In this document: piece after piece, positions 1 through 64,000 of the stretch
Layout of the letters: each line of letters begins with the position of its first letter
Position numbering within the stretch: the first letter of the stretch is position 1
Source of the DNA: Candidatus Campbellbacteria bacterium
GTDB taxonomy: Bacteria; Patescibacteriota; Minisyncoccia; Phycocordibacterales; EsbW-18
Direction of reading: 5' to 3'
Assembly: GCA_024653945.1 (NCBI GenBank)
Contig: JANLIT010000002.1
Location: 80,255 to 144,254 of the forward strand
Length of the DNA stretch: 64,000 bases
Position numbers and translations under genes: made by a program
The notes under the pieces: generated by a model
What the model was told of the DNA's origin: nothing
The model's input: the letters and a program-made list of their open reading frames with translations, nothing else
Database searches by the model: none

Positions 1-247
1 AAATTACCTTAAGCGTTTGAGTGATTTGGAAAATATTGCTACATCATTTGAAGGTGTTGAGAAAGCATATGCGATTCAAGCGGGACGTGAGATTCGTATT
101 TTCATCAATCCGGAGAAAATTACCGACATTGAAGCAAAAACAATGGCACGCAGTATCGCTGACCGTATTGAAAAGGAATTAAAATTCCCTGGAGAAATTA
201 AGGTTAATGTGATTCGCGAGAATAGAGTTATAGAATACGCCCGGTAG
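1..247 (+). CDS. rny: Ribonuclease Y, C-terminal end; the gene starts upstream of the window
   Basis: The translation ...[54 protein letters not shown] matches the conserved RNase Y C-terminus (GREIRV..PE.I.D.EA...AR.I...IE.EL.YPG.IKVTVIRETRAVEYAK). Stop is at 245-247. Confidence 0.8.
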
Positions 248-270
248 TCATATAACATGTAACGTGTAAC

Positions 271-310
271 AAAAAAGGTCGGCTCCACCATGGGGCCGAC
301 CTTTGTCGCT
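271..310. terminator. Terminator hairpin between the convergent rny and phosphoesterase genes
   Basis: An A-run at 271-276 is followed by stem AGGTCGGC/GCCGACCT (276-302) with an 11-nt loop. On the minus strand the hairpin is followed by a T-run. Confidence 0.5.
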
Positions 311-330
311 TTAAAGAACCTTCGCGAGTT

Positions 331-759
331 TCACTCGGGTAGTGGTTCGATCCACGCCTCAGCAACAAGTACCAGACGACCCGTTGCCACGTCACGAACG
401 TGGTAGTTTACCCACGTATACGTTTTTCCACAACAAATGTCTTCTCGTATCTCGTTGCCTTCGATGATGCCAGTTCCCACGCGAGCACCCTTAGTGTTGC
501 AGGAAACTCGCGTACCGTTCGGAAGAACCATTTCGGGCCAGAAACATCCTGGAACGAGCTCCAAGTGAACATGGTCATCAGAAATCTCCAGAACCCGCAG
601 GGTCTGGAGGTCCAGAACCAGGTAGATGAGCCACCCCTCTTCCCGCTCACCATACCAAACCTCTTTGAATAGGTGTCCGAGCACGACACCCTGGCCACTC
701 AGTAGGCCAGAGCACACAACCCTCTTCCTCGGTGAAATGACTTCAGATGCACACACCAT
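331..759 (-). CDS. Putative metallophosphoesterase, YfcE/MJ0936-like
   Basis: The 142-aa ORF has a C-terminal region (VGTGIIEGNEIRE...TYTWVNYHVRDVATGRLVLV) resembling the YfcE-type phosphodiesterase C-terminus, and a DDHVH-like metal-ligand motif. The start codon is uncertain. Confidence 0.4.
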   Translation of the reverse strand: MVCASEVISPRKRVVCSGLLSGQGVVLGHLFKEVWYGEREEGWLIYLVLDLQTLRVLEISDDHVHLELVPGCFWPEMVLPNGTRVSCNTKGARVGTGIIEGNEIREDICCGKTYTWVNYHVRDVATGRLVLVAEAWIEPLPE

Positions 760-947
760 TGTTCACTCCCTCTCTACCTAGAAAAATGTTACGTTGAAAT
801 TGTAATCTTCGATAGTTATACATTTTTATATAGAAAATGTCAACTCACCGCCCTTTCTCTTCATATCCACACTATTCTCTAGGGGTATTGCTTAAAAAAC
901 GGCTTCGTTGCTATACTTTTGTATACGGTCGAATAAAAACCATTACC

Positions 948-961
948 AACCACTAGTGGTT
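948..961. promoter_or_regulatory. 14-bp palindrome AACCACTAGTGGTT, 10 bp upstream of the hup start
   Basis: A perfect palindrome lies in the divergent promoter region between the phosphoesterase and hup genes. It is a possible operator. Confidence 0.25.
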
Positions 962-971
962 ATCAAAAAAT

Positions 972-1250
972 ATGAATAAAGCAGCACTTGTCGAGCGCAT
1001 TGCAGAACGTCATGGTGTTACCAAGGCAGACGCAGAGCGCATCATGGACACAGTCATTGATTCAATTACATCAACGCTTAAAGGCGGAGGTGAAGTTGCA
1101 ATCGCTGGATTGGGTGCGTTCAAAGTTCGCGCCCGCGCAGCACGAACAGCACGCAACCCACGCACAGGAGCATTAGTAAATGTTCCCGCAACAAAAGTGC
1201 CAAAGTTTTCAGCAGCAAAGGCACTCAAAGAAGCAGTGAAAGGAAAATAA
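972..1250 (+). CDS. hup: DNA-binding protein HU
   Basis: The 92-aa product MNKAALVERIAE..GEVAIAGLGAFKVRARAARTARNPRTGA..V.. carries the canonical HU/IHF signature including the RNPRTGE-like arm. Confidence 0.9.
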   Translation: MNKAALVERIAERHGVTKADAERIMDTVIDSITSTLKGGGEVAIAGLGAFKVRARAARTARNPRTGALVNVPATKVPKFSAAKALKEAVKGK

Positions 1251-1274
1251 TTTTCATTTCATTGTCCCACATAC

Positions 1275-1301
1275 AAAAAATCTCCTTCGGGAGATTTTTT
1301 G
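1275..1301. terminator. Rho-independent terminator after hup
   Basis: AAAAAA, then stem ATCTCC/GGAGAT with loop TTCG, then TTTTTT. Confidence 0.7.
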
Positions 1302-1373
1302 TATACAATCATTTAATTTTCGGTCACTGAAAGCGACCGTTGCCGCCGCAAGGTGGTGTTTTTGTTTTGTGTG

Positions 1374-1444
1374 TGCGGGATGCCGGAATCGGACCGGCGA
1401 CACCAGTTTGGAAAACTGGAGTTATGCCACTTAACTAATCCCGC
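1374..1444 (-). tRNA. tRNA-Gly (anticodon TCC)
   Basis: On the reverse complement the fold is: acceptor GCGGGAT/ATCCCGC; D-arm GTTA-AGTGGCA-TAAC; anticodon stem CCAGT/ACTGG with loop TTTCCAA (anticodon UCC); T-arm GCCGG-TCCGATT-CCGGC; discriminator A. CCA is not encoded. Confidence 0.75.
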
Positions 1445-1566
1445 CTTCGCTGCGCTTCGGCGGGTAAACCCGCCAGACAATATCCGAACAATACCTACTC
1501 AATGCACAAGCAACACGTAGAAGCATGGTACCAAAAAATTGAGAAACGACAACGCCTACCTACGCA

Positions 1567-1598
1567 GACGCGCCCGCCTCGTATGAGGTGGGCGCGTC
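1567..1598. terminator. 14-bp GC-rich hairpin downstream of the minus-strand acidic ORF
   Basis: Stem GACGCGCCCGCCTC/GAGGTGGGCGCGTC with loop GTAT. No U-run follows. Confidence 0.3.
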
Positions 1599-1622
1599 AA
1601 TCAAGAGTATGTAAAACGTGCA

Positions 1623-1784
1623 CTACTCAGCCGATGAGCCGTCAGCATCTGATTCATCCTCGTCCGCACCTTCTCCATCTTCACCAACCTCAGGTGCCTC
1701 ATCCTCGGGGTCGTTCTCAAGAGGCGTTGCCGCAGGACTTTCATCACCATCTGTTGGAAGTGTAATATCGTCTAAATCTGACAT
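1623..1784 (-). CDS. Small, highly acidic hypothetical protein (53 aa)
   Basis: Translated by hand from the minus strand as MSDLDDITLPTDGDESPAATPLENDPEDEAPEVGEDGEGADEDESDADGSSAE. It falls below the ORF-track length cutoff. Overlapping plus-strand ORFs look like low-complexity artefacts. Confidence 0.35.
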   Translation of the reverse strand: MSDLDDITLPTDGDESPAATPLENDPEDEAPEVGEDGEGADEDESDADGSSAE

Positions 1785-1829
1785 ATATACAATAGGTTAA
1801 TTGGCAATGGTATCCGCATGGTGCGAATT

Positions 1830-1849
1830 CCTGCCTGCCGGCAGGCAGG
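1830..1849. repeat. Perfect 20-bp GC palindrome CCTGCCTGCCGGCAGGCAGG, copy 1 of 2 (26 bp shared with 6636-6655 in inverted orientation)
   Basis: Exact match to 6636-6655, with shared flank AATT-palindrome-CG on opposite sides. It lies 43 bp upstream of the acidic ORF start. Confidence 0.6.
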
Positions 1850-1946
1850 CGCATGAGTATAGCAATGTGTCTGTGTTTGTCAACCAAAATCACCACCATG
1901 TTGCATCAGGGTAATTTTATGCGCCCTTATTTTCTTTATTTTTTAT

Positions 1947-2003
1947 CCCGTTAGAGAATATTTCAATACAACGTCTTGTGTGTCACCCAAGTTCTCTAAC
2001 GGG
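1947..2003. repeat. MITE-like inverted-repeat element, copy a (57 bp)
   Basis: Termini CCCGTTAGAGAA ... TTCTCTAACGGG. Flanked by TTTAT and ATTTAT. Ends 11 nt 3' of the stop of the DoxX-like gene. Confidence 0.55.
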
Positions 2004-2014
2004 ATTTATTACAT

Positions 2015-2395
2015 CTATCGAAACCACTCACGTAGTGTTCGTGGCCACGACAGCATCAACAAAAGTGCGAGAGGGGCTCCCCAGTTTGCAAATCGTTCAA
2101 TGAAATCCCAGATTGATTCTCCAACAATTGGACGAAGAAGTGCGGTCCAAAATCCCCACAACACTGCCCACAACAACACAACGCGAATTGGTTTGAGAAG
2201 AACAACAAGCGCAACAAACATATCAGCAACACCAATCAACATAAGAAGCGTTATTGCAGTACCGAGGTCAGCACCAGTTAATTTTTGTATCCAACCGAGC
2301 CACTGTTCTTTTCCATCAAGGGCTAACATACCATGACCAATAAATTCTCCAGCAACCGCAATTCGCAACACCCACTGAATAAGTTTTGTATTCAT
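2015..2395 (-). CDS. DoxX-like small integral membrane protein
   Basis: The ~127-aa product has 3-4 predicted TM helices (GHGMLAL...LIGVADMFVALVVLL...LWAVLWGFW). The start is taken at MNTKLIQ, whose ATG lies in the left flank of MITE copy b. The ORF track extends to 2443. Confidence 0.45.
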   Translation of the reverse strand: MNTKLIQWVLRIAVAGEFIGHGMLALDGKEQWLGWIQKLTGADLGTAITLLMLIGVADMFVALVVLLKPIRVVLLWAVLWGFWTALLRPIVGESIWDFIERFANWGAPLALLLMLSWPRTLREWFR

Positions 2396-2512
2396 CCCGT
2401 TTAGAGGCAGGTCGCGGTCATTGAAAATTTCCGAAACCTGCAAATTATTCTAGTAAAACAACTACTCATTATCCACCATACAATCCCGGAAGCGACCGCG
2501 GCCTCTAACGGG
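2396..2512. repeat. MITE-like inverted-repeat element, copy b (117 bp), with a perfect 6-bp flanking direct repeat ATTCAT
   Basis: Termini CCCGTTTAGAGGCAGGTCGCGGTC ... GACCGCGGCCTCTAACGGG form a ~22-bp imperfect inverted repeat. ATTCAT sits at 2390-2395 and again at 2513-2518. The left copy supplies the ATG of the DoxX-like gene. Confidence 0.6.
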
Positions 2513-2565
2513 ATTCATGTACTAAAAGTATTAAAAATAAACTACCACACCCAGTGTAGCCTTTC

Positions 2566-2931
2566 TTATTTTTTCTTCCTAGACACTGTGTGAATTGCTT
2601 TTAACACCCACTCTGTAAGCACTTCCCTATCTTCAAGCACGTCTGTGGGAACTTCATAATAGTTTTTCAGCACCTGCTCCTTGCTTGGACGAAAACAATC
2701 CATACCTACGTCAATAAATTTCTGTTTACTTTCGTTATCAGTTTTTACATACAGCACGTTATCAGAAATAATCGCAAAAAATATCCCCTCAGCATACAAA
2801 CCAAAACCACCAAACATTTTTCGTGCGGTTACGTCTGGAATAGCCATAAGCTGATCCAGCACAAAGTCTTTAAATGATTCGTCCACAAGTGTCGGGGCGC
2901 CGAGAATCGGACTCGGTCTATCTGCTCCCAA
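2566..2931 (-). CDS. TfoX/Sxy N-terminal-domain protein (competence-regulator family)
   Basis: KMFGGFGLYAEGIFFAIISDNVLYVKTD matches the TfoX_N hallmark (F.G.GL....fa.i....LYlk.d). Confidence 0.65.
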   Translation of the reverse strand: MGADRPSPILGAPTLVDESFKDFVLDQLMAIPDVTARKMFGGFGLYAEGIFFAIISDNVLYVKTDNESKQKFIDVGMDCFRPSKEQVLKNYYEVPTDVLEDREVLTEWVLKAIHTVSRKKK

Positions 2932-2996
2932 AGCAGACGTACTACCGGTATACTACGCCCCGTAACAAAAACAACAATATCATGTCTATACTGATT

Positions 2997-3401
2997 TTAA
3001 TAGACCCTTTCTTGTTTTATATCATTTTTTCTTTCTTCATCGTGCAATATTCGATGACAATTTGCACAAACAACTTCACATTTATTTATTTCCGACTTAA
3101 TACGCGAGAGACCGACCGCACGACGAAATGTTCCGACTGTAAATAATTTATCTTTTCCATTTTTGTGATGGAAATCAAGAACTCTTGGATCTCCAACTCC
3201 GCACCTACTACACCCTTTTTGTTGTTTGTATTCTAGAATTAATTGATAATAACGATTAATAAGCATTTGTTTTGTAATACGGTAACAATCGCGACACTTT
3301 CTGCGCCTGTACACTTTTTTCTCAGTCGTTAGAGCAACCCCAAAGAAGGACTCTGGGAGCGATTTTCCACAATATTTACAAACTTTTTCGCACTTTTTCA
3401 T
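2997..3401 (-). CDS. HNH endonuclease
   Basis: Cys-rich N-terminus plus DFHHKNGKDK...CEVVCANCHRILH, the HNH motif (His-Asn-His with Zn-binding Cys pairs). Confidence 0.8.
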   Translation of the reverse strand: MKKCEKVCKYCGKSLPESFFGVALTTEKKVYRRRKCRDCYRITKQMLINRYYQLILEYKQQKGCSRCGVGDPRVLDFHHKNGKDKLFTVGTFRRAVGLSRIKSEINKCEVVCANCHRILHDEERKNDIKQERVY

Positions 3402-3459
3402 GTCCCAATCCTAGCGCATCAAGATAAATTTGGGATAAAGTAAAGTATCCCAAATTTTT

Positions 3460-3530
3460 CGGGCCGTCGTATAGTGGCAGTACACAAGGCTGGGGGTCTT
3501 GTAGTGAGAGTTCGATTCTCTCCGGCCCGA
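3460..3530 (+). tRNA. tRNA-Pro (anticodon GGG)
   Basis: Acceptor CGGGCCG/CGGCCCG; D-arm GTAT-AGTGGCA-GTAC; anticodon stem CAAGG/TCTTG with loop CTGGGGG; T-arm GAGAG-TTCGATT-CTCTC; discriminator A followed by CC. Confidence 0.75.
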
Positions 3531-3538
3531 CCGTAGTT

Positions 3539-3958
3539 CTAAAGGACATTCTCAATGAAGAGTGTATGAGCTGTTTTGTCCTTTAGATTAAGTCGAATTG
3601 CCACAACATCTACCTGATACCGTGTTTCACGTGAAATATGTTTCTCAACTAGGTATGTCTGAATTGCCCTAGAAAGTCGCTCGAGCTTTTCACGCGTAAC
3701 GTGTTCCTCAGGTCTGATCATCGAGGTTAAACCTTGATAACCTGTTTCACGTGAAACGACACCGTTCCCTGTTTCGCATGAAACACATTTAACTTCAACA
3801 AATCTCAAAACTTTATTCTTTTGGGCAATAATATCTATCTCTCCCCATTTCTTTAGATAGTGTCTTTCTGTAATCTTAAAACCTCGTTTCACAAGAAACA
3901 GACACGCTAATTCTTCTCCTATTTTGCCTATTTTGATGTGTTTTGGGTCATTTTTCAT
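3539..3958 (-). CDS. YraN/UPF0102-family endonuclease-like protein carrying in-frame palindromic repeat insertions
   Basis: N-terminus GKIGEELACLFLVKRGFKI...WGEIDIIAQKNKVLRFVEVK and C-terminus RYQVDVVAI match UPF0102. The central part contains the repeated peptide VSRET, encoded by GTTTCACGTGAAAC palindromes. Confidence 0.6.
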   Translation of the reverse strand: MKNDPKHIKIGKIGEELACLFLVKRGFKITERHYLKKWGEIDIIAQKNKVLRFVEVKCVSCETGNGVVSRETGYQGLTSMIRPEEHVTREKLERLSRAIQTYLVEKHISRETRYQVDVVAIRLNLKDKTAHTLFIENVL

Positions 3959-4008
3959 GGAAAATAAGATTTCATGTGTAACAAATACCTATATGTTTCA
4001 CGTGAAAC
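3624..4008. repeat. Array of five copies of the 14-bp palindrome GTTTCACGTGAAAC (two exact, three 1-2 mismatch)
   Basis: Copies at 3624-3637 (GTTTCACGTGAAAT), 3744-3757 (exact), 3771-3784 (GTTTCGCATGAAAC), 3886-3899 (GTTTCACAAGAAAC) and 3995-4008 (exact, in the promoter region upstream of the YraN-like start). Confidence 0.7.
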
Positions 4009-4061
4009 ACTTATATCGGACATTATTAGAGACAAATTCTATAATATGGCTTAACTGGGCT

Positions 4062-4118
4062 ATTTTACACTGATATTTGCCTTTATTTTACACATGTCCA
4101 ATTGCCTGTCTTTTACAC
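4062..4118. repeat. Three iteron-like direct repeats (A)TTTTACAC spaced 23-25 bp apart
   Basis: ctATTTTACACtgatatttgcc, ttATTTTACACatgtccaattgcc and tcTTTTACACatatcc. They lie in the divergent region between the YraN-like gene and the tRNA cluster. Confidence 0.4.
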
Positions 4119-4285
4119 ATATCCCCGTTGTTGTCCACAGTTTTAGCCATTTTACCCTTTTAAAATAAAGTTTTCTTAAAGACATGGTTGTTTTGTCTTT
4201 ATAAAAATTTTATCTATTATCTTTTGGTCGAGAGTTGGTTAGAATTTGCTAAATTTTTTTATCTGATTTGCTCACAAAAAGATTA

Positions 4286-4317
4286 TTGACATACAAATTA
4301 TCGTATATTGTTATAAA
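4286..4317 (+). promoter_or_regulatory. Candidate promoter for the tRNA-Gly/tRNA-Arg transcription unit
   Basis: TTGACA at 4286-4291, with TGtTATAAA-like extended -10 elements downstream. The spacing is ambiguous. Confidence 0.3.
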
Positions 4318-4388
4318 CATATGGTAAATTCAGTGAAAATAGATATACTGTTCTTTGCGGTGGACTCGTCCGCCGAACAACGTGCAAG

Positions 4389-4459
4389 GCGGGCATGGTT
4401 TAGTGGTAGAACACGTCCTTGCCAAGGACGAGACGGGAGTTCGATTCTCCCTGCCCGCA
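4389..4459 (+). tRNA. tRNA-Gly (anticodon GCC)
   Basis: Acceptor GCGGGCA/TGCCCGC; D-arm GTTT-AGTGGTA-GAAC; anticodon stem CGTCC/GGACG with loop TTGCCAA; T-arm GGGAG-TTCGATT-CTCCC; discriminator A. Confidence 0.8.
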
Positions 4460-4498
4460 CACAGAAACAGGTTATAATAAATAAAGCTTATTAATGTT

Positions 4499-4570
4499 GC
4501 TCCCGTGGTGAAATGGATATCATGACAGGCTTCGAACCTGTTGTTGGGGGTTCGAATCCCTCCGGGAGCA
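4499..4570 (+). tRNA. tRNA-Arg (anticodon TCG)
   Basis: Acceptor GCTCCCG/CGGGAGC; D-arm GTGA-AATGGATA-TCAT; anticodon stem ACAGG/CCTGT with loop CTTCGAA; T-arm GGGGG-TTCGAAT-CCCTC; discriminator A. Confidence 0.7.
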
Positions 4571-4592
4571 CAGAGTGTAATACAATGTTTTC

Positions 4593-4712
4593 GAAGGGAT
4601 TCGAAAGTCGGAGCGCGACGGCGCGACACAGTAGGTCAATGTACTCATTGAGACGGGCAATCAGTAGATTGTGCCGAAGTAGGCTTCGAAAATAATTGCG
4701 ATCGAATCCCTT
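4593..4712 (+). other. Long-range inverted repeat (GAAGGGATTCGA ... TCGAATCCCTT) enclosing ~97 nt of the cca leader
   Basis: 12-bp arms at 4593-4604 and 4702-4712. The interior has a tandem GCGCGAC GGCGCGAC. It ends 20 nt before the cca ATG. Confidence 0.3.
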
Positions 4713-4732
4713 ACAATAGTTGCAAGAACTGT

Positions 4733-6196
4733 ATGAAAGACCTACCAAAAGAAGCGCGGGGGATTGTGGCCCTACTGCAACATAACGGGTACGAGGCGTA
4801 TCTTGTTGGTGGTTGCGTGCGCGACATGTACCTTGATTGCACACCAAAGGATTGGGATGTGACCACAAATGCAAATCCCGAACAAATTCAGGCGCTTTTT
4901 CCACATACTTTTTATGAAAATGAGTACGGAACCGTTGGTGTGGTGAACGATGAAACAGAAGATGCAACACTCAAAGCAATTGAAGTCACGCCATATCGAA
5001 AGGAGAGCGGGTACAGCGACAAACGACACCCAGATAGTGTTTCTTTTGGCACATCTCTTGAAGAAGACCTTGCGCGACGAGATTTTACCATCAACGCATT
5101 CGCGTTTGATACCACAACCAACACACTTGTTGATGTATATGATGGAAAAAAAGATTTGAAGGACAAACTCATCCGCGCGGTTGGTGATGCGGAGAAACGA
5201 TTCAATGAAGATGCACTCCGCATGTTGCGCGCTGTTCGTTTTGCAACGGAATTTGGTTTTGATATTGAAAAAAAGACGTCGGATGCAATTCTCAAACACG
5301 CAGATGACCTCGCACATATATCGGCCGAGCGTATTCGTGATGAATTCACTAAAATGCTTTTGTCAGACAGCCCATTTCGTGGAGTACGGCTTCTCCACGA
5401 ACACAAATTGCTCTCGTACATTGTTCCAGAATTAGAGAAGGGAATTGATGTGGGTCAAAATCAGGCCCATTCTTACACGGTTTTTGAGCACATTGGACGA
5501 ACACTGCAAGCTGCTGCTGATAAAAAATTCTCACTTGAACTTCGTCTTGCGACACTTTTTCATGACATCGCAAAACCACATACAAAAGCGATGGACACAA
5601 AGAAAAATGATTGGTCTTTCCATGGACATGAAGTTGTGGGCTCACGTCTTGCACGCAAACGAATGCAAGAGTTACGTTTTCCAACAGAGATTGTTGAAAA
5701 AGTGACGAAACTTGTTCGATGGCACATGTTTTTCTCCGATACAGAACAAATTACACACTCCGCTGTGCGTCGTCTCATTCGAAATGTTGGTCCAGAGAAT
5801 GTTGAAGATATTTTGAATGTGCGCATCTGTGATCGAATTGGAACAGGACGACCAAAAGAACAACCATATCGTTTGCGTAAATACAAAGCCATGATTGATG
5901 AGGTGCTGCGCGACCCGGTGTCTGTTGGAATGCTTAGTATTGATGGTAAACAGCTTATGGAGCTCCTTGGAGAGCGTCCCGGACCACGTATTGGATGGAT
6001 TCTCCATGCACTCCTTGAAGATGTACTTGATGACCCAACACAAAATACAAAAGAGTATTTGGAAACTCGCGCACAAACACTTGTAAAGCTTCCCGACGCA
6101 GAACTCCGCATACTTGGTGAAAAAGGGAGAGATGCACAGGAAGAAGCTGAGGAAAAAGAAGTTAAAAAAATCCGCTCCAAACATCACGTGGAGTGA
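4733..6196 (+). CDS. cca: CCA-adding tRNA nucleotidyltransferase / poly(A) polymerase family protein with HD domain
   Basis: GGCVRDMYL...DWDVTT nucleotidyltransferase head, RDFTINA motif, and an HD domain (LFHDIAKP...HGHEVVG). Confidence 0.85.
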   Translation: MKDLPKEARGIVALLQHNGYEAYLVGGCVRDMYLDCTPKDWDVTTNANPEQIQALFPHTFYENEYGTVGVVNDETEDATLKAIEVTPYRKESGYSDKRHPDSVSFGTSLEEDLARRDFTINAFAFDTTTNTLVDVYDGKKDLKDKLIRAVGDAEKRFNEDALRMLRAVRFATEFGFDIEKKTSDAILKHADDLAHISAERIRDEFTKMLLSDSPFRGVRLLHEHKLLSYIVPELEKGIDVGQNQAHSYTVFEHIGRTLQAAADKKFSLELRLATLFHDIAKPHTKAMDTKKNDWSFHGHEVVGSRLARKRMQELRFPTEIVEKVTKLVRWHMFFSDTEQITHSAVRRLIRNVGPENVEDILNVRICDRIGTGRPKEQPYRLRKYKAMIDEVLRDPVSVGMLSIDGKQLMELLGERPGPRIGWILHALLEDVLDDPTQNTKEYLETRAQTLVKLPDAELRILGEKGRDAQEEAEEKEVKKIRSKHHVE

Positions 6197-6312
6197 GAAG
6201 AAGCTTGTTAGCTTCGTTAGCTTGTAGCTTATTAGCTTTTTAGTTTGTGGAGAAAACAAAACCTGCCCGAGCCGAAGCTGGGGCAGAAGTGCGTCGCTGT
6301 GGACAGAGAAAG

Positions 6313-6537
6313 CTATCTCTGCCAAACCCGAAGTGCCGGGAATCCGTTCACAGCGTCTAGAGTCATCAGATTACCAGGAGCCGTAACGTAAAGTTCACTC
6401 TCCCGAGTCCTCGCTTGAATCTCCGCGTGTTGGAAGAATCCCCTCAGTGAGGTGGTGGCGGTCTTGTTCATGATGAATACCTCACCAAACGGGTTCACGC
6501 GGACGAGAATGCGACCGTCGTCAAAAACCGTTTTCAT
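6313..6537 (-). CDS. Hypothetical small protein (74 aa)
   Basis: Intact ORF with a strong sigma70-type promoter upstream on the minus strand. No recognisable domain. Confidence 0.4.
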   Translation of the reverse strand: MKTVFDDGRILVRVNPFGEVFIMNKTATTSLRGFFQHAEIQARTRESELYVTAPGNLMTLDAVNGFPALRVWQR

Positions 6538-6589
6538 GACTTTCTCCTCCTGTTTTTTTGAGCACGGTTGCTCGAGAACATTCGGTAGT

Positions 6590-6617
6590 ATTATATTACA
6601 TTTTTTATTATTGTCAA
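6590..6617 (-). promoter_or_regulatory. Sigma70-type promoter (TTGACA-16-TATAAT) for the 6313-6537 gene
   Basis: The minus strand reads TTGACAataataaaaaatgtaaTATAAT. The 20-bp GC palindrome sits 19 bp upstream of the -35. Confidence 0.55.
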
Positions 6618-6635
6618 TATTCTCTAATTCGCACG

Positions 6636-6655
6636 CCTGCCTGCCGGCAGGCAGG
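6636..6655. repeat. Perfect 20-bp GC palindrome, copy 2 of 2
   Basis: Identical to 1830-1849. The flanks show the two copies are mutually inverted (aatt-palindrome-cg is shared). Confidence 0.6.
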
Positions 6656-6702
6656 AATTAGTCCTCTTCCAACTTCCATTATTTTAAATTAAATACGCAT
6701 AC

Positions 6703-6748
6703 GCATATGTGACTTATAGCCACGACCGTGGCTATAAGTCACATATGC
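6703..6748. repeat. 46-bp near-perfect palindrome with 22-bp arms (GCATATGTGACTTATAGCCACG AC CGTGGCTATAAGTCACATATGC)
   Basis: The arms are exact reverse complements around a 2-nt centre. Preceded by tandem ACGCAT ACGCAT. Sits in a ~700-bp noncoding region. Confidence 0.6.
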
Positions 6749-7133
6749 AAAAAGCCGCCCTGAAGTCACGGAACGCAATTCGGTGAAGAATAACCTTCTG
6801 TAACAGTGCAAGACGGCCTTGGCTTAGGATTGCTCGGAGAGAAATCCTTGTGTGGATATGGGGTAAGAAGAGCCTGAACGTATAGACTGGAGGTGCGTAT
6901 GTGGGGCGCACTATTCTCGTGTCTTGTCTTGCGAGACAATTTCACGCAAAACCGTTTGTTGCTTTTTTCCTCAATCCCTATCCTTGGGAAAGAACGAATG
7001 TGTCAGAAAGAGGCAAGGAGATTTGTGTGGGGTATATTTAATTGGGCCCCTTTGCTCTGACTCTGGTAGTAAGTGTAAAGGACATGCATACGAGTGTAAA
7101 GGACAAAAGTGCATAACTCTACTCTTAATGTCC

Positions 7134-7169
7134 TTTACTCAGCACTTAAGAATTTAAGTGCTGAGTAAA
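7134..7169. other. 16-bp stem hairpin (TTTACTCAGCACTTAA-GAAT-TTAAGTGCTGAGTAAA) plus upstream GTAAAGGAC repeats
   Basis: GTAAAGGAC occurs as two direct copies (7073-7106) and one inverted copy that pairs with them. Structured noncoding region 3' of xth. Confidence 0.35.
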
Positions 7170-7180
7170 TGCCGGACATC

Positions 7181-7208
7181 AAAAAACCTTTGTATACAAA
7201 GGTTTTTT
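7181..7208. terminator. Bidirectional rho-independent terminator
   Basis: AAAAAA-CCTTTGTATACAAAGG-TTTTTT, a perfect palindrome with flanking A and T runs. Confidence 0.7.
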
Positions 7209-7218
7209 GGCTTACTAC

Positions 7219-7261
7219 TTTTCCCGACGTTTCAGTCGGGACCCCGACCACAGCGTCGGGG
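7219..7261. repeat. Two-hairpin 46-bp repeat, copy A, abutting the xth stop
   Basis: CCCGACGTTTCAGTCGGG plus ACCCCGACCACAGCGTCGGGG. Copies at 22322-22367 and 24344-24392 (inverted) have a few loop changes (copy C almost identical, copy B three or four differences). Confidence 0.65.
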
Positions 7262-8035
7262 CTACTTACTACTTACTTCTAACCCAACCGGGCAGTGATC
7301 GGAGCCGTACACATCCGAAAGTATTTCTGAACGTTTAATTTTTGGAAGAAGATTTTGAGAAACAATAAAGTAGTCCAATCGCCAACCAATATTTCTATCT
7401 CGTGCGCGAGAAATGGTATCCCAATATGAGTAGGCATTTTTTGTGTCGGGATGAAAATGTCGGAATGTGTCAACAAATCCGGCGGAGAGAACTTCATCCA
7501 TCCACGCGCGTTCTTCTGGCAAAAATCCAACGTGTCCTTCATTTTCTTTCGGTCGAGCAATGTCTATTTCTTCATGCGCGACATTGACGTCACCACAAAA
7601 AATCACCTTTTTGCCATTTTTCCTTAGTTTTTTAATGTGTTCCAAAAATGCGTCATAAAAATCAAGCTTGTACTGAAGCTTTTCTGGAGAACCCCCTCCG
7701 TTTGGAAAATAGACATTCAAAAGTACAAAATCTTCAAAAGCGGCTTCAATAAGACGTCCTTGGGTGTTGAACTTTTCAGGTAACACATCAAAAGAGACAC
7801 TTTTAGGCTCTTTTTTTGAGTACACGGCTACACCACTATATCCTTTTCGTTCTTTTGATGAGTTGAAATAGGCAAAATAACCTTCTGGCTTTTGAACTTC
7901 TGGAGAAAGTTGGCCTTCTTCTACTTTCGTTTCTTGAAGGCAAAAAATATCAGGTTTTTCTTGTTCAAACCAATCCCAATACCCTTGATTAAAGAGTGAG
8001 CGAAGTCCGTTTACATTCCACGAGATAATTCTCAT
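7262..8035 (-). CDS. xth: Exodeoxyribonuclease III (AP endonuclease)
   Basis: MRIISWNVNGLRS...IFCLQETK...GDVNVAHEEIDI...SDHCPV are the ExoIII/EEP signatures. The start is taken at MRIIS; the ORF track extends upstream to 8074. The ATG lies within the left flank of MITE copy c. The last four codons plus stop are encoded by CTACTTACTACTTAC. Confidence 0.85.
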   Translation of the reverse strand: MRIISWNVNGLRSLFNQGYWDWFEQEKPDIFCLQETKVEEGQLSPEVQKPEGYFAYFNSSKERKGYSGVAVYSKKEPKSVSFDVLPEKFNTQGRLIEAAFEDFVLLNVYFPNGGGSPEKLQYKLDFYDAFLEHIKKLRKNGKKVIFCGDVNVAHEEIDIARPKENEGHVGFLPEERAWMDEVLSAGFVDTFRHFHPDTKNAYSYWDTISRARDRNIGWRLDYFIVSQNLLPKIKRSEILSDVYGSDHCPVGLEVSSK

Positions 8036-8154
8036 CCCGTTAGAGATAGGAAATGCGGGGCATTTCCGTATCATGTTTATCTTTCTTTAAAAATTCGACC
8101 ATGTTTTTAATTCTCCACACATCGCCCGTTCAAAACTGAGAGATCTCTAACGGG
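8036..8154. repeat. MITE-like inverted-repeat element, copy c (119 bp)
   Basis: Termini CCCGTTAGAGATAGG ... GAGATCTCTAACGGG. Flanks are TTCTCAT and ACTCAT (shared CTCAT). There is an internal hairpin GGAAATGCGGGGCATTTCC. It starts immediately after the xth ATG. Confidence 0.6.
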
Positions 8155-8297
8155 ACTCATACAATGATTGTATCCAGCACTAAACGTTTCTCCAAATGCA
8201 CTGGAGCATTTAGTGCTGGATGTACTTTCTGATACAATACACGTGCTTATAACATTATTATTTAAATACATTTGGAGGTCTGGCCTCCCAAAAACAT

Positions 8298-8582
8298 ATG
8301 ATGAAAGGAAAATGTGGAGTGGCAAAAATTATTTGGATTTTGATTATTGTTGGAGCAATTAACTGGGGTCTTGTAGGTCTCGGTGGATTCTTCCAGAGTA
8401 ACTGGAACATCGTCAACCTTATTTTTGGCAGTTTGGGATGGTGGGTTGAGGGTGTTGTCTACGTTCTCGTCGGAGTAGCCGGTGTTATGTCACTCTTTCA
8501 CTGTAAGTGTGCGAAATGTAGTACGTGTGAATCATGTGGTGCAAACAACATGAAAAAGGAAGTGCCAATGCAACAGATGTAA
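8298..8582 (+). CDS. DUF378-family small membrane protein with a C-terminal Cys-rich tail
   Basis: IWILIIVGAINWGLVGL...VVYVLVGVAGV is the DUF378 hallmark (two TM helices). The tail CKCAKCSTCESC is unusual for the family. Confidence 0.55.
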   Translation: MMKGKCGVAKIIWILIIVGAINWGLVGLGGFFQSNWNIVNLIFGSLGWWVEGVVYVLVGVAGVMSLFHCKCAKCSTCESCGANNMKKEVPMQQM

Positions 8583-8590
8583 TTCAGAAA

Positions 8591-8626
8591 AGACCGGACC
8601 TCCTCTTGGAGGTCCGGTCTTTTTTA
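8591..8626 (+). terminator. Rho-independent terminator after the DUF378 gene
   Basis: Stem AGACCGGACCTCC/GGAGGTCCGGTCT with loop TCTT, then TTTTTT. A second GC hairpin at 8627-8668 faces the convergent minus-strand gene. Confidence 0.7.
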
Positions 8627-8688
8627 TAACAACACCCCGCTCGAGTACGAGCGGGGTGTTGTGTTGTTATTGGAACTTTTAGGAGAAA

Positions 8689-11127
8689 CTAATTACTATA
8701 CTTAGTTAGTGGCACTGTTCCGTTTGTTGGTTGTGAATACAGTGTTTGAATTACACAACTAGTGTATGTGAGCCAAGAACTCAACATGGTGTCAGCACCT
8801 ATAACTTGTGTTCCGCTGACTTGTAATGTTGGAAGGTGGCAACCTGGAACCTCACCTCCACCCCCACCTCCGTCTCCGGGAGGAACTGGGGGTACCGGTG
8901 GTCCCACTGGCACCACATTACTATCAAAGAGATACGCGTTACGTATACCTCCGGCCATTATTTTTCCCTGCGGAGTCATAAAGAGGTGTAAAGGTTGTCC
9001 TGCCGATTCACCTATACTGGCTGTTCCATAATCTCGGCGTAGAGGTGCTTCTGCGACACCGGCAAGCGTGCCGTCGTGCCACAAGGTGAAATATCTCTCA
9101 TCAATACCCGGATAACCAGCAAACACCAGGTATGAGCCGGCAACCGCAAAAGCAGGAAATATGGCCATGTCTCGTCTGTTGATATTTGTAAGAACGCTTT
9201 CTGGTACTGTCAATTCTCCTGCAGGTTCCAATCCGTTTGCGCCACTCGTAAAAAGAAAAATTCGATTTGAGTAATTAAGATTTCTTCCCGACTGGCCAGT
9301 GTGTGAAGTCACCGCCAAGCGTTTTGGAGTAGATGTGTAATCAATTGCCACTCTTCCGGGACACAAATTATCCGGCAGTGTTAGTTCTTGTACTGATGTG
9401 ATCCCACCGTCTGATTCGGCTCTGAAAACAGTTGGCGTATACGAGACTGGGGTAGTACACCTGTCAGATGAATTTCCTACGCGTCCAAGTATGTAATCTC
9501 CAAAACCCACAAGAGGTCTCAGCGAGTGTTCCTCTCGCTCCGCAAGTATCTGGAGTGATGGTGTGGAAAGGGTTACATCTCTACCACTGTTTCCATCAAG
9601 ACCAACTTGTACGTTACCGATTACTTTGCCATTGGCGGCGGCAAAGTTACTGTTGCGAATAATAAAATTTGATGAGGGTGAGAAAAGTACACCCCCCCCA
9701 GAAACTTGATAATATCCCGCGTGTTCGGCTCCCGCTCCATACGTATTTCCCGAGACACTTCCACCGTTCGAGCGAACTGCCATAAAAAATCCTCTATCAC
9801 CATCGGCAACCATTTGAGATTCGGCATTTCCGTGGAAGAACAGCGTCTGAAACCTCGAACCACCATCCATGCAAAGATCACGTTGAGAAATAAGTGTACC
9901 ATCATCTTTAAAGAACCACGCTCCACCTTGTCGAAAAGGTGGATATGAGCTCAAGTAATTTTGATCTTTAGGACCACCACACGCACCAGAGAATGCGAAC
10001 GCACCGTTTGCATATGCTGCACTTTGGATATTCTGAGTGCCAAATCTTGGTCCTGGATACACCATTAAATTAGGTAGATCAAGCAGTGTCGCAACAAGCG
10101 GTAATCGCAAACCCGCCTCTGGCGCAGCAACAAAAGGCACTTCAAGATCACAGTGACGCGTTCCGTGAGAATTTGAAACCGTCATAGTAAAGACAGTGTC
10201 TTTTGTTATTGGTCCAGTTACAATACTGCCTGTTTGTTGAGAGTCCGCACGTGCAGGATCTGGAGCACCAACAGTTGGTGTACCTGAAGGAGTAGCTGGA
10301 GCATCATCAGCTTCTATTGAAATAGTTGTTGGTAAATATCCCACGGTGTACGCGAGCGTTACCGTTCCCCCCGTTGCTGTTTCCGGATTACTTCTCATTT
10401 GACAATTTGGTGCGTGGGGAGAGGGTGGTGCACCAGAAGTAACAGTTAAATTTGATGATATGGTGAGGCCGGCATACATGGCGTTAATCTGCGCAACACC
10501 CGCATGAAGTCCCAAAATTTCTTGTAGATTTCCACCGTGAGGAGAACCTGCGTTGTGAATAATCGTACCTTCCTGTGGAGAAGAAAATGTTGTGTAGCCA
10601 CTCACATCATTCCAACTCCCTCCATCGGCACTATATTCGGAACCAAAAATAGCGGGGTTACTACCGGCCTGCACCGTTTGAGGCGCTGGGTTCATGCGCA
10701 AAGATGGCCCGCCAGATGGAGCCGCTGGTTCATACCCAAGAAAAAACAATATTGAAGTTTCAAAAGGACATTGAATTGTTGCGGTTGGGGGATTACCTGC
10801 ATTAATCAACACAAGACGAGAGGTTCCAGCCATTGGCTCTACATCAATACGATATCCCCCAGGAGGTAATGGGGCACCACTATTTGTTGTGTTAACACTC
10901 TGAAAGGTTTGACCATTTCCTGGGAAAAAACGTGATGAGGAAATGACGGTCCCAGCGGGTCCTGTGATAGTAAAGGCGGGGTATGTGTTGAGAGGAAGTT
11001 GGCTACGTGAAAAACCGACACTAATATGATTACATGCATCCACAGCTGATGCGTTTTGAATATTAAACGACGCAAACCCAACAACGCTCAGAGCGACGAC
11101 AGCTATTCCAAGGAGATATTTTTTCAT
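8689..11127 (-). CDS. Large secreted protein (812 aa), possibly beta-helix/adhesin-like
   Basis: Signal peptide MKKYLLGIAVVALSVVGFASFNIQNASA. Gly/Ser/Asn-rich with repeated NG/SG motifs and a C-terminal PPVPPVPPGDGGGGGG linker. Function unknown. Confidence 0.6.
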   Translation of the reverse strand: MKKYLLGIAVVALSVVGFASFNIQNASAVDACNHISVGFSRSQLPLNTYPAFTITGPAGTVISSSRFFPGNGQTFQSVNTTNSGAPLPPGGYRIDVEPMAGTSRLVLINAGNPPTATIQCPFETSILFFLGYEPAAPSGGPSLRMNPAPQTVQAGSNPAIFGSEYSADGGSWNDVSGYTTFSSPQEGTIIHNAGSPHGGNLQEILGLHAGVAQINAMYAGLTISSNLTVTSGAPPSPHAPNCQMRSNPETATGGTVTLAYTVGYLPTTISIEADDAPATPSGTPTVGAPDPARADSQQTGSIVTGPITKDTVFTMTVSNSHGTRHCDLEVPFVAAPEAGLRLPLVATLLDLPNLMVYPGPRFGTQNIQSAAYANGAFAFSGACGGPKDQNYLSSYPPFRQGGAWFFKDDGTLISQRDLCMDGGSRFQTLFFHGNAESQMVADGDRGFFMAVRSNGGSVSGNTYGAGAEHAGYYQVSGGGVLFSPSSNFIIRNSNFAAANGKVIGNVQVGLDGNSGRDVTLSTPSLQILAEREEHSLRPLVGFGDYILGRVGNSSDRCTTPVSYTPTVFRAESDGGITSVQELTLPDNLCPGRVAIDYTSTPKRLAVTSHTGQSGRNLNYSNRIFLFTSGANGLEPAGELTVPESVLTNINRRDMAIFPAFAVAGSYLVFAGYPGIDERYFTLWHDGTLAGVAEAPLRRDYGTASIGESAGQPLHLFMTPQGKIMAGGIRNAYLFDSNVVPVGPPVPPVPPGDGGGGGGEVPGCHLPTLQVSGTQVIGADTMLSSWLTYTSCVIQTLYSQPTNGTVPLTKYSN

Positions 11128-11157
11128 GAGTATATATTACTAATAGTTCTTTACATT

Positions 11158-12090
11158 CTACTCTTTTTCGCGATTAGTGTGAAACTTGCTGTGGACTTCT
11201 TTGAGGTGTTTGTCCGTCACGTGTGTATAAATTTGCGTCGTGGTGATGTTAGCGTGACCAAGAAGCGCTTGTACGCTTCGTAAATCGGCACCATTCTCCA
11301 GTAGATCAGTGGCAAATGAGTGGCGAATGACGTGTGGTGTTACTTTTTTGCTAATACCAACCTTAATCGCATATCGTTTTACCAATCTTTCAACAGAGCG
11401 CGCGGTGAGACGCAAATCTTTTGCATTCTTTGACGCTTTTCCAAACTGAATGAACATCGCATCATCCATGTCGGTTCGTTTCTTCAAATAGTCGTTGACG
11501 GCATCACGCGCGGAAGGGGAGACAAACACAACACGCACCTTTTCACCTTTTCCACGAATGGAAAATTCCCCGCGTGACAAATCAATATCTCGAGGAAGTG
11601 ACACCAGCTCTGACACGCGCATGCCTGTTGAAAAAAGAAGTTCCAATAATGCCTTATCACGAAGAGCGCCGACCAAATCGCCCTCGGGCGCTTTCATAAT
11701 GCGGACCAATTCAACTGGCGTAATCAAATCAAGGTCGCGATCTCCGACTTTTGCGAGTTCAATGGCTTCTGGTTGGAGTGTTGTAATGTTTCGTTTGCGT
11801 AAAAATTTCAAGAATGCCCGTAAGGCAATCAAATAATAATTTTGTGTGTTCTTTTTGAGCGTTCCGCTGTTTTGTGCTTCATGTTTCATGGTTCGTGCCT
11901 GCTGACGATTGAGCCACAAACGAAACTCGCGCACGGATGTTTCGGTGATATCAACAGGTTTAGAAATCTTAGAAAAACCAACAAATCTTGAGAGGTACCT
12001 ATCATAGTTTTCAATCGTCTTGGTAGAGCGCCCACGTTCAATCTCAAGGTATTCAAGAAATTCGTGTTTTAATTTTTCAACAGGGTTCAT
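11158..12090 (-). CDS. Tyrosine recombinase, XerC/XerD family
   Basis: N-terminal SAM-like domain (EFLEYLEIERGRSTKTIENY), catalytic LRHSFATDLLENGADLRSVQALLGHANITTTQIYTHV, R..H..RY motifs. The ATG lies within the left flank of MITE copy d. Confidence 0.85.
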   Translation of the reverse strand: MNPVEKLKHEFLEYLEIERGRSTKTIENYDRYLSRFVGFSKISKPVDITETSVREFRLWLNRQQARTMKHEAQNSGTLKKNTQNYYLIALRAFLKFLRKRNITTLQPEAIELAKVGDRDLDLITPVELVRIMKAPEGDLVGALRDKALLELLFSTGMRVSELVSLPRDIDLSRGEFSIRGKGEKVRVVFVSPSARDAVNDYLKKRTDMDDAMFIQFGKASKNAKDLRLTARSVERLVKRYAIKVGISKKVTPHVIRHSFATDLLENGADLRSVQALLGHANITTTQIYTHVTDKHLKEVHSKFHTNREKE

Positions 12091-12208
12091 CGCACTAGAG
12101 ATAGAAAACGTGAAACGTTTTCGTGGTTATATTGGTAATGTACAAATCAATACACACATTTTTTGTTCGAGTAAGAGTGGTTTTCATAACTGAGAAATCT
12201 CTAATGTG
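12091..12208. repeat. MITE-like element, degenerate copy d (118 bp)
   Basis: CGCACTAGAGATAGAAAACGTGAAACGTTTTC ... CTGAGAAATCTCTAATGTG, homologous to copy c (8036-8154). Flanked by TTCAT (12086-12090) and ATTCAT (12209-12214). Confidence 0.5.
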
Positions 12209-12274
12209 ATTCATACTCCCTATTCTCCCGCACTTTCTAGTGTCGCACAATATTATTTTGCGCAACTTCTCTGC

Positions 12275-12303
12275 TTGACAACAAGAGCTATTCTGTGTAG
12301 AGT
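12275..12303 (+). promoter_or_regulatory. Sigma70-type promoter TTGACA-17-TAGAGT
   Basis: cTTGACAacaagagctattctgtgTAGAGT. An AAGGAGAGG SD and the ATG at 12340 follow. Confidence 0.5.
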
Positions 12304-12339
12304 GTGCGCAGAAAGATCGGCAACCAAAGGAGAGGTGGT

Positions 12340-12708
12340 ATGAGCAACGGAAGGTTTCCGAATTACCCCGGCTCAAAAAAAGAGGGGATGCTTCTGAAGT
12401 TTCCAAGCTCTTCGAGCATTGGAAAGGGGATTGTTGTGGAAATGGGAAGCGAAACCGAGAAGCCAGCGACTTCAAGGGCAGAAGTTGCCAGAAAGTTCTA
12501 CCGAATGGAGCTCTACCTTGGAGCTCTTCAGGGAAGGATCCGGCCCGAGAACATCGCCAGTAGGAAGTCGGGCCTCAAGGAGTTGAGTGACTCTCAGCTT
12601 CTCAACGTGGTTGAGAACTCGAGCGAGACGACGTGGGGGGTGCACCCGAGTTTCTACTGGGCGCTGTCGGAAATCATTCGTGAACGAGGCATTCCGCTTC
12701 TTCCGTGA
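12340..12708 (+). CDS. Hypothetical protein (122 aa)
   Basis: The ORF is preceded by SD AAGGAGAGGTGG 2 nt from the ATG and by the promoter at 12275. Confidence 0.45.
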   Translation: MSNGRFPNYPGSKKEGMLLKFPSSSSIGKGIVVEMGSETEKPATSRAEVARKFYRMELYLGALQGRIRPENIASRKSGLKELSDSQLLNVVENSSETTWGVHPSFYWALSEIIRERGIPLLP

Positions 12709-12745
12709 TGGTAACCATGTTCTTTAACAAAAGGGAGAGATGGGT

Positions 12746-12997
12746 ATGAACTGGATGAACATGTTGTACTGGGTCATCGGTATCATCGGATACATCCTGA
12801 TGGGCGGTTTGGTCGTTCGGACTGCCCGAAACAGGGGCTACGATAAACCCGAATTTTGGTGGGGAATGCCCAGATTCCTCATCATTCTACTCGTACCGAG
12901 TCCCCTCATGGGTCTTCTGTGGCCACTCTCGGTCCTGACCCACATCGTTTTGGACGGTATCGAGTTTGTTTTCAAAAGCCTCAACGGCTTCAAATAG
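12746..12997 (+). CDS. Small hypothetical membrane protein (83 aa)
   Basis: Two hydrophobic helices (LYWVIGIIGYILMGGLVV; FLIILLVPSPLMGLLWPLSVL). SD GGGAGAGA. Terminator downstream. Confidence 0.45.
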   Translation: MNWMNMLYWVIGIIGYILMGGLVVRTARNRGYDKPEFWWGMPRFLIILLVPSPLMGLLWPLSVLTHIVLDGIEFVFKSLNGFK

Positions 12998-13010
12998 CCG
13001 TGTTCTTCAA

Positions 13011-13060
13011 ACCGATTCGCACGTTGTTTTTTCAACGGCGCGAATCGGTTTTTTCTTTTT
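13011..13060 (+). terminator. Rho-independent terminator
   Basis: Stem ACCGATTCGC/GCGAATCGGT with a 19-nt loop, then TTTTTTCTTTTTC. A second GC hairpin follows at 13064-13088. Confidence 0.6.
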
Positions 13061-13295
13061 CTGCCCCGCCCTCGTATTGAGGGCGGGGTTCTAAAAAATC
13101 ATAGTCGTTTCACTCCTTGATTTTTTGAACTTGCAAAAAACCCATAATTTGATATAGTGTTTTTGGTCTGGTTTGGACAGCAACAATGCTTTCCCCGCAG
13201 CCATCTGTGCCTTTGTAAGCGGAGCATCAACCTCCGCGACCCTCTCGGGCCATAGGGTGACGCGACATAAAGCAGCGTTCTCGCCAAATCACACC

Positions 13296-13328
13296 GTGGG
13301 GGTACTCGTTCGTACCCCCACTTTTCTT
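13296..13328 (+). terminator. Rho-independent terminator ending an unannotated plus-strand transcript upstream of rpsO
   Basis: Stem GTGGGGGTAC/GTACCCCCAC with loop TCGTTC, then TTTTCTT. Confidence 0.6.
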
Positions 13329-13405
13329 AAAATCGTGGGGTAGTGGTATACTCCAAGTGTTCACAACGTTTTAATCCTAGTTTCCAGTATCAAGTCTCTA
13401 TTTAT

Positions 13406-13666
13406 ATGTTATCCAAGAAAAAGAAAATCAAAGTTATTAAGGAAAGTGCTCGACACGATGCCGACACAGGCTCTCCTGAAGTACAAATCAATTTGCTCTC
13501 AAAGCGTATTGATGAGCTTTCAAAGCACTTGAAAGACAACCGTAAGGACAAACACTCACGGCGCGGTCTTCTCGGAATGGTGGCACAACGCCGAACGCAT
13601 TTGGCATACCTCAAAAAGAAAAACCCAGCTAAACACGCCGAACTACTCAAGAAGATCAAAGAATAA
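13406..13666 (+). CDS. rpsO: 30S ribosomal protein S15
   Basis: DTGSPEVQINLLSKRIDELSKHLKDNRKDKHSRRGLLGMVAQRRTHLAYLKKKN matches the S15 consensus (TGS.EVQ...T.RI..L..HL....KD.HSRRGL..MV..RR.LL.YL). Confidence 0.85.
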   Translation: MLSKKKKIKVIKESARHDADTGSPEVQINLLSKRIDELSKHLKDNRKDKHSRRGLLGMVAQRRTHLAYLKKKNPAKHAELLKKIKE

Positions 13667-13794
13667 TTCCTTGCACGCAAGGACTGCAAAATATCAAATA
13701 CCAAATGACAAACAATCCTGTTATCATTTGGATTAAGGTCGTTGAATTTTTTTGATATTTGTTATTTGAACTTTGTAATTTATTTTAAATATTT

Positions 13795-14334
13795 ATGACC
13801 ATAATCAAACAGAAGGCACAGCGTGTTGCCGTTTTTATCGACGCGCAAAATCTCTATCATAGTGCACGACATCTCTACAGCGCTCGCGTTAATTTCGCAG
13901 CAATCGTTAAGGATGCAATAGGGGAGCGACCGCTCATTCGTGCAATCGCATACGTTATTTCTACCGAATCAGGTGAAGAAAAAACATTTTTTGAAGCTCT
14001 TACCAAAATGGGTATTGAGGTAAAAACAAAAGATTTACAAATTTTTGCAGGAGGCGCTAAGAAAGCTGACTGGGATGTTGGACTTGCTATGGACGCAGTG
14101 AAACTCGCACCAAAGTTGGATGCCGTTGTCATTGTGTCTGGAGACGGAGACTATGTTCCGCTCGTTGAGTACTTGCAGATTAGCCAAGGATGTCAGGTGG
14201 AAGCCATCGCATTCGGACGCTCAACATCTGCAAAACTCATTGAAGCCGCAGACCACTTCACCAATCTTGATGACGATCCCCGCAAGTACCTCATGGGGTA
14301 CCGCGGACGAAATGAGAGAAAAAATGTCAAATAG
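13795..14334 (+). CDS. NYN-domain protein (LabA/DUF88-like)
   Basis: VAVFIDAQNLYHSARH...AIAYV...VVIVSGDGDYVPLVEYLQ is the NYN/LabA motif set. Confidence 0.7.
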   Translation: MTIIKQKAQRVAVFIDAQNLYHSARHLYSARVNFAAIVKDAIGERPLIRAIAYVISTESGEEKTFFEALTKMGIEVKTKDLQIFAGGAKKADWDVGLAMDAVKLAPKLDAVVIVSGDGDYVPLVEYLQISQGCQVEAIAFGRSTSAKLIEAADHFTNLDDDPRKYLMGYRGRNERKNVK

Positions 14335-14340
14335 CAAATA

Positions 14341-14393
14341 GTAGAAAGTAGAAGGTAGAAGGTAGAAAGTAGTAAGTAGAAGGTGGTAAGCAA
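14341..14393. repeat. Low-complexity (AGTAGAAAG/GTAGAAG)n tract
   Basis: agtagaaagtagaaggtagaaggtagaaagtagtaagtagaaggtggtaagc. Its reverse complement belongs to the (TACTTN)n motif class seen at many gene ends in the window. Confidence 0.6.
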
Positions 14394-14394
14394 G

Positions 14395-14430
14395 AAAACC
14401 TCGCCGGCATGATGCCGGCGAGGTTTTTCT
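14395..14430. terminator. Bidirectional terminator after the NYN gene
   Basis: AAAA, then stem CCTCGCCGGC/GCCGGCGAGG with loop ATGAT, then TTTTT. Confidence 0.7.
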
Positions 14431-14522
14431 GTGTTGACTTTATTGCTTTTTAAGTGCAAAATCACGACCAGAAACAACCAGTTCGCTCTTTATCAACCGT
14501 AGTTCAAACCAAGGAGATTGTG

Positions 14523-14774
14523 ATGGAAAACGTGCTTCTCGACGTTGGGCTTTCTCTCCTCAAGATTCTGTACATGATGACCGCGTCGCTTCTGCTGACT
14601 GTGATGGTAAAAATCATCATCTGGGTCTGGCGCAAAGCAACCCCGAACAGTAGGGACCGCGGACTCGATATGTTGAAGTACCTCAGCCTTGTTGATGTTT
14701 GGTTTATTCTTTTTCTCATACTCTACCTGGCCAAAAGTATGGCCGAGATCTTGGAAGATGTTGCAAAAATGTAA
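14523..14774 (+). CDS. Small hypothetical membrane protein (83 aa)
   Basis: SD AAGGAG 7 nt upstream. Two TM helices. Its own GC-hairpin terminator follows. Confidence 0.45.
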   Translation: MENVLLDVGLSLLKILYMMTASLLLTVMVKIIIWVWRKATPNSRDRGLDMLKYLSLVDVWFILFLILYLAKSMAEILEDVAKM

Positions 14775-14799
14775 TTCTGACGTTCTGCGAGTAATCACT

Positions 14800-14840
14800 C
14801 GCCCCGCCTGTGCACCTCGTGTGCTCGGCGGGGCTTTTTT
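14800..14840 (+). terminator. GC-hairpin terminator (GCCCCGCC...GGCGGGGC family)
   Basis: cGCCCCGCCtgtgcacctcgtgtgctcGGCGGGGCtttttt. The loop is related to those of the terminators at 15387 and 15906. Confidence 0.65.
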
Positions 14841-14847
14841 GTTAAAC

Positions 14848-14875
14848 TTGACAAACATGTATTTAGGCATATAAT
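14848..14875 (+). promoter_or_regulatory. Sigma70-type promoter TTGACA-16-TATAAT
   Basis: cTTGACAaacatgtatttaggcaTATAATg, upstream of the sigma-region-4 protein gene. Confidence 0.6.
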
Positions 14876-14931
14876 GCGTGCCAGATTAGAGACACCGCAG
14901 TACGCAATGGCCTTTGGCCAAGGAGGTAAAG

Positions 14932-15369
14932 ATGGCGAGAGCACAGAAGTCCAAGCTTTCCACGATGGGTTCCCTGATGAAGGCAATCAGGGAGGCACTC
15001 AACCGACAAGTCAGCGTCGCGGCGGTGGAGATCAACTACCGCCTCACCCTCACCGCCGACGAGGTCCGTTCGACCCCCTGGCTTGCGGGTCTCGGGACAC
15101 AGCCCCTGAACCCCGAAGAGATTGCTGGACAACACGAGCTCCACAAACTCATCGAGGGCATTCTCCACCAGGAGAAGTTCCTCTCCAAGAGGGAGAAAGA
15201 GGTCCTGAGGCTCTACTTCGGGTTTGGGTGCAAGGAACACTCAACCTTCAAAGAGGTGGGGAAAGTTCTAGGGATTAGCGCCAACTGCGCCTGCCAGCAC
15301 CTCCACAAGGCCGTTAAGAAGTTGCGCCGTTCCCCCAAAGGACGGCAACTCGAGGCCTTCCTCAAGTAG
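14932..15369 (+). CDS. Sigma-70 region 3/4-only protein (145 aa) lacking region 2
   Basis: LSKREKEVLRLYFGFGCKEHSTFKEVGKVLGISANCACQHLHKAVKKLRR is a sigma70 region-4 HTH. No region 2 (-10 recognition) is present in this or any neighbouring ORF. SD AAGGAGG. Confidence 0.55.
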   Translation: MARAQKSKLSTMGSLMKAIREALNRQVSVAAVEINYRLTLTADEVRSTPWLAGLGTQPLNPEEIAGQHELHKLIEGILHQEKFLSKREKEVLRLYFGFGCKEHSTFKEVGKVLGISANCACQHLHKAVKKLRRSPKGRQLEAFLK

Positions 15370-15386
15370 CAGTTCCTTCCACCGTT

Positions 15387-15430
15387 GCCCCGCCGACGCA
15401 CCTTGTGTGCGAGGCGGGGCTTCTTTTTTT
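15387..15430 (+). terminator. GC-hairpin terminator of the same family
   Basis: GCCCCGCCgacgcaccttgtgtgcgaGGCGGGGCttcttttttt. Confidence 0.65.
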
Positions 15431-15503
15431 ATACACCGCGCACACACGAACAACCTCATTATTTTGTATACTTAGACTTAGATTTGAACATTGAGGAGGT
15501 GTC

Positions 15504-15902
15504 ATGCGACGAATATTTTTTGCGGTGCTCATTCTTGCAATTGGTATAGGTGCCGTGTTCTCTGTTGCACATTATATGAATGCGTACGATGTGTTCCACA
15601 AGAGAATCACTGTACTTGAAAATCGTGTTTATGCTCTTGAACAAAAACAGCGATCAGAAACCCAAGCACAACAGGTTGTGTTTGGGTTGATGAAGGGTAG
15701 GAATATTTTTGAGTGCGCAACATTTTCAAAAAAAGTATTTGGTGGCAATGTGTTCCTCCGCTACGACGACGGACGCGCCTCAAGAGGAACACTTGAGTAC
15801 GATGAGCACTCCCCAAAACCAAAACCCGGAGACCGGGTCGCAGTAACACGCACATCAAAAGGAACGACGCTTGTGCTCGTATCTCCCGAGTTGTGTAAGT
15901 AA
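15504..15902 (+). CDS. Hypothetical N-terminally membrane-anchored protein (132 aa)
   Basis: SD GAGGAGG. N-terminal TM helix (IFFAVLILAIGIGAVFSVA), then coiled-coil and globular parts. Confidence 0.45.
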   Translation: MRRIFFAVLILAIGIGAVFSVAHYMNAYDVFHKRITVLENRVYALEQKQRSETQAQQVVFGLMKGRNIFECATFSKKVFGGNVFLRYDDGRASRGTLEYDEHSPKPKPGDRVAVTRTSKGTTLVLVSPELCK

Positions 15903-15905
15903 TTT

Positions 15906-15950
15906 GCCCCGCCAATGCACTTCGTGCTAGGCGGGGCTTTTTTATTTTTC
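15906..15950 (+). terminator. GC-hairpin terminator of the same family
   Basis: GCCCCGCCaatgcacttcgtgctagGCGGGGCttttttatttttc. Confidence 0.65.
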
Positions 15951-15951
15951 T

Positions 15952-15970
15952 ATCGAGGTTTAACCTCGAT
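15952..15970. repeat. Hairpin ATCGAGG-TTTAA-CCTCGAT, related to 16888-16914
   Basis: Both hairpins share ATCGAGG...CCTCGATATT and flank the gene at 16066-16791. Confidence 0.4.
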
Positions 15971-15974
15971 ATTG

Positions 15975-16002
15975 TTGACTTTTTTTAAAAAGGGTGTATT
16001 GT
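15975..16002 (+). promoter_or_regulatory. Candidate promoter TTGACT-16-TATTGT
   Basis: gTTGACTttttttaaaaagggtgTATTGTcc. Confidence 0.4.
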
Positions 16003-16065
16003 CCACACCAGATGCACCGACCACACGGTGTGTGTCGGTTTGATTTCAGGAAAGGAGCTGGTGTC

Positions 16066-16791
16066 ATGTGTGAGTTCGTCTCATGGATACAGCCAATGGT
16101 CGGAGATCCTGTGTTTCTCGTAGACCGCGACCTCAAAGACAAGGTTATTCGCAAGCGCGTCGAGGGGTCCCAAGGAAAGGACTTCATTGGTCATGGAGCC
16201 ATCCGAGCCGCATTCCCTGAACTAAGGGGTGGAAATCGGGAGGAGCAACGGATTTGGGAGTCCTGGCGATTCCCAGAGAAGATTCAGCCGTACCTCAAGA
16301 ATCCCGCCACCGTTTTGGCAACTTGGGGAAAAATGCTTATCCTAGGACTCGATGCAAGTGGTCTTGAATTCATTGTTGAGAACGCACCGCCCGCGTGGTG
16401 GAAACCCATCGTTGATTTCTTCGTCGCGAAGAAGGCGAAGGATTCTAAGTGGGCGTATAGCCTGCTCGACACCGTGCACAATCTCACGAGGAGACAGCGG
16501 CAGATACTCGTCGAGAGTGTGGCAAAAAATCCGCAGTTGGCAGACAGTGCGCTTTTCAATTTTTCTGGTCTCACAAAGAAACAGATACAGATACTTGTTG
16601 AAGGTGCTGCAAAAAACCCAGAGTGGGCATACAGCGCACTCCGCGATACCCCTGATCTCTCAAGGAAGCAGAAGCAGGTGCTCATCGAGGGCGTGGTAAA
16701 GGATCCGAGATTTGCGGACGATACGCTCGCTCTCCCGGGTTTCACAAAGAAACAGAGGCAGATACTCGAGTCTGCTATTCGCACCAAGTAG
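16066..16791 (+). CDS. Hypothetical protein with four C-terminal ~30-aa tandem repeats (K/RQxQ-I/V-L-V/I-E-x-x-AKNP...)
   Basis: SD AAGGAG. Repeats: TRRQRQILVESVAKNPQLADSALFNFSGL, TKKQIQILVEGAAKNPEWAYSALRDTPDL, SRKQKQVLIEGVVKDPRFADDTLALPGF, TKKQRQILESAIRTK. Confidence 0.5.
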   Translation: MCEFVSWIQPMVGDPVFLVDRDLKDKVIRKRVEGSQGKDFIGHGAIRAAFPELRGGNREEQRIWESWRFPEKIQPYLKNPATVLATWGKMLILGLDASGLEFIVENAPPAWWKPIVDFFVAKKAKDSKWAYSLLDTVHNLTRRQRQILVESVAKNPQLADSALFNFSGLTKKQIQILVEGAAKNPEWAYSALRDTPDLSRKQKQVLIEGVVKDPRFADDTLALPGFTKKQRQILESAIRTK

Positions 16792-16823
16792 TTTTTTGCT
16801 CTTTCCTGTCTCATATCGAATTC

Positions 16824-16859
16824 ACGGCGGAATCCTTTTTAGGGATTCCGCCGTTTTTC
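16824..16859 (+). terminator. Rho-independent terminator
   Basis: Stem CGGCGGAATCC/GGATTCCGCCG with loop TTTTTAG, then TTTTT. Confidence 0.6.
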
Positions 16860-16875
16860 ATTCCAAGTTTTACAA

Positions 16876-16914
16876 GGCAACGCCTCCTAATATCGAGGCG
16901 TTGCCTCGATATTA
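16876..16914. repeat. Overlapping alternative hairpins (GGCAACGCCTC...GAGGCGTTGCC versus TAATATCGAGG...CCTCGATATTA)
   Basis: The two inverted repeats share the GAGGCGTTGCC segment, so both folds cannot form at once. Confidence 0.4.
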
Positions 16915-16996
16915 GAAATTGACTTTCTTAAGTTTCAAGCGTACAGTCTCGTCAGAAAATGTAGCATGCAGTGGCCCTTGGCCTAAGGAGGTTGTG

Positions 16997-17308
16997 ATGA
17001 GAAAAGATGTGCAAAGAAACGTGTTTTTTGTAGGAAGTGCTCTTACGGTAGTTGCTATTGTGGGTATCCTTTGTTTCACTTTCGGACGCGAAACGTCCGA
17101 ACAACATCTCGCTCGAGAAACTGCCCAGGTTCAGGCGAAAAATCAAAATGTCGCCAATGATCTCCTTGGTAGCCTTCGGTACATGAAAGACCCGCGGACA
17201 GGAATTTGTTTTGCGTTCACACCGACCTTCTATCCCAACGAGTTTGCGTTTACGACCATTCCGTGTGAGGCAATTCCGCCAGAGCTTCTCATCACCCCAA
17301 CACAGTGA
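16997..17308 (+). CDS. Hypothetical N-terminally membrane-anchored protein (103 aa)
   Basis: SD AAGGAGG preceded by the TGGCCCTTGGCC hairpin motif shared with the 14932 gene. TM helix VFFVGSALTVVAIVGILCF. Confidence 0.45.
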   Translation: MRKDVQRNVFFVGSALTVVAIVGILCFTFGRETSEQHLARETAQVQAKNQNVANDLLGSLRYMKDPRTGICFAFTPTFYPNEFAFTTIPCEAIPPELLITPTQ

Positions 17309-17341
17309 GAAGCACCTCTGCTTTCAAAAGGAGAAACGAAA

Positions 17342-17551
17342 ATGGCACGAGGTAGACTAGTTCTGAAACAGAAGGTGAAGTCGTTCTTTGAACCATTGGG
17401 CCAAGGTCCGGCCCTCGTATATCGCCACCTTGACGAGATGGTGAATGCCCTTGGTGCGACCAAAATCATCTCGATCAAAGATGACGTGTATGAGTACCCC
17501 GACAGAAGCAGGGCCATCATCCGCGTCGTTGTGTACGAAACCAACAAGTAG
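17342..17551 (+). CDS. Small hypothetical protein (69 aa)
   Basis: SD AAAGGAGAAA. Terminator at 17574-17603. Confidence 0.4.
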   Translation: MARGRLVLKQKVKSFFEPLGQGPALVYRHLDEMVNALGATKIISIKDDVYEYPDRSRAIIRVVVYETNK

Positions 17552-17573
17552 CCGTTCGCCCCGCTCCGCAGGA

Positions 17574-17603
17574 AGCCCCACGCTTCTCTGTGGGGCTTTT
17601 TCT
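17574..17603 (+). terminator. Rho-independent terminator
   Basis: Stem AGCCCCAC/GTGGGGCT with loop GCTTCTCT, then TTTTTCTTT. Confidence 0.6.
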
Positions 17604-17646
17604 TTACAGGAGTTTCGCTCCTGTGCAGGAGCGAAACTCCTGTAAA
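17603..17646. repeat. 44-bp perfect palindrome H3 (TTTACAGGAGTTTCGCTCCTG TGC AGGAGCGAAACTCCTGTAAA)
   Basis: Shares the outer arms TTTRCAGGAGT...ACTCCTGYAAA with 31956-31999. The inner arms differ, and in each copy the two strands change together so the stem stays perfect. Confidence 0.6.
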
Positions 17647-17789
17647 TTGATTTTTGTGCTATATTCTCAGTATTACAAAGGGGTAATTGCTCGCCTTTAC
17701 ATATACGGGTTTGAACATCATTCCGGGGTCTGCAACCGAGGGGAGATGAAAGTCAGATCTGCAATGTGAAGACGAGCTCAGTTTAGAGT

Positions 17790-20042
17790 ATGAAAAGCAA
17801 AACATTTGAGGTGGCCTTTGGTAACAAGACCCTCTCCGCAGAGTTTAACGACCTCGCCATGCAGGCGAACGGTTCGGTGATTGTTCGCTATGGCAACACC
17901 GCCGTTCTTGCAACTGCAGTCATGGGTTCAAAGGAACGTGAAGGACTGGATTATTTTCCTCTCACCGTTGATTACGAAGAAAAGTTTTACGCTGCGGGAC
18001 AAATTCTTGGAGGCAAGTACATGCGCCGAGAAGGGAAGCCGTCGGATGAAGCAATTCTCTCTGGTCGCGCAGTGGACCGCACAGTGCGTCCGCTCTTTGA
18101 CCAGCGTTTGCGTATTGAGGTGCAAGTTGTCACGACCATTCTTTCAATTGGAGAAGACGACCCAGATGTTATTGCCATTCTTGCAGCATCTCTCGCACTC
18201 AGCGTGTCAGATATTCCATGGGCAGGACCAGTTGGTGCAGTTCGTCTTGGGCGAACACCAGACGGCGCGTGGATAATTAACCCAAACTACGAAGAACGCA
18301 AAACAAATGTGCTTGATTTGCTTGTATGTGGTGCACAACAAAAGGTGAACATGATTGAAACGGGTGCACACCAAGTTTCTGAAGACATTATTATTGAAGG
18401 ACTCACCAAAGCAGTTGAAGAAATTACAAAACTTGAAACATTCCAAAACAATATCATCAAAGAATTAGGAAAAGAGAAAAAAGTATTCACATTTCCAACA
18501 CTCACCGATGCTACTCTCGCACTTTTTGAAAAAGAAATCACACCACAACTTACAGATGCCGTGTTCTGTGGTATTTCTGGTGGAGAAAAAGTTGGTGAAC
18601 TACACCACGCATGGCATGAGCTCCTCAAAACAAGTGCACCCGAGGAAAGTCGTGAACTAGCAGACTTATATTTTGAAGAAAAAGTTGAAGCGGTGTTTGA
18701 CGTTGGAATTCTTTCAGGTAAACGACCTGATGGACGCGACTTTGATACAGTTCGAGAAATCTACACACAAGCAGGAGGCGTTGCGCCAATGCTTCACGGT
18801 GCGGGTGTCTTCTACCGAGGTGAAACACACGTGCTTGCAGCACTCACGCTCGGTGGTCCTGAAGCGGTACAAGAAATGGAAGGGATGGAGGTCAAAGGCA
18901 AAAAAAGCTTTATGTTACACTACAATTTTCCTCCGTACTCAACAGGTGAAACGGGGCGCATGGGTGGCACTAACCGCCGCATGATTGGTCACGGAGCACT
19001 CGCAGAAAAAGCACTCTCCGCCGTTATTCCTCCAAAAGAGCAATTCCCATACACCATTCGTATTGTGTCAGAAGTGATGTCATCAAACGGTTCATCATCA
19101 ATGGGTTCCGTGTGCGGAGGAACGCTTGCACTTCTTGATGCGGGTGTGCCTATTCTTGCCCCTGTTGCAGGTATTGCGATGGGAGTAGTTATTGAAGAAA
19201 TATCAAATGACAAATCACAAATAGCAAAGTATAAGGTGCTTACGGATATTCAAGGACCGGAAGATCACTACGGTGACATGGACTTCAAAGTTGCAGGAAC
19301 GCGCGACGGTGTGACCGCAATGCAAATGGATGTGAAAGTTGCTGGAGTTCCACTTTCTGTTTTTCCAGAAGCATTTGAAAAAGCAAAAAAAGCGCGTCTC
19401 TTCATTTTGGATAAAATTGCAGAGACATTACCAACACACCGTGCAGAAATGAATGTACACGCACCACGTATTCTCGTCACAAAGATTAAAAAAGAATTTA
19501 TTGGTGCAGTGATTGGTGGCGGAGGAAAAACAATCAACCAAATCCGTGAACTAACCGGAACAGAAATTACGATTGAAGAAGATGGAACGGTCTTCATCAC
19601 AGGAAATGTTGAAGGGGCAGAGAAAACAAAGAAAATTATTGAAGGGATTGCGCGTGAGTATCTTGTTGGAGAAAAGTTCGAGGGTGTTGTCACACGCATC
19701 GCAGACTTTGGTTTGTTTGTGCGCATGGGCGATGAAAGCCCATTATCTGGAATGAAGGACACTGAAGGACTCGTGCACATTTCTGAAATTGCACCGTTTC
19801 GTCTTGCATCAATGGACGGTGTTGCAAATGTTGGAGACAAAGTACCCGTCATCATCAAAGAACTTGGTGAAGAAGGAAAAATTAAACTCTCTATCAAAGA
19901 TGCTGATCCTGAATTTGCCGTACGCAAAGGTTTGAAAGAGGGAACTTCCGCTGGAGGAGATTTCCGTTCAGGTGGAGACCACCGACACAGTTCTGGAGGA
20001 TACCGAGGTGGTTCAAGCCACCACAGCGGGCCACGGAGATAG
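17790..20042 (+). CDS. pnp: Polyribonucleotide nucleotidyltransferase (PNPase)
   Basis: 750 aa with two RNase PH domains, KH (IGAVIGGGGKTINQIRE) and S1 (GEKFEGVVTRIADFGLFV) domains, and a Gly/Ser/His-rich C-terminal tail. Confidence 0.92.
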   Translation: MKSKTFEVAFGNKTLSAEFNDLAMQANGSVIVRYGNTAVLATAVMGSKEREGLDYFPLTVDYEEKFYAAGQILGGKYMRREGKPSDEAILSGRAVDRTVRPLFDQRLRIEVQVVTTILSIGEDDPDVIAILAASLALSVSDIPWAGPVGAVRLGRTPDGAWIINPNYEERKTNVLDLLVCGAQQKVNMIETGAHQVSEDIIIEGLTKAVEEITKLETFQNNIIKELGKEKKVFTFPTLTDATLALFEKEITPQLTDAVFCGISGGEKVGELHHAWHELLKTSAPEESRELADLYFEEKVEAVFDVGILSGKRPDGRDFDTVREIYTQAGGVAPMLHGAGVFYRGETHVLAALTLGGPEAVQEMEGMEVKGKKSFMLHYNFPPYSTGETGRMGGTNRRMIGHGALAEKALSAVIPPKEQFPYTIRIVSEVMSSNGSSSMGSVCGGTLALLDAGVPILAPVAGIAMGVVIEEISNDKSQIAKYKVLTDIQGPEDHYGDMDFKVAGTRDGVTAMQMDVKVAGVPLSVFPEAFEKAKKARLFILDKIAETLPTHRAEMNVHAPRILVTKIKKEFIGAVIGGGGKTINQIRELTGTEITIEEDGTVFITGNVEGAEKTKKIIEGIAREYLVGEKFEGVVTRIADFGLFVRMGDESPLSGMKDTEGLVHISEIAPFRLASMDGVANVGDKVPVIIKELGEEGKIKLSIKDADPEFAVRKGLKEGTSAGGDFRSGGDHRHSSGGYRGGSSHHSGPRR

Positions 20043-20141
20043 GCGAGAAGAAAATATCAAATAACAAATACCCAATTTGCACAAAAAACGGCTCAGGTGG
20101 GCTGTTTTTTGTGCTTCTTGTCTGCAAGATAACAGTAATAC

Positions 20142-20230
20142 TTGACAAATATTATTATTTATGTATAATGGAGTTTGGACATACCCAACCCGAGTATTCC
20201 ACTTGAGTTGGTTCGAGAACGGGGGGAAAA
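20142..20230 (+). promoter_or_regulatory. Promoter (TTGACA-16-TATAAT) plus conserved leader hairpin of small-membrane-protein cassette 1
   Basis: TTGACAaatattattatttatgTATAAT, then TACCCAACCCGAGtattccaCTTGAGTTGG, a 9/10-bp stem. It is homologous to 29099-29192. Confidence 0.55.
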
Positions 20231-20416
20231 ATGACATCTAGTAGAATTTTTGTCGTCGGTGGGGGACTGTTCTTCGTTATAGGTTGGGTAGCGAACCTCT
20301 TGATCGACAACGACACAAACCACCCCGCCTATGGTGTCGTGTTGGCTCTCCTGATTTTGGGGGGTACCTTCATTGTCGCGGGGGTGAGTTCGAGAACTTT
20401 TTGGGGTAAACAGTAA
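20231..20416 (+). CDS. Small membrane protein (61 aa), paralog of 29193-29381
   Basis: MTSSRIFVVGGGLFFVIGWVANLLIDNDTNHPAYGVVLALLILGGTFIVAGV aligns with MHLSRISFLIGFCLSGFAALETVAIFWYGNETAHYEWAITARLTVGMALMIFGIGV. Two TM helices. Confidence 0.5.
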   Translation: MTSSRIFVVGGGLFFVIGWVANLLIDNDTNHPAYGVVLALLILGGTFIVAGVSSRTFWGKQ

Positions 20417-20452
20417 ACGCAGACAGAAACAACCCCCAGCCGCCCAAGAAAG

Positions 20453-20490
20453 TCGCCCGTGCGTCTTTCACGGGCGGCTTTTCTTTTTCT
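20453..20490 (+). terminator. Rho-independent terminator
   Basis: Stem TCGCCCGTG/CACGGGCGG, then CTTTTCTTTTTCT. A second GC hairpin (GTAGCCCCGCCTCTT-ACAA-GAGGCGGGGCTAC) follows at 20498-20527. Confidence 0.6.
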
Positions 20491-20630
20491 CAAAACGTAG
20501 CCCCGCCTCTTACAAGAGGCGGGGCTACTTACCACTTATTTTTTATAGTTGTATAAAAAAGACCAAACTGGTATTGTCTCGGCAGAGTTGTTCGTTGACA
20601 GGGTAACACTACCCAGAAAGGGACTGGTTT

Positions 20631-22220
20631 ATGAACAATGGTGTCCGCAGATTCGTTTTGTTGGTTTTGGTGGCGTCGCTTTTTCTGATGCAACCCGCCG
20701 TTGCACAAGTGCCGACGGTAACGCCAACACTGACGTTCAACAATCCACTGATTCACCCGTTCGGCCAGCACGTGCTTCACCGAGACGGATGGGACCGCTA
20801 CTTGATGTATTTTTCTATCAACAGTGCGGTACGACACGGAAAGCCTGTTGGTGAAGACTTCACACCCGGCGATTCTGGCACGTACAATACTGCGTGTCAT
20901 ACGTGGTGGGCAGATCGCATTTGGCTCACGTGGAGCTTCGGCGACGGAAAAGACCCATCGGGTTGGAATCAGAATGATGGATACGGAAATACTCCGCCCA
21001 TTTTACTTCTCAACATCGGGGGTCAAGACATCGACGGTGATGGTGTCATGGAGTATGAGGGAGTCGGTGAGCAGGCACTCATCGGCGATCCGTATGTGGT
21101 CTACTGGAACAATCAGTGGCACATGTACTATGAAGGAACCTCAAACTGTGACACGAGCGACGGCATGCTCTTCCACGCAACGGCCGACCACTGGTTCGGT
21201 CCATGGATAAAGAGGGGTCCTGTGAATGGACTTCTCGGCTCTCATGCAAATAGTGGATTGGCGTGGGCAACTGTTTTGCTTGATGAGGGTAACCTCTATC
21301 TGTACTACACGGACGGCAACGTGAGTCTGCGCGCGGCCACGGCATCTGACACCACCGGCCAGAACTTTGTATCTCAAACGATTCCGGTCATTGGACAAAT
21401 GATGTCTCGTGGACATGTGGTAAAAGTGCCTGGAGGCTACAAACTCATCTACGATCTCTTTGTTGGTCTTCCGGTTGTTACTGAAATGCGGTCATCGTTC
21501 TCGATGAATCGATTTTCTTTCCCCGTTGGAGTGAAGATACTCTCCTCAAAGCCCGACTACTTCGGATTTTCCGACACAGGTATGGGGCTACCAACATACT
21601 TGAAAGTTGGAAACGAGGAGCGGGTATATTTCACTGGCCACACGTATTCAGAATCACAGTGGCCGGGTTGGGAGGTCTCGCAAATATGCGTTGCTGTTTT
21701 GGGAACGCAAATTGAGCGACTCTCAAACGGTGGTTTTGAAACAATCACAGCAAACACCAACACTGCTCCTGATGGCTCGTGGATGCGGTACCGATACACA
21801 GGTACCAACTCCAACGTCCTCGTGGCAAACTCTGGAGTTGCCCGTAGTGGAGCTGATAGTGTCCGCCTTGGTGTCAATAACTCGTCGTCGCAGACACTTG
21901 ATCACGTGGCGATAGTAATTCCTGCAAACGCGACGAGTGCGATTCTTAGTTTCTGGTTGTCGGTTGCAACGAGCGAAACTGGCACAACTGCCACGGACAC
22001 TCTCAGTGTGAAGATTGCAAACGCAACTGGCACAGGCACGCTGGGAACGGTGCTCACGTTCAGTAATCGGAGCAATCCAAACGAGGGGTACTTTTTGAAA
22101 GCAGTTGATGTAACGAGATTCCGTGGACAAACCGTCAGGGTTCGATTTATCGGAGCAAACAACTCGACGAGACCTACAGAATTTCGAATTGACGACGTGA
22201 GTCTTACATCAGATGAATAG
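20631..22220 (+). CDS. Secreted protein with a beta-propeller glycoside-hydrolase-like core and a C-terminal beta-sandwich (CBM-like) domain
   Basis: Signal peptide RRFVLLVLVASLFLMQPAVAQ. DPYVVYWNNQWHMYYEG is GH43/GH32-like. The C-terminal LSNGGFE...RVRFIGAN...FRIDDVSL looks like a carbohydrate-binding-type module. Assignment is tentative. Confidence 0.5.
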   Translation: MNNGVRRFVLLVLVASLFLMQPAVAQVPTVTPTLTFNNPLIHPFGQHVLHRDGWDRYLMYFSINSAVRHGKPVGEDFTPGDSGTYNTACHTWWADRIWLTWSFGDGKDPSGWNQNDGYGNTPPILLLNIGGQDIDGDGVMEYEGVGEQALIGDPYVVYWNNQWHMYYEGTSNCDTSDGMLFHATADHWFGPWIKRGPVNGLLGSHANSGLAWATVLLDEGNLYLYYTDGNVSLRAATASDTTGQNFVSQTIPVIGQMMSRGHVVKVPGGYKLIYDLFVGLPVVTEMRSSFSMNRFSFPVGVKILSSKPDYFGFSDTGMGLPTYLKVGNEERVYFTGHTYSESQWPGWEVSQICVAVLGTQIERLSNGGFETITANTNTAPDGSWMRYRYTGTNSNVLVANSGVARSGADSVRLGVNNSSSQTLDHVAIVIPANATSAILSFWLSVATSETGTTATDTLSVKIANATGTGTLGTVLTFSNRSNPNEGYFLKAVDVTRFRGQTVRVRFIGANNSTRPTEFRIDDVSLTSDE

Positions 22221-22232
22221 TCACAGCACAGT

Positions 22233-22268
22233 GCCGAGCGATACCCTTTGGGTTCGCTCGGCTTTTTT
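22233..22268 (+). terminator. Rho-independent terminator
   Basis: Stem CCGAGCGATACCC/GGGTTCGCTCGG, then CTTTTTT. A GC hairpin CCCGCCTCTT-GT-AAGAGGCGGG follows at 22286-22307. Confidence 0.6.
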
Positions 22269-22321
22269 ATTTCCCAAAACGAAGTCCCGCCTCTTGTAAG
22301 AGGCGGGGCGTTTCTATTTTC

Positions 22322-22367
22322 TTTTCCCGACGTTTCGGTCGGGACCCCGACCGTAGCGTCGGGGCTA
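22322..22367. repeat. Two-hairpin 46-bp repeat, copy B
   Basis: CCCGACGTTTCGGTCGGG plus ACCCCGACCGTAGCGTCGGGG, followed by CTACTTACTAC. Confidence 0.65.
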
Positions 22368-22445
22368 CTTACTACATTCTACTTATTATTTTCTTATTCT
22401 TTTTTGAGTTTTGGATTTCACATTTTAGTTTTATACTATTCATAT

Positions 22446-23942
22446 ATGGTTGAACCATTTCAAAACGATCCGTCCTTTGGACTTCCTCCAGAAATTCCAA
22501 CAGGAACTTCCACTCCTGTTCCAGATGAAGTTGTTGTCACACCACCACCTGTTGTAAACAACACCATTCTTCCAGAACACAAACATGCAGCTACACCGAG
22601 ACAAACCCTCATTGATGTTCTTGGTCCTGAAGCCGTTTCAACATCACCAAACACGCCAACCTTCCAACCAATTCATACAGATATTCCAAAACCAGCACCA
22701 GCCCCCGCACCAGCTCAAGAGCAAACATTGCCAACCATTGAAGAGCCCCCATTTGAACGCGCCGTTCCACTAAAAACAGTTTCGTTTGGTATTCCGACAG
22801 AGCAAACACAACCTAAACCACCTGTTGAAGAAAAACCAACAGTGTCACAGCCAGTCACACCTCCCACACAAAATACACCACCACAAACTCCACCAACCAC
22901 CGCCGTAAGTGAAGCTATTCGTCGTGCATCTATCCGAACACTTGAATCGGACGCAGCAGAAACTATTCATAGTCAAAACCTTTCCGTTTCAAGTATTGCA
23001 CTCGCCCAACAACAAAAAGAATCAGAGAGAGCGGTGCGCGATATTCTCCCTGAAGAAAAGTCGGGTACCATACCATGGGTTCTTGGTGGTGTTGGTCTCG
23101 CAGTTCTTGGTGTCATCGTCGTAACTGTCGCATACCTCATGCAAACACAGGCCTCTGATGCACCAGTCACGGTGACTCCAGCAAATGCACTTATTCCTGG
23201 TGTTGAAGAAACAACACTTGATGTAACAGACATGACGCGAACAAAACTTTCTCAAACGCTGTCCGCACTTCCTTCTGCATACGCACAAAAAAGTGGTATC
23301 TCCCTCGTACGGCTCGTCACCTATGTTGAACAAACAGATACCGACGGAAAAGTGATGCGAGTTGTACAAGACATGTTGCCAGAAGATTTTTTTCAAACAC
23401 TTTCTGCGCGCAACACTGACCGCCTCGAACGCTCTCTCGGCAAGCTCACCTATTTCGGTATTGTGTCAAAGGGAGGAAAGGTATCTCCTTTTCTTGCGTT
23501 TGAAGTAGTGTCATACGAATCAGCATTTGCTGGACTTCTTGAGTGGGAGCCGGCACTTCCGGAGGACATCTCATTTATAGTTCGCGCGCCAGCGTCTCTT
23601 CCACCACCCCCCGCGCCAATACTTCCCCCCGTTTCTACAACAACACTCGGCACCGCATCAATCCCGACGTCCCAAGGAGTCGGGACTTCGACCTCTTCTC
23701 CGAAGAGCGTCGGAGCAACACTGGCGCCACAACCAACGGTCGTCAGGGTCACGTCCTCCGCCGTACCAATTTTTAAAGACTTGTCTGTAAAAAACAAAGA
23801 CACACGAGCGTATATTGGAGAGGATGGTATGGTACGTATTCTGTATTCGTTCCTCTCCCAAAAACTGCTCATTGTTGCCCAGGACGAGGAAACTCTTACT
23901 GCTATTATTGATTACATCTCTACCGCCCGTTTTTCGGGGTAG
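22446..23942 (+). CDS. Proline/threonine-rich single-pass membrane protein (498 aa)
   Basis: The start is taken at MVEPFQ; the ORF track extends upstream over the repeat region. PT-rich N-terminal half, TM helix IPWVLGGVGLAVLGVIVVTVAYL, C-terminal globular domain. Confidence 0.45.
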   Translation: MVEPFQNDPSFGLPPEIPTGTSTPVPDEVVVTPPPVVNNTILPEHKHAATPRQTLIDVLGPEAVSTSPNTPTFQPIHTDIPKPAPAPAPAQEQTLPTIEEPPFERAVPLKTVSFGIPTEQTQPKPPVEEKPTVSQPVTPPTQNTPPQTPPTTAVSEAIRRASIRTLESDAAETIHSQNLSVSSIALAQQQKESERAVRDILPEEKSGTIPWVLGGVGLAVLGVIVVTVAYLMQTQASDAPVTVTPANALIPGVEETTLDVTDMTRTKLSQTLSALPSAYAQKSGISLVRLVTYVEQTDTDGKVMRVVQDMLPEDFFQTLSARNTDRLERSLGKLTYFGIVSKGGKVSPFLAFEVVSYESAFAGLLEWEPALPEDISFIVRAPASLPPPPAPILPPVSTTTLGTASIPTSQGVGTSTSSPKSVGATLAPQPTVVRVTSSAVPIFKDLSVKNKDTRAYIGEDGMVRILYSFLSQKLLIVAQDEETLTAIIDYISTARFSG

Positions 23943-23977
23943 ATTTTACGGAAAAAACCTGCTAAGATGCCCCTCAT

Positions 23978-24340
23978 ATGACACACATAACCGATGAGCA
24001 ACTAGCTCACTTCAAACAAGTATTAACCGACGAAAAGACGCGCCTTGAAAGCGAGCTTTCAAACGTAGGTATTAAAAATCCAAACAAAGCAGGGGATTGG
24101 TCACCTGTCGTCGACGAAGCTATTGACGCTTCAACTTCAGACAAAAACGAACTTGCAGACAAATTTGAGGATTTGGAAGAAAATACTGCTATTTCAGACA
24201 CACTTGAGATGCAACTCAAAGAAGTTGCTGACGCACTCGCACGAATTGAAAACGGCACGTATGGAGTAGATGAAAATACAAATGAACCAATTCCTGTTGA
24301 CCGCCTCGAAGCAAATCCTTCAGCACGAACGAATATTTAA
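23978..24340 (+). CDS. DksA/TraR-family protein with a degenerate (Cys-less) zinc finger
   Basis: The C-terminus LARIENGTYGVDENTNEPIPVDRLEANPSARTNI parallels IENGTYG.CE.CG..I...RL.A.P.A..C of DksA/YocK, but all four Cys positions are replaced. Confidence 0.5.
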   Translation: MTHITDEQLAHFKQVLTDEKTRLESELSNVGIKNPNKAGDWSPVVDEAIDASTSDKNELADKFEDLEENTAISDTLEMQLKEVADALARIENGTYGVDENTNEPIPVDRLEANPSARTNI

Positions 24341-24343
24341 ATA

Positions 24344-24392
24344 GTAGCCCCGACGCTATGGTCGGGGTCCCGACTGAAACGTCGGGAAAAGT
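24344..24392. repeat. Two-hairpin 46-bp repeat, copy C (inverted orientation), immediately 3' of the DksA-like stop
   Basis: The reverse complement reads CCCGACGTTTCAGTCGGG plus ACCCCGACCATAGCGTCGGGG. Confidence 0.65.
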
Positions 24393-24405
24393 AGAAAGCA
24401 AAAAG

Positions 24406-24437
24406 AAAAACCGCGAGCCCTAAAGCTGGCGGTTTTT
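24406..24437. terminator. Bidirectional terminator
   Basis: AAAAA, stem CCGCGAGC/GCTGGCGG, TTTTT. Confidence 0.55.
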
Positions 24438-24448
24438 GACGAAAGAAC

Positions 24449-24835
24449 TTAGTAATCTCGTCTATGACGCTCGTCATAGCTCGCGAAGATGCTGTGCCAA
24501 TCAAAAACAACTTCCTCCAACAAAAGTAGAAGGTCATTCTTGGAAGGGTGGTTGTGAATGTAATTTTCTTCCCCACACACAGGGCAACGAACATGACACA
24601 CACCCACCCCGGAAGGAGTCCAATAATCACCTCCAGAGCAACTAAAAGGTGAAACATAATTCATCTTCTGAATGAATGCCCACTGGTGGAGGGGTCGACG
24701 ACTGTTACACCTCTGACACTTAAAGTTGAATTTGCGAGCAATGTTGAGCTTCTTGGAGCGCGCTTCCCTAAGAGCTTCGTTGAGTCGCCTCTCTTCTGCG
24801 TTGACCTCTCTAAACAACTTCGCAACGTTGGTCAT
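24449..24835 (-). CDS. Hypothetical zinc-ribbon protein
   Basis: CQRCNS...CHVRCPVCGEE Cys pairs. The start is taken at MTNVAKLF. Confidence 0.4.
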   Translation of the reverse strand: MTNVAKLFREVNAEERRLNEALREARSKKLNIARKFNFKCQRCNSRRPLHQWAFIQKMNYVSPFSCSGGDYWTPSGVGVCHVRCPVCGEENYIHNHPSKNDLLLLLEEVVFDWHSIFASYDERHRRDY

Positions 24836-24957
24836 GTGTGTCTCCTTAGCAAGCAACAAATCTATCGCGAGTGTATACGCTCACTACCACATAGTCAATT
24901 TAAAAAGAAGCCCGCCATTCTTTGAAAGAATGGCGGAGTTTTTTGGTGCTGTGTTGT

Positions 24958-25200
24958 TCAACCGTCAGAATCGTACCAAATAAGTTCATTTTGGTCTAAG
25001 GGCGGTGGAATAATCTTCGCGCCCTTGCGGTAATCTTCTAGAGTTATACCAACCATTACGCGCAACGTTCCGTCGTGTTGTACAACAATGTCAATTCTCA
25101 GAAACGAGAGGTCTCTCTGAGACAGTTGCCACGCAATCTGTTCGGCAATCTGCTCTTGGTTCATGGGACCGACGACCACATCAACCAGTCCATCTTTCAT
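24958..25200 (-). CDS. Hypothetical protein (80 aa)
   Basis: Intact ORF. No recognisable domain. Confidence 0.35.
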   Translation of the reverse strand: MKDGLVDVVVGPMNQEQIAEQIAWQLSQRDLSFLRIDIVVQHDGTLRVMVGITLEDYRKGAKIIPPPLDQNELIWYDSDG

Positions 25201-25264
25201 GATTTCTCCTTTCGAGTCTGTACGAATCTACACAAAACATACTCGCAAGATACATTACTGTCAA

Positions 25265-25373
25265 TTTTTCTTTCTACTTTTTACATACTACTGATTTTAT
25301 CCTTGGTATTTGTTTCGAATTTCGATATTCGGATTTTCATTGGTTATTGTTACTTGGCCCTTGGTTATTCCAA
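25265..25373 (+). repeat. ~110-bp upstream repeat, copy 1 (homologous to 29781-29890), containing a tandem (ATTTCG)n-like tract
   Basis: TTTTTCTTTCTACTTTTTACATACTACT...TTTCGAATTTCGATATTCGGATTTTCATTGGTTATTG..TTGG..TTATT aligns with 29781-29890. It ends ~40 bp before the comM GTG start. Confidence 0.6.
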
Positions 25374-25409
25374 GATTTTATCCTTCCTTTATCTCAAAAG
25401 GATAAAATC
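25374..25409 (+). promoter_or_regulatory. Hairpin GATTTTATCC...GGATAAAATC enclosing the only SD-like AAAGGA upstream of comM
   Basis: 10-bp arms at 25374-25383 and 25400-25409. A third GATTTTATCC lies at 25293-25302. Confidence 0.3.
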
Positions 25410-25414
25410 TTGGC

Positions 25415-26977
25415 GTGTCCTTCGCAAAAGTATACAGTGCCCAAACGTCTCTACTCGCGGCTCATATTATTTCCGTCGAGGTGGATGTTTCTAATGGTCT
25501 TCACGCGTTTTCAATTGTGGGACTTCCTGACAAGGCGGTTGAGGAATCTCGCGACCGCGTATCTGCCGCAATAAAAAATAGCAATTTTGAATCGCCCAAA
25601 AGTCGCAACCAAAAAATAGTTATCTCTCTTGCACCGGCCGATATCAAAAAAGAAGGGCCATTGTTTGATGTTGCCATTGCACTTGCATATCTGCGTTCAC
25701 AAGACGATATTCGTTTTAATCCAGAGAAAAAATTATTTCTCGGTGAACTTTCTCTTGATGGGGACGTTCGGCGCATCAGTGGTGTTCTTCCTCTTGTTAT
25801 CAAAGCACAACAAATGGGTTTCACGGAGGTGTTTGTGCCAAGCGACAACACGGCAGAGGCTGCGCTTGTTCGAGGGATTTCCGTGTTTGGTATACGCACA
25901 CTCAAAGAACTCATTGTTCATCTCAATGAAAAGAAAAATCCTGATGATGACGGTAATGATATTCCTAAAATAAAAATACCAACAACACCCGAGACAGAAT
26001 ACATTCCAACGGTTGCACAACACAGTATTGATTTCTCAGATGTGCGCGGACAAACAACGGCAAAACGCGCTCTAGAAATCGCCGCCGCAGGCGGACACAA
26101 CATCGCACTGTGGGGTCCGCCCGGTACAGGAAAAACACTCCTTGCAAAAGCACTCGTGGGTATTCTTCCACCACTCTCATTTGATGAAATGTTAGAAGTA
26201 ACAGCGATTCATTCTGTTGCAGGATTACTTAAAGAACACACCGTCACACACCCACCGTTCCGCTCACCTCACCACACGAGTTCATATGTTTCACTCGTTG
26301 GTGGGGGTGCATTTCCAAAGCCCGGAGAAATTACGCTTGCACATCGTGGTGTTCTTTTCCTAGATGAATTTCCTGAATTTGATAGGCGCGTGATTGAAAG
26401 TTTGCGACAACCACTTGAAGACCGCGTCGTGTCTGTTGCTCGCGTCCGCGGAAGTGCGCAATTTCCTGCAGATACACTCTTGGTCGCCGCACTCAACCCT
26501 TGTCCGTGCGGTAAATGGGGAAGTGGGCGCGCGTGCACCTGCTCACCCCATATTCTTCTTCACTACCAACGGAAAATATCTGGACCAGTGATGGATAGAA
26601 TTGATTTGTGGGTTGAGGTTGCACCGGTTGAACACGCGGACCTTTCTCGTGGAGGGGACGGTGAAGCAAGCGCTGTTGTGCGAGAACGTGTACTGTCTGC
26701 GCGAGCTCTACAGACAAAAAGATTTGAAAACACTACCCGTAGAAAAAACAGCGATATGAATGTGCGGGACCTAGATATATTCACGCCTCTCACAAAAGAG
26801 GTCCGCGACATTCTCAACACATCAGCAAAAAAGTTGGACCTCTCAGCACGTGCGTACCATCGAGTTATTAAAATTGCACGCACCATTGCCGATTTAGAAA
26901 ATACAGAACACATAGAACGCCATCACATTCTTGAAGCGCTCCAATATCGTCCGAAAATGTTTGGAGCTGGAATGTAA
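25415..26977 (+). CDS. comM: YifB/ComM-family Mg-chelatase-like AAA+ ATPase
   Basis: GTG start. The N-terminal ChlI-like domain aligns with YifB from residue 1. Walker A GPPGTGKT. Cys cluster CPCGKWGSGRACTC. Typical C-terminal domain. Confidence 0.85.
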   Translation: MSFAKVYSAQTSLLAAHIISVEVDVSNGLHAFSIVGLPDKAVEESRDRVSAAIKNSNFESPKSRNQKIVISLAPADIKKEGPLFDVAIALAYLRSQDDIRFNPEKKLFLGELSLDGDVRRISGVLPLVIKAQQMGFTEVFVPSDNTAEAALVRGISVFGIRTLKELIVHLNEKKNPDDDGNDIPKIKIPTTPETEYIPTVAQHSIDFSDVRGQTTAKRALEIAAAGGHNIALWGPPGTGKTLLAKALVGILPPLSFDEMLEVTAIHSVAGLLKEHTVTHPPFRSPHHTSSYVSLVGGGAFPKPGEITLAHRGVLFLDEFPEFDRRVIESLRQPLEDRVVSVARVRGSAQFPADTLLVAALNPCPCGKWGSGRACTCSPHILLHYQRKISGPVMDRIDLWVEVAPVEHADLSRGGDGEASAVVRERVLSARALQTKRFENTTRRKNSDMNVRDLDIFTPLTKEVRDILNTSAKKLDLSARAYHRVIKIARTIADLENTEHIERHHILEALQYRPKMFGAGM

Positions 26978-27018
26978 TAACAAATTTCAAATGACAAATA
27001 GCAAATGACAAACAATAT

Positions 27019-27558
27019 ATGAAAGCACTTACCTTAGAAACACTTGCGGAACGAATTTACTTCATTCGCAATAAACGAGTAATGACCGATAGTGATTTGG
27101 CAGAATTATATGAAGTAACAACAAAAGTACTCAACCAAGCAGTCCGAAGAAATATGGAGCGTTTTCCAGAAGATTTTATGTTTCAACTCACCAAAGAGGA
27201 GAACTTGATATTCCAAAGTGGAACATCAGGTTCTAGATATTTGAAGTCACAGTTTGTGACTTCAAGGTCGTGGGGTGGCCGACGCAAGCCAGTGTTCGTA
27301 TTTACTCAGGAGGGAGTTGCCATGCTTTCTGGAATACTTCGTAGCCCAAGGGCGGTGCAAGTTAATATTGTCATTATGCGCGCATTTGTGCATCTTCGGG
27401 AAATACTTTCCACACACAAAGAGCTTTTGCAACGACTTATCGAGCTAGAGAAAAAATACGACGAACGGTTTAGAATTGTGTTTGAGGCAATTCAGCAGAT
27501 GATGCGCGAACCAGACCCGCCAAGACATCCAATTGGATTTCAACCAAACACCAAATAG
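27019..27558 (+). CDS. ORF6N-domain (KilA-N-like) DNA-binding protein
   Basis: The N-terminal IYFIRNKRVMTDSDLAELYEVTTKVLNQAVRRNMERF fits the ORF6N/KilA-N family. Confidence 0.6.
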   Translation: MKALTLETLAERIYFIRNKRVMTDSDLAELYEVTTKVLNQAVRRNMERFPEDFMFQLTKEENLIFQSGTSGSRYLKSQFVTSRSWGGRRKPVFVFTQEGVAMLSGILRSPRAVQVNIVIMRAFVHLREILSTHKELLQRLIELEKKYDERFRIVFEAIQQMMREPDPPRHPIGFQPNTK

Positions 27559-27590
27559 TTTTGAATTTTGATATTTGAAATTGGTCATTA

Positions 27591-27626
27591 AGCATAAAAA
27601 CCGCCATCACTGGCGGTTTTTATGCT
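27591..27626. terminator. Bidirectional terminator with a 16-bp stem
   Basis: AGCATAAAAACCGCCA-TCAC-TGGCGGTTTTTATGCT. Confidence 0.7.
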
Positions 27627-27746
27627 TTGGGTATTTCTAGATCAAAACCCGTAGTGCGTGACCCCACTCACTACCGGCTCCACCCTAGAATTTCTTTACT
27701 GTTTTTCTCATGTGCTTTCTACTTTCTACCTACATACTATCTACTA

Positions 27747-27760
27747 CATACCAGCTACCA
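27747..27760. repeat. Intergenic copy of the 14-mer CATACCAGCTACCA within a (TACNNN)n tract
   Basis: Identical to the tandem 14-mers inserted in pcrA at 30218-30245. It lies just 3' of the M23 peptidase stop. Confidence 0.6.
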
Positions 27761-27764
27761 TTCT

Positions 27765-28793
27765 TTAGAACGGATTCGTTGCTCCACGAACCTCAAAGTG
27801 AACATGCGAGCCAGTTGAGCGTCCTGTTGAGCCAACATAACCAATCACATCACCCTGCGCCACGGTCTGACCAACTGAAACTGCATTACTACTGTTGTGG
27901 GAGTACAGCGTCTGTGTTCCGTTATCATGCTTAATAACCACGTAGTTTCCATATCCACCATTCCACCCACCACTTGAAGAAACGATGACCTCCCCCGCGG
28001 CCGCTGCCCAAATCGGCGTCCCTGCTGGAGAGCCAATGTCAATACCATTATTTCCATGCAATCCCTGAGTCTTAATACCCCTTGTTGGTCGCATATAGTA
28101 TCCCGCGTATGTGGGACCCGCATATGCACGAGACGCCCCACCAACTGAGCTTTTTGACGGTACGGCAACAATTTCACCATCAGGAATGATAATCTCACTT
28201 CCAACGGCAAGGGCGGAGTCAATCTCAATACCGTTATACTGCAAAATTTCATCCAAATCACCCTTGTACTTCTTGGCAATACTCTTTACCGTATCACCCT
28301 TCTTCACTATGTGTTGAATTCCTGTAACTGGCAAAATGACGAGTGTCTGGCCCGGTCGAATGAGTGATTTTCCTGAAAGGTCATTTGCCCAACGAATGGT
28401 ATTGATGGAAACATTAAACATGTCCGCAATCGTGGAAAGAGAGTCACCCTCGCGGACGATATATGTGGAAATTTGGTCAGATGTTGCTGATAGTCGTCGC
28501 TCATCAGCTATTGGGTTGTCGTTGTATGCAAGGGCAACACCGTAGATAATATTGGAATGTGTTGCCACAGCAAACTTTGGATTGGGATTTCCTGTGCTTT
28601 CTAAAAGGGGTATGTTGAGCGATGTAAGGTGAATTCCCGGAAATTCCTCTTGAGCACCTACTGACGGCAAGAAACCATAGATACCCAGCAAGGCCCCATA
28701 TGAAACGAAAGGAAGCACCGTGGCGAGTATACGAAAAACAAAACCACGCCAGAAGCGCTGTGACTGAAAACCGTGTTTCATCCGACTCGTCAA
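27765..28793 (-). CDS. LysM-domain M23-family peptidoglycan endopeptidase
   Basis: Two LysM repeats (DSLSTIADMFNVSINTIRWAN; DTVKSIAKKYKGDLDEILQYN) and the M23 motifs HxxxD...GSTGRSTGSHVHFE. Confidence 0.8.
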   Translation of the reverse strand: MTSRMKHGFQSQRFWRGFVFRILATVLPFVSYGALLGIYGFLPSVGAQEEFPGIHLTSLNIPLLESTGNPNPKFAVATHSNIIYGVALAYNDNPIADERRLSATSDQISTYIVREGDSLSTIADMFNVSINTIRWANDLSGKSLIRPGQTLVILPVTGIQHIVKKGDTVKSIAKKYKGDLDEILQYNGIEIDSALAVGSEIIIPDGEIVAVPSKSSVGGASRAYAGPTYAGYYMRPTRGIKTQGLHGNNGIDIGSPAGTPIWAAAAGEVIVSSSGGWNGGYGNYVVIKHDNGTQTLYSHNSSNAVSVGQTVAQGDVIGYVGSTGRSTGSHVHFEVRGATNPF

Positions 28794-29098
28794 AAAAGAA
28801 ATGGACGAGCCAAAATCACGATAGGGAGATAGTATATGGTGAGGTTAATGGTAATCCTGCTTTGTCTGGCGTTCCCACCAAGGTGGGAGGATTCTTCACT
28901 TCTGCAACCCTTACAATTCTACGGGAATGGAGATAAAGGGGCAATAAAGAAGTGGACTACTCCGTGGATAAAAATTATGTCAAAAACGGCTCTACAGAGC
29001 CGTTTTTTGGATTTTAGACACCCCGTGGACTATTGACATCACACATGTTTTCATTGTAAAAAACATTTCCAATGTAACTTTTTGGACACATGGCAGGA

Positions 29099-29192
29099 TT
29101 GACAAATACTATAATTCGTATATAATAGCGTCTGAATGTACCCAACCCGAGCATTTCGCTTGAGTTGGCTCAAAAACAAGGGGAGATGTCCC
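29099..29192 (+). promoter_or_regulatory. Promoter (TTGACA-16-TATAAT) plus conserved leader hairpin of small-membrane-protein cassette 2
   Basis: TTGACAaatactataattcgtaTATAAT, then TACCCAACCCGAGcatttcgCTTGAGTTGG, ending in SD GGGGAG. It is homologous to 20142-20230. Confidence 0.55.
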
Positions 29193-29381
29193 ATGCACCT
29201 GTCAAGAATTTCCTTCCTCATCGGTTTTTGTCTCTCCGGATTTGCGGCGCTGGAAACAGTTGCCATCTTCTGGTACGGCAACGAGACCGCCCACTACGAA
29301 TGGGCCATCACAGCCCGGCTGACTGTGGGAATGGCCCTGATGATTTTCGGCATCGGCGTGGAGGTCTTCCGTAAGAAGTAA
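29193..29381 (+). CDS. Small membrane protein (62 aa), paralog of 20231-20416
   Basis: See the paralog alignment under 20231-20416. The ORF track lists a longer 29136 start, which is unlikely given the SD and leader. Confidence 0.5.
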   Translation: MHLSRISFLIGFCLSGFAALETVAIFWYGNETAHYEWAITARLTVGMALMIFGIGVEVFRKK

Positions 29382-29437
29382 CCTCGATTCAAATTGGGCA
29401 ATCCTGCCCGAGTTGGCTCAAAAAGGAGACTGTAGGC

Positions 29438-29710
29438 ATGAGAAGTGAGACGAGTGACGACGGCGTCACGAGTATCGAGTATGTGGAAAACAGGGGTCAT
29501 GTCGTTGTCCACGGCCATACTGCCGTCGCCGTGAGCAACGACCTTGCGGGAGTTCTGATGAACATCGCCCTCTTCCAGAAGGAGATGTCCGCCCGGTGGA
29601 AGCTCATAGGCCCTATCCAGCAAGGTTCAGGGCCCCGCGGAACTTTCTATGCGACGATGGTCTTCGAAGACCTCGCCGCGGTCAACGTCGACGGTGGGGA
29701 AATCGATTAG
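29438..29710 (+). CDS. Hypothetical protein (90 aa)
   Basis: Its leader carries the 3' half of the cassette leader (CCCGAGTTGGCTCAAAAAGGAG). No recognisable domain. Confidence 0.4.
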   Translation: MRSETSDDGVTSIEYVENRGHVVVHGHTAVAVSNDLAGVLMNIALFQKEMSARWKLIGPIQQGSGPRGTFYATMVFEDLAAVNVDGGEID

Positions 29711-29780
29711 TATTCTCGTCTCTGCCACCACTATCGCCCGCCGGCCAAGCAACATGCACAAGCATGTGCTCGGTCGGCGG

Positions 29781-29890
29781 TTTTTCTTTTCTACTTTCTA
29801 CTTACTACTTTCTACTCGTTTAGGTTTCGGATTTCGATATTCGAATTTCGTATTTTCATTGATTATTGGTGCTTGGTTATTGGTCATTTC
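29781..29890 (+). repeat. ~110-bp upstream repeat, copy 2, upstream of pcrA
   Basis: TTTTTCTTTTCTACTTTCTACTTACTACT...TTTCGGATTTCGATATTCGAATTTCGTATTTTCATTGATTATTGGTGCTTGGTTATTGG aligns with 25265-25373. Confidence 0.6.
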
Positions 29891-29984
29891 TTACCGCTTA
29901 CTACTTACTACTTTCTACTCTTGTTTGTATTTTGTTATTTGCCATTTGATATTTGCTATTTGGCCACCATGCTATTATGCGTCC

Positions 29985-31946
29985 ATGCACTACCTTGAAA
30001 GCCTCAATCCTGCACAAAAACGAGCTGTTTCACATACTGACGGTGCTCTTATGATTATTGCTGGTGCCGGGACAGGAAAGACACGCGTCATAACCACCCG
30101 CATACTCCACCTTATTAATAGTGGTGTCCTTCCCGAGAAGATTCTCGCCATTACCTTCACCAATAAAGCGGCGACCGAGATGCGCGAACGGGTTGGACAT
30201 CTCCTTGGAACCGACCTACATACCAGCTACCACATACCAGCTACCACCTCTCCTTTTGTGGGAACCTTTCATTCCCTCGGTGTCAAAATCTTGCGAGAAA
30301 ATGTGACACGTCTTGGTGTGACAAAGTACTTCACCATTTTTGACCGCGATAATTCTCTTTCGGCAATCAAACGAATTGTAAAAGACCTCGGATTAGATCC
30401 CAAACAACATTCACCAAACGCATTTCTCTCCGTTATTTCAAAAAACAAAGGCGAGGCAACAACACTTTCAAAGTTTAAGGAAAAAAGTGGGCTCAACTAT
30501 TTTGAGCGACTCGTTGTTCCTGTGTGGGAGAAATACGCCGAGGTGCTTACAAAAGAAAAAGCATTTGATTTTGATGATTTACTTCTTTCTACATTGGAAC
30601 TCCTCAAAAAGAATCCAGATATTCTTGAACACTACCAGAAGCGTTGGTCACACATTCACGTTGATGAGTATCAAGACACCAACACGGTGCAGTATGAACT
30701 CACCAAACTACTCGCGAGCGGACATGGGAATATTTGTGTTGTCGGTGACCACGACCAATGCATTTACACATGGCGAAGTGCCGACATGCGCAATCTCGCG
30801 CGATTTGAAAAAGATTTCTCCCACGTAACAGTTGTGATGTTGGAAGAAAATTATCGTTCAACACAAACAATTCTCTCTGCAGCAAATAGCGCCATCGCAC
30901 AAAATGAATTTAGAAAAGAAAAGAATTTGTTTACTAACAGTGCTGATGGAGCAAAAATAGAACTCTACACTGCGGCAAATGAAAATGACGAAGCAATGTG
31001 GATTGCTGCGCGTGCTGCAGAATTAATTGCGTCTGGTACTCCCGCAAACGAAATCGCCGTGTTGTTTCGTGCAAACTTTCAGTCACGCGTACTTGAAGAA
31101 GCGTTTCTCAACACGCACGTACCATACCAAATGCTTGGTGTACGTTTTTTTGAACGAAAAGAGGTGAAGGATATTCTCTCGTACATTATTGCCGCACTTA
31201 ATCCAGACAGCACAACCGCTATTTCTCGAATTATAAATGTTCCAGCGCGCGGTATTGGAAAAACAACACTCCTTAAAATTCTTTCATACCAAGAACATGA
31301 CTTGCCAGCAAAGATGAAAGAAAAGATTGAACGATTTCGTGCGCTACTTGGACGCATTGCGGAATACACCCACACACACAAACCATCCGAGGTAGTTAAA
31401 TTTGTCATCAAAGAAAGTGGAATTGAATTAGACCTCATACATGGAGGTGATGACGACATTGAACGTCTCGCCAACATGAAAGAGCTCGCCACACTCGCGG
31501 TGCGATATGACACTCTTCCACCAGAAGAGGGCGTCTCAACATTTTTGGAAAACGCATCACTGGCAAGTGATCAAGACGCACTCCGCAATGACGAATCATC
31601 GGTGAAACTTATGACCATTCACGCTGCAAAAGGGCTTGAATTTGCTCATGTTTTTATTTCTGGTCTTGAAGAGGGGCTCTTTCCCGATGAACGAAGTGAG
31701 ACGCGCGAAACACCCGAGGAACGCGAGGAGGAACGCCGACTTTTTTATGTTGCACTCACACGTGCACGACACCAAGCACATCTTTCGTACGCATTTATCC
31801 GCACCATTTTCGGAACACCAACCATCAACACACCGTCACGATTTATAACTGAAATGGATAGTGAGCTTGTGGAAGATGTTACCCCTACAAATGAGTGGAA
31901 ACCCCAAGGAGGTTTTGGAAAAGGCCTTTTGGATATAGATTTTTAA
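29985..31946 (+). CDS. pcrA: UvrD/PcrA-family ATP-dependent DNA helicase carrying an in-frame low-complexity insertion
   Basis: Walker A AGAGTGKT, motifs TFTNKAA, VDEYQDTN, and the C-terminal helicase domain. The start is taken at MHYLESLNPAQKRAV; the upstream in-frame extension in the ORF track is low-complexity. An insert DLHTSYHIPATTSP is encoded by tandem CATACCAGCTACCA. Confidence 0.85.
   Translation: MHYLESLNPAQKRAVSHTDGALMIIAGAGTGKTRVITTRILHLINSGVLPEKILAITFTNKAATEMRERVGHLLGTDLHTSYHIPATTSPFVGTFHSLGVKILRENVTRLGVTKYFTIFDRDNSLSAIKRIVKDLGLDPKQHSPNAFLSVISKNKGEATTLSKFKEKSGLNYFERLVVPVWEKYAEVLTKEKAFDFDDLLLSTLELLKKNPDILEHYQKRWSHIHVDEYQDTNTVQYELTKLLASGHGNICVVGDHDQCIYTWRSADMRNLARFEKDFSHVTVVMLEENYRSTQTILSAANSAIAQNEFRKEKNLFTNSADGAKIELYTAANENDEAMWIAARAAELIASGTPANEIAVLFRANFQSRVLEEAFLNTHVPYQMLGVRFFERKEVKDILSYIIAALNPDSTTAISRIINVPARGIGKTTLLKILSYQEHDLPAKMKEKIERFRALLGRIAEYTHTHKPSEVVKFVIKESGIELDLIHGGDDDIERLANMKELATLAVRYDTLPPEEGVSTFLENASLASDQDALRNDESSVKLMTIHAAKGLEFAHVFISGLEEGLFPDERSETRETPEEREEERRLFYVALTRARHQAHLSYAFIRTIFGTPTINTPSRFITEMDSELVEDVTPTNEWKPQGGFGKGLLDIDF
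30213..30252 (+). repeat. In-frame tandem 14-mer (CATACCAGCTACCA x2) inside pcrA
   Basis: Positions 30218-30231 and 30232-30245 are identical, and identical to intergenic 27747-27760. Confidence 0.65.
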
Positions 31947-31955
31947 GGTATATTC

Positions 31956-31999
31956 TTTGCAGGAGTCTTGCTTCTGTACAGAAGCAAGACTCCTGCAAA
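31956..31999. repeat. 44-bp perfect palindrome H4 between the pcrA stop and the rsmA start
   Basis: TTTGCAGGAGTCTTGCTTCTG TAC AGAAGCAAGACTCCTGCAAA. Same family as 17603-17646. Confidence 0.6.
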
Positions 32000-32007
32000 A
32001 TAAAAAC

Positions 32008-32808
32008 ATGGCACACCGTGCAAAAAAAGAACTTGGACAAAATTTTTTGAAATCTAAACTTGCGATTAGCAAAATCGTTGAAGTGGCTTCCTTATCCGCA
32101 ACAGACACCGTTCTTGAAATTGGACCAGGCAAGGGAGCACTTACACGAGCACTCCTTGATACTGGATGCACTGTTATTGCAATTGAAAAAGATGGTGAAC
32201 TTATTGTATTGTTGCAAAAAACTTTTGCAGAAGAGATTGCATCAAAAAAACTAACACTGATTCAAGGCGACATTCGCACTGTTGATTTTTCTCATTACCT
32301 GCTACAAGCTACGAGCTACAAGCTCATTGCCAACATTCCCTACTACATCACGGGAGAAATTTTAGAATTATTTCTTGAACACGGACCACAACCAGAACGC
32401 ATTGTGGTACTTGTACAAAAAGAAGTTGCACAACGAATTGTAGCACGTGATAAAAAAGAAAGTATTCTCTCACTGTCGGTGAAAGCGTATGGCACACCGA
32501 AGATTGTGATGAATGTGTCAAAGAAATATTTTTCTCCTGCACCAAAAGTTGATTCGGCCGTGTTGTGCATTTCAGATATTTCAAAAAAGAAATTTGCAGG
32601 TGGTGATGAAAAGAAATTTTTTACACTCGTCAAAGCTGGCTTCGCACACAAACGAAAACAACTCGTCCCGAATCTTGCGAGCCTGGTACCAAAAGAAACG
32701 CTTTCGCGTTTCTTGACGGAGCACGGACACTCCGCGAGGGAGCGTGCGGAGGAATTGTCGGTTGATGATTGGCTTGCGTTATCTCAAACTACAAATCCGA
32801 CCCTGTAA
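32008..32808 (+). CDS. rsmA: 16S rRNA (adenine1518-N6/adenine1519-N6)-dimethyltransferase
   Basis: GQNFL, SAM-binding VLEIGPGKGALT, and NIPY motifs. The start is taken at MAHRAKKELGQNFL. Confidence 0.85.
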   Translation: MAHRAKKELGQNFLKSKLAISKIVEVASLSATDTVLEIGPGKGALTRALLDTGCTVIAIEKDGELIVLLQKTFAEEIASKKLTLIQGDIRTVDFSHYLLQATSYKLIANIPYYITGEILELFLEHGPQPERIVVLVQKEVAQRIVARDKKESILSLSVKAYGTPKIVMNVSKKYFSPAPKVDSAVLCISDISKKKFAGGDEKKFFTLVKAGFAHKRKQLVPNLASLVPKETLSRFLTEHGHSARERAEELSVDDWLALSQTTNPTL

Positions 32809-33922
32809 TAAATGATATAACCCCCATGGTTGGAATAAGAAGTGGCTCACCTTCGTATGTGATATAACAGGTTTGGGTTCCTGGTACATACAATCCTATT
32901 GTCTTCGACGCAAAGGGCATATTCCAGTTCGCATATCCTTGAGCATATGTGTACCCGACCCATGCAGGTGTGAGCATGCCCGGGGGAGCAATGACGATTG
33001 CCCATGTGTCGCTGTAATAACAGAAGAAACGATAATAAATAGTTCCACCAAAAGGAAGTAGGCTGACGGCAAGTGCTTCTTTTGGTTTTAAAATAGTAAC
33101 AACCGACGTTAAGAAGCGAAAAAGGAGGTTCCCTGTTTTTTGTGCTTGAGGAATCGCCCAAGTAATGTCGTCCGAGGACTGTATTAATTCAATAATATCT
33201 TTTTTTGAGTCTTTACGAATTTGGTTCTTAACAGCATCTTTTGTTTTTGAATCCATGTCATTCAAATATCCTCCCTCATCCAAAAAGGCAATGAGTATTT
33301 CAACATTGTTTTCATTTTGATTTTGTACGAGATCCATCACCGCCCTTGTCGTCGGCGGACTCGCAATGGTTTCTGGGACAATCTCCGTATCCTTTCTTGC
33401 CATCAACATCTCTGTATCAGAAATAACCACCAAATTCATGCGCGACACAATACTGGTAAATAGTTCTTTTGTTTTTGCATCTGGGCCCACTTCAGCAGGT
33501 ATAGTACTGCCAGTGCCCATATCTTCAATGACAATAGTAGGTGTATCACTTATAAACGCACGCGTACTTGGACCAAAAAAACCGGTTCCTGACACTAATC
33601 CAGCTGGTATAAGTATTTCTTCGCGATACAGCTCCTGATACCTCCGTACCGCATCAGCGGTCAGCACACCATAATACGACGTTTCATACCCCGGAGACCC
33701 GTCGCCTGCTTCCGCAACATGCGTTACTGTGTTTTGATTCAAAAGTATTTGTAACTGCCACACATCACCACCAGAGTCGCCGAGACGCAGGTTGCGGGAA
33801 AACGTTTCCGCAGAAGCACGGGCGGACAGCAACAAAAAAAATACACCGATAAAAAAACTGGCGCCCAATACCAGACGTGCGCTGGAGGGCGTGCCCCAAA
33901 AAGCCTTTTTGTGCGTGGACAT
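32789..33922 (-). CDS. Secreted protein with an N-terminal peptidoglycan-binding (PG_binding_1-like) domain
   Basis: Signal anchor. GDSGGDVWQLQILLN...GYFGPSTR is the PG-binding repeat. The C-terminal domain is unknown. Confidence 0.5.
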   Translation of the reverse strand: MSTHKKAFWGTPSSARLVLGASFFIGVFFLLLSARASAETFSRNLRLGDSGGDVWQLQILLNQNTVTHVAEAGDGSPGYETSYYGVLTADAVRRYQELYREEILIPAGLVSGTGFFGPSTRAFISDTPTIVIEDMGTGSTIPAEVGPDAKTKELFTSIVSRMNLVVISDTEMLMARKDTEIVPETIASPPTTRAVMDLVQNQNENNVEILIAFLDEGGYLNDMDSKTKDAVKNQIRKDSKKDIIELIQSSDDITWAIPQAQKTGNLLFRFLTSVVTILKPKEALAVSLLPFGGTIYYRFFCYYSDTWAIVIAPPGMLTPAWVGYTYAQGYANWNMPFASKTIGLYVPGTQTCYITYEGEPLLIPTMGVISFITGSDL

Positions 33923-33980
33923 ATATATAGTATAGCGTAGAATAAAGGATGATAATACGTGGGGTATACACTTTTATTCT

Positions 33981-34970
33981 ATGCAACCTGATTCTTTTTT
34001 ACACAAACCAAGCAAACGTATTTTTGCCCTCGGAATAATTGCTATCGCGGTGATTGCTTCTGTTGTTCTTTTTAAAATAAAACCATCAACCACCCAACAG
34101 GGCGTGCTCAAAAATGAGGTGGTAAGCGGTACCATTGTTACCGAAATAGATTCTGATGCAGACGGACTCAAAGATTGGGAGGAGGCACTTTGGGGTACCG
34201 ACCCAAAAATGACGGACTCGAATGGAGATGGAATTGGTGACCTTGCAGAAGTGCGAAATAAAAAAATCGAAATACAGACGACACGAGAACAAATTCTTAA
34301 TTCTGCAACGAGCAGTATGTTTTCTTATTTTGAACAGGGTACAAACATCACCAAAACCGATGCTCTTTCTCGAGCACTCTTTGAACAAGTTATTGCATTT
34401 AAAACTGCGGGAATTCCTCTCACGAAAGAAGATGCAATACACATCGCTTCAACGCTCGGAAGTGTGATTGAACAGGCACCAGACACAAACCAGAAACAAT
34501 TTCAATTAAGCAACCTCAGTATTATTGAAACACCAACCACTGCACAGTTACATACCTATGGAAACACTGTTGCAGGAGCGCTTAAGGTTACTGTGTCCGA
34601 ACAAAATAACGAATTTTTTGTATTTGAAGAGTTTGCAAAAACAGGAAACGTTGCCTCTTTTGTAAAACTGAGCCCCGTTATTCAGCACTACAAAGATGTT
34701 GTTGCCAAGCTACGCGGTATTGCCACCCCACGAGACATTTCCGCAAGCTACCTTGATTTTATTAATACAACACAAATAACAGCAACTATACTTGGACAAC
34801 TTCAGACCGCCTCCGTCGACTCCGTGGCTATTATTCCCGTGTTACAAACATACCAAACAAACTACGACGCCCGAGTTGCCGCACTTCGTGCCATTAAAAC
34901 GTATCTTGTTGCGCAAAATATCACCTATACCGACTTTGAAGACGGGTTTTTACTTGTTACTATGGACTAG
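33981..34970 (+). CDS. Hypothetical N-terminally anchored protein, first gene of the T4SS-like cluster
   Basis: N-terminal TM helix IFALGIIAIAVIASVVLF. No recognisable domain. Confidence 0.4.
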   Translation: MQPDSFLHKPSKRIFALGIIAIAVIASVVLFKIKPSTTQQGVLKNEVVSGTIVTEIDSDADGLKDWEEALWGTDPKMTDSNGDGIGDLAEVRNKKIEIQTTREQILNSATSSMFSYFEQGTNITKTDALSRALFEQVIAFKTAGIPLTKEDAIHIASTLGSVIEQAPDTNQKQFQLSNLSIIETPTTAQLHTYGNTVAGALKVTVSEQNNEFFVFEEFAKTGNVASFVKLSPVIQHYKDVVAKLRGIATPRDISASYLDFINTTQITATILGQLQTASVDSVAIIPVLQTYQTNYDARVAALRAIKTYLVAQNITYTDFEDGFLLVTMD

Positions 34971-34978
34971 TTCTGTAC

Positions 34979-37900
34979 ATGTTCTCTCATTTTTATACAA
35001 AAATAGTCGTTACTCTCCTCGTTGTGCTTTTTGTCATAACACCCGTTGGTTTATCTCTTTCTACGGGCATGCAAGTACAACGTGTCCAAGCAGGATCACT
35101 GCCTCTTGGCGAGCTTGGTAAGGGCTTTGTTTCCACGGTTGCAGCGTGTGCTATAACTGCATTTATAATGAAATATGTATCTGGTGTTGTTGCAATTTTG
35201 CCATCTGCGACAGTGCCCGCAGGAACGGCGGAAACTCCTGTGAAAAAAATGCTTGACTGTATTCTCTATGGTGTTGTAAACGTAATTATTGAGGACATGA
35301 TAAAGAGCATCACGAGGTGGGCACAGAGTGGGTTTGAAGGAAACCCCGTGTTTGTTACTCAATTGGACTCCTACATGCGCGATGTTGTTGATAAACAGAT
35401 AGGGTTATATCTTGAAAGCAAAATTCCACTGCTTTGTTCTCCGTTTAAACTTGATGTCCAGCTCGCCCTCATGCAGTCATACCAAACAAGTTCCGGGAGA
35501 TATCAAGGGAGCTGTTCGCTCACAGAGGCGGTTGGGAACGTTGAGGGATTTCTTGGTGGAAACTTTTATGACGGTGGCTGGAATGGGTGGGTAGATTTGG
35601 TAAGCAACCCATACAGCAATCCCTACGGCTCATACCTTGAAGCGGACAGAGAGATGAAAATAAAAATCTTAGCAACTACAGATAAACAAACAAAAGATAT
35701 AGCCCAAGGGGCGGGGTACTTGTCTAAGCAGGTGCAACAGTGTTATGCGATGGTTGACGGGACAAGGGTTGATATGACAGCAGAGGATTATGAAAACGCC
35801 AATACTCCCGCTGGTGCAGATGATGTTGGTTGTGATGAACCACGGACAGTCACCCCTGGTTCATATATTCAAGAGCAGGTTGCAAAGACAACTGGACTTT
35901 CTATGGAGCGACTGTCTTTTGCAGATGAACTTAATGAAATGATAACGGCCATTGTTGCCTTCTTGGTACGCGATGTTCTTCTCGGAGAAAAAGGTCTTGC
36001 GGGATACGACCCGAACGATTTCCTCGACGACACATATCCAGACCTTCCAAGTCTTGATGAGATTGAAATACCTGGGGTTGATACGGGTGGTGATTTTCAA
36101 ATGTGTTTGCCAGAAAATTTGTGGGAAATATACCCACTTTCCGATGGAGTACCTGGTCAAGCGATAAGAATTCCATCAAGCCAATACCCTGCAACTGGCT
36201 TGCCATTTACCTCAACGCCTTCAAACCCAAGCTTAGAGATTCCTATCAACATGGGCGTAAAACAAAACTACTCACGTGTACAAATTTCGTTTACTGTAAC
36301 CGTTGGTGACCAATATCAATGTGTTCCGGTCGATCCACCCACACCCGAATGTCCGGTATCTCTTGGTGACCAATACAATGTTTTTTGGCTTCACAGAGAT
36401 ACGGGTTGGGGGCAAAACGATGTGGTTGAACTTGTTTCAAGACAACACGGAGGACAACTGGCCTTTAAGACAAGTGTTAATCTAGTCAATGGAAGTCCTT
36501 GTGCGGCAACACTAAACAATGGTTCTCGTTTTTCTTTTGTTGCTGGTCAGACATATCGCGTTGAAGTAGATTACAACCCGGGCCTAAGGGGTTTTGAGTC
36601 CGGCGCTTTTGGCCAAATGTCGTTAAAAATTAATGGCTCTGCTGTTGCAAGCCTAAACACCGGCACTAACGGCCAGGGTATTAATGTGTTGCAGAGTAAT
36701 CCTCCTTTTGGAAAACATAAGGGCAAGGGTGGTTTTAAAATAGTGCTCGGTGGTGCAGAAAATGCTGAGGGTAATGAGGGTGCCCCCTATGGTTGGACAT
36801 GGAGAGATCTGAATGTTGTATTTACACCCGGTCCGGCAACCACCGCGGATAGTGGTGATGATGATGGCAGCGGTTGTGTTCCTTGGGGAACAACAACGTG
36901 TGAAGGCCCTGTTCCAACAGCAACACTCACCGCAACAAGCCCAGTGAACTCTGGAACTCCCACAACTATTTCGTGGAGTTCAACGGACGCAACATCGTGT
37001 GACGTAACGCAGGGCTCAAATGCAGGATTTTCTACTGGTAGCGCACTATCAGGAAGCGATACCTCGTTTAATCTCACCGCAACTACAACGTTTGCAATTC
37101 GCTGTAGAGGAACGGGTGGGGCAGCAAACAAAAGTGCAACTGTTACTATCGGTGGTGCACCAACAGCAACCCTCACCGCTTCTCCAAACCCCGTAAACCC
37201 ACAAAGCCCAACAATACTGACGTGGAGTTCCACTGGTGCAACAGCGTGTTCAGTAACAGCGGGCTCAGATTCAGGATTTGAAATCGTCGGCAGTGCACCT
37301 TCGGGAAGTGATGACTCAGACGACCTTATAGCTTCGGCAACAACATTTGCAATTCTCTGTACAGGAACAGGCGGAACGGCCACCGCAAGTGTTGTTGTTA
37401 ATGCTGACGCAACACCGACGCCACTACGACTCTTTATTGACGATCGCGACACCCCCGGACAGATGGAACTCTATAAAGAAGCGAGTTCTGGAATCACGAA
37501 ACTCTCTGGACCACTTGTGGCCGACGGAAACGTACTCTTCTTTAAGGTCTCGCAGAATGGCCGGTACGTGGCGTACAGTGCCAGTGCTCGTAATTACCTA
37601 GACTATGAACTGTACACCGTGCCAATCACGGGTGGTGCTGTTACGCGCATTAGCCACACCTTGCCGTTTGACTATGATGTGAAGAATTTTGATTTCTCGC
37701 CAGACGGTCAGCGTGTCGTCTACCAAGCAGGCCGAACATCTATTGGGTTGTGGGAGCTGTTCTCCACACCAAGCGCGAGCGCTGGAGCACTGCGTATCAG
37801 CCAACAAATGGACGCTGGCGAGAATGTGCAGGTACAGCCAGGACAGGAAGAGTTTAAAATAAGTTGTGATAGTGAAACGGTCTACTTCCTCGCCGACACA

Positions 37901-38008
37901 ACGGCAACAGAAGTATATGAGGCATACTCGGTGCCCATCGGTGGTGGCACGATTACACTAATTCCAGGAGGTCAGTTGCCGGTGTTTCCATGTGTGGTTC
38001 CTTTTTAG
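34979..38008 (+). CDS. Large (1009 aa) membrane-anchored surface protein with two ~85-aa Ig-like repeats
   Basis: N-terminal TM. Repeats PTATLTATSPVNSGTPTTISWSSTDATSCDVTQGS...AIRCRGTGGAANKSATV and APTATLTASPNPVNPQSPTILTWSSTGATACSVTAGS...AILCTGTGGTATASVVV. Confidence 0.5.
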   Translation: MFSHFYTKIVVTLLVVLFVITPVGLSLSTGMQVQRVQAGSLPLGELGKGFVSTVAACAITAFIMKYVSGVVAILPSATVPAGTAETPVKKMLDCILYGVVNVIIEDMIKSITRWAQSGFEGNPVFVTQLDSYMRDVVDKQIGLYLESKIPLLCSPFKLDVQLALMQSYQTSSGRYQGSCSLTEAVGNVEGFLGGNFYDGGWNGWVDLVSNPYSNPYGSYLEADREMKIKILATTDKQTKDIAQGAGYLSKQVQQCYAMVDGTRVDMTAEDYENANTPAGADDVGCDEPRTVTPGSYIQEQVAKTTGLSMERLSFADELNEMITAIVAFLVRDVLLGEKGLAGYDPNDFLDDTYPDLPSLDEIEIPGVDTGGDFQMCLPENLWEIYPLSDGVPGQAIRIPSSQYPATGLPFTSTPSNPSLEIPINMGVKQNYSRVQISFTVTVGDQYQCVPVDPPTPECPVSLGDQYNVFWLHRDTGWGQNDVVELVSRQHGGQLAFKTSVNLVNGSPCAATLNNGSRFSFVAGQTYRVEVDYNPGLRGFESGAFGQMSLKINGSAVASLNTGTNGQGINVLQSNPPFGKHKGKGGFKIVLGGAENAEGNEGAPYGWTWRDLNVVFTPGPATTADSGDDDGSGCVPWGTTTCEGPVPTATLTATSPVNSGTPTTISWSSTDATSCDVTQGSNAGFSTGSALSGSDTSFNLTATTTFAIRCRGTGGAANKSATVTIGGAPTATLTASPNPVNPQSPTILTWSSTGATACSVTAGSDSGFEIVGSAPSGSDDSDDLIASATTFAILCTGTGGTATASVVVNADATPTPLRLFIDDRDTPGQMELYKEASSGITKLSGPLVADGNVLFFKVSQNGRYVAYSASARNYLDYELYTVPITGGAVTRISHTLPFDYDVKNFDFSPDGQRVVYQAGRTSIGLWELFSTPSASAGALRISQQMDAGENVQVQPGQEEFKISCDSETVYFLADTTATEVYEAYSVPIGGGTITLIPGGQLPVFPCVVPF

Positions 38009-38050
38009 GTGGAGTTTTAAGATTGGGGTGGTACGGTTGAGGTACATAAA

Positions 38051-40435
38051 ATGAAGCAAATCAAAAAGTGTGTAACTCTAAAAAATATGTTCACGTGGGG
38101 TAAAAAAAATCCAAGTCCAGAACTTTGCCAAGCGACATTATCTCGCGGGGCAAAAAGCGCGCAAAAAAAGTGCTGGATTAAGTTTGTGTTGCCACTTCTG
38201 TTTGTGGTTGCTGTTCTTACCACATTCTCCGTACCAACCCAGGCACACGCATACGAATGTGACCCGCCACGAGAAGGTTACGTGGACATGCACATGGGTT
38301 CTGGGTGTGTACTTCTTCCAGACAATCCTAACCTTGAGGGGACGGGCGCAGAGGACAAAGAAAGTGGTGGCTTTTGGGATATCATAACAAAGCCAAGAAT
38401 CCTTGTTGCGTGGATACTTTATATTGTTCTTGAAATACTTGGAATACTTCTTGCGGTAAGTGGTGCTCTTTTAGATTTCAGTATTCAGTTCTCCATAGTA
38501 AACATGAGTCAGTTTATTTCCGGAACAAACGGAATAAATGAGGGTTGGACAATTATCCGAGACCTCATGAATATTGTCTTTGTGTTTGCACTTCTCTTTG
38601 TGGGAATTAATACCATACTTGGTTCATGGTCTAGTTCATCTTTCAACACAAAACTCATTCCCAAAATTCTCTTGGCCGCCCTGTTTATCAACTTCAGCAT
38701 GATGATTACCAAGGTTGTTATAGACACATCAAACATTCTCACTCTTGAACTTTATGTTGCTACGAAAAAAATCTCTGAACCCGTAGCAGGTGTTACACCT
38801 CCTGAGGGTATTAACATGAATACTACGGGACTTGCGGGGGGGATAATGAACAGCCTGCACATGACCTCTTTTCTAAATGGAAAACTCACAAAAGAGGGGA
38901 GGGCTGTCGCAATACCCGACTCGGCAGATAGAAGTTTGTTGACCAATGTGACCATGGGAATCATTGTTGTGCTCGTTGCCATGTTTATTTTTCTCATCAT
39001 GGCATTTATGTTCTTGGCGCGAATGGTTATTTTTATTATTTTGATAGTTACCTCACCAATAGCATTTATGGGGGGGCTTATTCCTCAGCTCAAATCTCAA
39101 GCGGATAAGTGGTGGGAAGCGTTGTGGGGTCAAGCATTTTTTGCTCCAATCTTTTTTGCAATGCTCTTAGTGGTATTCAAAATACTTAATGACCCCCATT
39201 TTCAAGATTTTGCAGCCCGTCCCCTTGATCCTAATGGTACTGGTATTGAGGGTCTTGATTTATCAAACTTTGTTGCTGGCAGCGCTGAAGTTATTGTTAA
39301 ATATATCATCGTCATCTACCTCCTTGTTACTGCACTCATTGTTGCTAAAAAAGTTTCAAGTGATGCAGGAAAGGGTGCTGCTGGTTTGGGTTCAAAACTG
39401 GCGGGTGGCGCAATATTTGGAGGCGGAGCACTTCTCGCCCGACAAACACTTGGACGCGCCGGAGAAGGGTTGGCAAAATCTGGGAGGGTTGGAAGGTTGG
39501 CAGAGTCAACAAACCCATTCATAAAACGTGTTGGCCAATCACTCTCTGCGGCAGGAAACTGGACACAAAAGGCAAGTTTTGATACACGGGGTCTCAAAGC
39601 TGCCGCTAGCCTTGATGCTGGAAAAGCTGCTGGTGAAGGTGGTCTGATTGGTAGACGCGAAGCACGAAGTAAGGGGAAGGAGGAGCGTCTTACTATGTAC
39701 GCAAAGAACAGAGCAATAGCAGGACAAGAGGTGGCAGTACGAGAAGCCGAGGCAGATGTTTCGAAGAAAACGAAAGAGGGCGCAAGTGACGATGACATAA
39801 AGAAGGCAAATGACAATCTTGCTATACAGAAAAGCGCGCTTGTTGAAATGAGGGGTGGCCCATCAAAAGAGCGCAGAGAACTTGCTGAAGCAAGTGCAAA
39901 GCTTACTCTTGCAGAAGAAACAGAGCTTAACACTACAATGAAAATAATTGCACTGCGAAAAGAATATATTGAAGACCTTGAAAACCGAAGAGACATTGCA
40001 AAAGAGGGTTCAGATGAGAAGAGGAAGCTTGAAGAGGAAGTAACAGACGCCAAGAAAAACCTTGAGGAATACAAGAACGGTATAAAAGGTGCGGATGGCA
40101 CGGTGACTGGGGCTAAATCAAAAAACATATTGGATGTGATTGGACTAATGGAGACACGGGGCAAAATTGAAAAAGCCCAAAAAACCACCACCGCAACGGC
40201 CCTACGAAAATTGGGTGAGGAGTATGCTACTTCAGTAGTTGTAGCAACACATGATGCGGGAGTAAGAGTAATACGAAAAGGACTAGAGGACTCAGAAAAA
40301 GGTAGTCTCGCCAAAGAAATCGCAAAGTTGAAGGCGGAAAAAAAGGACGCGAAAGAACCTGAAGTGAAGACACCGGCACCGGCGGCGCCGGGGGGACCAG
40401 TGCCACAGCTAGGAAACCCACACAGCCCAGAATAG
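38051..40435 (+). CDS. VirB6/TrbL-like polytopic membrane protein with a long charged coiled-coil C-terminus (794 aa)
   Basis: 6-7 predicted TM helices in the first 450 aa. The K/E-rich C-terminal half. Its position beside the VirB4 and PrgI-like genes supports the call. Confidence 0.4.
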   Translation: MKQIKKCVTLKNMFTWGKKNPSPELCQATLSRGAKSAQKKCWIKFVLPLLFVVAVLTTFSVPTQAHAYECDPPREGYVDMHMGSGCVLLPDNPNLEGTGAEDKESGGFWDIITKPRILVAWILYIVLEILGILLAVSGALLDFSIQFSIVNMSQFISGTNGINEGWTIIRDLMNIVFVFALLFVGINTILGSWSSSSFNTKLIPKILLAALFINFSMMITKVVIDTSNILTLELYVATKKISEPVAGVTPPEGINMNTTGLAGGIMNSLHMTSFLNGKLTKEGRAVAIPDSADRSLLTNVTMGIIVVLVAMFIFLIMAFMFLARMVIFIILIVTSPIAFMGGLIPQLKSQADKWWEALWGQAFFAPIFFAMLLVVFKILNDPHFQDFAARPLDPNGTGIEGLDLSNFVAGSAEVIVKYIIVIYLLVTALIVAKKVSSDAGKGAAGLGSKLAGGAIFGGGALLARQTLGRAGEGLAKSGRVGRLAESTNPFIKRVGQSLSAAGNWTQKASFDTRGLKAAASLDAGKAAGEGGLIGRREARSKGKEERLTMYAKNRAIAGQEVAVREAEADVSKKTKEGASDDDIKKANDNLAIQKSALVEMRGGPSKERRELAEASAKLTLAEETELNTTMKIIALRKEYIEDLENRRDIAKEGSDEKRKLEEEVTDAKKNLEEYKNGIKGADGTVTGAKSKNILDVIGLMETRGKIEKAQKTTTATALRKLGEEYATSVVVATHDAGVRVIRKGLEDSEKGSLAKEIAKLKAEKKDAKEPEVKTPAPAAPGGPVPQLGNPHSPE

Positions 40436-40445
40436 AGGGAGATCT

Positions 40446-41108
40446 GTGGTGGTTAATATAGTACATTGTATGAACGAAGAATCTCAAAAAATCATCAAAG
40501 AAAAATTTGCCCAGCTTCCTCCTGCTTTACAAAAAGCATTTACGGAGATTGATCTTTTGGGTCGTGTGCGAAATATCATAACCAAAAATAATCTGCGAGT
40601 GGACGACGGGGGGTTGTTTGAGGATGAGGTTATGTTTATATTACTTGGTTTAGAGCATCCAAATAACTTTATTGCGAACCTTACCACCCGACTGCATGTT
40701 CCCCTTATCACTATTGAAAAACTTGTTATTGATGTAGAGAAGGAAGTTTTTCTTCCTGTGAGAGAGTCCTTGATGAAGATGTTTCCAACTGGGGAACACG
40801 GAGCAACCCCCGAAAAACTACCTGTCGCACCAGCAACGTCTCAACAACACTCCCCAACCGTTATCTACCCGCAAAAACCCGCCGTACAAGCACCAGTATC
40901 ACAAGCGGTACCTCCTGCAAATCTTCCAATCACACCACAACCACAGACAGCCCCTGGACTAACCCGCACACTTCCAAAAGATATTGTACAAACAAAACTT
41001 GAACAAAGTTTCCGCATGCCTCCAACAACGACAACCATTAAAGAAAGTACGCCACCAACACCTGTGACACAAAAGGTGGTAGATCCGTACCGCGAACCAA
41101 CTGAGTGA
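40446..41108 (+). CDS. Hypothetical protein with a Pro/Thr/Gln-rich C-terminus (alternative start at 40470)
   Basis: The ORF track starts at GTG 40446. The first ATG (MNEESQK) is at 40470. Confidence 0.4.
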   Translation: MVVNIVHCMNEESQKIIKEKFAQLPPALQKAFTEIDLLGRVRNIITKNNLRVDDGGLFEDEVMFILLGLEHPNNFIANLTTRLHVPLITIEKLVIDVEKEVFLPVRESLMKMFPTGEHGATPEKLPVAPATSQQHSPTVIYPQKPAVQAPVSQAVPPANLPITPQPQTAPGLTRTLPKDIVQTKLEQSFRMPPTTTTIKESTPPTPVTQKVVDPYREPTE

Positions 41109-41196
41109 CATGTAGCATGTAGCACGAAGCATGTAACATGTAGCTTGAAACAAGAAGTTTTAGAAAAAATTTAGGACAGGGAGTTATTGTATACTG

Positions 41197-41559
41197 GTGA
41201 ACAAAAACTCACCGGAAACATTTCATCAAAAACTTCAAACATTGATGTACTCTTTTGTGCACAGTGTCTATGATGCAACTAAAACATTCCCCGGAGACGA
41301 GATTTTTGGTGTAACAAGTCAACTGCGTCGAGCAACACTATCTGTTGCCCTAAATTATACAGAGGGATACGCTCGTCATGGTAAAAGGGAGCTTGCTCAT
41401 TTTCTTAAGATTTCTTATGGCTCACTCAAAGAATCCATGTATCTTGTGCAGTTTGCTAAAGACAGAGAGTGGATATCTCTAGAAACACATCAAAAACTGT
41501 ACCAAATGGGGGATGAGATTGGTAAAATGTTGTGGTCAAGTTTTTCACATATGACATAA
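41197..41559 (+). CDS. Four-helix-bundle protein (23S rRNA intervening-sequence protein family)
   Basis: FHQKLQTLMYSFVHSVYDATKTFPGDEIFGVTSQLRRATLSVALNYTEGYAR...LKISYGSLKESMYLVQFAKD matches the TIGR02436-type family. Confidence 0.6.
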   Translation: MNKNSPETFHQKLQTLMYSFVHSVYDATKTFPGDEIFGVTSQLRRATLSVALNYTEGYARHGKRELAHFLKISYGSLKESMYLVQFAKDREWISLETHQKLYQMGDEIGKMLWSSFSHMT

Positions 41560-41605
41560 GATATATAACGTGTATCATGTAGCATATAATGCACAACAAA
41601 AATAT

Positions 41606-41633
41606 GTTACATGTTTCGTGTTACATGTTTCGT
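41606..41633 (+). repeat. Tandem 14-bp direct repeat GTTACATGTTTCGT x2, immediately upstream of the PrgI-like gene
   Basis: 41606-41619 and 41620-41633 are identical. Related CATGTAGC/CATGTAAC motifs cluster at 41109-41150 and 41576-41590, flanking the four-helix-bundle gene. Confidence 0.55.
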
Positions 41634-41641
41634 GTCCTACC

Positions 41642-42064
41642 ATGAAATTTGAAGTCCCTCAATTCATTGACATAGAAGACAAGGTGTTCGGACCACTCAC
41701 CTTTAAACAGTTCATCTATCTTGCGGGTAGTGCTGGTCTTTCGGTGGTTATTTGGGTTTTTCTACCACTTCTTCTTGCCATTCCACTTATTGGTGTTGTT
41801 GTCGGACTTGGTGTTGCGCTTGCATTCTATAAAGTGAACAACGAACCATTTATTGCTCTCATTGAGTCAGCGCTTCGATACTCTCTCGGGCATAAACTGT
41901 ATATTTGGAAAAAAATGCCGAAAAAAGTTACCAAAGAAAAAGAAGATGGCACACAGGAGTCCGGTATGCTTGTTCCCCGCATCGCAGATAGTAAGTTGCG
42001 CGACCTTGCGTGGAGTTTGGATGTACACGATTCACTCAATGGGGGCGGGGAATCACCACTGTAA
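41642..42064 (+). CDS. PrgI-like (VirB3-analog) small membrane protein
   Basis: MKFEVPQFIDIEDKVFGPLTFKQFIYLAGSAGLSVVIWVFLPLLLAIPLIGVVVGL shows the Gram-positive-type PrgI pattern: N-terminal amphipathic segment, GPLT, two TM helices. Confidence 0.4.
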   Translation: MKFEVPQFIDIEDKVFGPLTFKQFIYLAGSAGLSVVIWVFLPLLLAIPLIGVVVGLGVALAFYKVNNEPFIALIESALRYSLGHKLYIWKKMPKKVTKEKEDGTQESGMLVPRIADSKLRDLAWSLDVHDSLNGGGESPL

Positions 42065-42105
42065 GTGTTGGTGAGACGCACTTTCTCGGCTACAATATAT
42101 ACATT

Positions 42106-42777
42106 ATGGCCCAACCAAAAGCCGAATCGACACAGGCATTCGTGCCCATCAAAGAAATTCGTAGTGGTGTTGTTGTACTCAAAGATGGGTCTCTTCGTGC
42201 TGTCCTTCTTGCATCATCTCTCAACTTTGCTCTCAAATCTGAAGATGAGCAATCTGCCATCATCATGCAATTTCAAAACATGTTGAACTCTATTGAGTTT
42301 CCCATTCAGATACTCGTGCAATCCCGCAGACTTGATATTCGCCCATACATTGCCTTGCTAGAAAACCAACTAAAGGAACAAACAATTGACCTCATTAAGG
42401 TGCAAACACGTGAGTACATTGAATTTGTGAAAGGATTCACCGAGAATGTGAGCATCATGACAAAATATTTTTATATTGTGGTGCCCTACACTGGCGCAAT
42501 TGTGAGTGCCTCAAAGGGCGGTGTTCTCGGTGGACTCAAGGGGCTCTTTGGAAAAAAGAATCGTACCAATTCCGAACAAAAACTTACCGCTTTTGAAGAG
42601 AGTCGCAGTCAGCTCGAACAACGCGTTACCGCTGTAACACAAAACCTTGCGCGTACGGGCATTCGCTCAACACAACTAAGAACTGAAGAGCTTGTTGAGT
42701 TGTACTACAAAATGTTTAATCCTGGCGACTCAGAAAAACCTATTGTTCTGCAAGGACTTCAGGGGGTTCAAAAATAA
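42106..42777 (+). CDS. virB4: VirB4/TraC-family ATPase, N-terminal domain, encoded as a separate ORF (split gene or pseudogene)
   Basis: AFVPIKEIRSGVVVLKDGSLRAVLLASSLNFALKSEDEQSAIIMQFQNMLNSIEFPIQILVQSRRLDI is the canonical VirB4 N-terminus. TAA at 42775-42777 lies 3 nt before the ATG of the ATPase ORF. Confidence 0.55.
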   Translation: MAQPKAESTQAFVPIKEIRSGVVVLKDGSLRAVLLASSLNFALKSEDEQSAIIMQFQNMLNSIEFPIQILVQSRRLDIRPYIALLENQLKEQTIDLIKVQTREYIEFVKGFTENVSIMTKYFYIVVPYTGAIVSASKGGVLGGLKGLFGKKNRTNSEQKLTAFEESRSQLEQRVTAVTQNLARTGIRSTQLRTEELVELYYKMFNPGDSEKPIVLQGLQGVQK

Positions 42778-42780
42778 TAT

Positions 42781-44709
42781 ATGGGAATTCTTGATTTTAT
42801 AAAAGGAAAACCAAAAAAGGCGGCACAAATTACCCCCGTGCTTCCAAAGGATATTTACGAGGCTGGTGTGCTTGAACTCCAAGACGTTATTGCACCATCT
42901 GCTCTCAAAATAACACCCCGCGCACTCAACCTTGGGGACAAGGTGGTGCGAACGTTCTTTGCTATTTCATACCCACGCTTTCTTCCAGACAATTGGCTTT
43001 CACCAGTTATCAACATGGACAAGGTGTTTGATCTCTCTATCTCTATTATTCCTGTTGATACCGCACAAGTGCTCAAAGAATTCAGAAAGCGTGTTGCAGA
43101 AGTACAAAGCCAAATTCACATGCGCGAAGATAAGGGAATGGTGCGTGACCCAATGCTTGATAGTGCCTATGAAAATCTTGAATCACTTCGTGACCAACTA
43201 CAACAAGCAACTGAGAAACTATTTGATGTTGGACTGTATATCTCCATCTATTCAGAAAATGAGAGTGACCTTGATAAAACAGAATCAGAAATTCGCTCAC
43301 TTCTTGAATCACGTCTTATTTATCTCAAACCCGCGCTCTTCCAACAAGAGCAGGGATTCAAGAGCGTGCTTCCTGTGGGAACCGACGAACTTGGTATCCA
43401 CAGCAAACTCAACACAGCACCTCTCTCAAGCTTTTTTCCATTTGTGTCATTTGATCTTTCATCAAATCAGGGAATTCTCTATGGTGTGAACCGCCACAAC
43501 TCTGGACTCATTCTGTTTGACCGATTCTCTATGCCAAACTACAACTCAGTTATGTTTGCAACATCAGGGGCAGGAAAAAGTTACGCAACGAAGTTGGAAA
43601 TTCTTCGTACGCTCATGTTTGACACCGAAGTTATTGTAATTGACCCAGAGCGTGAGTATGAATTTATGGTTGATGCTATGGGTGGACGCTATTTTGATAT
43701 TTCACTTACATCTCAACACCACATCAATCCCTTTGACCTACCTCCAGTGCGCGAAGATGAAACCCCAGCAAACGTATTGCGTTCAAACATTATTACACTT
43801 GTGGGACTCTTCCGTATTATGTTTGGTGGGCTCACGCCAGAAGAGGATGCCATTATTGACCGAGCTATTACTGAAGTGTATGCACTCAAAGATATTACTG
43901 GAGAACACGATTTTGCGGGTGTTGAGCCACCCCTTTTGTCTGATTTTGAACTCGTGCTTGCGGGTATGAACGGTGGAGAATCGCTCGTACAACGACTTTC
44001 AAAGTACACCAAAGGAACGTGGTCTGGCTTCATCAACCAACCAACTAACGTGGATATCAATAAAAAATTTATTGTGTTCTCTGTACGTGACATGGAAGAG
44101 GAGCTCAAGCCGGTTGCTATGTATTTGATTACACACTATATCTGGAGTGCAGTACGCCGTACACTCAAAAAGCGCCTCCTTGTGGTGGACGAGGCATGGC
44201 TCATGATGAAGGATGAAAATACCGCATCGTTGTTGTTTGGGTTGGCAAAACGTGGACGAAAGTACTTCCTCGGCATTGCCACCATCACGCAGGATGTTGG
44301 GGACTTCCTACGTTCCCCATACGGACTTCCAATTATCACCAACTCTTCAATTCAGTTGCTCTTAAAACAGTCTCCGTCGTCTATTGATCTCGTGCAACAA
44401 ACATTTAACCTCACCGACGAGGAAAAGTTCTTGCTTCTTGAATCTGAGCGCGGGGAGGGCATTTTCTTTGCTGGACTCAAGCACGTGGCAATAAAAAGTA
44501 TTGCATCGTATACCGAAGACCAAATTATTACCTCGGACCCGTCACAACTTCTTGCACTCAAAAAATCACGAGAAGAATTACAGGCAACAAAAGAGAGTGA
44601 CGTGGTAAAAACAAGTGATGTTGAACCTCTTGCAGAAAAAGTATCACAATCTGAACAACACAAAAACGAGCTTCTCACCCAGGCTGTGGATATGAAAAAC
44701 GTAGAATAA
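42781..44709 (+). CDS. virB4: VirB4/TraC/CagE-family type IV secretion ATPase (C-terminal two thirds)
   Basis: Walker A ATSGAGKS, Walker B LLVVDEAW, and conserved FDxxGxxY and ATQ motifs. Confidence 0.8.
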   Translation: MGILDFIKGKPKKAAQITPVLPKDIYEAGVLELQDVIAPSALKITPRALNLGDKVVRTFFAISYPRFLPDNWLSPVINMDKVFDLSISIIPVDTAQVLKEFRKRVAEVQSQIHMREDKGMVRDPMLDSAYENLESLRDQLQQATEKLFDVGLYISIYSENESDLDKTESEIRSLLESRLIYLKPALFQQEQGFKSVLPVGTDELGIHSKLNTAPLSSFFPFVSFDLSSNQGILYGVNRHNSGLILFDRFSMPNYNSVMFATSGAGKSYATKLEILRTLMFDTEVIVIDPEREYEFMVDAMGGRYFDISLTSQHHINPFDLPPVREDETPANVLRSNIITLVGLFRIMFGGLTPEEDAIIDRAITEVYALKDITGEHDFAGVEPPLLSDFELVLAGMNGGESLVQRLSKYTKGTWSGFINQPTNVDINKKFIVFSVRDMEEELKPVAMYLITHYIWSAVRRTLKKRLLVVDEAWLMMKDENTASLLFGLAKRGRKYFLGIATITQDVGDFLRSPYGLPIITNSSIQLLLKQSPSSIDLVQQTFNLTDEEKFLLLESERGEGIFFAGLKHVAIKSIASYTEDQIITSDPSQLLALKKSREELQATKESDVVKTSDVEPLAEKVSQSEQHKNELLTQAVDMKNVE

Positions 44710-44716
44710 CCCGGCT

Positions 44717-45520
44717 ATGTCAGAAAATGATTCTCAAGAAAATAAAAAACCGAAACGAATTGATTCTACAACACGCTACTTGTTGATTGGAACCGCAATT
44801 ATTTTTGATCTTATCAGCATTATCCCTGTTGTTGGACAGTTCTTGGCCATTGGAGGGGCGGGTATCACTTTTTATATTTGGTTCAAGACACTCGGCGTAT
44901 CATTCATAAGCCCAAAACGAATTGTAACCACCGCCGTTGAGTATATTGGCGAAGCAATTCCTGTTGTAAGTGCTCTTCCCCTTATAACAACTGGAACAAT
45001 TATTATGATTGTGTTAACTGACATTGAGGACAAAACGGGAATCGGTTTGGCAAGTTTGGCAGCTGGAAAAATGTCAAAAGGGAAAGTGTCCACAACAGCA
45101 CAACGAACAGAAAGAAAGGCTGCACGTAGAGCGGCCGATCCCGAACGAGCAACTCGGGCACGAGAACGCCTAGCCAAAATGAAAGAAAAAAAGGTTGGTA
45201 TAGCGACAAAAACGAATCCTCAGGGAATGATGAGGGATTTAAAGCCAACCGAAAAGTACAATTATGGAGATGGTGGGGCAAAGGTGACATTTAAAAACCC
45301 TTGGCAGAAATTAAAGTTTAGAGTAGGAAAACCACAAATAAAGGCGACTGGTGGAGAGGAGTGGGAGCAAAACCCTGCAAGTGAACGCCTACGACTCATT
45401 CGAGGTGGTGGCCAGGGAATAAGTGCACCTAGTCAGCCACTATCAAAGTACAACGAGCCTCTCACCGACCATTCTCCTCCAACTGGTCCTGTGGAAAACA
45501 AAGAAAAAGGAACCGCTTAA
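44717..45520 (+). CDS. Hypothetical membrane protein (267 aa) in the T4SS-like cluster
   Basis: Three hydrophobic helices in the N-terminal 110 aa. Charged C-terminus. Confidence 0.4.
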   Translation: MSENDSQENKKPKRIDSTTRYLLIGTAIIFDLISIIPVVGQFLAIGGAGITFYIWFKTLGVSFISPKRIVTTAVEYIGEAIPVVSALPLITTGTIIMIVLTDIEDKTGIGLASLAAGKMSKGKVSTTAQRTERKAARRAADPERATRARERLAKMKEKKVGIATKTNPQGMMRDLKPTEKYNYGDGGAKVTFKNPWQKLKFRVGKPQIKATGGEEWEQNPASERLRLIRGGGQGISAPSQPLSKYNEPLTDHSPPTGPVENKEKGTA

Positions 45521-45547
45521 AATATAAAAGAGTGCTAGTATAAAGGT

Positions 45548-46261
45548 ATGACAACGCTTCAAAAAACAGCCATCCTTGTCTTTCTTTTTCTTTTTGGTGC
45601 TGTTGCCAACGCCCAAATAAACGTTACTACAGAAATTATCCGACCAACAGTTGAAATGATATGGGAAGCGCATTCTTATATTCCACCTTTTTATAAAGGA
45701 AAAGCACTCTATCCGATTGGTGGGGAAGTAACCGTCTTAGCGCTTCCTCCTGCTTCGTTGGGAAATCCAAACGCTCTCACCTACACATGGAAACGAGATG
45801 GGCAAGTGCAGGGGTCTCTTTCTGGTGTTGGAAAAAGTTCTTTTAGTTTCTCTGGTTCACAATTTGGAGACATACCACTCGTTGTTGTTGAGGTTTCTAG
45901 CGGAAACGCGAGAGCTGTTGGGGCGCTTCAAATTCAACAAATAAATCCAGTCATTAGGTTCTATGAAAATAAACCACTGGAAGGTGTTGCTCTTGAACAC
46001 GCACTTCCTCAAACTCTCACAACGACAAAAAAGGACATAGCACTTGAGGTATACCCGTATTTTTTCTCAGCAAATACTAACAACGACAGCTCGCTTGCAT
46101 ACTCGTGGTCAGCAAATGGAAAAAAAATTCTTGATGCAAAAGGTCCAAGTATTGTTGTACAAAGTGATGAACCTCGTTCCATCATCATGTTACTTTCCAT
46201 GAATCATGTTGCTCAAATTCTTCAACGAGCAAGTACTAGTATTCTCGTTACCTTTGAATAG
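45548..46261 (+). CDS. Secreted hypothetical protein (237 aa)
   Basis: Signal peptide LQKTAILVFLFLFGAVANA. SD AAAGG. Confidence 0.4.
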   Translation: MTTLQKTAILVFLFLFGAVANAQINVTTEIIRPTVEMIWEAHSYIPPFYKGKALYPIGGEVTVLALPPASLGNPNALTYTWKRDGQVQGSLSGVGKSSFSFSGSQFGDIPLVVVEVSSGNARAVGALQIQQINPVIRFYENKPLEGVALEHALPQTLTTTKKDIALEVYPYFFSANTNNDSSLAYSWSANGKKILDAKGPSIVVQSDEPRSIIMLLSMNHVAQILQRASTSILVTFE

Positions 46262-46262
46262 T

Positions 46263-47168
46263 ATGCGTATACTCACTAGAAAAAATGTTGTCTTTGTTTT
46301 AACTCTTGTCGTTTTCCTTGTACCCATCTTTTTTATTCATGCCGCAACAGAACCATACACACTTCTTGTCAATGATATTCCGGGTCTTGGAGAGACGGTA
46401 ACACCTGGTGCGGGAGGTGGGGTGGGTGCATATCTCAATACCATTTTTAGAATAGGTCTGGGTATTGCCGTAACACTTGCCATTCTTATGTTTGTCTACA
46501 ACGGAGTCATCTACATGACATCCGACATTGTTGGAAACAAAGAGGGTGCAAAAAAAGCATTCTTGAGTATTTTAGGAGGGCTCGTGCTTGTATTTAGCTC
46601 TGTGCTTATTCTTGAGGTCATCAATCCCCAACTTGTTAACTTTGGAATCTTTGAAACACTAGGAGCAATTGAACCCGCACCAGGTGGCGGGGGTGGGGGC
46701 GGAACGCCTCCTCCCCCTGGAGGGGATGGAACAACCGACCCCGCCATGGAAACCAGTGCTCGTGCATATTTAGATGCTAACCATATCACCGTAAATCAAG
46801 CCGCCTGTACTCCTGGACAAGGGGCTCCAAGTTGTATAAACGTTGGTGACATGTCGACACCTGTTGCACATCAACTTGTCGCTTTGGCTGAAGCCTGTGG
46901 ATGCAACATAAACATCACAGGTGGAACAGAGCGGGGTCACACAACACACGGACCAGACAAACCTATGTATGATTTTAGTAAAAAAATAATAAACGGCCAG
47001 ACACCGCCTATTACCACCTACCTTGAGGGCCTGCAAAAAGTGAAGGTGGTCGGTGGCGGACAAGTATATACTGATGGAACGAGTGAGTTCTGGGATGAGC
47101 CCGCAAATCCGGGTAGCAATTGGGGTTCACACTGGCATGCGTGTATTGGAACAACGTGTCGTTTTTAA
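46263..47168 (+). CDS. Pilin-like (TrbC/VirB2-like double-TM) N-terminus fused to a Cys/His-rich C-terminal domain
   Basis: Signal anchor plus a second hydrophobic segment (FRIGLGIAVTLAILMFVYNG...SILGGLVLVFSSVLILEVI). G/P-rich linker. C-terminus with CTPGQGAPSC, ACGC, HTTHG, HWHAC resembles a zinc-hydrolase fold. Confidence 0.35.
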   Translation: MRILTRKNVVFVLTLVVFLVPIFFIHAATEPYTLLVNDIPGLGETVTPGAGGGVGAYLNTIFRIGLGIAVTLAILMFVYNGVIYMTSDIVGNKEGAKKAFLSILGGLVLVFSSVLILEVINPQLVNFGIFETLGAIEPAPGGGGGGGTPPPPGGDGTTDPAMETSARAYLDANHITVNQAACTPGQGAPSCINVGDMSTPVAHQLVALAEACGCNINITGGTERGHTTHGPDKPMYDFSKKIINGQTPPITTYLEGLQKVKVVGGGQVYTDGTSEFWDEPANPGSNWGSHWHACIGTTCRF

Positions 47169-47180
47169 TAAATATAGTGT

Positions 47181-48425
47181 ATGAAAAAAATTGTTATTTT
47201 TATAATCGTATTTGTTGTCGCTCTTTTTTTGGCAGGGAGTGTGTGGTGGTTTTTTACGAAAAATGATTTAGCAACGACGGGAGACGGTACACAACAGGGA
47301 ACTCAAACATTTAACCCGTTTGGACTTTTTGGAGACATCACACCAATACGTCCCAGCGCAACGAGCACAGACGGACAAACACCCGACACTGGTGTACAAC
47401 AAAAAAAGTTTCTTACCGCTATTTCTGAAAAAGTAGTTGCTGGTTCCACATTTGCCATCATTACACATGGCACCTCTACCGATATGTTGGTGCGTTATGT
47501 TGAACGAGAAACAGGACACATTTTTGACTACTCACTTTCAACGGGGCTTACGACTCGTATTTCAAACACTACCGTTCCTCGCGTTCGTGAGGCATTGTGG
47601 GGAAACAACGCTTCAACCGTTGCGTTACGCTATCTTACTGAGGACGGTTCTATAGAAACATTTTTAGGAACCATTGCAACATCAAGCGCAAATTTGGACA
47701 ACGGATCACTTCTATCTGGATCATTCCTGCCAAAAGACATTGTATCTCTTTCTATTCACCCAACACTTCCAAAAACTTTTTATCTTACAAAAACAAATGC
47801 TGGTGGTGTTGGGTATGTTTTGAGTGAAAAAATTACAAAAAGTGTGTTTTTACACCCTTTTTCACAATGGCAAACCTCGTGGAGTGGAGCATCGTCCGTT
47901 CTTTTAACAACGGCACCGTCCTCTCAATCTAACGGAAACGCTTTCTTGCTTAACACAACAACGAAGACCTTTGACCGCATCGCCAGCAGCACGACCGCAT
48001 TAACAGCACACCCTTCTCCAGACGGATTGCGTGTTCTTTTTGGATCCGTAGGACAAGCCGGTATGCGACTCTTTATATATGATGTTATGAAAAAACAAAG
48101 AACCGCACTTTCTTTCAGCACGCTTCCAGAAAAATGTGCGTGGGTAGGGGCGGGAACCCTGTATTGCGCCATTCCTGATATTCAAATTCAAACAGGGCTT
48201 CCTGATGTGTGGTATCAAGGTGTTGTGTCGTTTTCTGACGAGCTTTGGAAAATTGATACACAAACAGGAAATGCAACATTCATTTTCGACCCACACGACA
48301 CAATTTCCGGTGGTGCCGACATGATTGATATAGGGGTGAGTGCTGGTGGAGGGTTTCTTTCATTCACAAATAAAAAAGACGGCCGGCTGTGGCTCGTTGA
48401 TTTTTCCGCCCAACCCGTAGAATAA
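47181..48425 (+). CDS. Hypothetical N-terminally anchored protein (414 aa), possibly beta-propeller-like
   Basis: N-terminal TM helix. Ser/Thr-rich. Last gene of the cluster before the bidirectional terminator. Confidence 0.4.
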   Translation: MKKIVIFIIVFVVALFLAGSVWWFFTKNDLATTGDGTQQGTQTFNPFGLFGDITPIRPSATSTDGQTPDTGVQQKKFLTAISEKVVAGSTFAIITHGTSTDMLVRYVERETGHIFDYSLSTGLTTRISNTTVPRVREALWGNNASTVALRYLTEDGSIETFLGTIATSSANLDNGSLLSGSFLPKDIVSLSIHPTLPKTFYLTKTNAGGVGYVLSEKITKSVFLHPFSQWQTSWSGASSVLLTTAPSSQSNGNAFLLNTTTKTFDRIASSTTALTAHPSPDGLRVLFGSVGQAGMRLFIYDVMKKQRTALSFSTLPEKCAWVGAGTLYCAIPDIQIQTGLPDVWYQGVVSFSDELWKIDTQTGNATFIFDPHDTISGGADMIDIGVSAGGGFLSFTNKKDGRLWLVDFSAQPVE

Positions 48426-48441
48426 CTTTGTTTAGTATTTT

Positions 48442-48479
48442 AAAAAGATGGACTTCTAAATTAGAAGTCCATCTTTTTG
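48442..48479. terminator. Bidirectional terminator between the T4SS-like cluster and yidC
   Basis: AAAAAGATGGACTTCTA...TAGAAGTCCATCTTTTT. Confidence 0.7.
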
Positions 48480-48483
48480 CTTG

Positions 48484-49218
48484 CTACTTACTACTTACTA
48501 CTTTTTCCGTATCCAATTTCTTTCGTATCATTCCTTCTTGTGCAATTGAAAAAAGGTTGCTTGTTGTCCAGTACAGAGCGACACTTGCTGGGAGTGCGTA
48601 TGAAATAAACACAATGATGACAGGGAAGACATATTTCATTTGGAGTGACATACTTTTTGCAAAATCTGCACCAAACCCCTTTTTACTTCCAACCTCTGGC
48701 GCCTTCATAAAGTACGCTTGAAAAAATTGAGAAACACCAGCAAGAACGGCTAGGGGTATGCTTTTTTGAGCAACATCAAGAAATCCAAGAAACATTGTTG
48801 AAATAGAACCTGGGTTTGATACAAATGAGTACAGAAAATCGGGGTGAATTTCAGGTAATCCTGTACGCACAAACATGTAATACAGCCCAAAAATAATGGG
48901 AATTTGGACAAGGAGAAAGAAGATACTTGCAAAAGGATTTACCTTATATGCCTTATACAGCTTCATCGTTTCCTGTGCTTGTCTGGCTGAATCATTTTTA
49001 AACTTTGTACGCACCTCATCCATCGCGGGCTGAATATTTTGCATTGCCATCTGTGTTCGAAGCGCTTTTTGTGCAAGAGGAAAGAGAATAAATCGTACGA
49101 TAACCGTAAAGACAACAACAATCACACCCAGGTCCGCCCACGGAAGTGCGTGCATGAGAATTACAACACCGTTGTAGAGAGGTTGTGTAACGAGTGTAAA
49201 GAAAAAACCTTGAGACAT
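48484..49218 (-). CDS. yidC: Membrane protein insertase YidC/Oxa1 family (short form)
   Basis: Five TM helices with the conserved Oxa1/YidC core (PLAQKALRTQMAMQNIQP...VNPFAS). The C-terminal ...VVSSK* is encoded by CTACTTACTACTTAC. Confidence 0.85.
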   Translation of the reverse strand: MSQGFFFTLVTQPLYNGVVILMHALPWADLGVIVVVFTVIVRFILFPLAQKALRTQMAMQNIQPAMDEVRTKFKNDSARQAQETMKLYKAYKVNPFASIFFLLVQIPIIFGLYYMFVRTGLPEIHPDFLYSFVSNPGSISTMFLGFLDVAQKSIPLAVLAGVSQFFQAYFMKAPEVGSKKGFGADFAKSMSLQMKYVFPVIIVFISYALPASVALYWTTSNLFSIAQEGMIRKKLDTEKVVSSK

Positions 49219-49236
49219 GAGCGTATTGTACTCTTT

Positions 49237-49566
49237 TTAGGAGGAGCGTCTAGTGAGTGTGTCGCCAAGCTCTTTTTGTATTTCGGCAGGAGTCGCCACA
49301 AACGGTTTTGAAAGAATAATGATGTAGTGTCCTGCAAAAGTATTTTGTTCTTTTGAGAGATTTTCTATCGCGGAATATATTTTTCTTCGTAATGCATTTC
49401 TACCTACTGCTGTACGAATATGTTTTTTAGGAACAACAACTGCCCATTGTGTTTTTGTGGGAGAGGGGAGGTGTCGTATAGCAAAGTGTGGTGTACGAAT
49501 AAGTGCGCCAGCTGAAAATGCTGTATCAAACTGTTGTGTGGAGAGTCGTTTGTTTTTAGAAAGCAT
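49237..49566 (-). CDS. rnpA: Ribonuclease P protein component
   Basis: KNKRLSTQQFDTAFSAG..IRTPHF...RNALRRKIYSAIENL is the RnpA RNR motif. Located immediately downstream of rpmH. Confidence 0.8.
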   Translation of the reverse strand: MLSKNKRLSTQQFDTAFSAGALIRTPHFAIRHLPSPTKTQWAVVVPKKHIRTAVGRNALRRKIYSAIENLSKEQNTFAGHYIIILSKPFVATPAEIQKELGDTLTRRSS

Positions 49567-49578
49567 GAAGCCGGGGGC

Positions 49579-49713
49579 TTATGCAGAAATCTTTTTTCGT
49601 CCCTTGGCACGACGTCGTTTAATCATTCGTCGTCCTGTTGATGTTCTCATACGAACACGAAACCCGTGTGTCATTGCTCGCTTTCTTTTCTTTGGTTGAT
49701 ATTTTCGTTTCAT
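49579..49713 (-). CDS. rpmH: 50S ribosomal protein L34
   Basis: Hand-translated as [44 protein letters not shown]. Not in the ORF track because it is under 60 aa. Confidence 0.85.
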
Positions 49714-49974
49714 ACGATTTCACAAAATCGCGTCGCGCAAGTGTTGATTTTACGAAATCATGTCACGTACCGTCAATTGAGACGTGACACAGAGCGCGAC
49801 GGGTGCTGGGTGATTAGTTTGGTAGTTAGTAAAAATTGTTGACTTTTGTACTATGTGTTTTGTGTTACCTATTTTATGCTTCCGTTGTCCCCATATTATT
49901 AACATAGTTTTCATATTTTTTCAAGCTCACGGCTTGGAGAAGGAGTATATAATAACCAGGCATCAAATCTCCAA

Positions 49975-51339
49975 ATGAACATCACACCAACAGACACAAA
50001 AACATTATGGAAAGAAGTTCTTGGAATGATAGAGCTAACGGTGTCTAAGGCGGTATTTCGGACATGGTTTAAAGACACCCACATCGTCAAGGTAGAGGAC
50101 GGGGTGGTATTTGTGGGTGTTCCAAACCTCTTTGCAAAGGATTGGGTGTCTGAAAAACACCACAAAATGATATTGAAGAGCCTCCGTGACATATCAGACA
50201 CCATTCGGTCTGTTGAATACATCATTTCTACAAAAGCACCAAGTGAGACCAAGATACAATCATATACTCAGGTTTCCCCCGGAAACTCGCCCGACGAACT
50301 TCCTCTACGAGACCTCTACATCAATAAATTAGACAACCTTAACCCGCGATACACCTTTGACACGTTTGTGGTTGGGTCATTCAACGAGCTCGCCTATGCG
50401 GCCGCACAGGCGATTTTAGAGCGCCCCGGAACACGATATAACCCATTTTTTGTGTACGGGCAGACCGGTCACGGGAAAACACACCTTATTCAAGCAGTGG
50501 GAAACGAGATGCGAAAAAAATATCCGGACAAAAAAGTGTACTACGTAACATCTGAACGATTTGCACAAGATCTTGTCAATTCAATTCAACTTAATACAAC
50601 AAGTAATTTTAAAGAAAAATATAGAAAGTTTGATGTGTTAATTATGGATGATGTCCAATTTCTTTCAAATAAAGAAAAAATGCAGGAGGAGCTCTTCCAT
50701 TTATTTAATGAAATTTATGATAAAAATGGTCAAATTATCTTTTCCTCGGATAGACACCCTAACTATATACAAAGCCTTGCTGAACGTCTTAAATCACGCT
50801 TTAACGCTGGTATGACGGTGGATATACCGGCGCCTGATTCTGAGTCACGAATGGCGATTGTAAAAACGAAAGCGGCTGAAAATAATATTGTGTTGTCTGA
50901 TGAGATTGTAACCTACCTATCACACTCCATGGATGGAAACATTCGGGAGATTGAGGGGGCGCTTAACTCAATTATGTGCCAAATTTTACTCAAAAAGAGA
51001 GATTTAAGCCTTCAAGAAATTAAAGAGGTGGTTAAAAACAATATAAAACCGAAAAAAATGGTTGCTGTGAAGGATGTGGTAAAGATTGTTGCTGGTTTTT
51101 ACAATCTTGATGAAGAAAGTATTTATAAAAAGAGTCGTAAAAAAGAAGTGGTAAAACCACGGCAGGTAATTATGTATATTCTTCGTGAAGATTTTGCACT
51201 ACCATATCCAACCATTGGTCAAAAACTTGGTGGGAGAGACCACACAACGGTTATTCATTCGTATGAAAAAATTAAAAGGGAATTAGAAACAGATCATCAG
51301 TTGGGCCAAGAATTAACTCAGGTTCGTGCGATGTTATAG
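49975..51339 (+). CDS. dnaA: Chromosomal replication initiator protein DnaA
   Basis: Walker A GQTGHGKTHL, box VII, and the C-terminal DNA-binding HTH (GQKLGGRDHTTVIHSYEKI). Confidence 0.92.
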   Translation: MNITPTDTKTLWKEVLGMIELTVSKAVFRTWFKDTHIVKVEDGVVFVGVPNLFAKDWVSEKHHKMILKSLRDISDTIRSVEYIISTKAPSETKIQSYTQVSPGNSPDELPLRDLYINKLDNLNPRYTFDTFVVGSFNELAYAAAQAILERPGTRYNPFFVYGQTGHGKTHLIQAVGNEMRKKYPDKKVYYVTSERFAQDLVNSIQLNTTSNFKEKYRKFDVLIMDDVQFLSNKEKMQEELFHLFNEIYDKNGQIIFSSDRHPNYIQSLAERLKSRFNAGMTVDIPAPDSESRMAIVKTKAAENNIVLSDEIVTYLSHSMDGNIREIEGALNSIMCQILLKKRDLSLQEIKEVVKNNIKPKKMVAVKDVVKIVAGFYNLDEESIYKKSRKKEVVKPRQVIMYILREDFALPYPTIGQKLGGRDHTTVIHSYEKIKRELETDHQLGQELTQVRAML

Positions 51340-51574
51340 GTGTGGATATGTTTTGTATAAGTGTGTGTAGTACTTCTGTATAAATAGAGTAAGAAATGTG
51401 TTTAAAAAACGTATAAAAACCTAAAAATCTGAACATCGCTTTTTTAATCATTTTTTATCTTCCCTCTATACAATTCAATTCACAAGGCACTTTCTAAAAA
51501 ACCAATACAACACACGGCCTTAAAAACTTATACACATATTCACCCTCTTAATAGTAATAATAAGTTTTATATAT
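51340..51574. other. Candidate oriC (AT-rich dnaA-dnaN intergenic region with DnaA-box-like 9-mers)
   Basis: TGTGGATAT at 51341-51349 is 8/9 of TGTGGATAA. TTATACACA at 51528-51536 fits TTATNCACA. The region is AT-rich and lies between dnaA and dnaN. Confidence 0.35.
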
Positions 51575-52675
51575 ATGAAAATACTCCTACAAAAAGAACA
51601 TCTGTATAACGCTCTGGTGGCAACAGAAAGAGTCACTGGAAAAAATCTTTCTCTCCCAGTTCTTCGGTGTGTTCTTTTGATTGCAGAAAAAAAAGAGCTT
51701 GTTGTGAGGGCAACAAACTTAGATATTGGAGTTGAAGTACGAGTTCCCGCAGATGTTTCAGAAGAGGGAACGGTTGCTGTTCCTGCAGACACTCTTTTTA
51801 CACTTCTTTCCACACTTTCTTATGAAGGTCCACTAACTCTTTCTCTTGTAGACGGATCAATTGTGCTTTCAACGCCAAAAAGTACAACCCGTGTTGCCAC
51901 ACTTTCTCATGAAGATTTTCCACGATTACCAAAAATATCAGACAATCATCTTTTTACTATTCAGGCAAAAGATTTTGTTACAGGACTAAAAAGCGTGTGG
52001 TGGAGTGCCTCGGTTTCAAGTATTAAACCAGAACTTTCAAGTATTTATTTATACCAAAACGGCGAACACCTTGTGTGTGTTGCAACAGACTCGTTTCGTC
52101 TTGCTGAGAAAAAAATAAAAATTTCAAAAACAGAAAAACTTGACTCACTTCTTATTCCACTTAAAAACGTCGTTGAAATTATACGGCATCTTGAAAATTT
52201 TTCCGGCGACATTTCTGTGTATGGAGACGTACACCAGATTGGCTTTACGCTTGGAAACACGTACATCACCTCCCGTGTTGTTGACGGAGTATTTCCAGAC
52301 TACAAACAAATTATTCCGAAAACATTTGAAACAGAGATGACACTTTTAAAACAAGATCTTGCAGATGCACTTAAACATGTTCGAATTTTTTCAGGACAAT
52401 TTAATAAACTATTGGTTAGTATTAACCATACAAAAAAACAATGTGTCGTTCAAACAACAAACCCTGAATCGGGTGAAAGTAGCGTCTCTCTTGATGCGGC
52501 AATTACAGGTCCGGATATTACTATGAGCTTTAATTATGCGTACATACTTGATGCTCTCCAAACGGTTGCAACAGATTCAGTAACCCTACAATTTGCTGGG
52601 GTTGGAAAACCAACACAAATTCGCAGTGTGGGAGATCAATCATTTTTGTACATTGTGATGCCAATGAACCGATAA
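51575..52675 (+). CDS. dnaN: DNA polymerase III beta sliding clamp
   Basis: 366 aa with a three-domain clamp architecture. Positioned immediately after dnaA. Confidence 0.88.
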   Translation: MKILLQKEHLYNALVATERVTGKNLSLPVLRCVLLIAEKKELVVRATNLDIGVEVRVPADVSEEGTVAVPADTLFTLLSTLSYEGPLTLSLVDGSIVLSTPKSTTRVATLSHEDFPRLPKISDNHLFTIQAKDFVTGLKSVWWSASVSSIKPELSSIYLYQNGEHLVCVATDSFRLAEKKIKISKTEKLDSLLIPLKNVVEIIRHLENFSGDISVYGDVHQIGFTLGNTYITSRVVDGVFPDYKQIIPKTFETEMTLLKQDLADALKHVRIFSGQFNKLLVSINHTKKQCVVQTTNPESGESSVSLDAAITGPDITMSFNYAYILDALQTVATDSVTLQFAGVGKPTQIRSVGDQSFLYIVMPMNR

Positions 52676-52677
52676 GT

Positions 52678-52935
52678 ATGAGAGGAATACTTGATTTTTT
52701 GTCACGATACAAAGAAATTACACCACCAGACATCGTGGTGCGAAGAAAACTTATTGATGTTATTGAAGAAAAAACAAAAATACGATTAGAAGGAAAGGAT
52801 GTTCGTATTATTGGGCCTGTTGCGTATTGTGGTGTTGAAAGCGGTTTAAAAAACATGCTCTTTTTAAAAAAAGAAGATATTTTACAACGTCTTGAAGAAA
52901 CCCTCGGGAAAAAAATAGTAAAAGATATTCAATAG
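52678..52935 (+). CDS. DUF721-like small protein
   Basis: 85 aa immediately after dnaN, the usual position of DUF721. GKDVRIIGPVAYCGVESGLKNMLFLKKEDILQRLEE fits the DUF721 pattern. Confidence 0.45.
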   Translation: MRGILDFLSRYKEITPPDIVVRRKLIDVIEEKTKIRLEGKDVRIIGPVAYCGVESGLKNMLFLKKEDILQRLEETLGKKIVKDIQ

Positions 52936-52945
52936 GTGTATTTAT

Positions 52946-53031
52946 CCCGTTAGAGAATACCCCGTAGCAAACCACGGGGCTTATGTTGTACGAGCGCGGG
53001 GTCTAGTCCCCCGTGTAAGTTCTCTAGCGGG
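52946..53031. repeat. MITE-like inverted-repeat element, copy e (86 bp)
   Basis: CCCGTTAGAGAATACCCCGTAGC ... TTCTCTAGCGGG, with an internal CCCCGTAGCAAACCACGGGG hairpin. Flanked by ATTTAT and ACTTAT. It ends 3 nt before the stop of the minus-strand PBP gene. Confidence 0.55.
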
Positions 53032-53033
53032 AC

Positions 53034-55520
53034 TTATTTAAGTGAAAATGATTTTGTGACACCAACCTTACTGCCATCTGTTTTGTGGAAGATAAAATAG
53101 AGTGCGTTTTCTTCCTCGAGTGTTAAATCTGAATCAATAGGAAACGAGAGGGAGTACGAACCGCGAACAACATCAGGAACCACGGTATTATTTATTAACA
53201 CCTCGGTCTGGTTATTATTATAGCCAGCAGGGAGTGTGAGTCTAAGAGAAATAGTGTCGTCTTTTTGATAGGATGACTTAAGTCCAGTTATACCAATATC
53301 TCCTGAGGTAGCCCCGGTGTCCGAGTTTGATGTAGAAAGTGGTGTGTTGGTAATAATTTTTACACCAGATGAATATCCGTTTTGTGCTGCCCACGCGCGT
53401 ACGGGGTACTCCCAGTATGCGTATTGAGGGTCATTTGAGGGATTGCTTGGAGCAGGGCCGGTTGGGTCGTCGGTATTTATCCAATGAAGAACATCATGCA
53501 CATTTTGGGTCACCTCAATTTTACGAAATGCATCAGGGGTATTGTTTTTTGCGGGACTGCCTGTTCGTGAATCTATTTCTTGAGTATCTCCTCCTTGCCA
53601 AATACCCAAGAGAACGGGTTTGTTTGAGGTTGATTTTTCTGGACTTGAAAAATGTGAGTCGGGATATTTTTGTAAAGCTACGTCCATAAAACGGTGCCAC
53701 AGTGGGGCAATAACAAATCCAGCAACCTTTTTGTCAATAGGTGTGTTGTCGTTGTTTCCTCCCCACGCACCAACGGCAATGTTCGGTGTATATCCGATAA
53801 TCCACACATCACGGTAGTCATTTGTGGTTCCCGTTTTTACCGCAACATCAGTACTTGGAAAATATAACGCAGACGCTGCTCCAAACGACGGTGTGCGTGC
53901 GATATTGTCAGACAAGATGCTTGATATTTGTCGTGCAATATTTTGCTCCAATACACGAGAGGGGTGTTCAGAAAATTGTTCAAGCACAGTCCCATCAGAA
54001 CGTTCAACTTTGAGAATAGATTTTGTTTCGTTGCGTATGCCCCCATTACCAAACACACCGTATGCACTTGTAAGGTCCAGTAAGGTTACTTCTCCACCAC
54101 CAAGCACCAACGTGAGACCGTATCGTGACGCGTCTGCAAGTGTTGAAATGCCCATATCTCGGGCGGTCTTAATAGATGCAGTAATTCCAGCAAGATAGAG
54201 TGCTTTCACCGCAGGAATGTTAATTGACTGTGCAAGTGCGCTGCGAATACTTATTGGTCCACGAAACTTGGAATCGTAGTTTTCAGGATAGTAACAAGGT
54301 GTTGCACTTTTTGTACTTGTTACGGGGCACGCAGTTGAAAATTGTGTTGGAAGATCAAAGAGAACTGTTTCAGGTGTGATTCCTTTTTTAAAAGCGGTTG
54401 CATAGACAAATGGTTTGAACGCAGACCCAGGTTGTCGTTTTGCCGTCGCGATGTTTACATTTCCATCTATTGCGGTATCAAAATAATCACGTGAACCAAC
54501 CATGACAAGAATCTGACCAGTTTTTGGGTCAACGGCAACGAGACCAGCATTTTCTGCTTTAAATTTTGCTTCGTTTTCTAGCGCCCCCTCCCGTACAATT
54601 TCCTCTGCCTGTTCCTGTAATTCATAATCAAGTGTTGTAATGACACGCAGCCCATCTTCTTCAAGTGCGTTTTGTCCATACTTTTGCTCAAGGTATTGAA
54701 GAATATAAAAAACAAAATGAGGCGCAAGGAGTCCTTTTTCTGGACGAGGTTTAAACTCCACCTTTTCTATTTTTGCAGTGTCATACTCTTCTTGTGTAAT
54801 AAATTTGTCTTCAAGCATTCGGCTTAACACAAGATTTTTTCTATCCTCAAGCTTGTCTACGTTGTCACCATACGGAGAATAAAACGTTGGGGCTTGAGGA
54901 AGTGCGGCGAGATATGCAGATTCAGACAAAGTAATTTCTGAGGCATCTTTATGAAAAAAAGTACGACTGGCTTCTTCAACACCATACACACTTCCTCCAT
55001 ATGGTGTTTCATTGAGATACAATGCAAGAATTTCTTCCTTGGAAAGATTTTGTTCCAACTTAAGGGCGAGAACCCACTCTTTTAGTTTTCGTGAAATAGT
55101 TTTTTCTTGTGTAAGGAGAGAGTTTTTTACAACTTGTTGAGTAATAGTAGAACCGCCCTGGCTGTACTGAAGGGAAAGAATATTAACAAGAACTGCTCGA
55201 AAAAGGGAACTCCACTTAATGCCGTGGTGCTGATAAAACTCAGCATCTTCAATAGCAACGGTTGCGTTTTTGACGTTTCGAGAAATTTGGTCAAATGGAA
55301 TAACGGTGCGTTGAATATTTTCATGGAGGTCATACAGAAGGACCTCGCCGGTGCGGTCATATATTTTTGTTGACTGCTGGACCTTTCGCTCTTCAAACAC
55401 ATCAAAATCAGGCAATCGCAATGAGGCGGCCCAAAACAAGACAACCCCAGCACCCAAGGCGCCGAGACCAAGAAGCAAGAGTGCTGCTGTGTAGTACGGG
55501 TGGTGTTTCTTACGAGTCAT
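53034..55520 (-). CDS. Class A penicillin-binding protein (glycosyltransferase GT51 + transpeptidase) with a C-terminal extension
   Basis: N-terminal TM. GT51 motifs (EDAEFYQHHG, GGSTITQQ). Transpeptidase SGSAFKPF, SLN and KTG motifs. Extra ~200-aa C-terminal domain. Confidence 0.88.
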   Translation of the reverse strand: MTRKKHHPYYTAALLLLGLGALGAGVVLFWAASLRLPDFDVFEERKVQQSTKIYDRTGEVLLYDLHENIQRTVIPFDQISRNVKNATVAIEDAEFYQHHGIKWSSLFRAVLVNILSLQYSQGGSTITQQVVKNSLLTQEKTISRKLKEWVLALKLEQNLSKEEILALYLNETPYGGSVYGVEEASRTFFHKDASEITLSESAYLAALPQAPTFYSPYGDNVDKLEDRKNLVLSRMLEDKFITQEEYDTAKIEKVEFKPRPEKGLLAPHFVFYILQYLEQKYGQNALEEDGLRVITTLDYELQEQAEEIVREGALENEAKFKAENAGLVAVDPKTGQILVMVGSRDYFDTAIDGNVNIATAKRQPGSAFKPFVYATAFKKGITPETVLFDLPTQFSTACPVTSTKSATPCYYPENYDSKFRGPISIRSALAQSINIPAVKALYLAGITASIKTARDMGISTLADASRYGLTLVLGGGEVTLLDLTSAYGVFGNGGIRNETKSILKVERSDGTVLEQFSEHPSRVLEQNIARQISSILSDNIARTPSFGAASALYFPSTDVAVKTGTTNDYRDVWIIGYTPNIAVGAWGGNNDNTPIDKKVAGFVIAPLWHRFMDVALQKYPDSHFSSPEKSTSNKPVLLGIWQGGDTQEIDSRTGSPAKNNTPDAFRKIEVTQNVHDVLHWINTDDPTGPAPSNPSNDPQYAYWEYPVRAWAAQNGYSSGVKIITNTPLSTSNSDTGATSGDIGITGLKSSYQKDDTISLRLTLPAGYNNNQTEVLINNTVVPDVVRGSYSLSFPIDSDLTLEEENALYFIFHKTDGSKVGVTKSFSLK

Positions 55521-55608
55521 AACAAGTATGTGATGATTATATCACGCAGTATTTACGGTAGATATCAAATGGAGCGATGTGGCGCACCATGATACACTAC
55601 GATGGTAT

Positions 55609-56841
55609 ATGACGGCAAAAAAGCAAAAAGATACGGTCATAGTTGATTCTGCGCGCATACAGGAGGTTTTGACGCGCGGTGTCGCCGAAACCATTTCATT
55701 TGAGAATTTGAAGAAAAAACTACTGTCTGGAAAACGTTTGCGGGTAAAGCTCGGCATTGACCCAACAAGCCCCAACATACATCTGGGGCGTGCGGTAACC
55801 CTTTTGAAGCTAAGAGATTTTCAGGAGCTTGGACATATTCCGGTTTTGATTATTGGAGATGCAACGGGTGTTATAGGCGATACGTCGGACAAAGATTCCG
55901 GACGGCCTATGTTGTCATCAAAAGAGGTGAAGAACAATGAAAAAACATACCTCAAACAAATTGAAAAAATAGTTGACCTTTCTCGCGCCGAAGTACACCA
56001 CAATTCAAAATGGCTGAACAAACTCTCATTTGCAGAAATTGGCGAACAAGCAGACCAGTTTTCAATCTCTGATTTTATTGCGCGGGATATCATTAAGCGC
56101 CGACTTGTTGCTGGAAAGCGCGTTTCGCTACGAGAAACACTGTACCCACTTATGCAGGGTTATGACAGTGTGGCAATTAAGGCTGACATTGAGATTGGTG
56201 GCACCGACCAACGCTTTAATGTGCTTTCTGGGCGTGTGTTGCAACAACACTATAAACAGGAGTCACAAGATGTCGTCATTATGGAGATGCTTTTGGGAAT
56301 TGATGGAAGAAAGATGAGTTCAAGTTGGGGAAATATTATTGCACTTACCGATACGCCCAATGTGATGTATGCCAACATCATGCGTGTGCACGATAGTTTG
56401 GTAATGAAATATTTTGAAATCTGTACACGTGTTTCAGGAGAAGAAGTGGCACGTTTGCAAAAAGAATTCGCTACTCGTCCACGAGAATTAAAGATGCGAT
56501 TAGCGCGAGAGATTGTGACACTTTATCACTCACCAGGCGCCGCACAAAAAGCAGAAGAGGAATTTGTAAAAGTGTTTAGCAACAAAGAACTTCCAAGCTC
56601 AATGCCGGAGACGCTTATCGGTAACGCGTCTTCATTAGAAGACGTGCTTATGAAAGAGGGGATGGTGCCTTCAAAATCAGAAATCCGTCGACTTATTGAA
56701 GGTGGTGGTTTGCGTGATGCAGAAACAGGAGAAAAAATTCACGAAGTGAAGGCCCCTATTTCAAAGTCAATCATTCTCAAGATTGGAAAGAAAAAGTTTC
56801 TCAAAATCACCCTTAAACATGTTCCCAAAAAGAAGGAATAA
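55609..56841 (+). CDS. tyrS: Tyrosine--tRNA ligase
   Basis: PNIHLGR (HIGH-like), LGHIPVLIIGDATGVIGDTSDK, KMSSS (KMSKS-like), and a C-terminal S4-like domain. Confidence 0.75.
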   Translation: MTAKKQKDTVIVDSARIQEVLTRGVAETISFENLKKKLLSGKRLRVKLGIDPTSPNIHLGRAVTLLKLRDFQELGHIPVLIIGDATGVIGDTSDKDSGRPMLSSKEVKNNEKTYLKQIEKIVDLSRAEVHHNSKWLNKLSFAEIGEQADQFSISDFIARDIIKRRLVAGKRVSLRETLYPLMQGYDSVAIKADIEIGGTDQRFNVLSGRVLQQHYKQESQDVVIMEMLLGIDGRKMSSSWGNIIALTDTPNVMYANIMRVHDSLVMKYFEICTRVSGEEVARLQKEFATRPRELKMRLAREIVTLYHSPGAAQKAEEEFVKVFSNKELPSSMPETLIGNASSLEDVLMKEGMVPSKSEIRRLIEGGGLRDAETGEKIHEVKAPISKSIILKIGKKKFLKITLKHVPKKKE

Positions 56842-56842
56842 C

Positions 56843-56870
56843 AAAAAACCGCCCTCTTGGCGGTTTTTTG
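56843..56870. terminator. Bidirectional terminator
   Basis: AAAAAACCGCC-CTCTT-GGCGGTTTTTT. Confidence 0.7.
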
Positions 56871-56879
56871 TTTGAGAAC

Positions 56880-57092
56880 TTATAGTTCTTCATCAAGTTC
56901 GTCCGAAAGCAATCCAATATCATCATCTTCTTCCTCATCCTCATCGAGTGGTGCAACTGGTTTTGGCACAATAGAATCTTCCTCCTCATCTGGTTCTACA
57001 GGAACAGGAACATCTACGGCGTCATCCCACGGAGACAGTGCATCATCGTCCTCTGCGATGAGTGGTGCAAGAGATGCGTCTGCGTCAAACAT
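56880..57092 (-). CDS. Small, highly acidic hypothetical protein (70 aa)
   Basis: MFDADASLAPLIAEDDDALSPWDDAV...DEDEEEDDDIGLLSDELDEEL. Has a terminator on its 3' side. The Ser-rich plus-strand ORF 56857-57156 is the alternative and is rejected. Confidence 0.35.
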   Translation of the reverse strand: MFDADASLAPLIAEDDDALSPWDDAVDVPVPVEPDEEEDSIVPKPVAPLDEDEEEDDDIGLLSDELDEEL

Positions 57093-57336
57093 AGGCTCAC
57101 TATTAGGTAGTAAAAACGCTGTGCGCGTTTGTATTAGCTCCTCGGCTCGGAAATAAAAGAATGTTTCCTTTTATTTCACTCGCCCCTCGTCGCTAATAAT
57201 CTCTCACAAAAACAGTGCCAGTGCGAGAGTGGGTATGTTGTACCAAATCATGCGCAGGAGTTCAAGACCCCCCAGACCCTCAGGTGAATAATGTGTGGAC
57301 AACTGAATAGAAAGGAAAAGAGGGTATACTTTCACC

Positions 57337-57810
57337 ATGAAGGTACTTGGTATAGATCCTGGATATGGCCGCCTCGGTATTTCCGTACTTGAGGGCGACA
57401 GACAAAAACAACGCATTCTTTTTTCTGAATGTTTTGTAACTGATTCTAAAGAAGATTTTTCAAAACGACTATTGAAATCAATACGGCGTGTTGAAGCTAT
57501 TTGTACAGAATATGCTCCTGACGCAGTTGCACTCGAGACGCTTTTTTTTAGTAACAATCAAAAAACTGCAATGAATGTTGCGGAAGTTCGTGGGGCGCTT
57601 GTGTATCTTGCAGAAGATAAAGAAATACCGCTTGCTCAATATTCACCACAAGAAATAAAAATGGCAGTGTCTGGATATGGAAAAAGTTCAAAAGCAGATA
57701 TTGCAACAATGCTTACAAAACTTCTCGTCATCCCAAAGAAAAAAATGTTGGATGATGAATACGATGCAATTGGTGTTGCTCTCACACACCTTGTTAGTGC
57801 AAAACACTGA
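57337..57810 (+). CDS. ruvC: Crossover junction endodeoxyribonuclease RuvC
   Basis: MKVLGIDPGYGRLGISVLE...ALETLFF...DEYDAIGVALTH are the RuvC catalytic motifs. Confidence 0.85.
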   Translation: MKVLGIDPGYGRLGISVLEGDRQKQRILFSECFVTDSKEDFSKRLLKSIRRVEAICTEYAPDAVALETLFFSNNQKTAMNVAEVRGALVYLAEDKEIPLAQYSPQEIKMAVSGYGKSSKADIATMLTKLLVIPKKKMLDDEYDAIGVALTHLVSAKH

Positions 57811-57812
57811 CA

Positions 57813-58337
57813 CTACTCGGCGTTTGTATACACCTCCTGCACATCATCATTATCTTCAAGTTCTTCAATGAGGCCGGCGAGTTTCATTCCGTCTTCTTCA
57901 GAAAGGGGAATGGTTGTTGATGGCGCCCACCCTTCGGAGGTTTTGGTGAATGCCCAACTTGCCGATCCGGGGGCTGCAAGCGCGAGCCCATTTTCAGAAA
58001 GAAGGTGTTTCATTTCTTGAGATGTTCTGTTTTTGCTATCGGTGAGTCCTTCAATAATAAGCGCACAGCCCCCCGGTCCGTATGCCTCATAGGTTACTTT
58101 TTCATCAGCAACGGTGTTTTGGGCACTTTGTATTGATCGGTCGATATTATCTTTGGGCATATTTGCTACACGCGCTTTTTCAATAGCCGCCTTGAGGGTT
58201 GGTGCGTTGAGGTCACCCTTCGTAACCCGGGCCTCCGTTTTGATGAGTTTCACCAGTTTGGTAAAGAGTTTTCCGCGTTGTGCATCAACGGCACCCTTCT
58301 TTTGCTTTATTTGGCTCCACTTATTGTGTCCGGACAT
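57813..58337 (-). CDS. YebC/PmpR-family DNA-binding regulatory protein (short form)
   Basis: MSGHNKWSQIKQKKGAVDAQRGKLFTKL is the YebC N-terminal signature. Confidence 0.8.
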   Translation of the reverse strand: MSGHNKWSQIKQKKGAVDAQRGKLFTKLVKLIKTEARVTKGDLNAPTLKAAIEKARVANMPKDNIDRSIQSAQNTVADEKVTYEAYGPGGCALIIEGLTDSKNRTSQEMKHLLSENGLALAAPGSASWAFTKTSEGWAPSTTIPLSEEDGMKLAGLIEELEDNDDVQEVYTNAE

Positions 58338-58552
58338 GGTTGATTTTTTAAGAGCTGAGCGATTAAAAAATCTCCACCCCACCCTCTTAATTTATCTAGT
58401 ATATCAAAGAACGGAAGAAATTTTTAGAGGGCGGGGTTCTCAAAAAATATAGTTGCTCGCGAGACTCGCGCCTTATTTTTTGGAAAAACAAAGGACGCAC
58501 CGAGGTGCGTCCGAAACCGTGCCGACATGTAAGCCATTAGAATTTCCAGCAC

Positions 58553-58906
58553 CTACACAGGCGGGCGGGGGGTGAGGTGTGGAGACTTCAGCGCGCGAAG
58601 CTCCATTTGGGAGCCGTGCACAAACCATAACACCAGACCCCCAACAAGACCGAGGATGAACACAAGCCAGTTTGCACGTGAGAGGTCGGTGGTTAGGGGG
58701 TGAAACCTTGTCGCCGGAAAGAGTGGTGAAAAAAGTATCACCAATGCGAATGCCCAGTTTTGCAACAAAAATCCTCCAGACAGGCGCTCAAGAACACATA
58801 GCGCTCCGACCATAACAAGAGGAAACCAAACCGCTTTCAAAAACTCCCACAGAAGGAATGCAAACCACAACACAATCAGGGTTGCCACTTCGCCGAGCGT
58901 TTCCAT
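58553..58906 (-). CDS. Hypothetical polytopic membrane protein
   Basis: Four hydrophobic helices. The start is taken at METLGEV; the ORF track extends to 58987. Confidence 0.35.
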   Translation of the reverse strand: METLGEVATLIVLWFAFLLWEFLKAVWFPLVMVGALCVLERLSGGFLLQNWAFALVILFSPLFPATRFHPLTTDLSRANWLVFILGLVGGLVLWFVHGSQMELRALKSPHLTPRPPV

Positions 58907-59056
58907 AAGTACCCTCCTTTGGAAAACAACACCGAGAACGTCTCTGTCTCTGAAGGTACCACCAGCGCTGTGTAATGCAATAGCCAAAGAAAAAGCCCCG
59001 CCTTAGCACAAAGTGCTTCGGCTGGGCGAAAGAACATCTTTTTTGCCAAGGCTCTC

Positions 59057-59656
59057 TTAGATATTGTATTCATCAACCAAAAAATGAGAGCCACCCGATA
59101 TCACCCCAGGCCCCTCAGTTGGTGGAGGTGGGGTCTTCTCTTCCTTGGGCCAGTACAACTTGATGGAGTACTTACCCTCGGCGGTCTTGAGAACTTCGTA
59201 GCCAGCTTCTTCGAGCGCCTTGCAGAGATTGAAAAAAATCTCCTGGTACCCCTTGAATGACGTGGTTGCGCTCTCGCTTCTTTCGCGAAGACTGAGGCTT
59301 GGCTCGCGGGCTTGAGACACCTCCGTTTGAAGATCACTGGCAATCTTCGATCCAAGACGAAGATTTACAGCAAGCTTGGTGAGTTTCTCATCAACTTCAT
59401 TTTGTCCGATGAACGAGCTTCGGATGATGAGCTCGTTCCGAAGCTCTTTGAGTTTCTTCAGGATGAGGAAGGTAAGAAGAACAATTCCCATACATCCAAG
59501 AGAAAAGAGGACAATGATATTGGAATCGGTTGGAACACCATCTCGAAACGCCAACATTCCGATGGATGTGAGTACAAACAGAGTACAAGCACCCCACAAT
59601 CTTTTTGTGACAGAGACATCCGACAAATCATATTTCAAATCTCGTTTCACATCCAC
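59057..59656 (-). CDS. Hypothetical membrane protein with two TM helices (199 aa)
   Basis: TM helices LWGACTLFVLTSIGMLAF and IIVLFSLGCMGIVLLTFLIL, followed by a coiled-coil-like C-terminus. Confidence 0.4.
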   Translation of the reverse strand: MDVKRDLKYDLSDVSVTKRLWGACTLFVLTSIGMLAFRDGVPTDSNIIVLFSLGCMGIVLLTFLILKKLKELRNELIIRSSFIGQNEVDEKLTKLAVNLRLGSKIASDLQTEVSQAREPSLSLRERSESATTSFKGYQEIFFNLCKALEEAGYEVLKTAEGKYSIKLYWPKEEKTPPPPTEGPGVISGGSHFLVDEYNI

Positions 59657-59790
59657 CTCCTCCCGCTTTTTGCGGGTGACGTTCCCGCCACAATGGGCCC
59701 ATGAGATCTGCTCGTGAGCAGAGACGATCCGCGCCTCTCAAGGAACATTCGAAACAACAATACGCTTTTGGAGCGTGGTGTCAATCGTAT

Positions 59791-59828
59791 AGAAAAAGCC
59801 CCGCCGCGCACTTGCGTGCAGGCGGGGC
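59791..59828 (-). terminator. GC-hairpin terminator for the 59835-60125 gene
   Basis: GCCCCGCCGCGCAC-TTGC-GTGCAGGCGGGGC. The minus strand has a U-run after it (plus-strand A-run at 59793-59797). Confidence 0.55.
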
Positions 59829-59834
59829 GGGGCA

Positions 59835-60125
59835 TTAGCCACCAGTCGTTCCTCCCAATGAGGGGGAATTCGGAAGCTTCGTCCCGGGCCAGAATTCCTT
59901 CTCGAATCGCTCGGCATCCTCCTGAACTCTGCGGATGATCTGTGCAATCACGGCCCGCAATTTCTCCGGCGAGTCGAACTGGGCCAAGGTGCTCAGCCGT
60001 TCGGAGATGAGAATGGCGGGCATCATCACCTGGGGCGGGGTTCCCACCTCGTACAACCTTCTGAGGATGTAGTCGGCGTGGTACTTGATGAGCTCTTCGT
60101 CACCCTGCAGTCGAGTTTCGGGCAT
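59835..60125 (-). CDS. Hypothetical protein (96 aa)
   Basis: Intact ORF with a downstream terminator. Confidence 0.4.
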   Translation of the reverse strand: MPETRLQGDEELIKYHADYILRRLYEVGTPPQVMMPAILISERLSTLAQFDSPEKLRAVIAQIIRRVQEDAERFEKEFWPGTKLPNSPSLGGTTGG

Positions 60126-60193
60126 TTCAGCCTCCTTGTTGTTGGTGAACAGGTTCGGAAAGTATTATATTTTAAAATATACTTTTGTCAAGT

Positions 60194-61255
60194 CTACAGG
60201 AGTGACTCTTGATCAGCTGGTTTTGCACCAATATGTGCACGTCCTTTACCTGTAATGATACGTCCGCGAGGGGAGCGTTCAATAAAACCAAGTTGCATGA
60301 GATATGGTTCGTACACTTCTTCAATAGTTGCGGAGTCTTCTGACAGAGAAGCTGCAAGTGTTGAGAGTCCGACGGGTCCGCCGTTGAACGTGTCAACAAT
60401 AAGTGAAAGTAATTTTTGGTCTGTCGGCGTGAGTCCGCACTCATCAATACCAAGAAGTGTGAGGGCGTCGAGCACAACCTCGTGTGTAACATCTTTTTTG
60501 TGTACTTGTGCAAAATCGCGCACGCGTTTGAGCAAATAGTTTGCTGTGCGTGGTGTTGAGCGGCTTCGTTTTGCAATTTCTTTCAATGCGGAAGCATCGG
60601 CCTCTACGCCAAGCAGTTTCGCTGAGCGTTTGAGAATAGAAAAAATTTCTTCGTCAGTATAAAACTCCAATCGAAACATTCCTCCAGAAAAACGTGAACG
60701 AAGTGGAGCAGAAAGAAGTGCAATGCGCGTTGTTGCGGCAATCAAGGTGAATGGTGGAAGATCCAATTGCACCGTGCGTGCTGACGGACCCTTGCCGATG
60801 ATGATATCGAGACGCCCCGACTCCATGGCGGGGTAGAGAACTTCTTCAATTGCAGGATTAAGACGATGGATTTCATCAATAAACAAAATATCGTTTGGTG
60901 AAAGATTGGTGAGCACCGACGCGAGGTCACCAACGCGTTCAATTGCTGGGCCCGAAGTAATTTTAATTGCGTTGTTCAGTTCGTGAGCAATGAGGTGTGC
61001 AAGTGTTGTCTTTCCAAGACCCGCCGGTCCATAAAAAAGGATATGTTCTGGTGCATGCCCGCGCTCTTTTGCGGCAGACAATAAAATATGAAGGTTGTCT
61101 TTTGTTTGAGATTGTCCGATGTACTCGTTCCAGTGAGTTGGGCGAAGAGAAGCATCCAAATACACATCGCGGATTTCTTTTGGGGTCTCCTCGGCGGGTT
61201 TTTTGGAGGGACTTGAGCCCGTTAGAGTTTTTTCTTTATCGGAAAAAGATGTCAT
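60194..61255 (-). CDS. ruvB: Holliday junction branch-migration ATPase RuvB
   Basis: [12 protein letters not shown], Walker [12 protein letters not shown], Walker [11 protein letters not shown], sensor motifs. The alternative start at 61333 would add 26 aa. Confidence 0.88.
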
Positions 61256-61316
61256 AGGAGTATGTGCCCATTTTACAGGGTATTTTGATGTGGTCCAAGA
61301 TAAAACTTTAACGGGC

Positions 61317-61345
61317 TTGACATTCTCAATCAAGTATGCTAGGAT
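61317..61345 (+). promoter_or_regulatory. Sigma70-type promoter TTGACA-17-TAGGAT driving an unannotated plus-strand transcript
   Basis: cTTGACAttctcaatcaagtatgcTAGGATact. Confidence 0.45.
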
Positions 61346-61351
61346 ACTGTT

Positions 61352-61658
61352 GTTCTTTTCAGAAGCGGTTTCAGTAAGGGGTGGCGCACGGAAAGTCCTC
61401 TCAAGAGGAACGAATATTTTCTCGTGCTTACTTAACAGACAGGCGAGAAACCTCTAAGCAAACGTCATGGTCACATGCACAAAGTCGGTGAGGACCCGTT
61501 GGTTGTCTCGATCTCGCATCGAGGTAGCGAACAGTATCCTGAACAGATAATGTGGTTTTGCTTAGAGATTTCTCTTCTGTTAACCTACCCTTTATACTAC
61601 TCGTTATTAAGAAATAAGGAAAGCCACACCATATACTGCGGTGTGGCTTTCTTGTTTT
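61352..61658 (+). ncRNA. Candidate ~300-nt structured ncRNA of unknown identity
   Basis: Bounded by the promoter at 61317 and the terminator at 61621-61658 (AAGCCACACC...GGTGTGGCTT plus a U-run). It contains GGAAAGUCC (61389-61397) and ACAGAUAAUGUGGUUUUGCUUA near the 3' end, faint RNase P RNA-like motifs. It has no long ORF. Confidence 0.35.
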
Positions 61659-61749
61659 GTAAAGTTTTTGTTTTCTAACCACCAACCCCTTACTTCTAAC
61701 TTCCAATATCTATTATTTTGGAGCGGGTCTTTTGTGTTTTGTCTACTTT

Positions 61750-63465
61750 TTAGATTTCAGGTGTTGGTGGTGCAGCTTTTTCTTCGGTTGTTAAATCCAC
61801 CACACGCTCAATTTCCTCAAGTGTTGTTTTGCCTTCAAGGACTTTCATAACACCATCTTGAGCCAGTGTGAGAAGACCTTGAAGGTCCGCAGCTTTTCTA
61901 ATTTCACGTTCAGATGGTGAGGATTCAATAATGTCTTCAATTGCGGCGTTCACGATAATTCCTTCATACAAACCCATACGACCCTTATATCCAAGGCCGT
62001 TGCATGCCTCACAGCCACCCTCTCCTGCATGCCACACACGTTCTCGTTGTAGGCTTGCTATTTTACTTGTATCAACAACGGTTCCGAGAACGGCATCAAT
62101 TTTTTCTTTTTCAACACCCTCGAGAGGTACTTCTTTTTTACATTTTTCACAGAGTATTCGCACAAGTCGTTGTGCAAGTGCAAGTGTAAGAGCAGAACCT
62201 AAAATACGAGGATTGATTCCAATGTCGATAAGTCGTGTGAACGCTCCAGCAGCAGAGTTGGTGTGGAGTGTTGAGAACACAAGGTGACCGGTGAGTGCGG
62301 CGTGAATGGCAATTTCCGCAGTTTCATTGTCTCGAATTTCACCCACCATGATGATGTCAGGGTCTTGTCGAAGGGCCGCACGTAGTCCGCTTTGAAATGT
62401 GTAATCGTGCCCACTATCAACCTGCGTTTGGACGACACCCTTCAAGTGATACTCGATTGGGTCTTCAATGGTGATAATTTTGATATCGGGCGTGTGTACT
62501 TTTTTGAGGAATGCGTACAGTGTCGTTGTTTTTCCTGAACCCGTTGGACCAGTAGTGAGAATAAGTCCATTTGGTTTGGCAATTGCAGCGGTTATAATTG
62601 CAAACAAATCATCGCGCATACCAAGCCTTTCAATAGACACAGAGATTGAGTCAGGGTTTAAAATACGCATTACGATAGACTCACCATATTGACCAGGAAG
62701 AATTGATGTACGAATTTCAATACTGATATCTTTAAAATTGATACTAAAACGACCGTCCTGTGCCTCGTTTTGTACGTTGAGCTTGAGGGTTGAGAGAAGT
62801 TTAAAACGTGAAAGTACAAGGTGATATGTTTCCGAATCAATCGTTGCCACATCGGCGAGCACACCGTCCACTCGCATACGAACACGAACATCTTTTTCCT
62901 CGGGTTCTATGTGGATGTCGGATGCTTTTGTTGCAAGGGCACTCGAAAGAAGTACTTCAATAATTCGTGAAATACGGTGTGTCTTTTGCATGGCGAGTGC
63001 TTCCACAAAGAGTTTTTTGATGTCTTCAAGATGTCGTACTTGTGCAACAAGCGCGGTCATGTCTTCAGATCCAATATCGAGCATTCCCTTTTTGCTTCCC
63101 GCTGTGTATGAAAGATCTTTATATCTGTCCCACACAAATGCAAGGCTGTGTGTTGAGGTAAGAGAGAGTGTCGGAGTGAACCCACGACTCTCAAGCTCGG
63201 CAAGAACTGTTTTTGTTGCTGGATTTTCTGGTGCGTGTACCGCCACACTGAGCGCTTTTCCTGTGAGTCCAAACGCAGCAATCATCCCTTCGCGCGCCGA
63301 TTTTTCTGGAATGATAATAAGCGCGTCTGGATTAATTGGAGAAGAGGTGAGGTCAATGTACGGTATAGAATATTTATTTGAAAGCATGTGCATCAAATCC
63401 TCCTCCTCTTGTTCGCGGAGTTGCTCGAACTTTTTATTTTGTTTGTCTTCGTCAAAGGTAATCAT
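61750..63465 (-). CDS. pilB: Type IV pilus assembly ATPase PilB / GspE family
   Basis: N-terminal GSPII_E_N domain, Walker A TGPTGSGKTTTL, Asp box, His box, and the tetracysteine CEKC...CEAC motif. Confidence 0.85.
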   Translation of the reverse strand: MITFDEDKQNKKFEQLREQEEEDLMHMLSNKYSIPYIDLTSSPINPDALIIIPEKSAREGMIAAFGLTGKALSVAVHAPENPATKTVLAELESRGFTPTLSLTSTHSLAFVWDRYKDLSYTAGSKKGMLDIGSEDMTALVAQVRHLEDIKKLFVEALAMQKTHRISRIIEVLLSSALATKASDIHIEPEEKDVRVRMRVDGVLADVATIDSETYHLVLSRFKLLSTLKLNVQNEAQDGRFSINFKDISIEIRTSILPGQYGESIVMRILNPDSISVSIERLGMRDDLFAIITAAIAKPNGLILTTGPTGSGKTTTLYAFLKKVHTPDIKIITIEDPIEYHLKGVVQTQVDSGHDYTFQSGLRAALRQDPDIIMVGEIRDNETAEIAIHAALTGHLVFSTLHTNSAAGAFTRLIDIGINPRILGSALTLALAQRLVRILCEKCKKEVPLEGVEKEKIDAVLGTVVDTSKIASLQRERVWHAGEGGCEACNGLGYKGRMGLYEGIIVNAAIEDIIESSPSEREIRKAADLQGLLTLAQDGVMKVLEGKTTLEEIERVVDLTTEEKAAPPTPEI

Positions 63466-63665
63466 TACCTATAGTTTACCCCGTGAGATACACACTGACT
63501 ATACCTTGTGTGGCTTATGACTCGTACACACTCTTTAAAACGCTTTCAACAACATGCAAATAAAATATCTCACGGGGCGTACCTGGGTATCATGTCGTAG
63601 AAAGTACACCATATTCCCACCCTTCATCAATGAGTGAGTATTTTTGGGGGTGGTACAATAGGGTC

Positions 63666-64000
63666 ATGAAAAGGGTGGAATGCCAGTCGCTGGATGAGGT
63701 GGGCAAGCTCGCACGAGCTTTTTTGGGTACCCTTGTGTCTAGGGAAGATGGGGCAACACTTGTCATCTTAAAAGGGGATCTTGGTGCGGGTAAAACCGCA
63801 TTTGTAAAAGAAACGGCGCGATTGCTCGGCATTACGGAACACGTAACAAGTCCGACGTTTGTTATTGAAAAACGCTACACACTTCCTTCCGGCTTACTAC
63901 CTACTACTTCCTACTTTCGCTCCCTCGTCCACATCGATGCATACAGGATGGAAAGTGCACATGAGCTCGAGGTGCTTGGGTGGCAAGAACTTTTGAAAGA
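63666..64000 (+). CDS. tsaE: tRNA threonylcarbamoyladenosine biosynthesis protein TsaE (5' part; continues beyond the window) with an in-frame low-complexity insertion
   Basis: P-loop GDLGAGKT, then TSPTFVIEKRY. An insert GLLPTTSYFRS is encoded by GGCTTACTACCTACTACTTCCTACTTTCGC (63891-63920) before the conserved HIDAYRM. Confidence 0.65.
   Translation, partial: MKRVECQSLDEVGKLARAFLGTLVSREDGATLVILKGDLGAGKTAFVKETARLLGITEHVTSPTFVIEKRYTLPSGLLPTTSYFRSLVHIDAYRMESAHELEVLGWQELLK

Follow-up and report, generated by a model that had tools for sequence, protein, structure and literature searches.

Miniature elements at start codons of a Candidatus Campbellbacteria genome: likely derivatives of a 280-bp GIY-YIG nuclease element

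A 64-kb stretch of a Candidatus Campbellbacteria MAG, here called the window, holds seven copies of a short element, 59–121 bp each, bounded by 13-bp terminal inverted repeats (TIRs; Y-CCCGTTAGAG-RY) and flanked by a 4-bp target duplication with the consensus TNNA (Table 1). Three copies adjoin the ATG of a gene: copy b that of a membrane-protein gene, copy c that of xth and copy d that of an Xer-like recombinase gene. The xth reading frame from 8035 is matched by Pfam Exo_endo_phos over residues 4–247. The recombinase gene is a conserved, syntenic chromosomal gene, for which an exact-protein look-up gave no match. Copy a lies 6 nt past the stop codon (2015–2017) of the same 126-aa ORF that bears copy b, and the right flank of copy e includes the stop codon of a PBP gene (53034–55520, minus strand). 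Copy f sits 3 nt into ruvB, where it splits the native ATG|TCAA|GT; the ruvB ORF remains open across the copy, which itself contains an in-frame ATG. Copy g, with a poor duplication (TTTA versus CGTA), lies 13 nt upstream of the ATG (63463–65) of a T2SSE/PilB-like ATPase gene. The window copies are less than 66% alike and their interior is not conserved.

Table 1. Positions of element copies and associated features; window coordinates unless a locus is named.
Feature	Position	Strand	Details
Copy a	1946–2004		59 bp; duplication TTTA 1942–45 and 2005–08
126-aa membrane-protein ORF	2015–2395	-	ATG = CAT 2393–2395
Copy b	2395–2513	-	119 bp; long-TIR variant with GACCGCGGTC palindrome
Copy b duplication	2391–94 and 2514–17		TTCA
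xth (exodeoxyribonuclease III)	7262–8035	-	257 aa from true ATG
Copy c	8035–8155	-	121 bp; gene-proximal end 8035; at xth start codon
Copy c termini			T-CCCGTTAGAGAT...ATCTCTAACGGG-A
Copy c proximal duplication	8031–8034	-	CTCA on +, TGAG on -
Copy c distal duplication	8156–8159	-	CTCA on +, TGAG on -
Copy c subterminal hairpin	8049–8067	-	GGAAATGC-GGG-GCATTTCC
-10-like hexamer TACAAT	8167–8172	-	6 nt upstream of distal xth ATG
Xer-like tyrosine recombinase gene	11158–12090	-	Phage_integrase/SAM protein; ATG 12088–12090
Copy d	12090–12209	-	120 bp; degenerate termini T-CGCACTAGAG...CTCTAATGTG-A
Copy d duplication	12086–89 and 12210–13		TTCA
Copy d hairpin	12104–12122		
Copy e	52945–53032		88 bp; flanks TTTA (52941–44) and CTTA (53033–36)
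Copy f	61217–61316	-	100 bp; G...C termini; duplication TTGA 61213–16 and 61317–20
Copy g	63479–63577	-	99 bp; variant termini C-CCCGTGAGAT...ATCTCACGGG-G
Further GIY-YIG repeat family	L070		4-bp duplication TCAA
Further GIY-YIG repeat family	L098, 4075–4308		4-bp duplication TTGA
Further GIY-YIG repeat family	L098, 4488–4736		3-bp repeat readable only

Are these repeats genuine insertions? At the xth and recombinase starts this is confirmed, since relatives have empty sites. At xth three relatives (L121, L123 and L125) all lack the element: L121 reads ...GGATATAGTTATCAC|ATGCGTATC, and the window ...GGATACAATCATTGT|ATGAGT[element]ATGAGAATT. The recombinase site is empty in L123, and comparison with the window places copy d exactly at the ATG. 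A preliminary description had placed TIR elements between the upstream signals and the ATG of three genes; the sequence bears this out for all three, and the empty sites do so for two. The xth ATG is the minus strand of CAT 8033–8035, that is, the proximal duplication plus T8035. At the distal end of copy c, A8160...G8155 reads ATGAGT; this is the orphaned copy of the original xth start codon and opens a 17-codon uORF. In the public annotation xth starts at an in-element ATG (8072–8074) and is, at 270 aa, 13 codons too long. Because the position of the TACAAT hexamer is kept in the three relatives without an element at xth, the gene was probably leaderless before insertion. Both xth and the recombinase gene have a -10-like hexamer further upstream than their distal ATG copy, and transcription of the element as a leader is expected in both. 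The distal-ATG uORF of the recombinase gene crosses copy d and ends at a TAG 4 nt before the gene's ATG.

How is a start codon rebuilt at such a junction? Among 132 copies, the inner four flank positions are direct repeats in 70–82%, and the outermost base pair (Y...R) is complementary in 94%, where 48% is expected; the variable TIR positions are still complementary in 88–94% of copies. The 4-bp duplication is perfect in 80 of these 132 copies (chance, about 1/256) and in 67 of 109 in a metagenome scan. Because the duplication has 4 bp and the terminal base pair is complementary, the element itself ends in the A of the rebuilt ATG and the duplication contributes the TG. It had been proposed that a flanking TCAT supplies the ATG, and that the ATG of a DoxX-like gene lies within an ATTCAT duplication. 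CAT does stand at the junctions and copy b does sit at an ATG, but the duplication is 4 bp (TTCA at copy b), the A is the element's, and the DoxX label of the 126-aa ORF is a sub-threshold Pfam match (E 0.025). Elements with C...G termini turn the host start into GTG (L019, L047, L090, L105 and L109). Read in element orientation, the duplications are TGAA (53), TGGA (22), TGAG (8) and TGAC (5), against TTCA in 2. The host second codon is RRN at 93% of sites (background, 40%), and T...A-type elements seldom have the palindromic or AT-rich TNNA duplications TTAA, TATA and TGCA.

The survey covered over 240 loci in CPR, Omnitrophota and further phyla. The elements' presence at start codons, and an enrichment there of the kind that the preliminary description had raised, are real: 51 of 130 copies (39%) in a genome scan, and 82 of 109 (75%) copies of a ~120-bp hairpin subfamily in the independent metagenome scan, whose search pattern was the hairpin end only, lie on a start codon. 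The start-codon share of the hairpin subfamily is 75–85%, and gene starts were found at the hairpin end 82 times and at the other end 4 times, a polarity of about 20:1. Our null model combined a symmetric target preference with purifying selection. It predicts no polarity and a share between 7% (R|TNNA) and 40% (ATGRR), start codons making up 7.2% of R|TNNA sites and about 40% of ATGRR sites outside coding interiors. Within the window, three of seven copies are on start codons, which is unusual against the 7.2% null (P ~0.01) and not significant against the 40% ATGRR null. A target preference that hits ATG-containing sites on one strand, as had been suggested, is supported by TGAA, TGGA, TGAG and the second-codon bias, but (A/T)TCAT alone accounts for 7–40% and for no polarity. 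A symmetric target rule is insufficient because the polarity toward the gene is about 20:1.

Could the polarity reflect the ancestry of the miniature copies? At several loci the same repeats enclose, in copies of ~280 bp, a single ORF for an 86–95-aa GIY-YIG nuclease, co-oriented with the host gene (L172, L137, L003, L046 and L247; L003 also holds a nested miniature copy). Four of these (L172, L137, L003 and L247) share repeats and subterminal sequence with the miniatures, and miniature and full-length copies occur together in L003, L046 and L137; the full-length copies of L137 and L003 lack a clean duplication or have their own out-of-frame ATG. L165 is an intermediate deletion form. The GIY-YIG ORF often starts at the duplicated host ATG (MNPVRD...) and ends in the proximal repeat (...FLSLTG), its TGA overlapping the rebuilt host ATG. 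All four element ORFs tested match Pfam GIY-YIG (PF01541) with E values of 1e-14 to 5e-18 and scores of 53.9–65.5 bits (cut-off, 22.6). A protein search returned 4415 GIY-YIG homologues; among the best 120, all carry a precomputed PF01541 assignment, 105 end in ...FLSLTG, so that the repeats are part of the coding sequence in 105 of 120 homologue clusters, and about 55 start with MNPVRD. Across 35 sequences the catalytic residues Y14, G27, R35, H39 and E59 never vary, and at least 90% have Y25. The nuclease consists of the catalytic domain only, without a DNA-binding domain; its closest solved relatives are UPF0213 (1zg2, E 1.4e-8) and chains of SLX1, a structure-specific nuclease. In every genomic context the ORF lies between genes of the same orientation, with overlaps of 4 nt (ATGA), as in Ham1–GIY–67-aa gene and ScpB–GIY–Peptidase_S11. 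For the nuclease P0130 the index lists 204 collection blocks, and the 24 contigs examined led to three places with the same gene neighbourhood. Three more repeat families each enclose a GIY-YIG ORF of their own (Table 1). A tblastn search of the 64-kb window found no full-length GIY-YIG copy, and beyond ~30 nt per end the interiors of the window copies align weakly to the full-length element (z 1.5–3.5 versus shuffles). In the literature searched we found neither the repeat sequence nor any GIY-YIG element bounded by repeats described.

We consider it likely that the window copies are non-coding, internally deleted (MITE-like) derivatives of this ~280-bp, start-codon-inserting GIY-YIG element, which is very widespread and apparently undescribed. 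Start codons, read as A|TGRR, are where its main lineage inserts, in the same direction as the host gene. The host ATG and all signals ahead of it stay with the distal duplicate, and in many copies that ATG serves as the start of the nuclease ORF, M-N-P-V-R-D being ATG AAT plus the distal repeat. The ORF closes within the proximal repeat (F-L-S-L-T-G). Its stop codon is a TGA or TAA that the duplication provides, and this stop overlaps the restored host start, to which the element contributes its last base before TG, an A or, where the start becomes GTG, a G. Since the nuclease ORF often uses the host ATG and stops on the rebuilt one, the element would borrow host expression signals and pass translation on. 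The 120-bp form probably arose by deletion between the arms of a 15-bp internal inverted repeat, leaving a hairpin at the gene-proximal repeat; the hairpin of copy c is a remnant of that repeat (codons RKRLKQ and NRLRHF). The fixed polarity would follow, as the deletion leaves the hairpin beside the gene-proximal repeat and the miniatures descend from an ORF that runs the same way as the host gene. The putative mobility enzyme is the GIY-YIG nuclease, which would also mobilise the miniatures in trans. By analogy with piggyBac it probably makes 4-nt staggered cuts, and a non-palindromic 4-nt overhang would fix the orientation. To our knowledge no GIY-YIG enzyme performs transposition, and GIY-YIG nucleases usually leave short 3' overhangs. 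Host genes bearing a miniature would still be expressed by read-through transcription and (re-)initiation at the rebuilt ATG.

The RNA of copy c is predicted to fold with a 14-bp terminal stem (z = -4.0); the rebuilt AUG stands at the foot of a 13–14-bp stem, and both terminal stem and hairpin show compensatory changes. The sequence upstream of the rebuilt ATG is TRYCTCTAACGGG. No Shine-Dalgarno sequence was found in the proximal end, and a search for an internal sigma-70 promoter, or for a -10 box serving a leaderless rebuilt ATG, gave no consistent match. In 16 of 43 copies no stop codon interrupts the distal-ATG frame within the element, against ~16% for other frames; with this enrichment falling short of a rule, and no length periodicity, we rejected an obligatory uORF coupling for the miniatures. 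A leaderless transcription start as the real target was dismissed because many sites are operon-internal stop/start junctions. We also asked whether termination by reversed copies might produce the polarity; the U-rich tract after the reverse hairpin is weak, and the explanation was superseded by the ORF-derived polarity. The variable interiors and the neighbouring recombinase had prompted a reading as an attC or Xer site. The order of the arms is the reverse of that in an integron attC site; as to an Xer core site with a 6-bp overlap, the flank statistics point instead to a 4-bp duplication with a complementary base pair at the termini, and the recombinase is the syntenic chromosomal gene. 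Inspection found no IS200/IS605-like internal guide complementary to the duplication.

Do the elements then act as shared leaders, or are they no transposon at all? The strong terminal stem, the compensatory changes and a 3' end that is always at AUG would suit an immobile cis-regulatory RNA with a defined structure, such as a thermosensor or riboswitch-like leader kept ahead of many genes. The empty sites in close relatives and flanking repeats that duplicate each host gene's own first codons already contradict this reading, which we find scarcely credible; longer forms carry a protein-coding gene, conservation does not extend to the interior, and Rfam gives no family. Rfam 15 reported only 5 tRNAs in the window at gathering score, none of them on the element, and the best weak match to copy c had an E value of 1.6. 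The common post-transcriptional control proposed in the preliminary description is not supported either, given copies so divergent, no Rfam match and a polarity explained by ORF descent; as a whole, that interpretation is partly supported. Its core, an (A/T)TCAT preference with loss of genic insertions that places shared 5' leaders at start codons by accident, would draw on the RRN second codons, on the ~40% of ATGRR sites outside coding interiors that are starts, and on the window's own count, not significant against that null. We regard it as very improbable in view of the hairpin subfamily's start-codon share and 82:4 polarity, the rarity of TTAA, TATA and TGCA duplications, the location elsewhere of other subfamilies with the same repeats in the same genomes, and the divergent copies without an RNA family match.

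If the elements are mobile, what moves them? TIRs with a 4-bp duplication are a classic DDE signature, and the CCC...GGG termini with a TNNA duplication resemble piggyBac, so ordinary MITEs mobilised in trans by a DDE transposase, for instance of the IS1380/piggyBac type, with the GIY-YIG ORF as passenger or captured gene, have to be weighed. PiggyBac duplicates TTAA and has CCC/GGG as the first TIR bases, and IS1380 transposases are its distant prokaryotic relatives (PMC10140906). In ~1.7 Mb of flanking DNA we detected no transposase, whether inside the repeat pairs or in their neighbourhood: a search of solo repeats, of pairs 300–4000 bp apart and of 533 clustered neighbouring ORFs yielded only housekeeping genes, and the only ORF found inside repeats is GIY-YIG. 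A 280-bp element has no room for a second gene, and its repeats are coding in the GIY-YIG ORF in 105 of the best 120 clusters. Repeated independent capture is implausible because three other repeat families each enclose such an ORF, and we hold the DDE alternative to be unlikely. GIY-YIG enzymes are, on the other hand, classic homing nucleases. Instead of cut-and-paste, the element could spread when double-strand breaks are repaired, through gene conversion between genomes, for instance following DNA uptake; its repeats might then have a role in expression or in the structure of RNA or DNA, and what looks like a duplication might be microhomology where the nuclease prefers to cut. Competence-type functions (TfoX_N, T2SSE) are encoded in the window, and the identical P0130 element-plus-context recurs in very many samples. 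Yet one lineage is found at many unrelated genes, where the 4-bp duplication is particular to each site; near-identical miniatures lie at different sites in one contig (L011, 97–100%; L074, 98%; L083, 94%); the 86-aa protein lacks a domain for long-target recognition; and homing makes no duplications that co-vary with the host second codon. Homing thus appears distinctly unlikely.

The preferred reading, descent from a GIY-YIG element, opens a broader proposal, for which our confidence is slightly less than even: that these are a new class of prokaryotic transposable element and the smallest autonomous DNA transposon known (~280 bp), with an 86–95-aa SLX1/UPF0213-like GIY-YIG nuclease as sole protein. 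Such an element would move by cut-and-paste via 4-nt non-palindromic cohesive ends giving orientation-specific insertion, would parasitise host start codons (host ATG and upstream signals for its own ORF, an ATGA overlap back to the host), and would have seeded thousands of miniatures in CPR, Omnitrophota and further phyla. The enzymes of the established prokaryotic transposon classes known to us are all DDE/DEDD, HUH, serine or tyrosine recombinases, or Cas1. If the GIY-YIG nuclease moves the element, this would be a new enzymatic route to transposition and would link homing endonucleases to transposons. The start-codon habit would let a selfish element live in genomes with almost no intergenic DNA: the start codon is duplicated, host signals are borrowed and the host gene is still translatable. 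The elements also mislead gene callers, as the overlong xth and the many GIY-YIG ORFs called with or without MNPVRD illustrate; they change some host starts from ATG to GTG and can split or extend N-termini (ruvB). A possible function thereby emerges for the many small genes labelled 'GIY-YIG nuclease family protein' in CPR bacteria, and a tiny nuclease with a defined cut geometry could interest biotechnology.

How do these elements compare with known systems? The nuclease's closest sequence relatives, UPF0213 (YhbQ/BH0048) and SLX1, are likewise single-domain nucleases of ~90–100 aa, but are regarded as cellular repair factors, and in the literature searched we found no repeat-bounded, duplication-flanked, multi-copy organisation described for them. 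Free-standing GIY-YIG homing genes (T4 seg/mob, I-TevI relatives) are similarly selfish, encode a GIY-YIG nuclease as sole product and sit between host genes, reliant on host transcription; they differ in having neither TIRs nor duplication nor miniature non-coding copies, and in encoding proteins of 200 or more aa with DNA-binding domains and long target sites. IS200/IS605-PATE and REP/RAYT (REPIN) systems are also very small, with hairpin ends, miniatures mobilised in trans and strand- or orientation-specific insertion beside a short motif. Theirs are HUH (Y1) systems without duplication or true TIRs, whereas here no HUH gene was seen and the 4-bp duplication is clear. Rickettsia palindromic elements (RPE) too are palindromic miniatures that small genomes tolerate inside or next to their coding sequences, as with copy f, in frame in ruvB; they differ in lying in frame within ORFs, with no known autonomous partner and no start-codon specificity. 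With piggyBac/IS1380 the elements share a 4-bp T..A duplication and CCC...GGG termini, a resemblance only, and short TIRs with asymmetric subterminal inverted repeats (PMC10140906), which suggests an analogous cohesive-end geometry. Here, by contrast, no DDE/DDD transposase was found, the target is TNNA (TGAA, TGGA, TAAA) instead of TTAA, and the element is ten times smaller. As in MITEs generally, we find TIRs, a duplication, empty sites and a small, non-coding, multi-copy form, and a candidate autonomous partner with the same ends occurs at other loci, none in the window. Like the Correia/CREE MITEs of Neisseria, the miniatures are non-coding elements of 60–120 bp with TIRs and short duplications, present in many copies near gene ends, whose transcripts would fold into a long terminal stem. 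Unlike those, they have as likely parent a 280-bp GIY-YIG-only element and not an IS with a DDE transposase, they duplicate a 4-bp TNNA and not TA, and one subfamily, of fixed polarity, lies exactly at start codons and restores the ATG.

Motif and inverted-repeat searches locate seven copies of the miniature element within the 64 kb (see table). On reading all three sites, copies b, c and d have the coordinates and the start-codon abutment given in the preliminary description. Are these true insertions? The element is absent from the syntenic DUF378-xth-CCA-enzyme loci of three relatives, whose Xth proteins are 85%, 79% and 72% identical. The empty xth site reads ...GGATATAGTTATCAC|ATGCGTATC in L121 (L-numbers denote loci from other genomes or metagenome contigs) versus ...GGATACAATCATTGT|ATGAGT(121 bp)ATGAGAATT in the window, and the empty recombinase site reads ...AATAGGAGT|ATGAAAGAT in L123 versus ...AATAGGGAGT|ATGAAT(120 bp)ATGAACCCT. 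These empty sites prove that copies c and d are true insertions and, together with the 4-bp duplications, bear out insertion at start codons.

Copies of the miniature element and unrelated inverted-repeat pairs in the window
Feature	Position	Flank	Location or remark
Copy a	1946-2004		6 nt past the stop of the 126-aa ORF (region 2005-2017)
Copy b	2395-2513	TTCA	minus-strand ATG (2393-2395) of the 126-aa ORF
Copy c	8035-8155	CTCA	minus-strand xth ATG (8033-8035)
Copy d	12090-12209	TTCA	minus-strand tyrosine recombinase ATG (12088-12090)
Copy e	52945-53032	CTTA (right flank, 53033-53036)	
Copy f	61217-61316		100 bp; ruvB 5' end (61213-61333, minus strand)
Copy g	63479-63577		
Unrelated inverted-repeat pair	25293-25409		
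Unrelated inverted-repeat pair	46402-46686		
Unrelated inverted-repeat pair	50856-51107		
Unrelated inverted-repeat pair	61341-61540		

The Pfam domain Exo_endo_phos spans residues 4-247 of the xth ORF as read from the element-abutting ATG, and the recombinase matches Phage_integrase and SAM-like domains; for the 126-aa ORF, 'DoxX' is a sub-threshold Pfam match only (E 0.025). The public Xth annotation (P0001; 270 aa, region 7262-8074) begins at an ATG inside copy c, and the conserved N-terminus MRIISWNVNG lies 13 codons downstream of that annotated start, an example of how element insertions mislead start-codon calling. Copy f repeats the 13-codon geometry of the ATG that copy c contributes ahead of xth (8072-74). 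This copy is inserted 3 nt past the native ruvB ATG (GAGA ATG|TCAA|GT CCC TCC AAA...) and severs it from the ORF; the frame nonetheless remains open across the 100-bp element, with an in-frame ATG 13 codons upstream of ruvB Ser2. Copies e and a are located at stop codons, the TAA of a PBP gene (53034-55520, minus strand) falling within the right flank of copy e, and the 126-aa ORF is bracketed by copy b at its start and copy a past its stop.

We scanned species-representative genomes with the two 10-bp termini alone, 39-99 nt apart. At least 120 loci were found, with ~33 chance matches expected in 596 Gb; those listed are mostly from CPR/Patescibacteria and Omnitrophota, with some from Planctomycetota, Nitrospirota and others. 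Direct repetition of the four bases adjoining the termini is seen in 70-82% of 132 copies. Unlike these bases, the one immediately flanking the 10-mer does not recur at the other end but is complementary to its counterpart there in 94% versus 48% expected, and two more inner positions are variable yet likewise complementary. These statistics define the element as Y-CCCGTTAGAG-RY...RY-CTCTAACGGG-R, with a 13-bp TIR and a 4-bp target duplication (consensus T-N-N-A, set within R|TNNA|Y) that is perfect in 80 of the 132 copies. Because the terminal base belongs to the element, the A of the rebuilt ATG is the element's last base and only the TG is target DNA. The earlier proposal that the flank supplies the ATG is therefore correct for TG and incorrect for A. 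At copies with C...G termini the host start becomes GTG, and ATG is retained at the distal copy of the duplication, away from the host gene (L019, L047, L090, L105, L109). Shorter subfamilies with the same repeats are located elsewhere, flanked by GTTTAC, GTAAAC or GTTGAC.

Does a target preference automatically place the element at start codons, as the preliminary description held? In the genome scan, the junction ATG or GTG opens an ORF of 70 codons or more at 51 of 130 listed copies, and in most of these the upstream frame is closed within ~20 codons. Null counts cover sites outside coding interiors in 876 kb of this DNA: 7.2% of R|TNNA sites are start codons, rising to 40% for an assumed ATGRR preference. 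The ~112-121-bp subfamily, which carries a hairpin beside one repeat, lies at starts in ~85% of cases, with a polarity of 31-32 to 3. An independent scan of metagenome contigs, in which the pattern was the hairpin-bearing end alone and the flanks were unconstrained, yielded 109 distinct copies, 67 with a perfect duplication; a gene start lies at the hairpin end in 82 and at the other end in 4. A target sequence preference does exist, as had been surmised: the host second codon is RRN at 93% of sites versus 40% background, and in element orientation the duplications TGAA (53) and TGGA (22) dominate over TGAG (8) and TGAC (5), versus TTCA (2). Given the 82:4 polarity and a start-codon share above the 7.2-40% null, however, neither the polarity nor the size of the excess can come from a symmetric preference, and automatic targeting, as first proposed, is not borne out.

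Which enzyme could mobilise these elements? Two longer metagenome copies have coding sequence between the 'hairpin' arms (L165, 210 bp; L172, 280 bp), and full-length elements are present in L172, L137, L003, L046 and L247. Between the same repeats lies one ORF, e.g. MFYTYVIQS...DLRKRLKQHNEGK...LIYYEAC...REKYLKSGMGKRYLKNRLRHFLSLTG, and all four element ORFs tested match Pfam GIY-YIG (E 1e-14 to 5e-18). The proximal repeat, next to the host gene, encodes the six residues at the ORF's end (F L S L T G), and translation stops at the TGA of the duplication, which overlaps the rebuilt host ATG (A-TGA); C...G/TAAA copies use the flank's TAA instead. The ORF of many copies extends without a stop back to the distal ATG, which comes from the host, such that ATG AAT CCC GTT AGA GAT reads M N P V R D. 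At the protein level, a search returned 4415 homologues; in the best 120 clusters of these, 86 aa is the length in 50 and 95 aa in 54, the C-terminus is ...FLSLTG in 105, and ~55 start with MNPVRD. Among 35 sequences, the catalytic residues Tyr, Gly, Arg, His and Glu never vary; of proteins with solved structures, UPF0213 BH0048 (E 1.4e-8) and SLX1 are the closest relatives. In four genomic contexts the nuclease ORF is co-oriented between host genes, with 4-nt overlaps with its neighbours in L247 and L256 (Ham1, GIY, 67-aa gene; ScpB, GIY, Peptidase_S11).

What the 120-bp form lacks relative to the full element is the ~160 bp separating the arms of a 15-bp internal inverted repeat (codons RKRLKQ and NRLRHF), and the 210-bp L165 copy is intermediate between the two. 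Window copies and full-length elements agree over the first ~30 nt, which include the AGTTATG belonging to the ORF itself, and over the last ~30 nt; past these ends the interior similarity is weak. Single contigs carry near-identical miniature copies at separate sites (L011, L074, L083), and miniature copies co-occur with full-length ones (L003, L046, L137); from both we infer that miniature copies are mobilised in trans. In the Omnitrophota MAG locus L003:3774-4159, a full-length element is interrupted by a nested ~105-bp miniature copy, whose flanks, GTTTAC and GTAAAC, are each other's reverse complement and not a direct repeat.

At A|TGRR, insertion of the element duplicates TGRR; the distal end retains the original start and all upstream signals, and the proximal end bears the rebuilt start. 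In the full-length form the nuclease ORF lies between both starts, in host orientation. Judging from these sequences, we lean slightly towards the GIY-YIG nuclease as the mobility enzyme. It would make 4-nt staggered cuts at both junctions and at the target, leaving non-palindromic cohesive ends. Such ends would explain why insertion is orientation-specific, why a lineage keeps the same tetranucleotide (e.g. both L074 copies at ATGGAT) and how precise excision might be possible, in a piggyBac-like geometry (PMC10140906). The bias would grow further through selection that favours expression of the nuclease and survival of the host gene.

How might host genes be expressed behind a miniature copy? 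All relatives have a -10-like hexamer 6-7 nt ahead of the xth ATG, the recombinase gene is arranged alike, and the window's most frequent spacing is TANNNT-N6-ATG. By these signals xth and the recombinase look leaderless, the insertion falling between -10 and start. TANNNT occurs exactly 6 nt before the ATG of many window genes (8167-8172, 12220-12225, and upstream of genes at 3401, 11127, 33922, 45548, 49218 and 57337), and a Shine-Dalgarno motif precedes 12 of the window's 79 long ORFs, which suggests that leaderless mRNAs are widespread in this Campbellbacteria genome. Just upstream of the xth -10-like box, between divergent DUF378 and xth, is a hairpin with an 11-bp stem (CCAGCACTAAA...TTTAGTGCTGG, 8172-8221), its surroundings partly conserved in L121. 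Neither an internal promoter nor a Shine-Dalgarno sequence was found in the miniature copies. In the predicted transcript fold, a 13-14-bp terminal stem ends at the host AUG. Read from the distal ATG, the frame stays open across the element in 16 of 43 copies, copy d included, about twice as often as other frames, and it runs either to 4 nt short of the host ATG or into it; this suggests that ribosomes from the distal AUG would unwind the stem and then re-initiate at the host start. Common post-transcriptional control of the three genes, as once proposed, is not borne out: window-copy interiors are mostly unrelated (64-66% identity in the best pairs), and the copies match no Rfam family.

Three other repeat families each have a GIY-YIG ORF of their own (L070:2690-3030 and L098:4050-4780), with TIRs CCCCCACACCTAATTTGC, CCCCGCACCTATTAAGCAC and CTCTTCACCCC. 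The duplication is TCAA at the CCCCCACACCTAATTTGC element (L070) and TTGA at the CTCTTCACCCC element (L098); at the CCCCGCACC... element (L098) the readable repeat is just 3 bp, TAG. These elements are located away from start codons. In a Wolfebacteria MAG (L016:2150-2560), a more distant GIY-YIG ORF that lacks the CCCGTTAGAG repeats lies between duplicated tRNA-gene 5' fragments and the intact tRNA, and may represent a different insertion type aimed at tRNA genes. Within the window, a palindromic motif, TGTTTCACGTGAAAC, occurs at least three times (~3624, 3745, 3995; span 3624-4009) in a tRNA-rich region (1374-4570), and the four further inverted-repeat pairs, 9-13 bp in length, fall outside the CCCGTTAGAG family.

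The window copies have every feature of a MITE that can be read from sequence. Searches between and near the repeats, in about 1.7 Mb of flanking DNA, found no transposase, so the copies do not qualify as members of the DDE families, nor, given their target duplication, as IS200/IS605-type elements. The partner protein has a bona fide GIY-YIG domain, as in homing endonucleases; unlike these, it has neither a DNA-binding domain nor a long target. GIY-YIG ORFs have been described in non-intron insertions of CPR rRNA genes, seemingly outside homing (PMC11270868), and GIY-YIG proteins are listed among the genes exchanged by Patescibacteria (PMC12455944); our literature search found no description of the present repeats or of repeat-bounded GIY-YIG elements. 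There is a fair chance, somewhat short of even, that the element constitutes a new enzymatic class of transposon, and we file the system as a MITE combined with a selfish-nuclease element.

Follow-up and report, generated by a model that had tools for sequence, protein, structure and literature searches.

The gene at positions 14932..15369 (+) of the window, the 64-kb stretch of DNA analysed here, encodes a 145-aa orphan sigma region 4 protein, termed r4, which is tentatively regarded as a mimic of sigma region 4 that acts through protein-protein contacts, the likeliest of the readings suggested by its sequence. It probably acts by holding on to RNA polymerase or to a partner of it and not by reading promoters. 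Its gene belongs to a real islet of six small genes that, in a Candidatus Campbellbacteria MAG, separates the NYN-nuclease gene from pnp. The order rpsO-NYN-pnp is kept in about 40 Patescibacteria loci. In 25 of these loci the gap between NYN and pnp does not exceed 275 bp, and in the other 15 it measures 0.5-2.3 kb and holds unrelated cargo. The NYN-pnp segment is a variable accessory-gene slot in this genome, so that a gap between two housekeeping RNA-decay genes holds small accessory genes that are separately switched.

The product of the r4 gene is matched by the Sigma70_r4 model with an E value of 2e-11 and a score of 43.6 bits (cut-off 24.1 bits). Sigma70_r4 is the best Pfam model in all seven family members scanned and outscores GerE, HTH_10 and all other HTH models, and neither Sigma70_r2 nor Sigma70_r3 matches any of these seven members at E<=1. 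The preliminary description of this DNA, in which the protein was said to contain sigma regions 3 and 4 and no region 2, is therefore correct for regions 4 and 2 and incorrect for region 3. When the protein is aligned with a sigma r3-r4 profile by hhalign, a probability of 99.6% is obtained, but over residues 58-144 only. These residues align with the very C-terminal end of primary sigma factors. Likewise, positions 63-148 align to the C-terminus of SigA/RpoD in a PDB profile search (E 1.8e-17), and the top Foldseek matches are all region 4 of primary sigma factors. Residues 58-145 run from the C-terminal part of region 3.2 through regions 4.1 and 4.2 to helix H5. In the r4 protein, a lineage-specific N-terminal segment of 57 residues is fused to what are, in a primary-type sigma factor, its final ~88 residues. 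Its HTH is modelled confidently (pLDDT 77-90 over residues 80-140), and its N-terminal 57 residues, which have no detectable relatives outside the r4 family, are modelled poorly (pLDDT 41-63). The translation start is more likely ATG 14932 than the annotated TTG 14914.

The r4 family consists of eight sequences found among 5.8 billion clusters, and seven of the eight homologues are located upstream of pnp. An upstream, frameshifted extension that contains region 2 was sought and not found. The r4 gene is not a frameshift artefact, because all eight homologues are 143-153 aa long and have the same N-terminus. It is a real gene under purifying selection, with a dN/dS of 0.25-0.5, at saturating dS, versus ~0.1 for pnp. 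It is also accessory, dispensable and compositionally foreign. Because r4 has no sigma-2 and cannot open promoters, it is not a sigma factor.

The sigma residue lists of PMC4943231 were mapped onto the r4 family (n=8). Of the residues that contact the -35 element, R584, E585 and E574 are kept in no member, R586 in two and R588 in three. In contrast, the core-binding residues E555 and F563 are kept in all eight members, the residue at I565 is hydrophobic in all, the residue at L598 is always L or I, and the H5 residues L607 and F610 are invariant. Helices H1, H2 and H5 form the beta-flap face (PMC2988021). Since the residues for docking to the core and beta-flap are kept and those that read the -35 element are lost, action through protein-protein contacts is most likely, although conservation of the core-binding residues does not prove flap docking, because they are also fold-core residues. 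The r4 protein resembles region 4 of primary sigma factors (PF04545) in sequence and fold along residues 58-144, where it shares helices 4.1 and 4.2 and the C-terminal H5 motif R-x-P-x-x-x-x-L-x-x-F-L, but differs from these factors in that it lacks regions 1.2 to 3.1, carries a unique N-terminus, and is free-standing and accessory. Eighteen positions are invariant across the family, and the N-terminal motif Y[RK]VTLTxEEV..P.LAGL, which is strongly conserved, probably forms the family-specific interaction surface.

As a mimic, the r4 protein might compete with region 4 of the housekeeping sigma factor for the beta-flap tip. Alternatively, it might serve in trans as region 4, or might capture a partner that binds region 4. 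Under each of these modes, a smaller share of transcription would come from -35-dependent promoters. PhyR offers a precedent for the mimicry of sigma factors (PMC4598750). The proposed action resembles that of T4 gp33, which binds the flap, T4 AsiA and P23-45 gp39, in that a small protein competes for or remodels the contact between sigma-4 and the beta-flap. However, r4 is a sigma-4 homologue without sequence or fold relation to these proteins, and is encoded on the chromosome of a CPR bacterium without phage context. Phage proteins of this kind disfavour -35-dependent promoters, and TGn extended -10 promoters still work (PMC2988021; PMC3950348). The r4 protein is a variation on known parts that is rare but not revolutionary.

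A possible, though less probable, explanation is that r4 is a stand-alone HTH regulator similar to the GerE / LuxR C-terminal regulators (PF00196), and that it would dimerize via its long N-terminal helix and bind specific DNA. The HTH of r4 is intact and is followed by a basic helix, A[LV][KR]K[LI]R[RK], so DNA binding is possible. Like these regulators, r4 is a small protein in which no domain can be recognised other than a four-helix HTH, belonging to the superfamily that they share, and it could work, as they do, without sigma-2. Other sigma-4 modules in metagenomes occur as fusions with Cro/C1 HTH domains. A possible target lies in the leader hairpins of r4 (TGGCC-TTT-GGCC, 14908..14926, +) and g5 (TGGCC-CTT-GGCC, 16972..16991, +), each followed by the SD sequence AAGGAGG. 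TGGCCYTTGGCC occurs exactly twice in 64 kb, in both cases abutting AAGGAGG. The hairpin next to the SD sequence, previously noted as common to the genes at 14932 and 16997, is also kept in orthologous leaders of other genomes. It stands in front of r4 in L005, L006 and L007, where its loop differs, and the same arrangement of GGCC hairpin and SD precedes s1 of L006. Within the window and 87 loci, the GGCC palindrome is limited to r4 and g5-type leaders. The palindrome in the leader of r4 itself could be an operator, and GGCC-N3-5-GGCC in both leaders might mediate autoregulation and co-regulation.

However, the recognition-helix positions of r4 vary freely across orthologues (A/A/P/P/G/P/S/S; N/S/S/Q/S/S/S/G; C/S/S/D/R/R/H/R), whereas the GGCC arms are invariant, and a spacing of 3, 4 or 5 nt is more in keeping with an RNA hairpin than with the operator of a dimer. 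The palindrome is not found in L001, L003 and L004, where r4 follows the gene for a TM protein. The weak similarity of r4 to GerE and HTH_10 would agree with a regulator, but the GerE score of 15.9 bits is below the cut-off of 23.5, and Sigma70_r4 wins in every member. The structure of GerE lacks the sigma-specific H5 helix that r4 has. Of the functions proposed previously, an anti-sigma-like decoy and a regulator with sigma region 4 both remain live, and the residue-level evidence leans to the former, understood as a decoy or mimic.

The decoy in its strict sense is improbable. According to this explanation, r4 titrates an attacker or regulator of region 4 of the housekeeping sigma factor, such as an anti-sigma factor of the Rsd/AsiA kind, possibly phage-encoded, so that host transcription is protected or tuned by sigma mimicry as in PhyR-NepR. 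It is consistent with fast evolution, because r4 is 68% identical and PNPase 93% identical between L001 and L003, and with the presence or absence of r4 in near-identical genomes, because the flanks of L008 are 92-96% identical to those of L001 and L008 lacks exactly the r4 ORF and its SD sequence. The composition of r4 is also foreign. GC3 is 0.77 for r4 and 0.36 for pnp in the window, and 0.76-0.86 for r4 in each locus as compared with 0.58-0.64 for pnp of the relatives. Weak matches to MzaA (9e-6) and PglW (1e-4), both sigma-like parts of defence systems, point in the same direction, as does the precedent of PhyR, in which a sigma-like domain is no longer a sigma factor and binds the partner of a real one (PMC4598750). 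One r4 member gives a faint PhyR_sigma-like match (E 0.0095). However, PhyR combines ECF-type sigma-2 and sigma-4 with a receiver domain, whereas r4 is a group-1-type sigma-4 only, without a receiver domain or a linked NepR-like gene. No partner gene is consistently linked to r4: the small upstream TM protein is present without r4 in L008, and r4 is present without it in L005 and L006. No whole defence-system model was matched, and the search found no phage relatives of r4.

A split alternative sigma factor with r4 as its C-terminal half is very unlikely. The region-2 half of such a factor would be encoded elsewhere and would either assemble with r4 on RNA polymerase, as for SPO1 gp33/gp34 and B. 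subtilis SigO-RsoA, or be joined to it by DNA rearrangement, as for sigK. The sigma-derived part of r4, which includes the linker from region 3.2 to region 4 and H5, agrees with this explanation. The search for region 2 covered the r4 loci and, from a MAG contig with a further 174 kb, the 64-kb window. No region-2 ORF is present in the window or in any related r4 locus. In place of region 3, the r4 protein has a conserved N-terminal domain that is unique, and its gene carries its own consensus promoter, SD sequence and ATG. The residues that read the -35 element are unconserved, the architecture of 143-153 aa recurs in eight sequences, and a near-conspecific genome lacks the gene. A role as half of an essential split sigma factor is likewise unlikely, as no promoter could be opened without sigma-2. 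The comparison with B. subtilis sigK (spoIVCB/spoIIIC), raised in the preliminary description, holds in that the ORF matches the C-terminal portion of a sigma factor. The spoIIIC gene is a fragment that is joined to its partner when the intervening element is excised. The r4 gene differs in its own expression signals and non-sigma N-terminus, and neither a sigK-like partner nor a recombinase-bearing element was seen in the window or the related r4 loci. The least probable reading of all is that the rpoD 3' end was duplicated and that r4 is its remnant, now decaying and without function, which would agree with the dispensability of r4, its relaxed constraint and the loss of its DNA-reading residues, but not with an intact ORF in eight lineages, the invariant positions and conserved N-terminal motif, a dN/dS well below 1 and a perfect consensus promoter and SD sequence.

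All six ORFs of the islet begin at the positions given previously, with an SD sequence (GGAG/AAGGAGG) 5-9 nt upstream. A private terminator had been ascribed to each gene, but five terminators are present for six genes. No hairpin was found in the 33-nt gap between g5 and g6, so these two genes are co-transcribed and share one terminator, and the islet consists of five transcription units (g1; r4; g3; g4; g5-g6). Every unit has a strong SD sequence and an intrinsic terminator, and four have sigma-A-type promoters in a consensus scan. The g1 gene (14523..14774, +; NUW02_00960, annotated as hypothetical) is an ORF with an SD sequence that encodes 83 aa with two hydrophobic segments. It forms a singleton cluster, and frame 0 scores best for coding. 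The weak similarity of its product to the TM protein of L001 (E 0.037) suggests that g1 may be the diverged equivalent of a TM protein of 57-60 aa whose gene lies upstream of r4 in relatives. Its promoter, TTGACT-17-CAAAAT (14434..14462, +), is orthologous by alignment to the r4 promoter of L006 and L007. The r4 promoter of the window, TTGACA-16-TATAAT (14848..14875, +), agrees with the consensus at 12 of 12 positions. The g3 gene (15504..15902, +; NUW02_00970), for which the scan gave no consensus promoter, encodes a 132-aa ORFan with an N-terminal membrane anchor. The g4 gene (16066..16791, +; NUW02_00975) encodes a 241-aa ORFan with four C-terminal repeats of 29 aa (87 nt). Its promoter, TTGACT-16-TATTGT, lies within 15951..16002 (+), where it adjoins the inverted repeat TATCGAGG-N5-CCTCGATATT, for which the chance expectation is 0. 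Within 16887..16947 (+), a 13-bp perfect palindrome, CTAATATCGAGGC/GCCTCGATATTAG, is followed by the g5 promoter, TTGACT-17-TACAGT, which is orthologous to the s1 promoter of L006. The g5 gene (16997..17308, +) encodes a small membrane-anchored or secreted protein of 103 aa with two conserved Cys. In L006, a homologue (46% identity, E 1.5e-10) is situated between r4 and pnp. The g6 gene (17342..17551, +) encodes a 69-aa ORFan.

The regulatory parts of the islet are re-used copies, which include the terminator hairpin, the TTGACTTT -35 box, the TATCGAGG palindrome and the GGCC hairpin with its SD sequence. T1 (14801..14843, +; GCCCCGCC-TGT-GCAC-CTCGT-GTGC-TC-GGCGGGGC and a T-run; dG -25.9), T2 of r4 (15387..15429, +; 81% identical to T1; dG -28.4) and T3 of g3 (15906..15948, +; dG -23.6) are members of one two-tier hairpin family, GCCCCGCC..GCAC..GTGC..GGCGGGGC. 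They are related copies, as proposed previously, with a common inner GCAC..GTGC stem and a common GCCCCGCC/GGCGGGGC stem (14801-14834, 15387-15420 and 15906-15937), for which 0 matches are expected by chance. The family extends beyond the islet, since related copies at 59838-59797 (-) and 59041-58994 (-) flank other small ORFan genes and another GCCCCGCC stem is located at 20500. T4 of g4 (16824..16854, +), with a 14-bp stem ACGGCGGAATCC... and a dG of -23.7, is not related to T1. T6 (17556..17603, +; CGCCCCGC..GAAGCCCCAC-GCTTCTCT-GTGGGGC and a T-run; dG -23.5) corresponds to the ancestral r4 terminator of the relatives. Between T6 and the extended -10 promoter of pnp lies a 21-bp perfect palindrome (17603..17646), which is present in this genome only, missing from the same place in L004-L007, and probably serves as an extra terminator or insulator. 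Terminator-like sites are enriched at 13-19 kb, where 25 are found as compared with 7.1 +/- 2.9 in shuffles.

The r4 gene, one of the six small genes between the NYN-domain gene and pnp, is annotated in GenBank as a hypothetical protein (MCR4274606.1, NUW02_00965), to which its product in the 151-aa form is 100% identical. TTG 14914, the start given in GenBank, overlaps both the leader hairpin and the SD sequence. ATG 14932, which gives a protein of 145 aa, has an SD sequence 5 nt upstream and an N-terminus like those of all homologues, and is the probable start. The preliminary description assigned sigma regions 3 and 4, but not region 2, to this protein. Region 4 is confirmed by a match to Pfam Sigma70_r4 (PF04545) with an E-value of 2e-11 and 43.6 bits against a cut-off of 24.1 bits. 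The Pfam models GerE, HTH_10 and r4_2 stay below their thresholds. The 145-aa protein is not assigned to the GerE/LuxR-type stand-alone HTH proteins, because it scores 15.9 bits with PF00196 against a cut-off of 23.5 bits; only four of seven family members match this model even at E<=1. The sigma models of NCBIfam, among them RpoD and FliA/WhiG, align with the protein at their C-terminal ends. The family profile matches SigA/RpoD chains in the PDB with E-values down to 1.8e-17, and these matches always begin at profile position ~63 and end with the final residue of the sigma factor. AF2 models of the protein are confident for residues ~60-145 only, and their Foldseek matches are exclusively primary sigma factors and isolated region-4 constructs.

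Region 2 is indeed absent. Neither the protein of the window nor any of seven family members matches Sigma70_r2 at E<=1, and tblastn with SigA regions 2-4 against the window and the related loci L001-L008 recovers the region-4 part alone and no sequence encoding region 2. In contrast to region 4, region 3 is not supported, because the hhalign alignment with a sigma region 3-4 profile is confined to residues 58-144 (99.6% probability) and leaves everything upstream unaligned, and because the N-terminus has no relatives outside the family. PF04539 is not matched in seven members, a profile of residues 1-57 retrieves only family members from 5.8 billion clusters, and the same residues match nothing in the PDB below an E-value of 0.2. 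An ungapped register of the N-terminus onto sigma-70 506-525 (SMETP..HLGDF), drawn by eye, is suggestive only. A region 2 lost by frameshift, or any other N-terminal extension, is ruled out by a stop codon just upstream of TTG 14914, by the terminator T1 of the first islet gene (g1) and a promoter further upstream, and by the length shared by eight homologues. Judged from its sequence as a functional member of the sigma-70 family, the protein has sigma-4, but not sigma-2, sigma-3 or the conserved set of -35-reading residues.

The residue classes of sigma-70 region 4 (PMC4943231) were mapped onto eight family sequences. The residues by which E. coli sigma-70 reads the -35 element include R584, E585, R586, R588 and Q589 (PMC4943231). 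Among base-reading residues, R584, E585 and E574 are kept in none of the eight sequences, R586 in two, R588 in three and Q589 in five. By this mapping, the base-reading residues are gone or unconstrained in the family. The core-binding residues E555 and F563 are present in all eight sequences, I565 is always I, L or F, and L598 is always L or I. The H5 residues L607 and F610 are also invariant. H1, H2 and H5 of sigma-4 contact the beta-flap, with H5 embedded in the flap hook (PMC2988021). The residues that may be read as docking residues (E555, F563, L607 and F610) are conserved, but double as fold builders. Conservation in the family is highest in a non-sigma motif, Y[RK]VTLTxEEV..P.LAGL, which presumably forms a lineage-specific functional surface. 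These patterns are consistent with a protein that may dock at the site of sigma-4 or bind the binders of sigma-4, and a mimic of sigma-4 is the reading that we tentatively prefer, although we would not call it probable.

The loss of the -35 readers and the absence of sigma-2 argue that the protein cannot act as a sigma factor and that recognition of a conserved site on DNA is unlikely. The HTH and the basic helix persist in the family, and an HTH DNA-binding regulator is an unlikely but not negligible alternative; the result would then be a routine improvement of a hypothetical-protein annotation. That the protein is a decoy for a region-4-binding factor is quite improbable. The possibility that the protein is the C-terminal half of a split sigma factor is highly improbable, because no separate region-2 gene is found in the 64-kb window or in L001-L008, and because the C-terminal piece has its own promoter (TTGACA-16-TATAAT, matching all 12 consensus positions), SD sequence and ATG, and is therefore not a collinear continuation of a sigma factor. 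Its conserved N-terminal 57 residues are not sigma-like, and this architecture is common to eight sequences.

If the protein is a mimic of sigma-4, it could be a chromosomal sigma-4 domain of a cell whose action in trans on RNA polymerase would make it an endogenous switch of the AsiA/gp33 kind, with a global partitioning of transcription; this proposal is speculative and unlikely. The free sigma-4 would occupy the beta-flap tip, and -35-dependent promoters would be turned down. The perfect TTGACA/TATAAT promoter of r4 itself would be among them, which would create a negative feedback, while -35-independent promoters with a TGn extended -10 element, such as the conserved TGnTATATT of the neighbouring pnp, would be spared. 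Such a global partitioning device, on a mobile accessory gene of CPR bacteria, would be undescribed for cellular genomes. Docking of a free sigma-4 on RNA polymerase would mean that bacteria target the contact that the beta-flap makes with region 4, using a sigma-derived competitor, whereas phages use unrelated proteins, and would represent an exaptation of a sigma fragment. It would also help to fill in the very sparse account of how Patescibacteria, in which few regulators are recognisable, control transcription. Short of a demonstration that it acts in trans as a mimic, the protein is of modest interest.

An exhaustive HMMER search of 1.84 billion representatives, together with two profile searches, finds no more than eight full-length relatives (143-153 aa). 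Below them the E-values jump from 1e-37 to 1e-16, where ordinary primary-sigma fragments begin. The r4 family is a new and very small family (eight sequences) that combines a group-1-type sigma-4 with a novel N-terminal segment. Pattern scans from the family alignment retrieve nothing from GTDB genomes, JGI metagenomes or IMG/VR, and a literature search for region-4-only, truncated or split sigma proteins finds no description of such a family. A phage origin is rejected, because PHROGs gives only generic sigma matches and tblastn against phages only generic region-4 matches for r4. A defence origin is likewise rejected, with PADLOC giving only weak MzaA and PglW matches. Sigma-4 without sigma-2 also occurs in metagenomic proteins, as stand-alone domains of 88-95 aa, as tandem arrays (x2 and x10) and as fusions with a Cro/C1-type HTH (P0014 and P0027). 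The tandem proteins are P0005 (938 aa, ten stretches of sigma-70 region 4 matched by Pfam), P0006 (five stretches matched by phmmer), P0008 and P0010 (two domains, 176 aa). These arrays and fusions show that region 4 serves as a module outside sigma factors more broadly than is usually appreciated.

The r4 gene lies just upstream of pnp in all six loci with enough flank (L001/L002, L003, L004, L005, L006 and L007), whose PNPase is 74-79% identical to that of the window. A single-TM protein of 57-60 aa is encoded ahead of r4 in L001, L003, L004 and L007. It is not an obligatory anti-sigma-like partner, because each gene occurs without the other: the TM gene in L008, and r4 in L005 and L006. L008, from a GTDB species representative, is 92-96% identical to L001 in nucleotide sequence on both sides, and keeps the TM gene and the terminator of L001, but lacks exactly the r4 ORF and its SD sequence. 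The r4 gene is accessory. The pnp leader of L008, the closest GTDB genome, contains a run of N (6799-6897) with a direct duplication of at least 55 bp on its flanks, which resembles an artefact of scaffolding or masking rather than biology; the absence of r4 is not affected, because the r4 site is upstream of this run. The r4 products of L001 and L003 are 68% identical, while their PNPases are 93% identical, and dN/dS is 0.25-0.5 for r4 against 0.04-0.23 for pnp. By these ratios, r4 is fast-evolving, yet under purifying selection, and the alternative that its product is a functionless remnant is scarcely credible. The GC3 of r4 is 0.76-0.86 in every genome. That of pnp is 0.36 in the window and 0.58-0.64 in the relatives, and core genes of the window average 0.38.

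The islet is flanked by rpsO (13394-13666, Ribosomal_S15) and the NYN-domain gene (13795-14334, E 5e-36) on one side and by pnp (17790-20042) on the other. Between the NYN stop codon and the bidirectional terminator of this gene (14395-14427), the heptamer AGTAGAA is repeated six times in tandem (14340-14390), and can also be read with a period of 14 or 21. The SD sequences reported earlier are found for all six islet ORFs, with GGAG or AAGGAGG 5-9 nt ahead of every start. By a codon model trained on the long genes of the window, the own reading frame scores best for five of the six ORFs. The exception is r4, whose own frame 0 (−0.068) ranks third behind the other two (−0.001 and +0.132), because its codon usage is atypical. 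The g4 gene contains four repeats of 87 nt (29 aa) at 16480-16766, with the consensus K[ND]Pxx[AW]xxxLxxxxxL[TS][KR]KQxQ[IV]L[VI]E, which reach no Pfam repeat family above threshold. Relatives of g3, g4 and g6 are absent from every library tried, and tblastn of g4 against phages gives nothing. The sequences of g5 and g6 as read here have no exact copy in the protein collection, and therefore these genes are either annotated with other starts or unannotated. No Rfam family is matched near its gathering score in the islet.

The region at 13-19 kb contains 25 terminator-like sites, compared with 7.1 +/- 2.9 in shuffles. Intrinsic terminators (T1, T2, T3, T4 and T6) with dG of −23.5 to −28.4 kcal/mol and T-runs are located 4-33 nt past the stop codons of g1, r4, g3, g4 and g6. 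Thus, a private terminator, previously ascribed to each gene, holds for these five but not for g5, because a scan for a hairpin with a T-run finds none in the 33-nt gap that separates g5 from g6. This leaves the islet with five transcription units rather than six. A consensus scan places promoters ahead of four of them (g1, r4, g4 and g5) and gives none for g3. The similarity noticed among three terminators is borne out: T1, T2 and T3 have a common outer stem GCCCCGCC/GGCGGGGC, for which the chance expectation is 0, and a common inner GCAC..GTGC stem. This hairpin family also occurs outside the islet. Two copies (59838-59797 and 59041-58994) are the terminators of small minus-strand ORFan genes, 58533-58491 holds a related inner stem, and a GCCCCGCC..GGCGGGGC hairpin is at 20500-20525. 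None of the terminators of the conserved genes of the window belongs to this family. The hairpins are not attC sites of integron cassettes, because they have T-runs and lack paired RYYYAAC/GTTRRRY cores, because the scan places promoters ahead of four of the five units, whereas cassettes are promoterless, and because the nearby tyrosine recombinase is an Xer-type gene that is syntenic across the relatives upstream of rpsO.

The GGCC hairpin that had been seen next to two SD sequences is specific to these leaders. GGCC-N3-5-GGCC occurs only twice in the window, in the leaders of r4 and g5, and both copies directly abut AAGGAGG. Among 87 fetched loci, this pattern with an adjacent SD sequence occurs only four times, in the r4 leaders of L005, L006 and L007 and in the leader of the g5 homologue of L006. 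The GGCC arms are invariant, and the loops vary (TTT, CTT, GCTT, GTATC and ATTCG). The small hairpin is predicted in five of six leaders, with unremarkable whole-leader energies. As a cis element, the GGCC hairpin is real and gene-family-specific. A putative RNA hairpin that would act on translation or stability fits its variable spacing better than a dimer operator. Another palindrome, TATCGAGG-N5-CCTCGATATT, has two copies (15951-15973 and 16887-16915; chance expectation 0), each with a terminator on one side and, on the other, the TTGACTTT −35 box of the gene that follows (g4 and g5). The second of these palindromes is perfect over 13 bp, overlaps a further inverted repeat GGCAACGCCTC / GAGGCGTTGCC (16876-16906), and is not kept ahead of the orthologous promoter in L006.

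The gene order rpsO-NYN-pnp is kept in ~40 Patescibacteria loci recovered with PNPase. The gap between the NYN gene and pnp is 275 bp or less in 25 loci, and is 0.5-2.3 kb with unrelated cargo in 15. Judged by ORF translations only, the cargo ranges over toxin-antitoxin-like pairs, an IS200-like transposase, ORFans and a secretion ATPase. A RelE/ParE-like toxin and an antitoxin are encoded in L021, a HEPN/nucleotidyltransferase pair and an IS200-like transposase in L039, and a PilB/PilT-like ATPase in L011; L028 and others likewise carry unrelated cargo. The NYN-pnp interval is a recurrent insertion hotspot. In the window, the g1 promoter is orthologous to the r4 promoter of L006 and L007, and T6 is similar to the ancestral terminator that follows r4 in all relatives. 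Therefore, an ancestral unit of promoter, leader, r4 and terminator was apparently split by two insertions. One looks like the g1 cassette, inserted upstream of r4, and the other like T2-g3-T3-g4-T4-g5-g6, inserted between the r4 stop codon and the old terminator. L006 carries an inserted pair between two terminator copies, and its s1 gene, which occupies the same interval and has an orthologous promoter, is a homologue of g5 (46% identity, E 1.5e-10). The locus illustrates lineage-specific gene gain in reduced genomes by self-contained promoter-SD-ORF-terminator cassettes, which re-use the same regulatory parts and pile up in a recurrent slot amid conserved housekeeping genes.

At 17603-17646, T6 and the pnp promoter are separated by a perfect 21-bp palindrome, TTTACAGGAGTTTCGCTCCTG / CAGGAGCGAAACTCCTGTAAA, which is missing at the corresponding place in all relatives. 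An extended −10 promoter without a −35 box, TGnTATATT, is conserved ahead of pnp. The pnp leader of ~120 nt forms a single long hairpin with about 32 pairs, which is conserved in five genomes (promoter and leader at 17657-17792 in the window, 925-1053 in L004, 727-830 in L005, 1668-1797 in L006 and 958-1081 in L007), with compensatory changes at three pairs; L005 misses the apical part only. L001, L003 and L008 have a different pnp leader. E. coli pnp has an autoregulatory leader that involves RNase III and PNPase, which the hairpin resembles by analogy. Directly past pnp, a self-contained unit (20140-20530) consists of a TTGACA-17-TATAAT-like promoter, a 61-aa ORF with two TM segments (20231-20416) and a terminator (20434-20481), and is followed by the hairpin at 20500-20525. 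A second islet on the minus strand (58490-60190), between ruvB (60194-61333) and the yebC/ruvC genes, contains small ORFan genes at 60125-59835, ~59650-59057 and 58906-58553. All three have a strong SD sequence and a private terminator, and the first also has a TTGACA..TATAAT promoter. Two of these terminators belong to the GCCCCGCC..GCAC..GTGC..GGCGGGGC family, as do T1-T3. The GC3 of this second islet is 0.51-0.74, compared with the core mean of 0.38.
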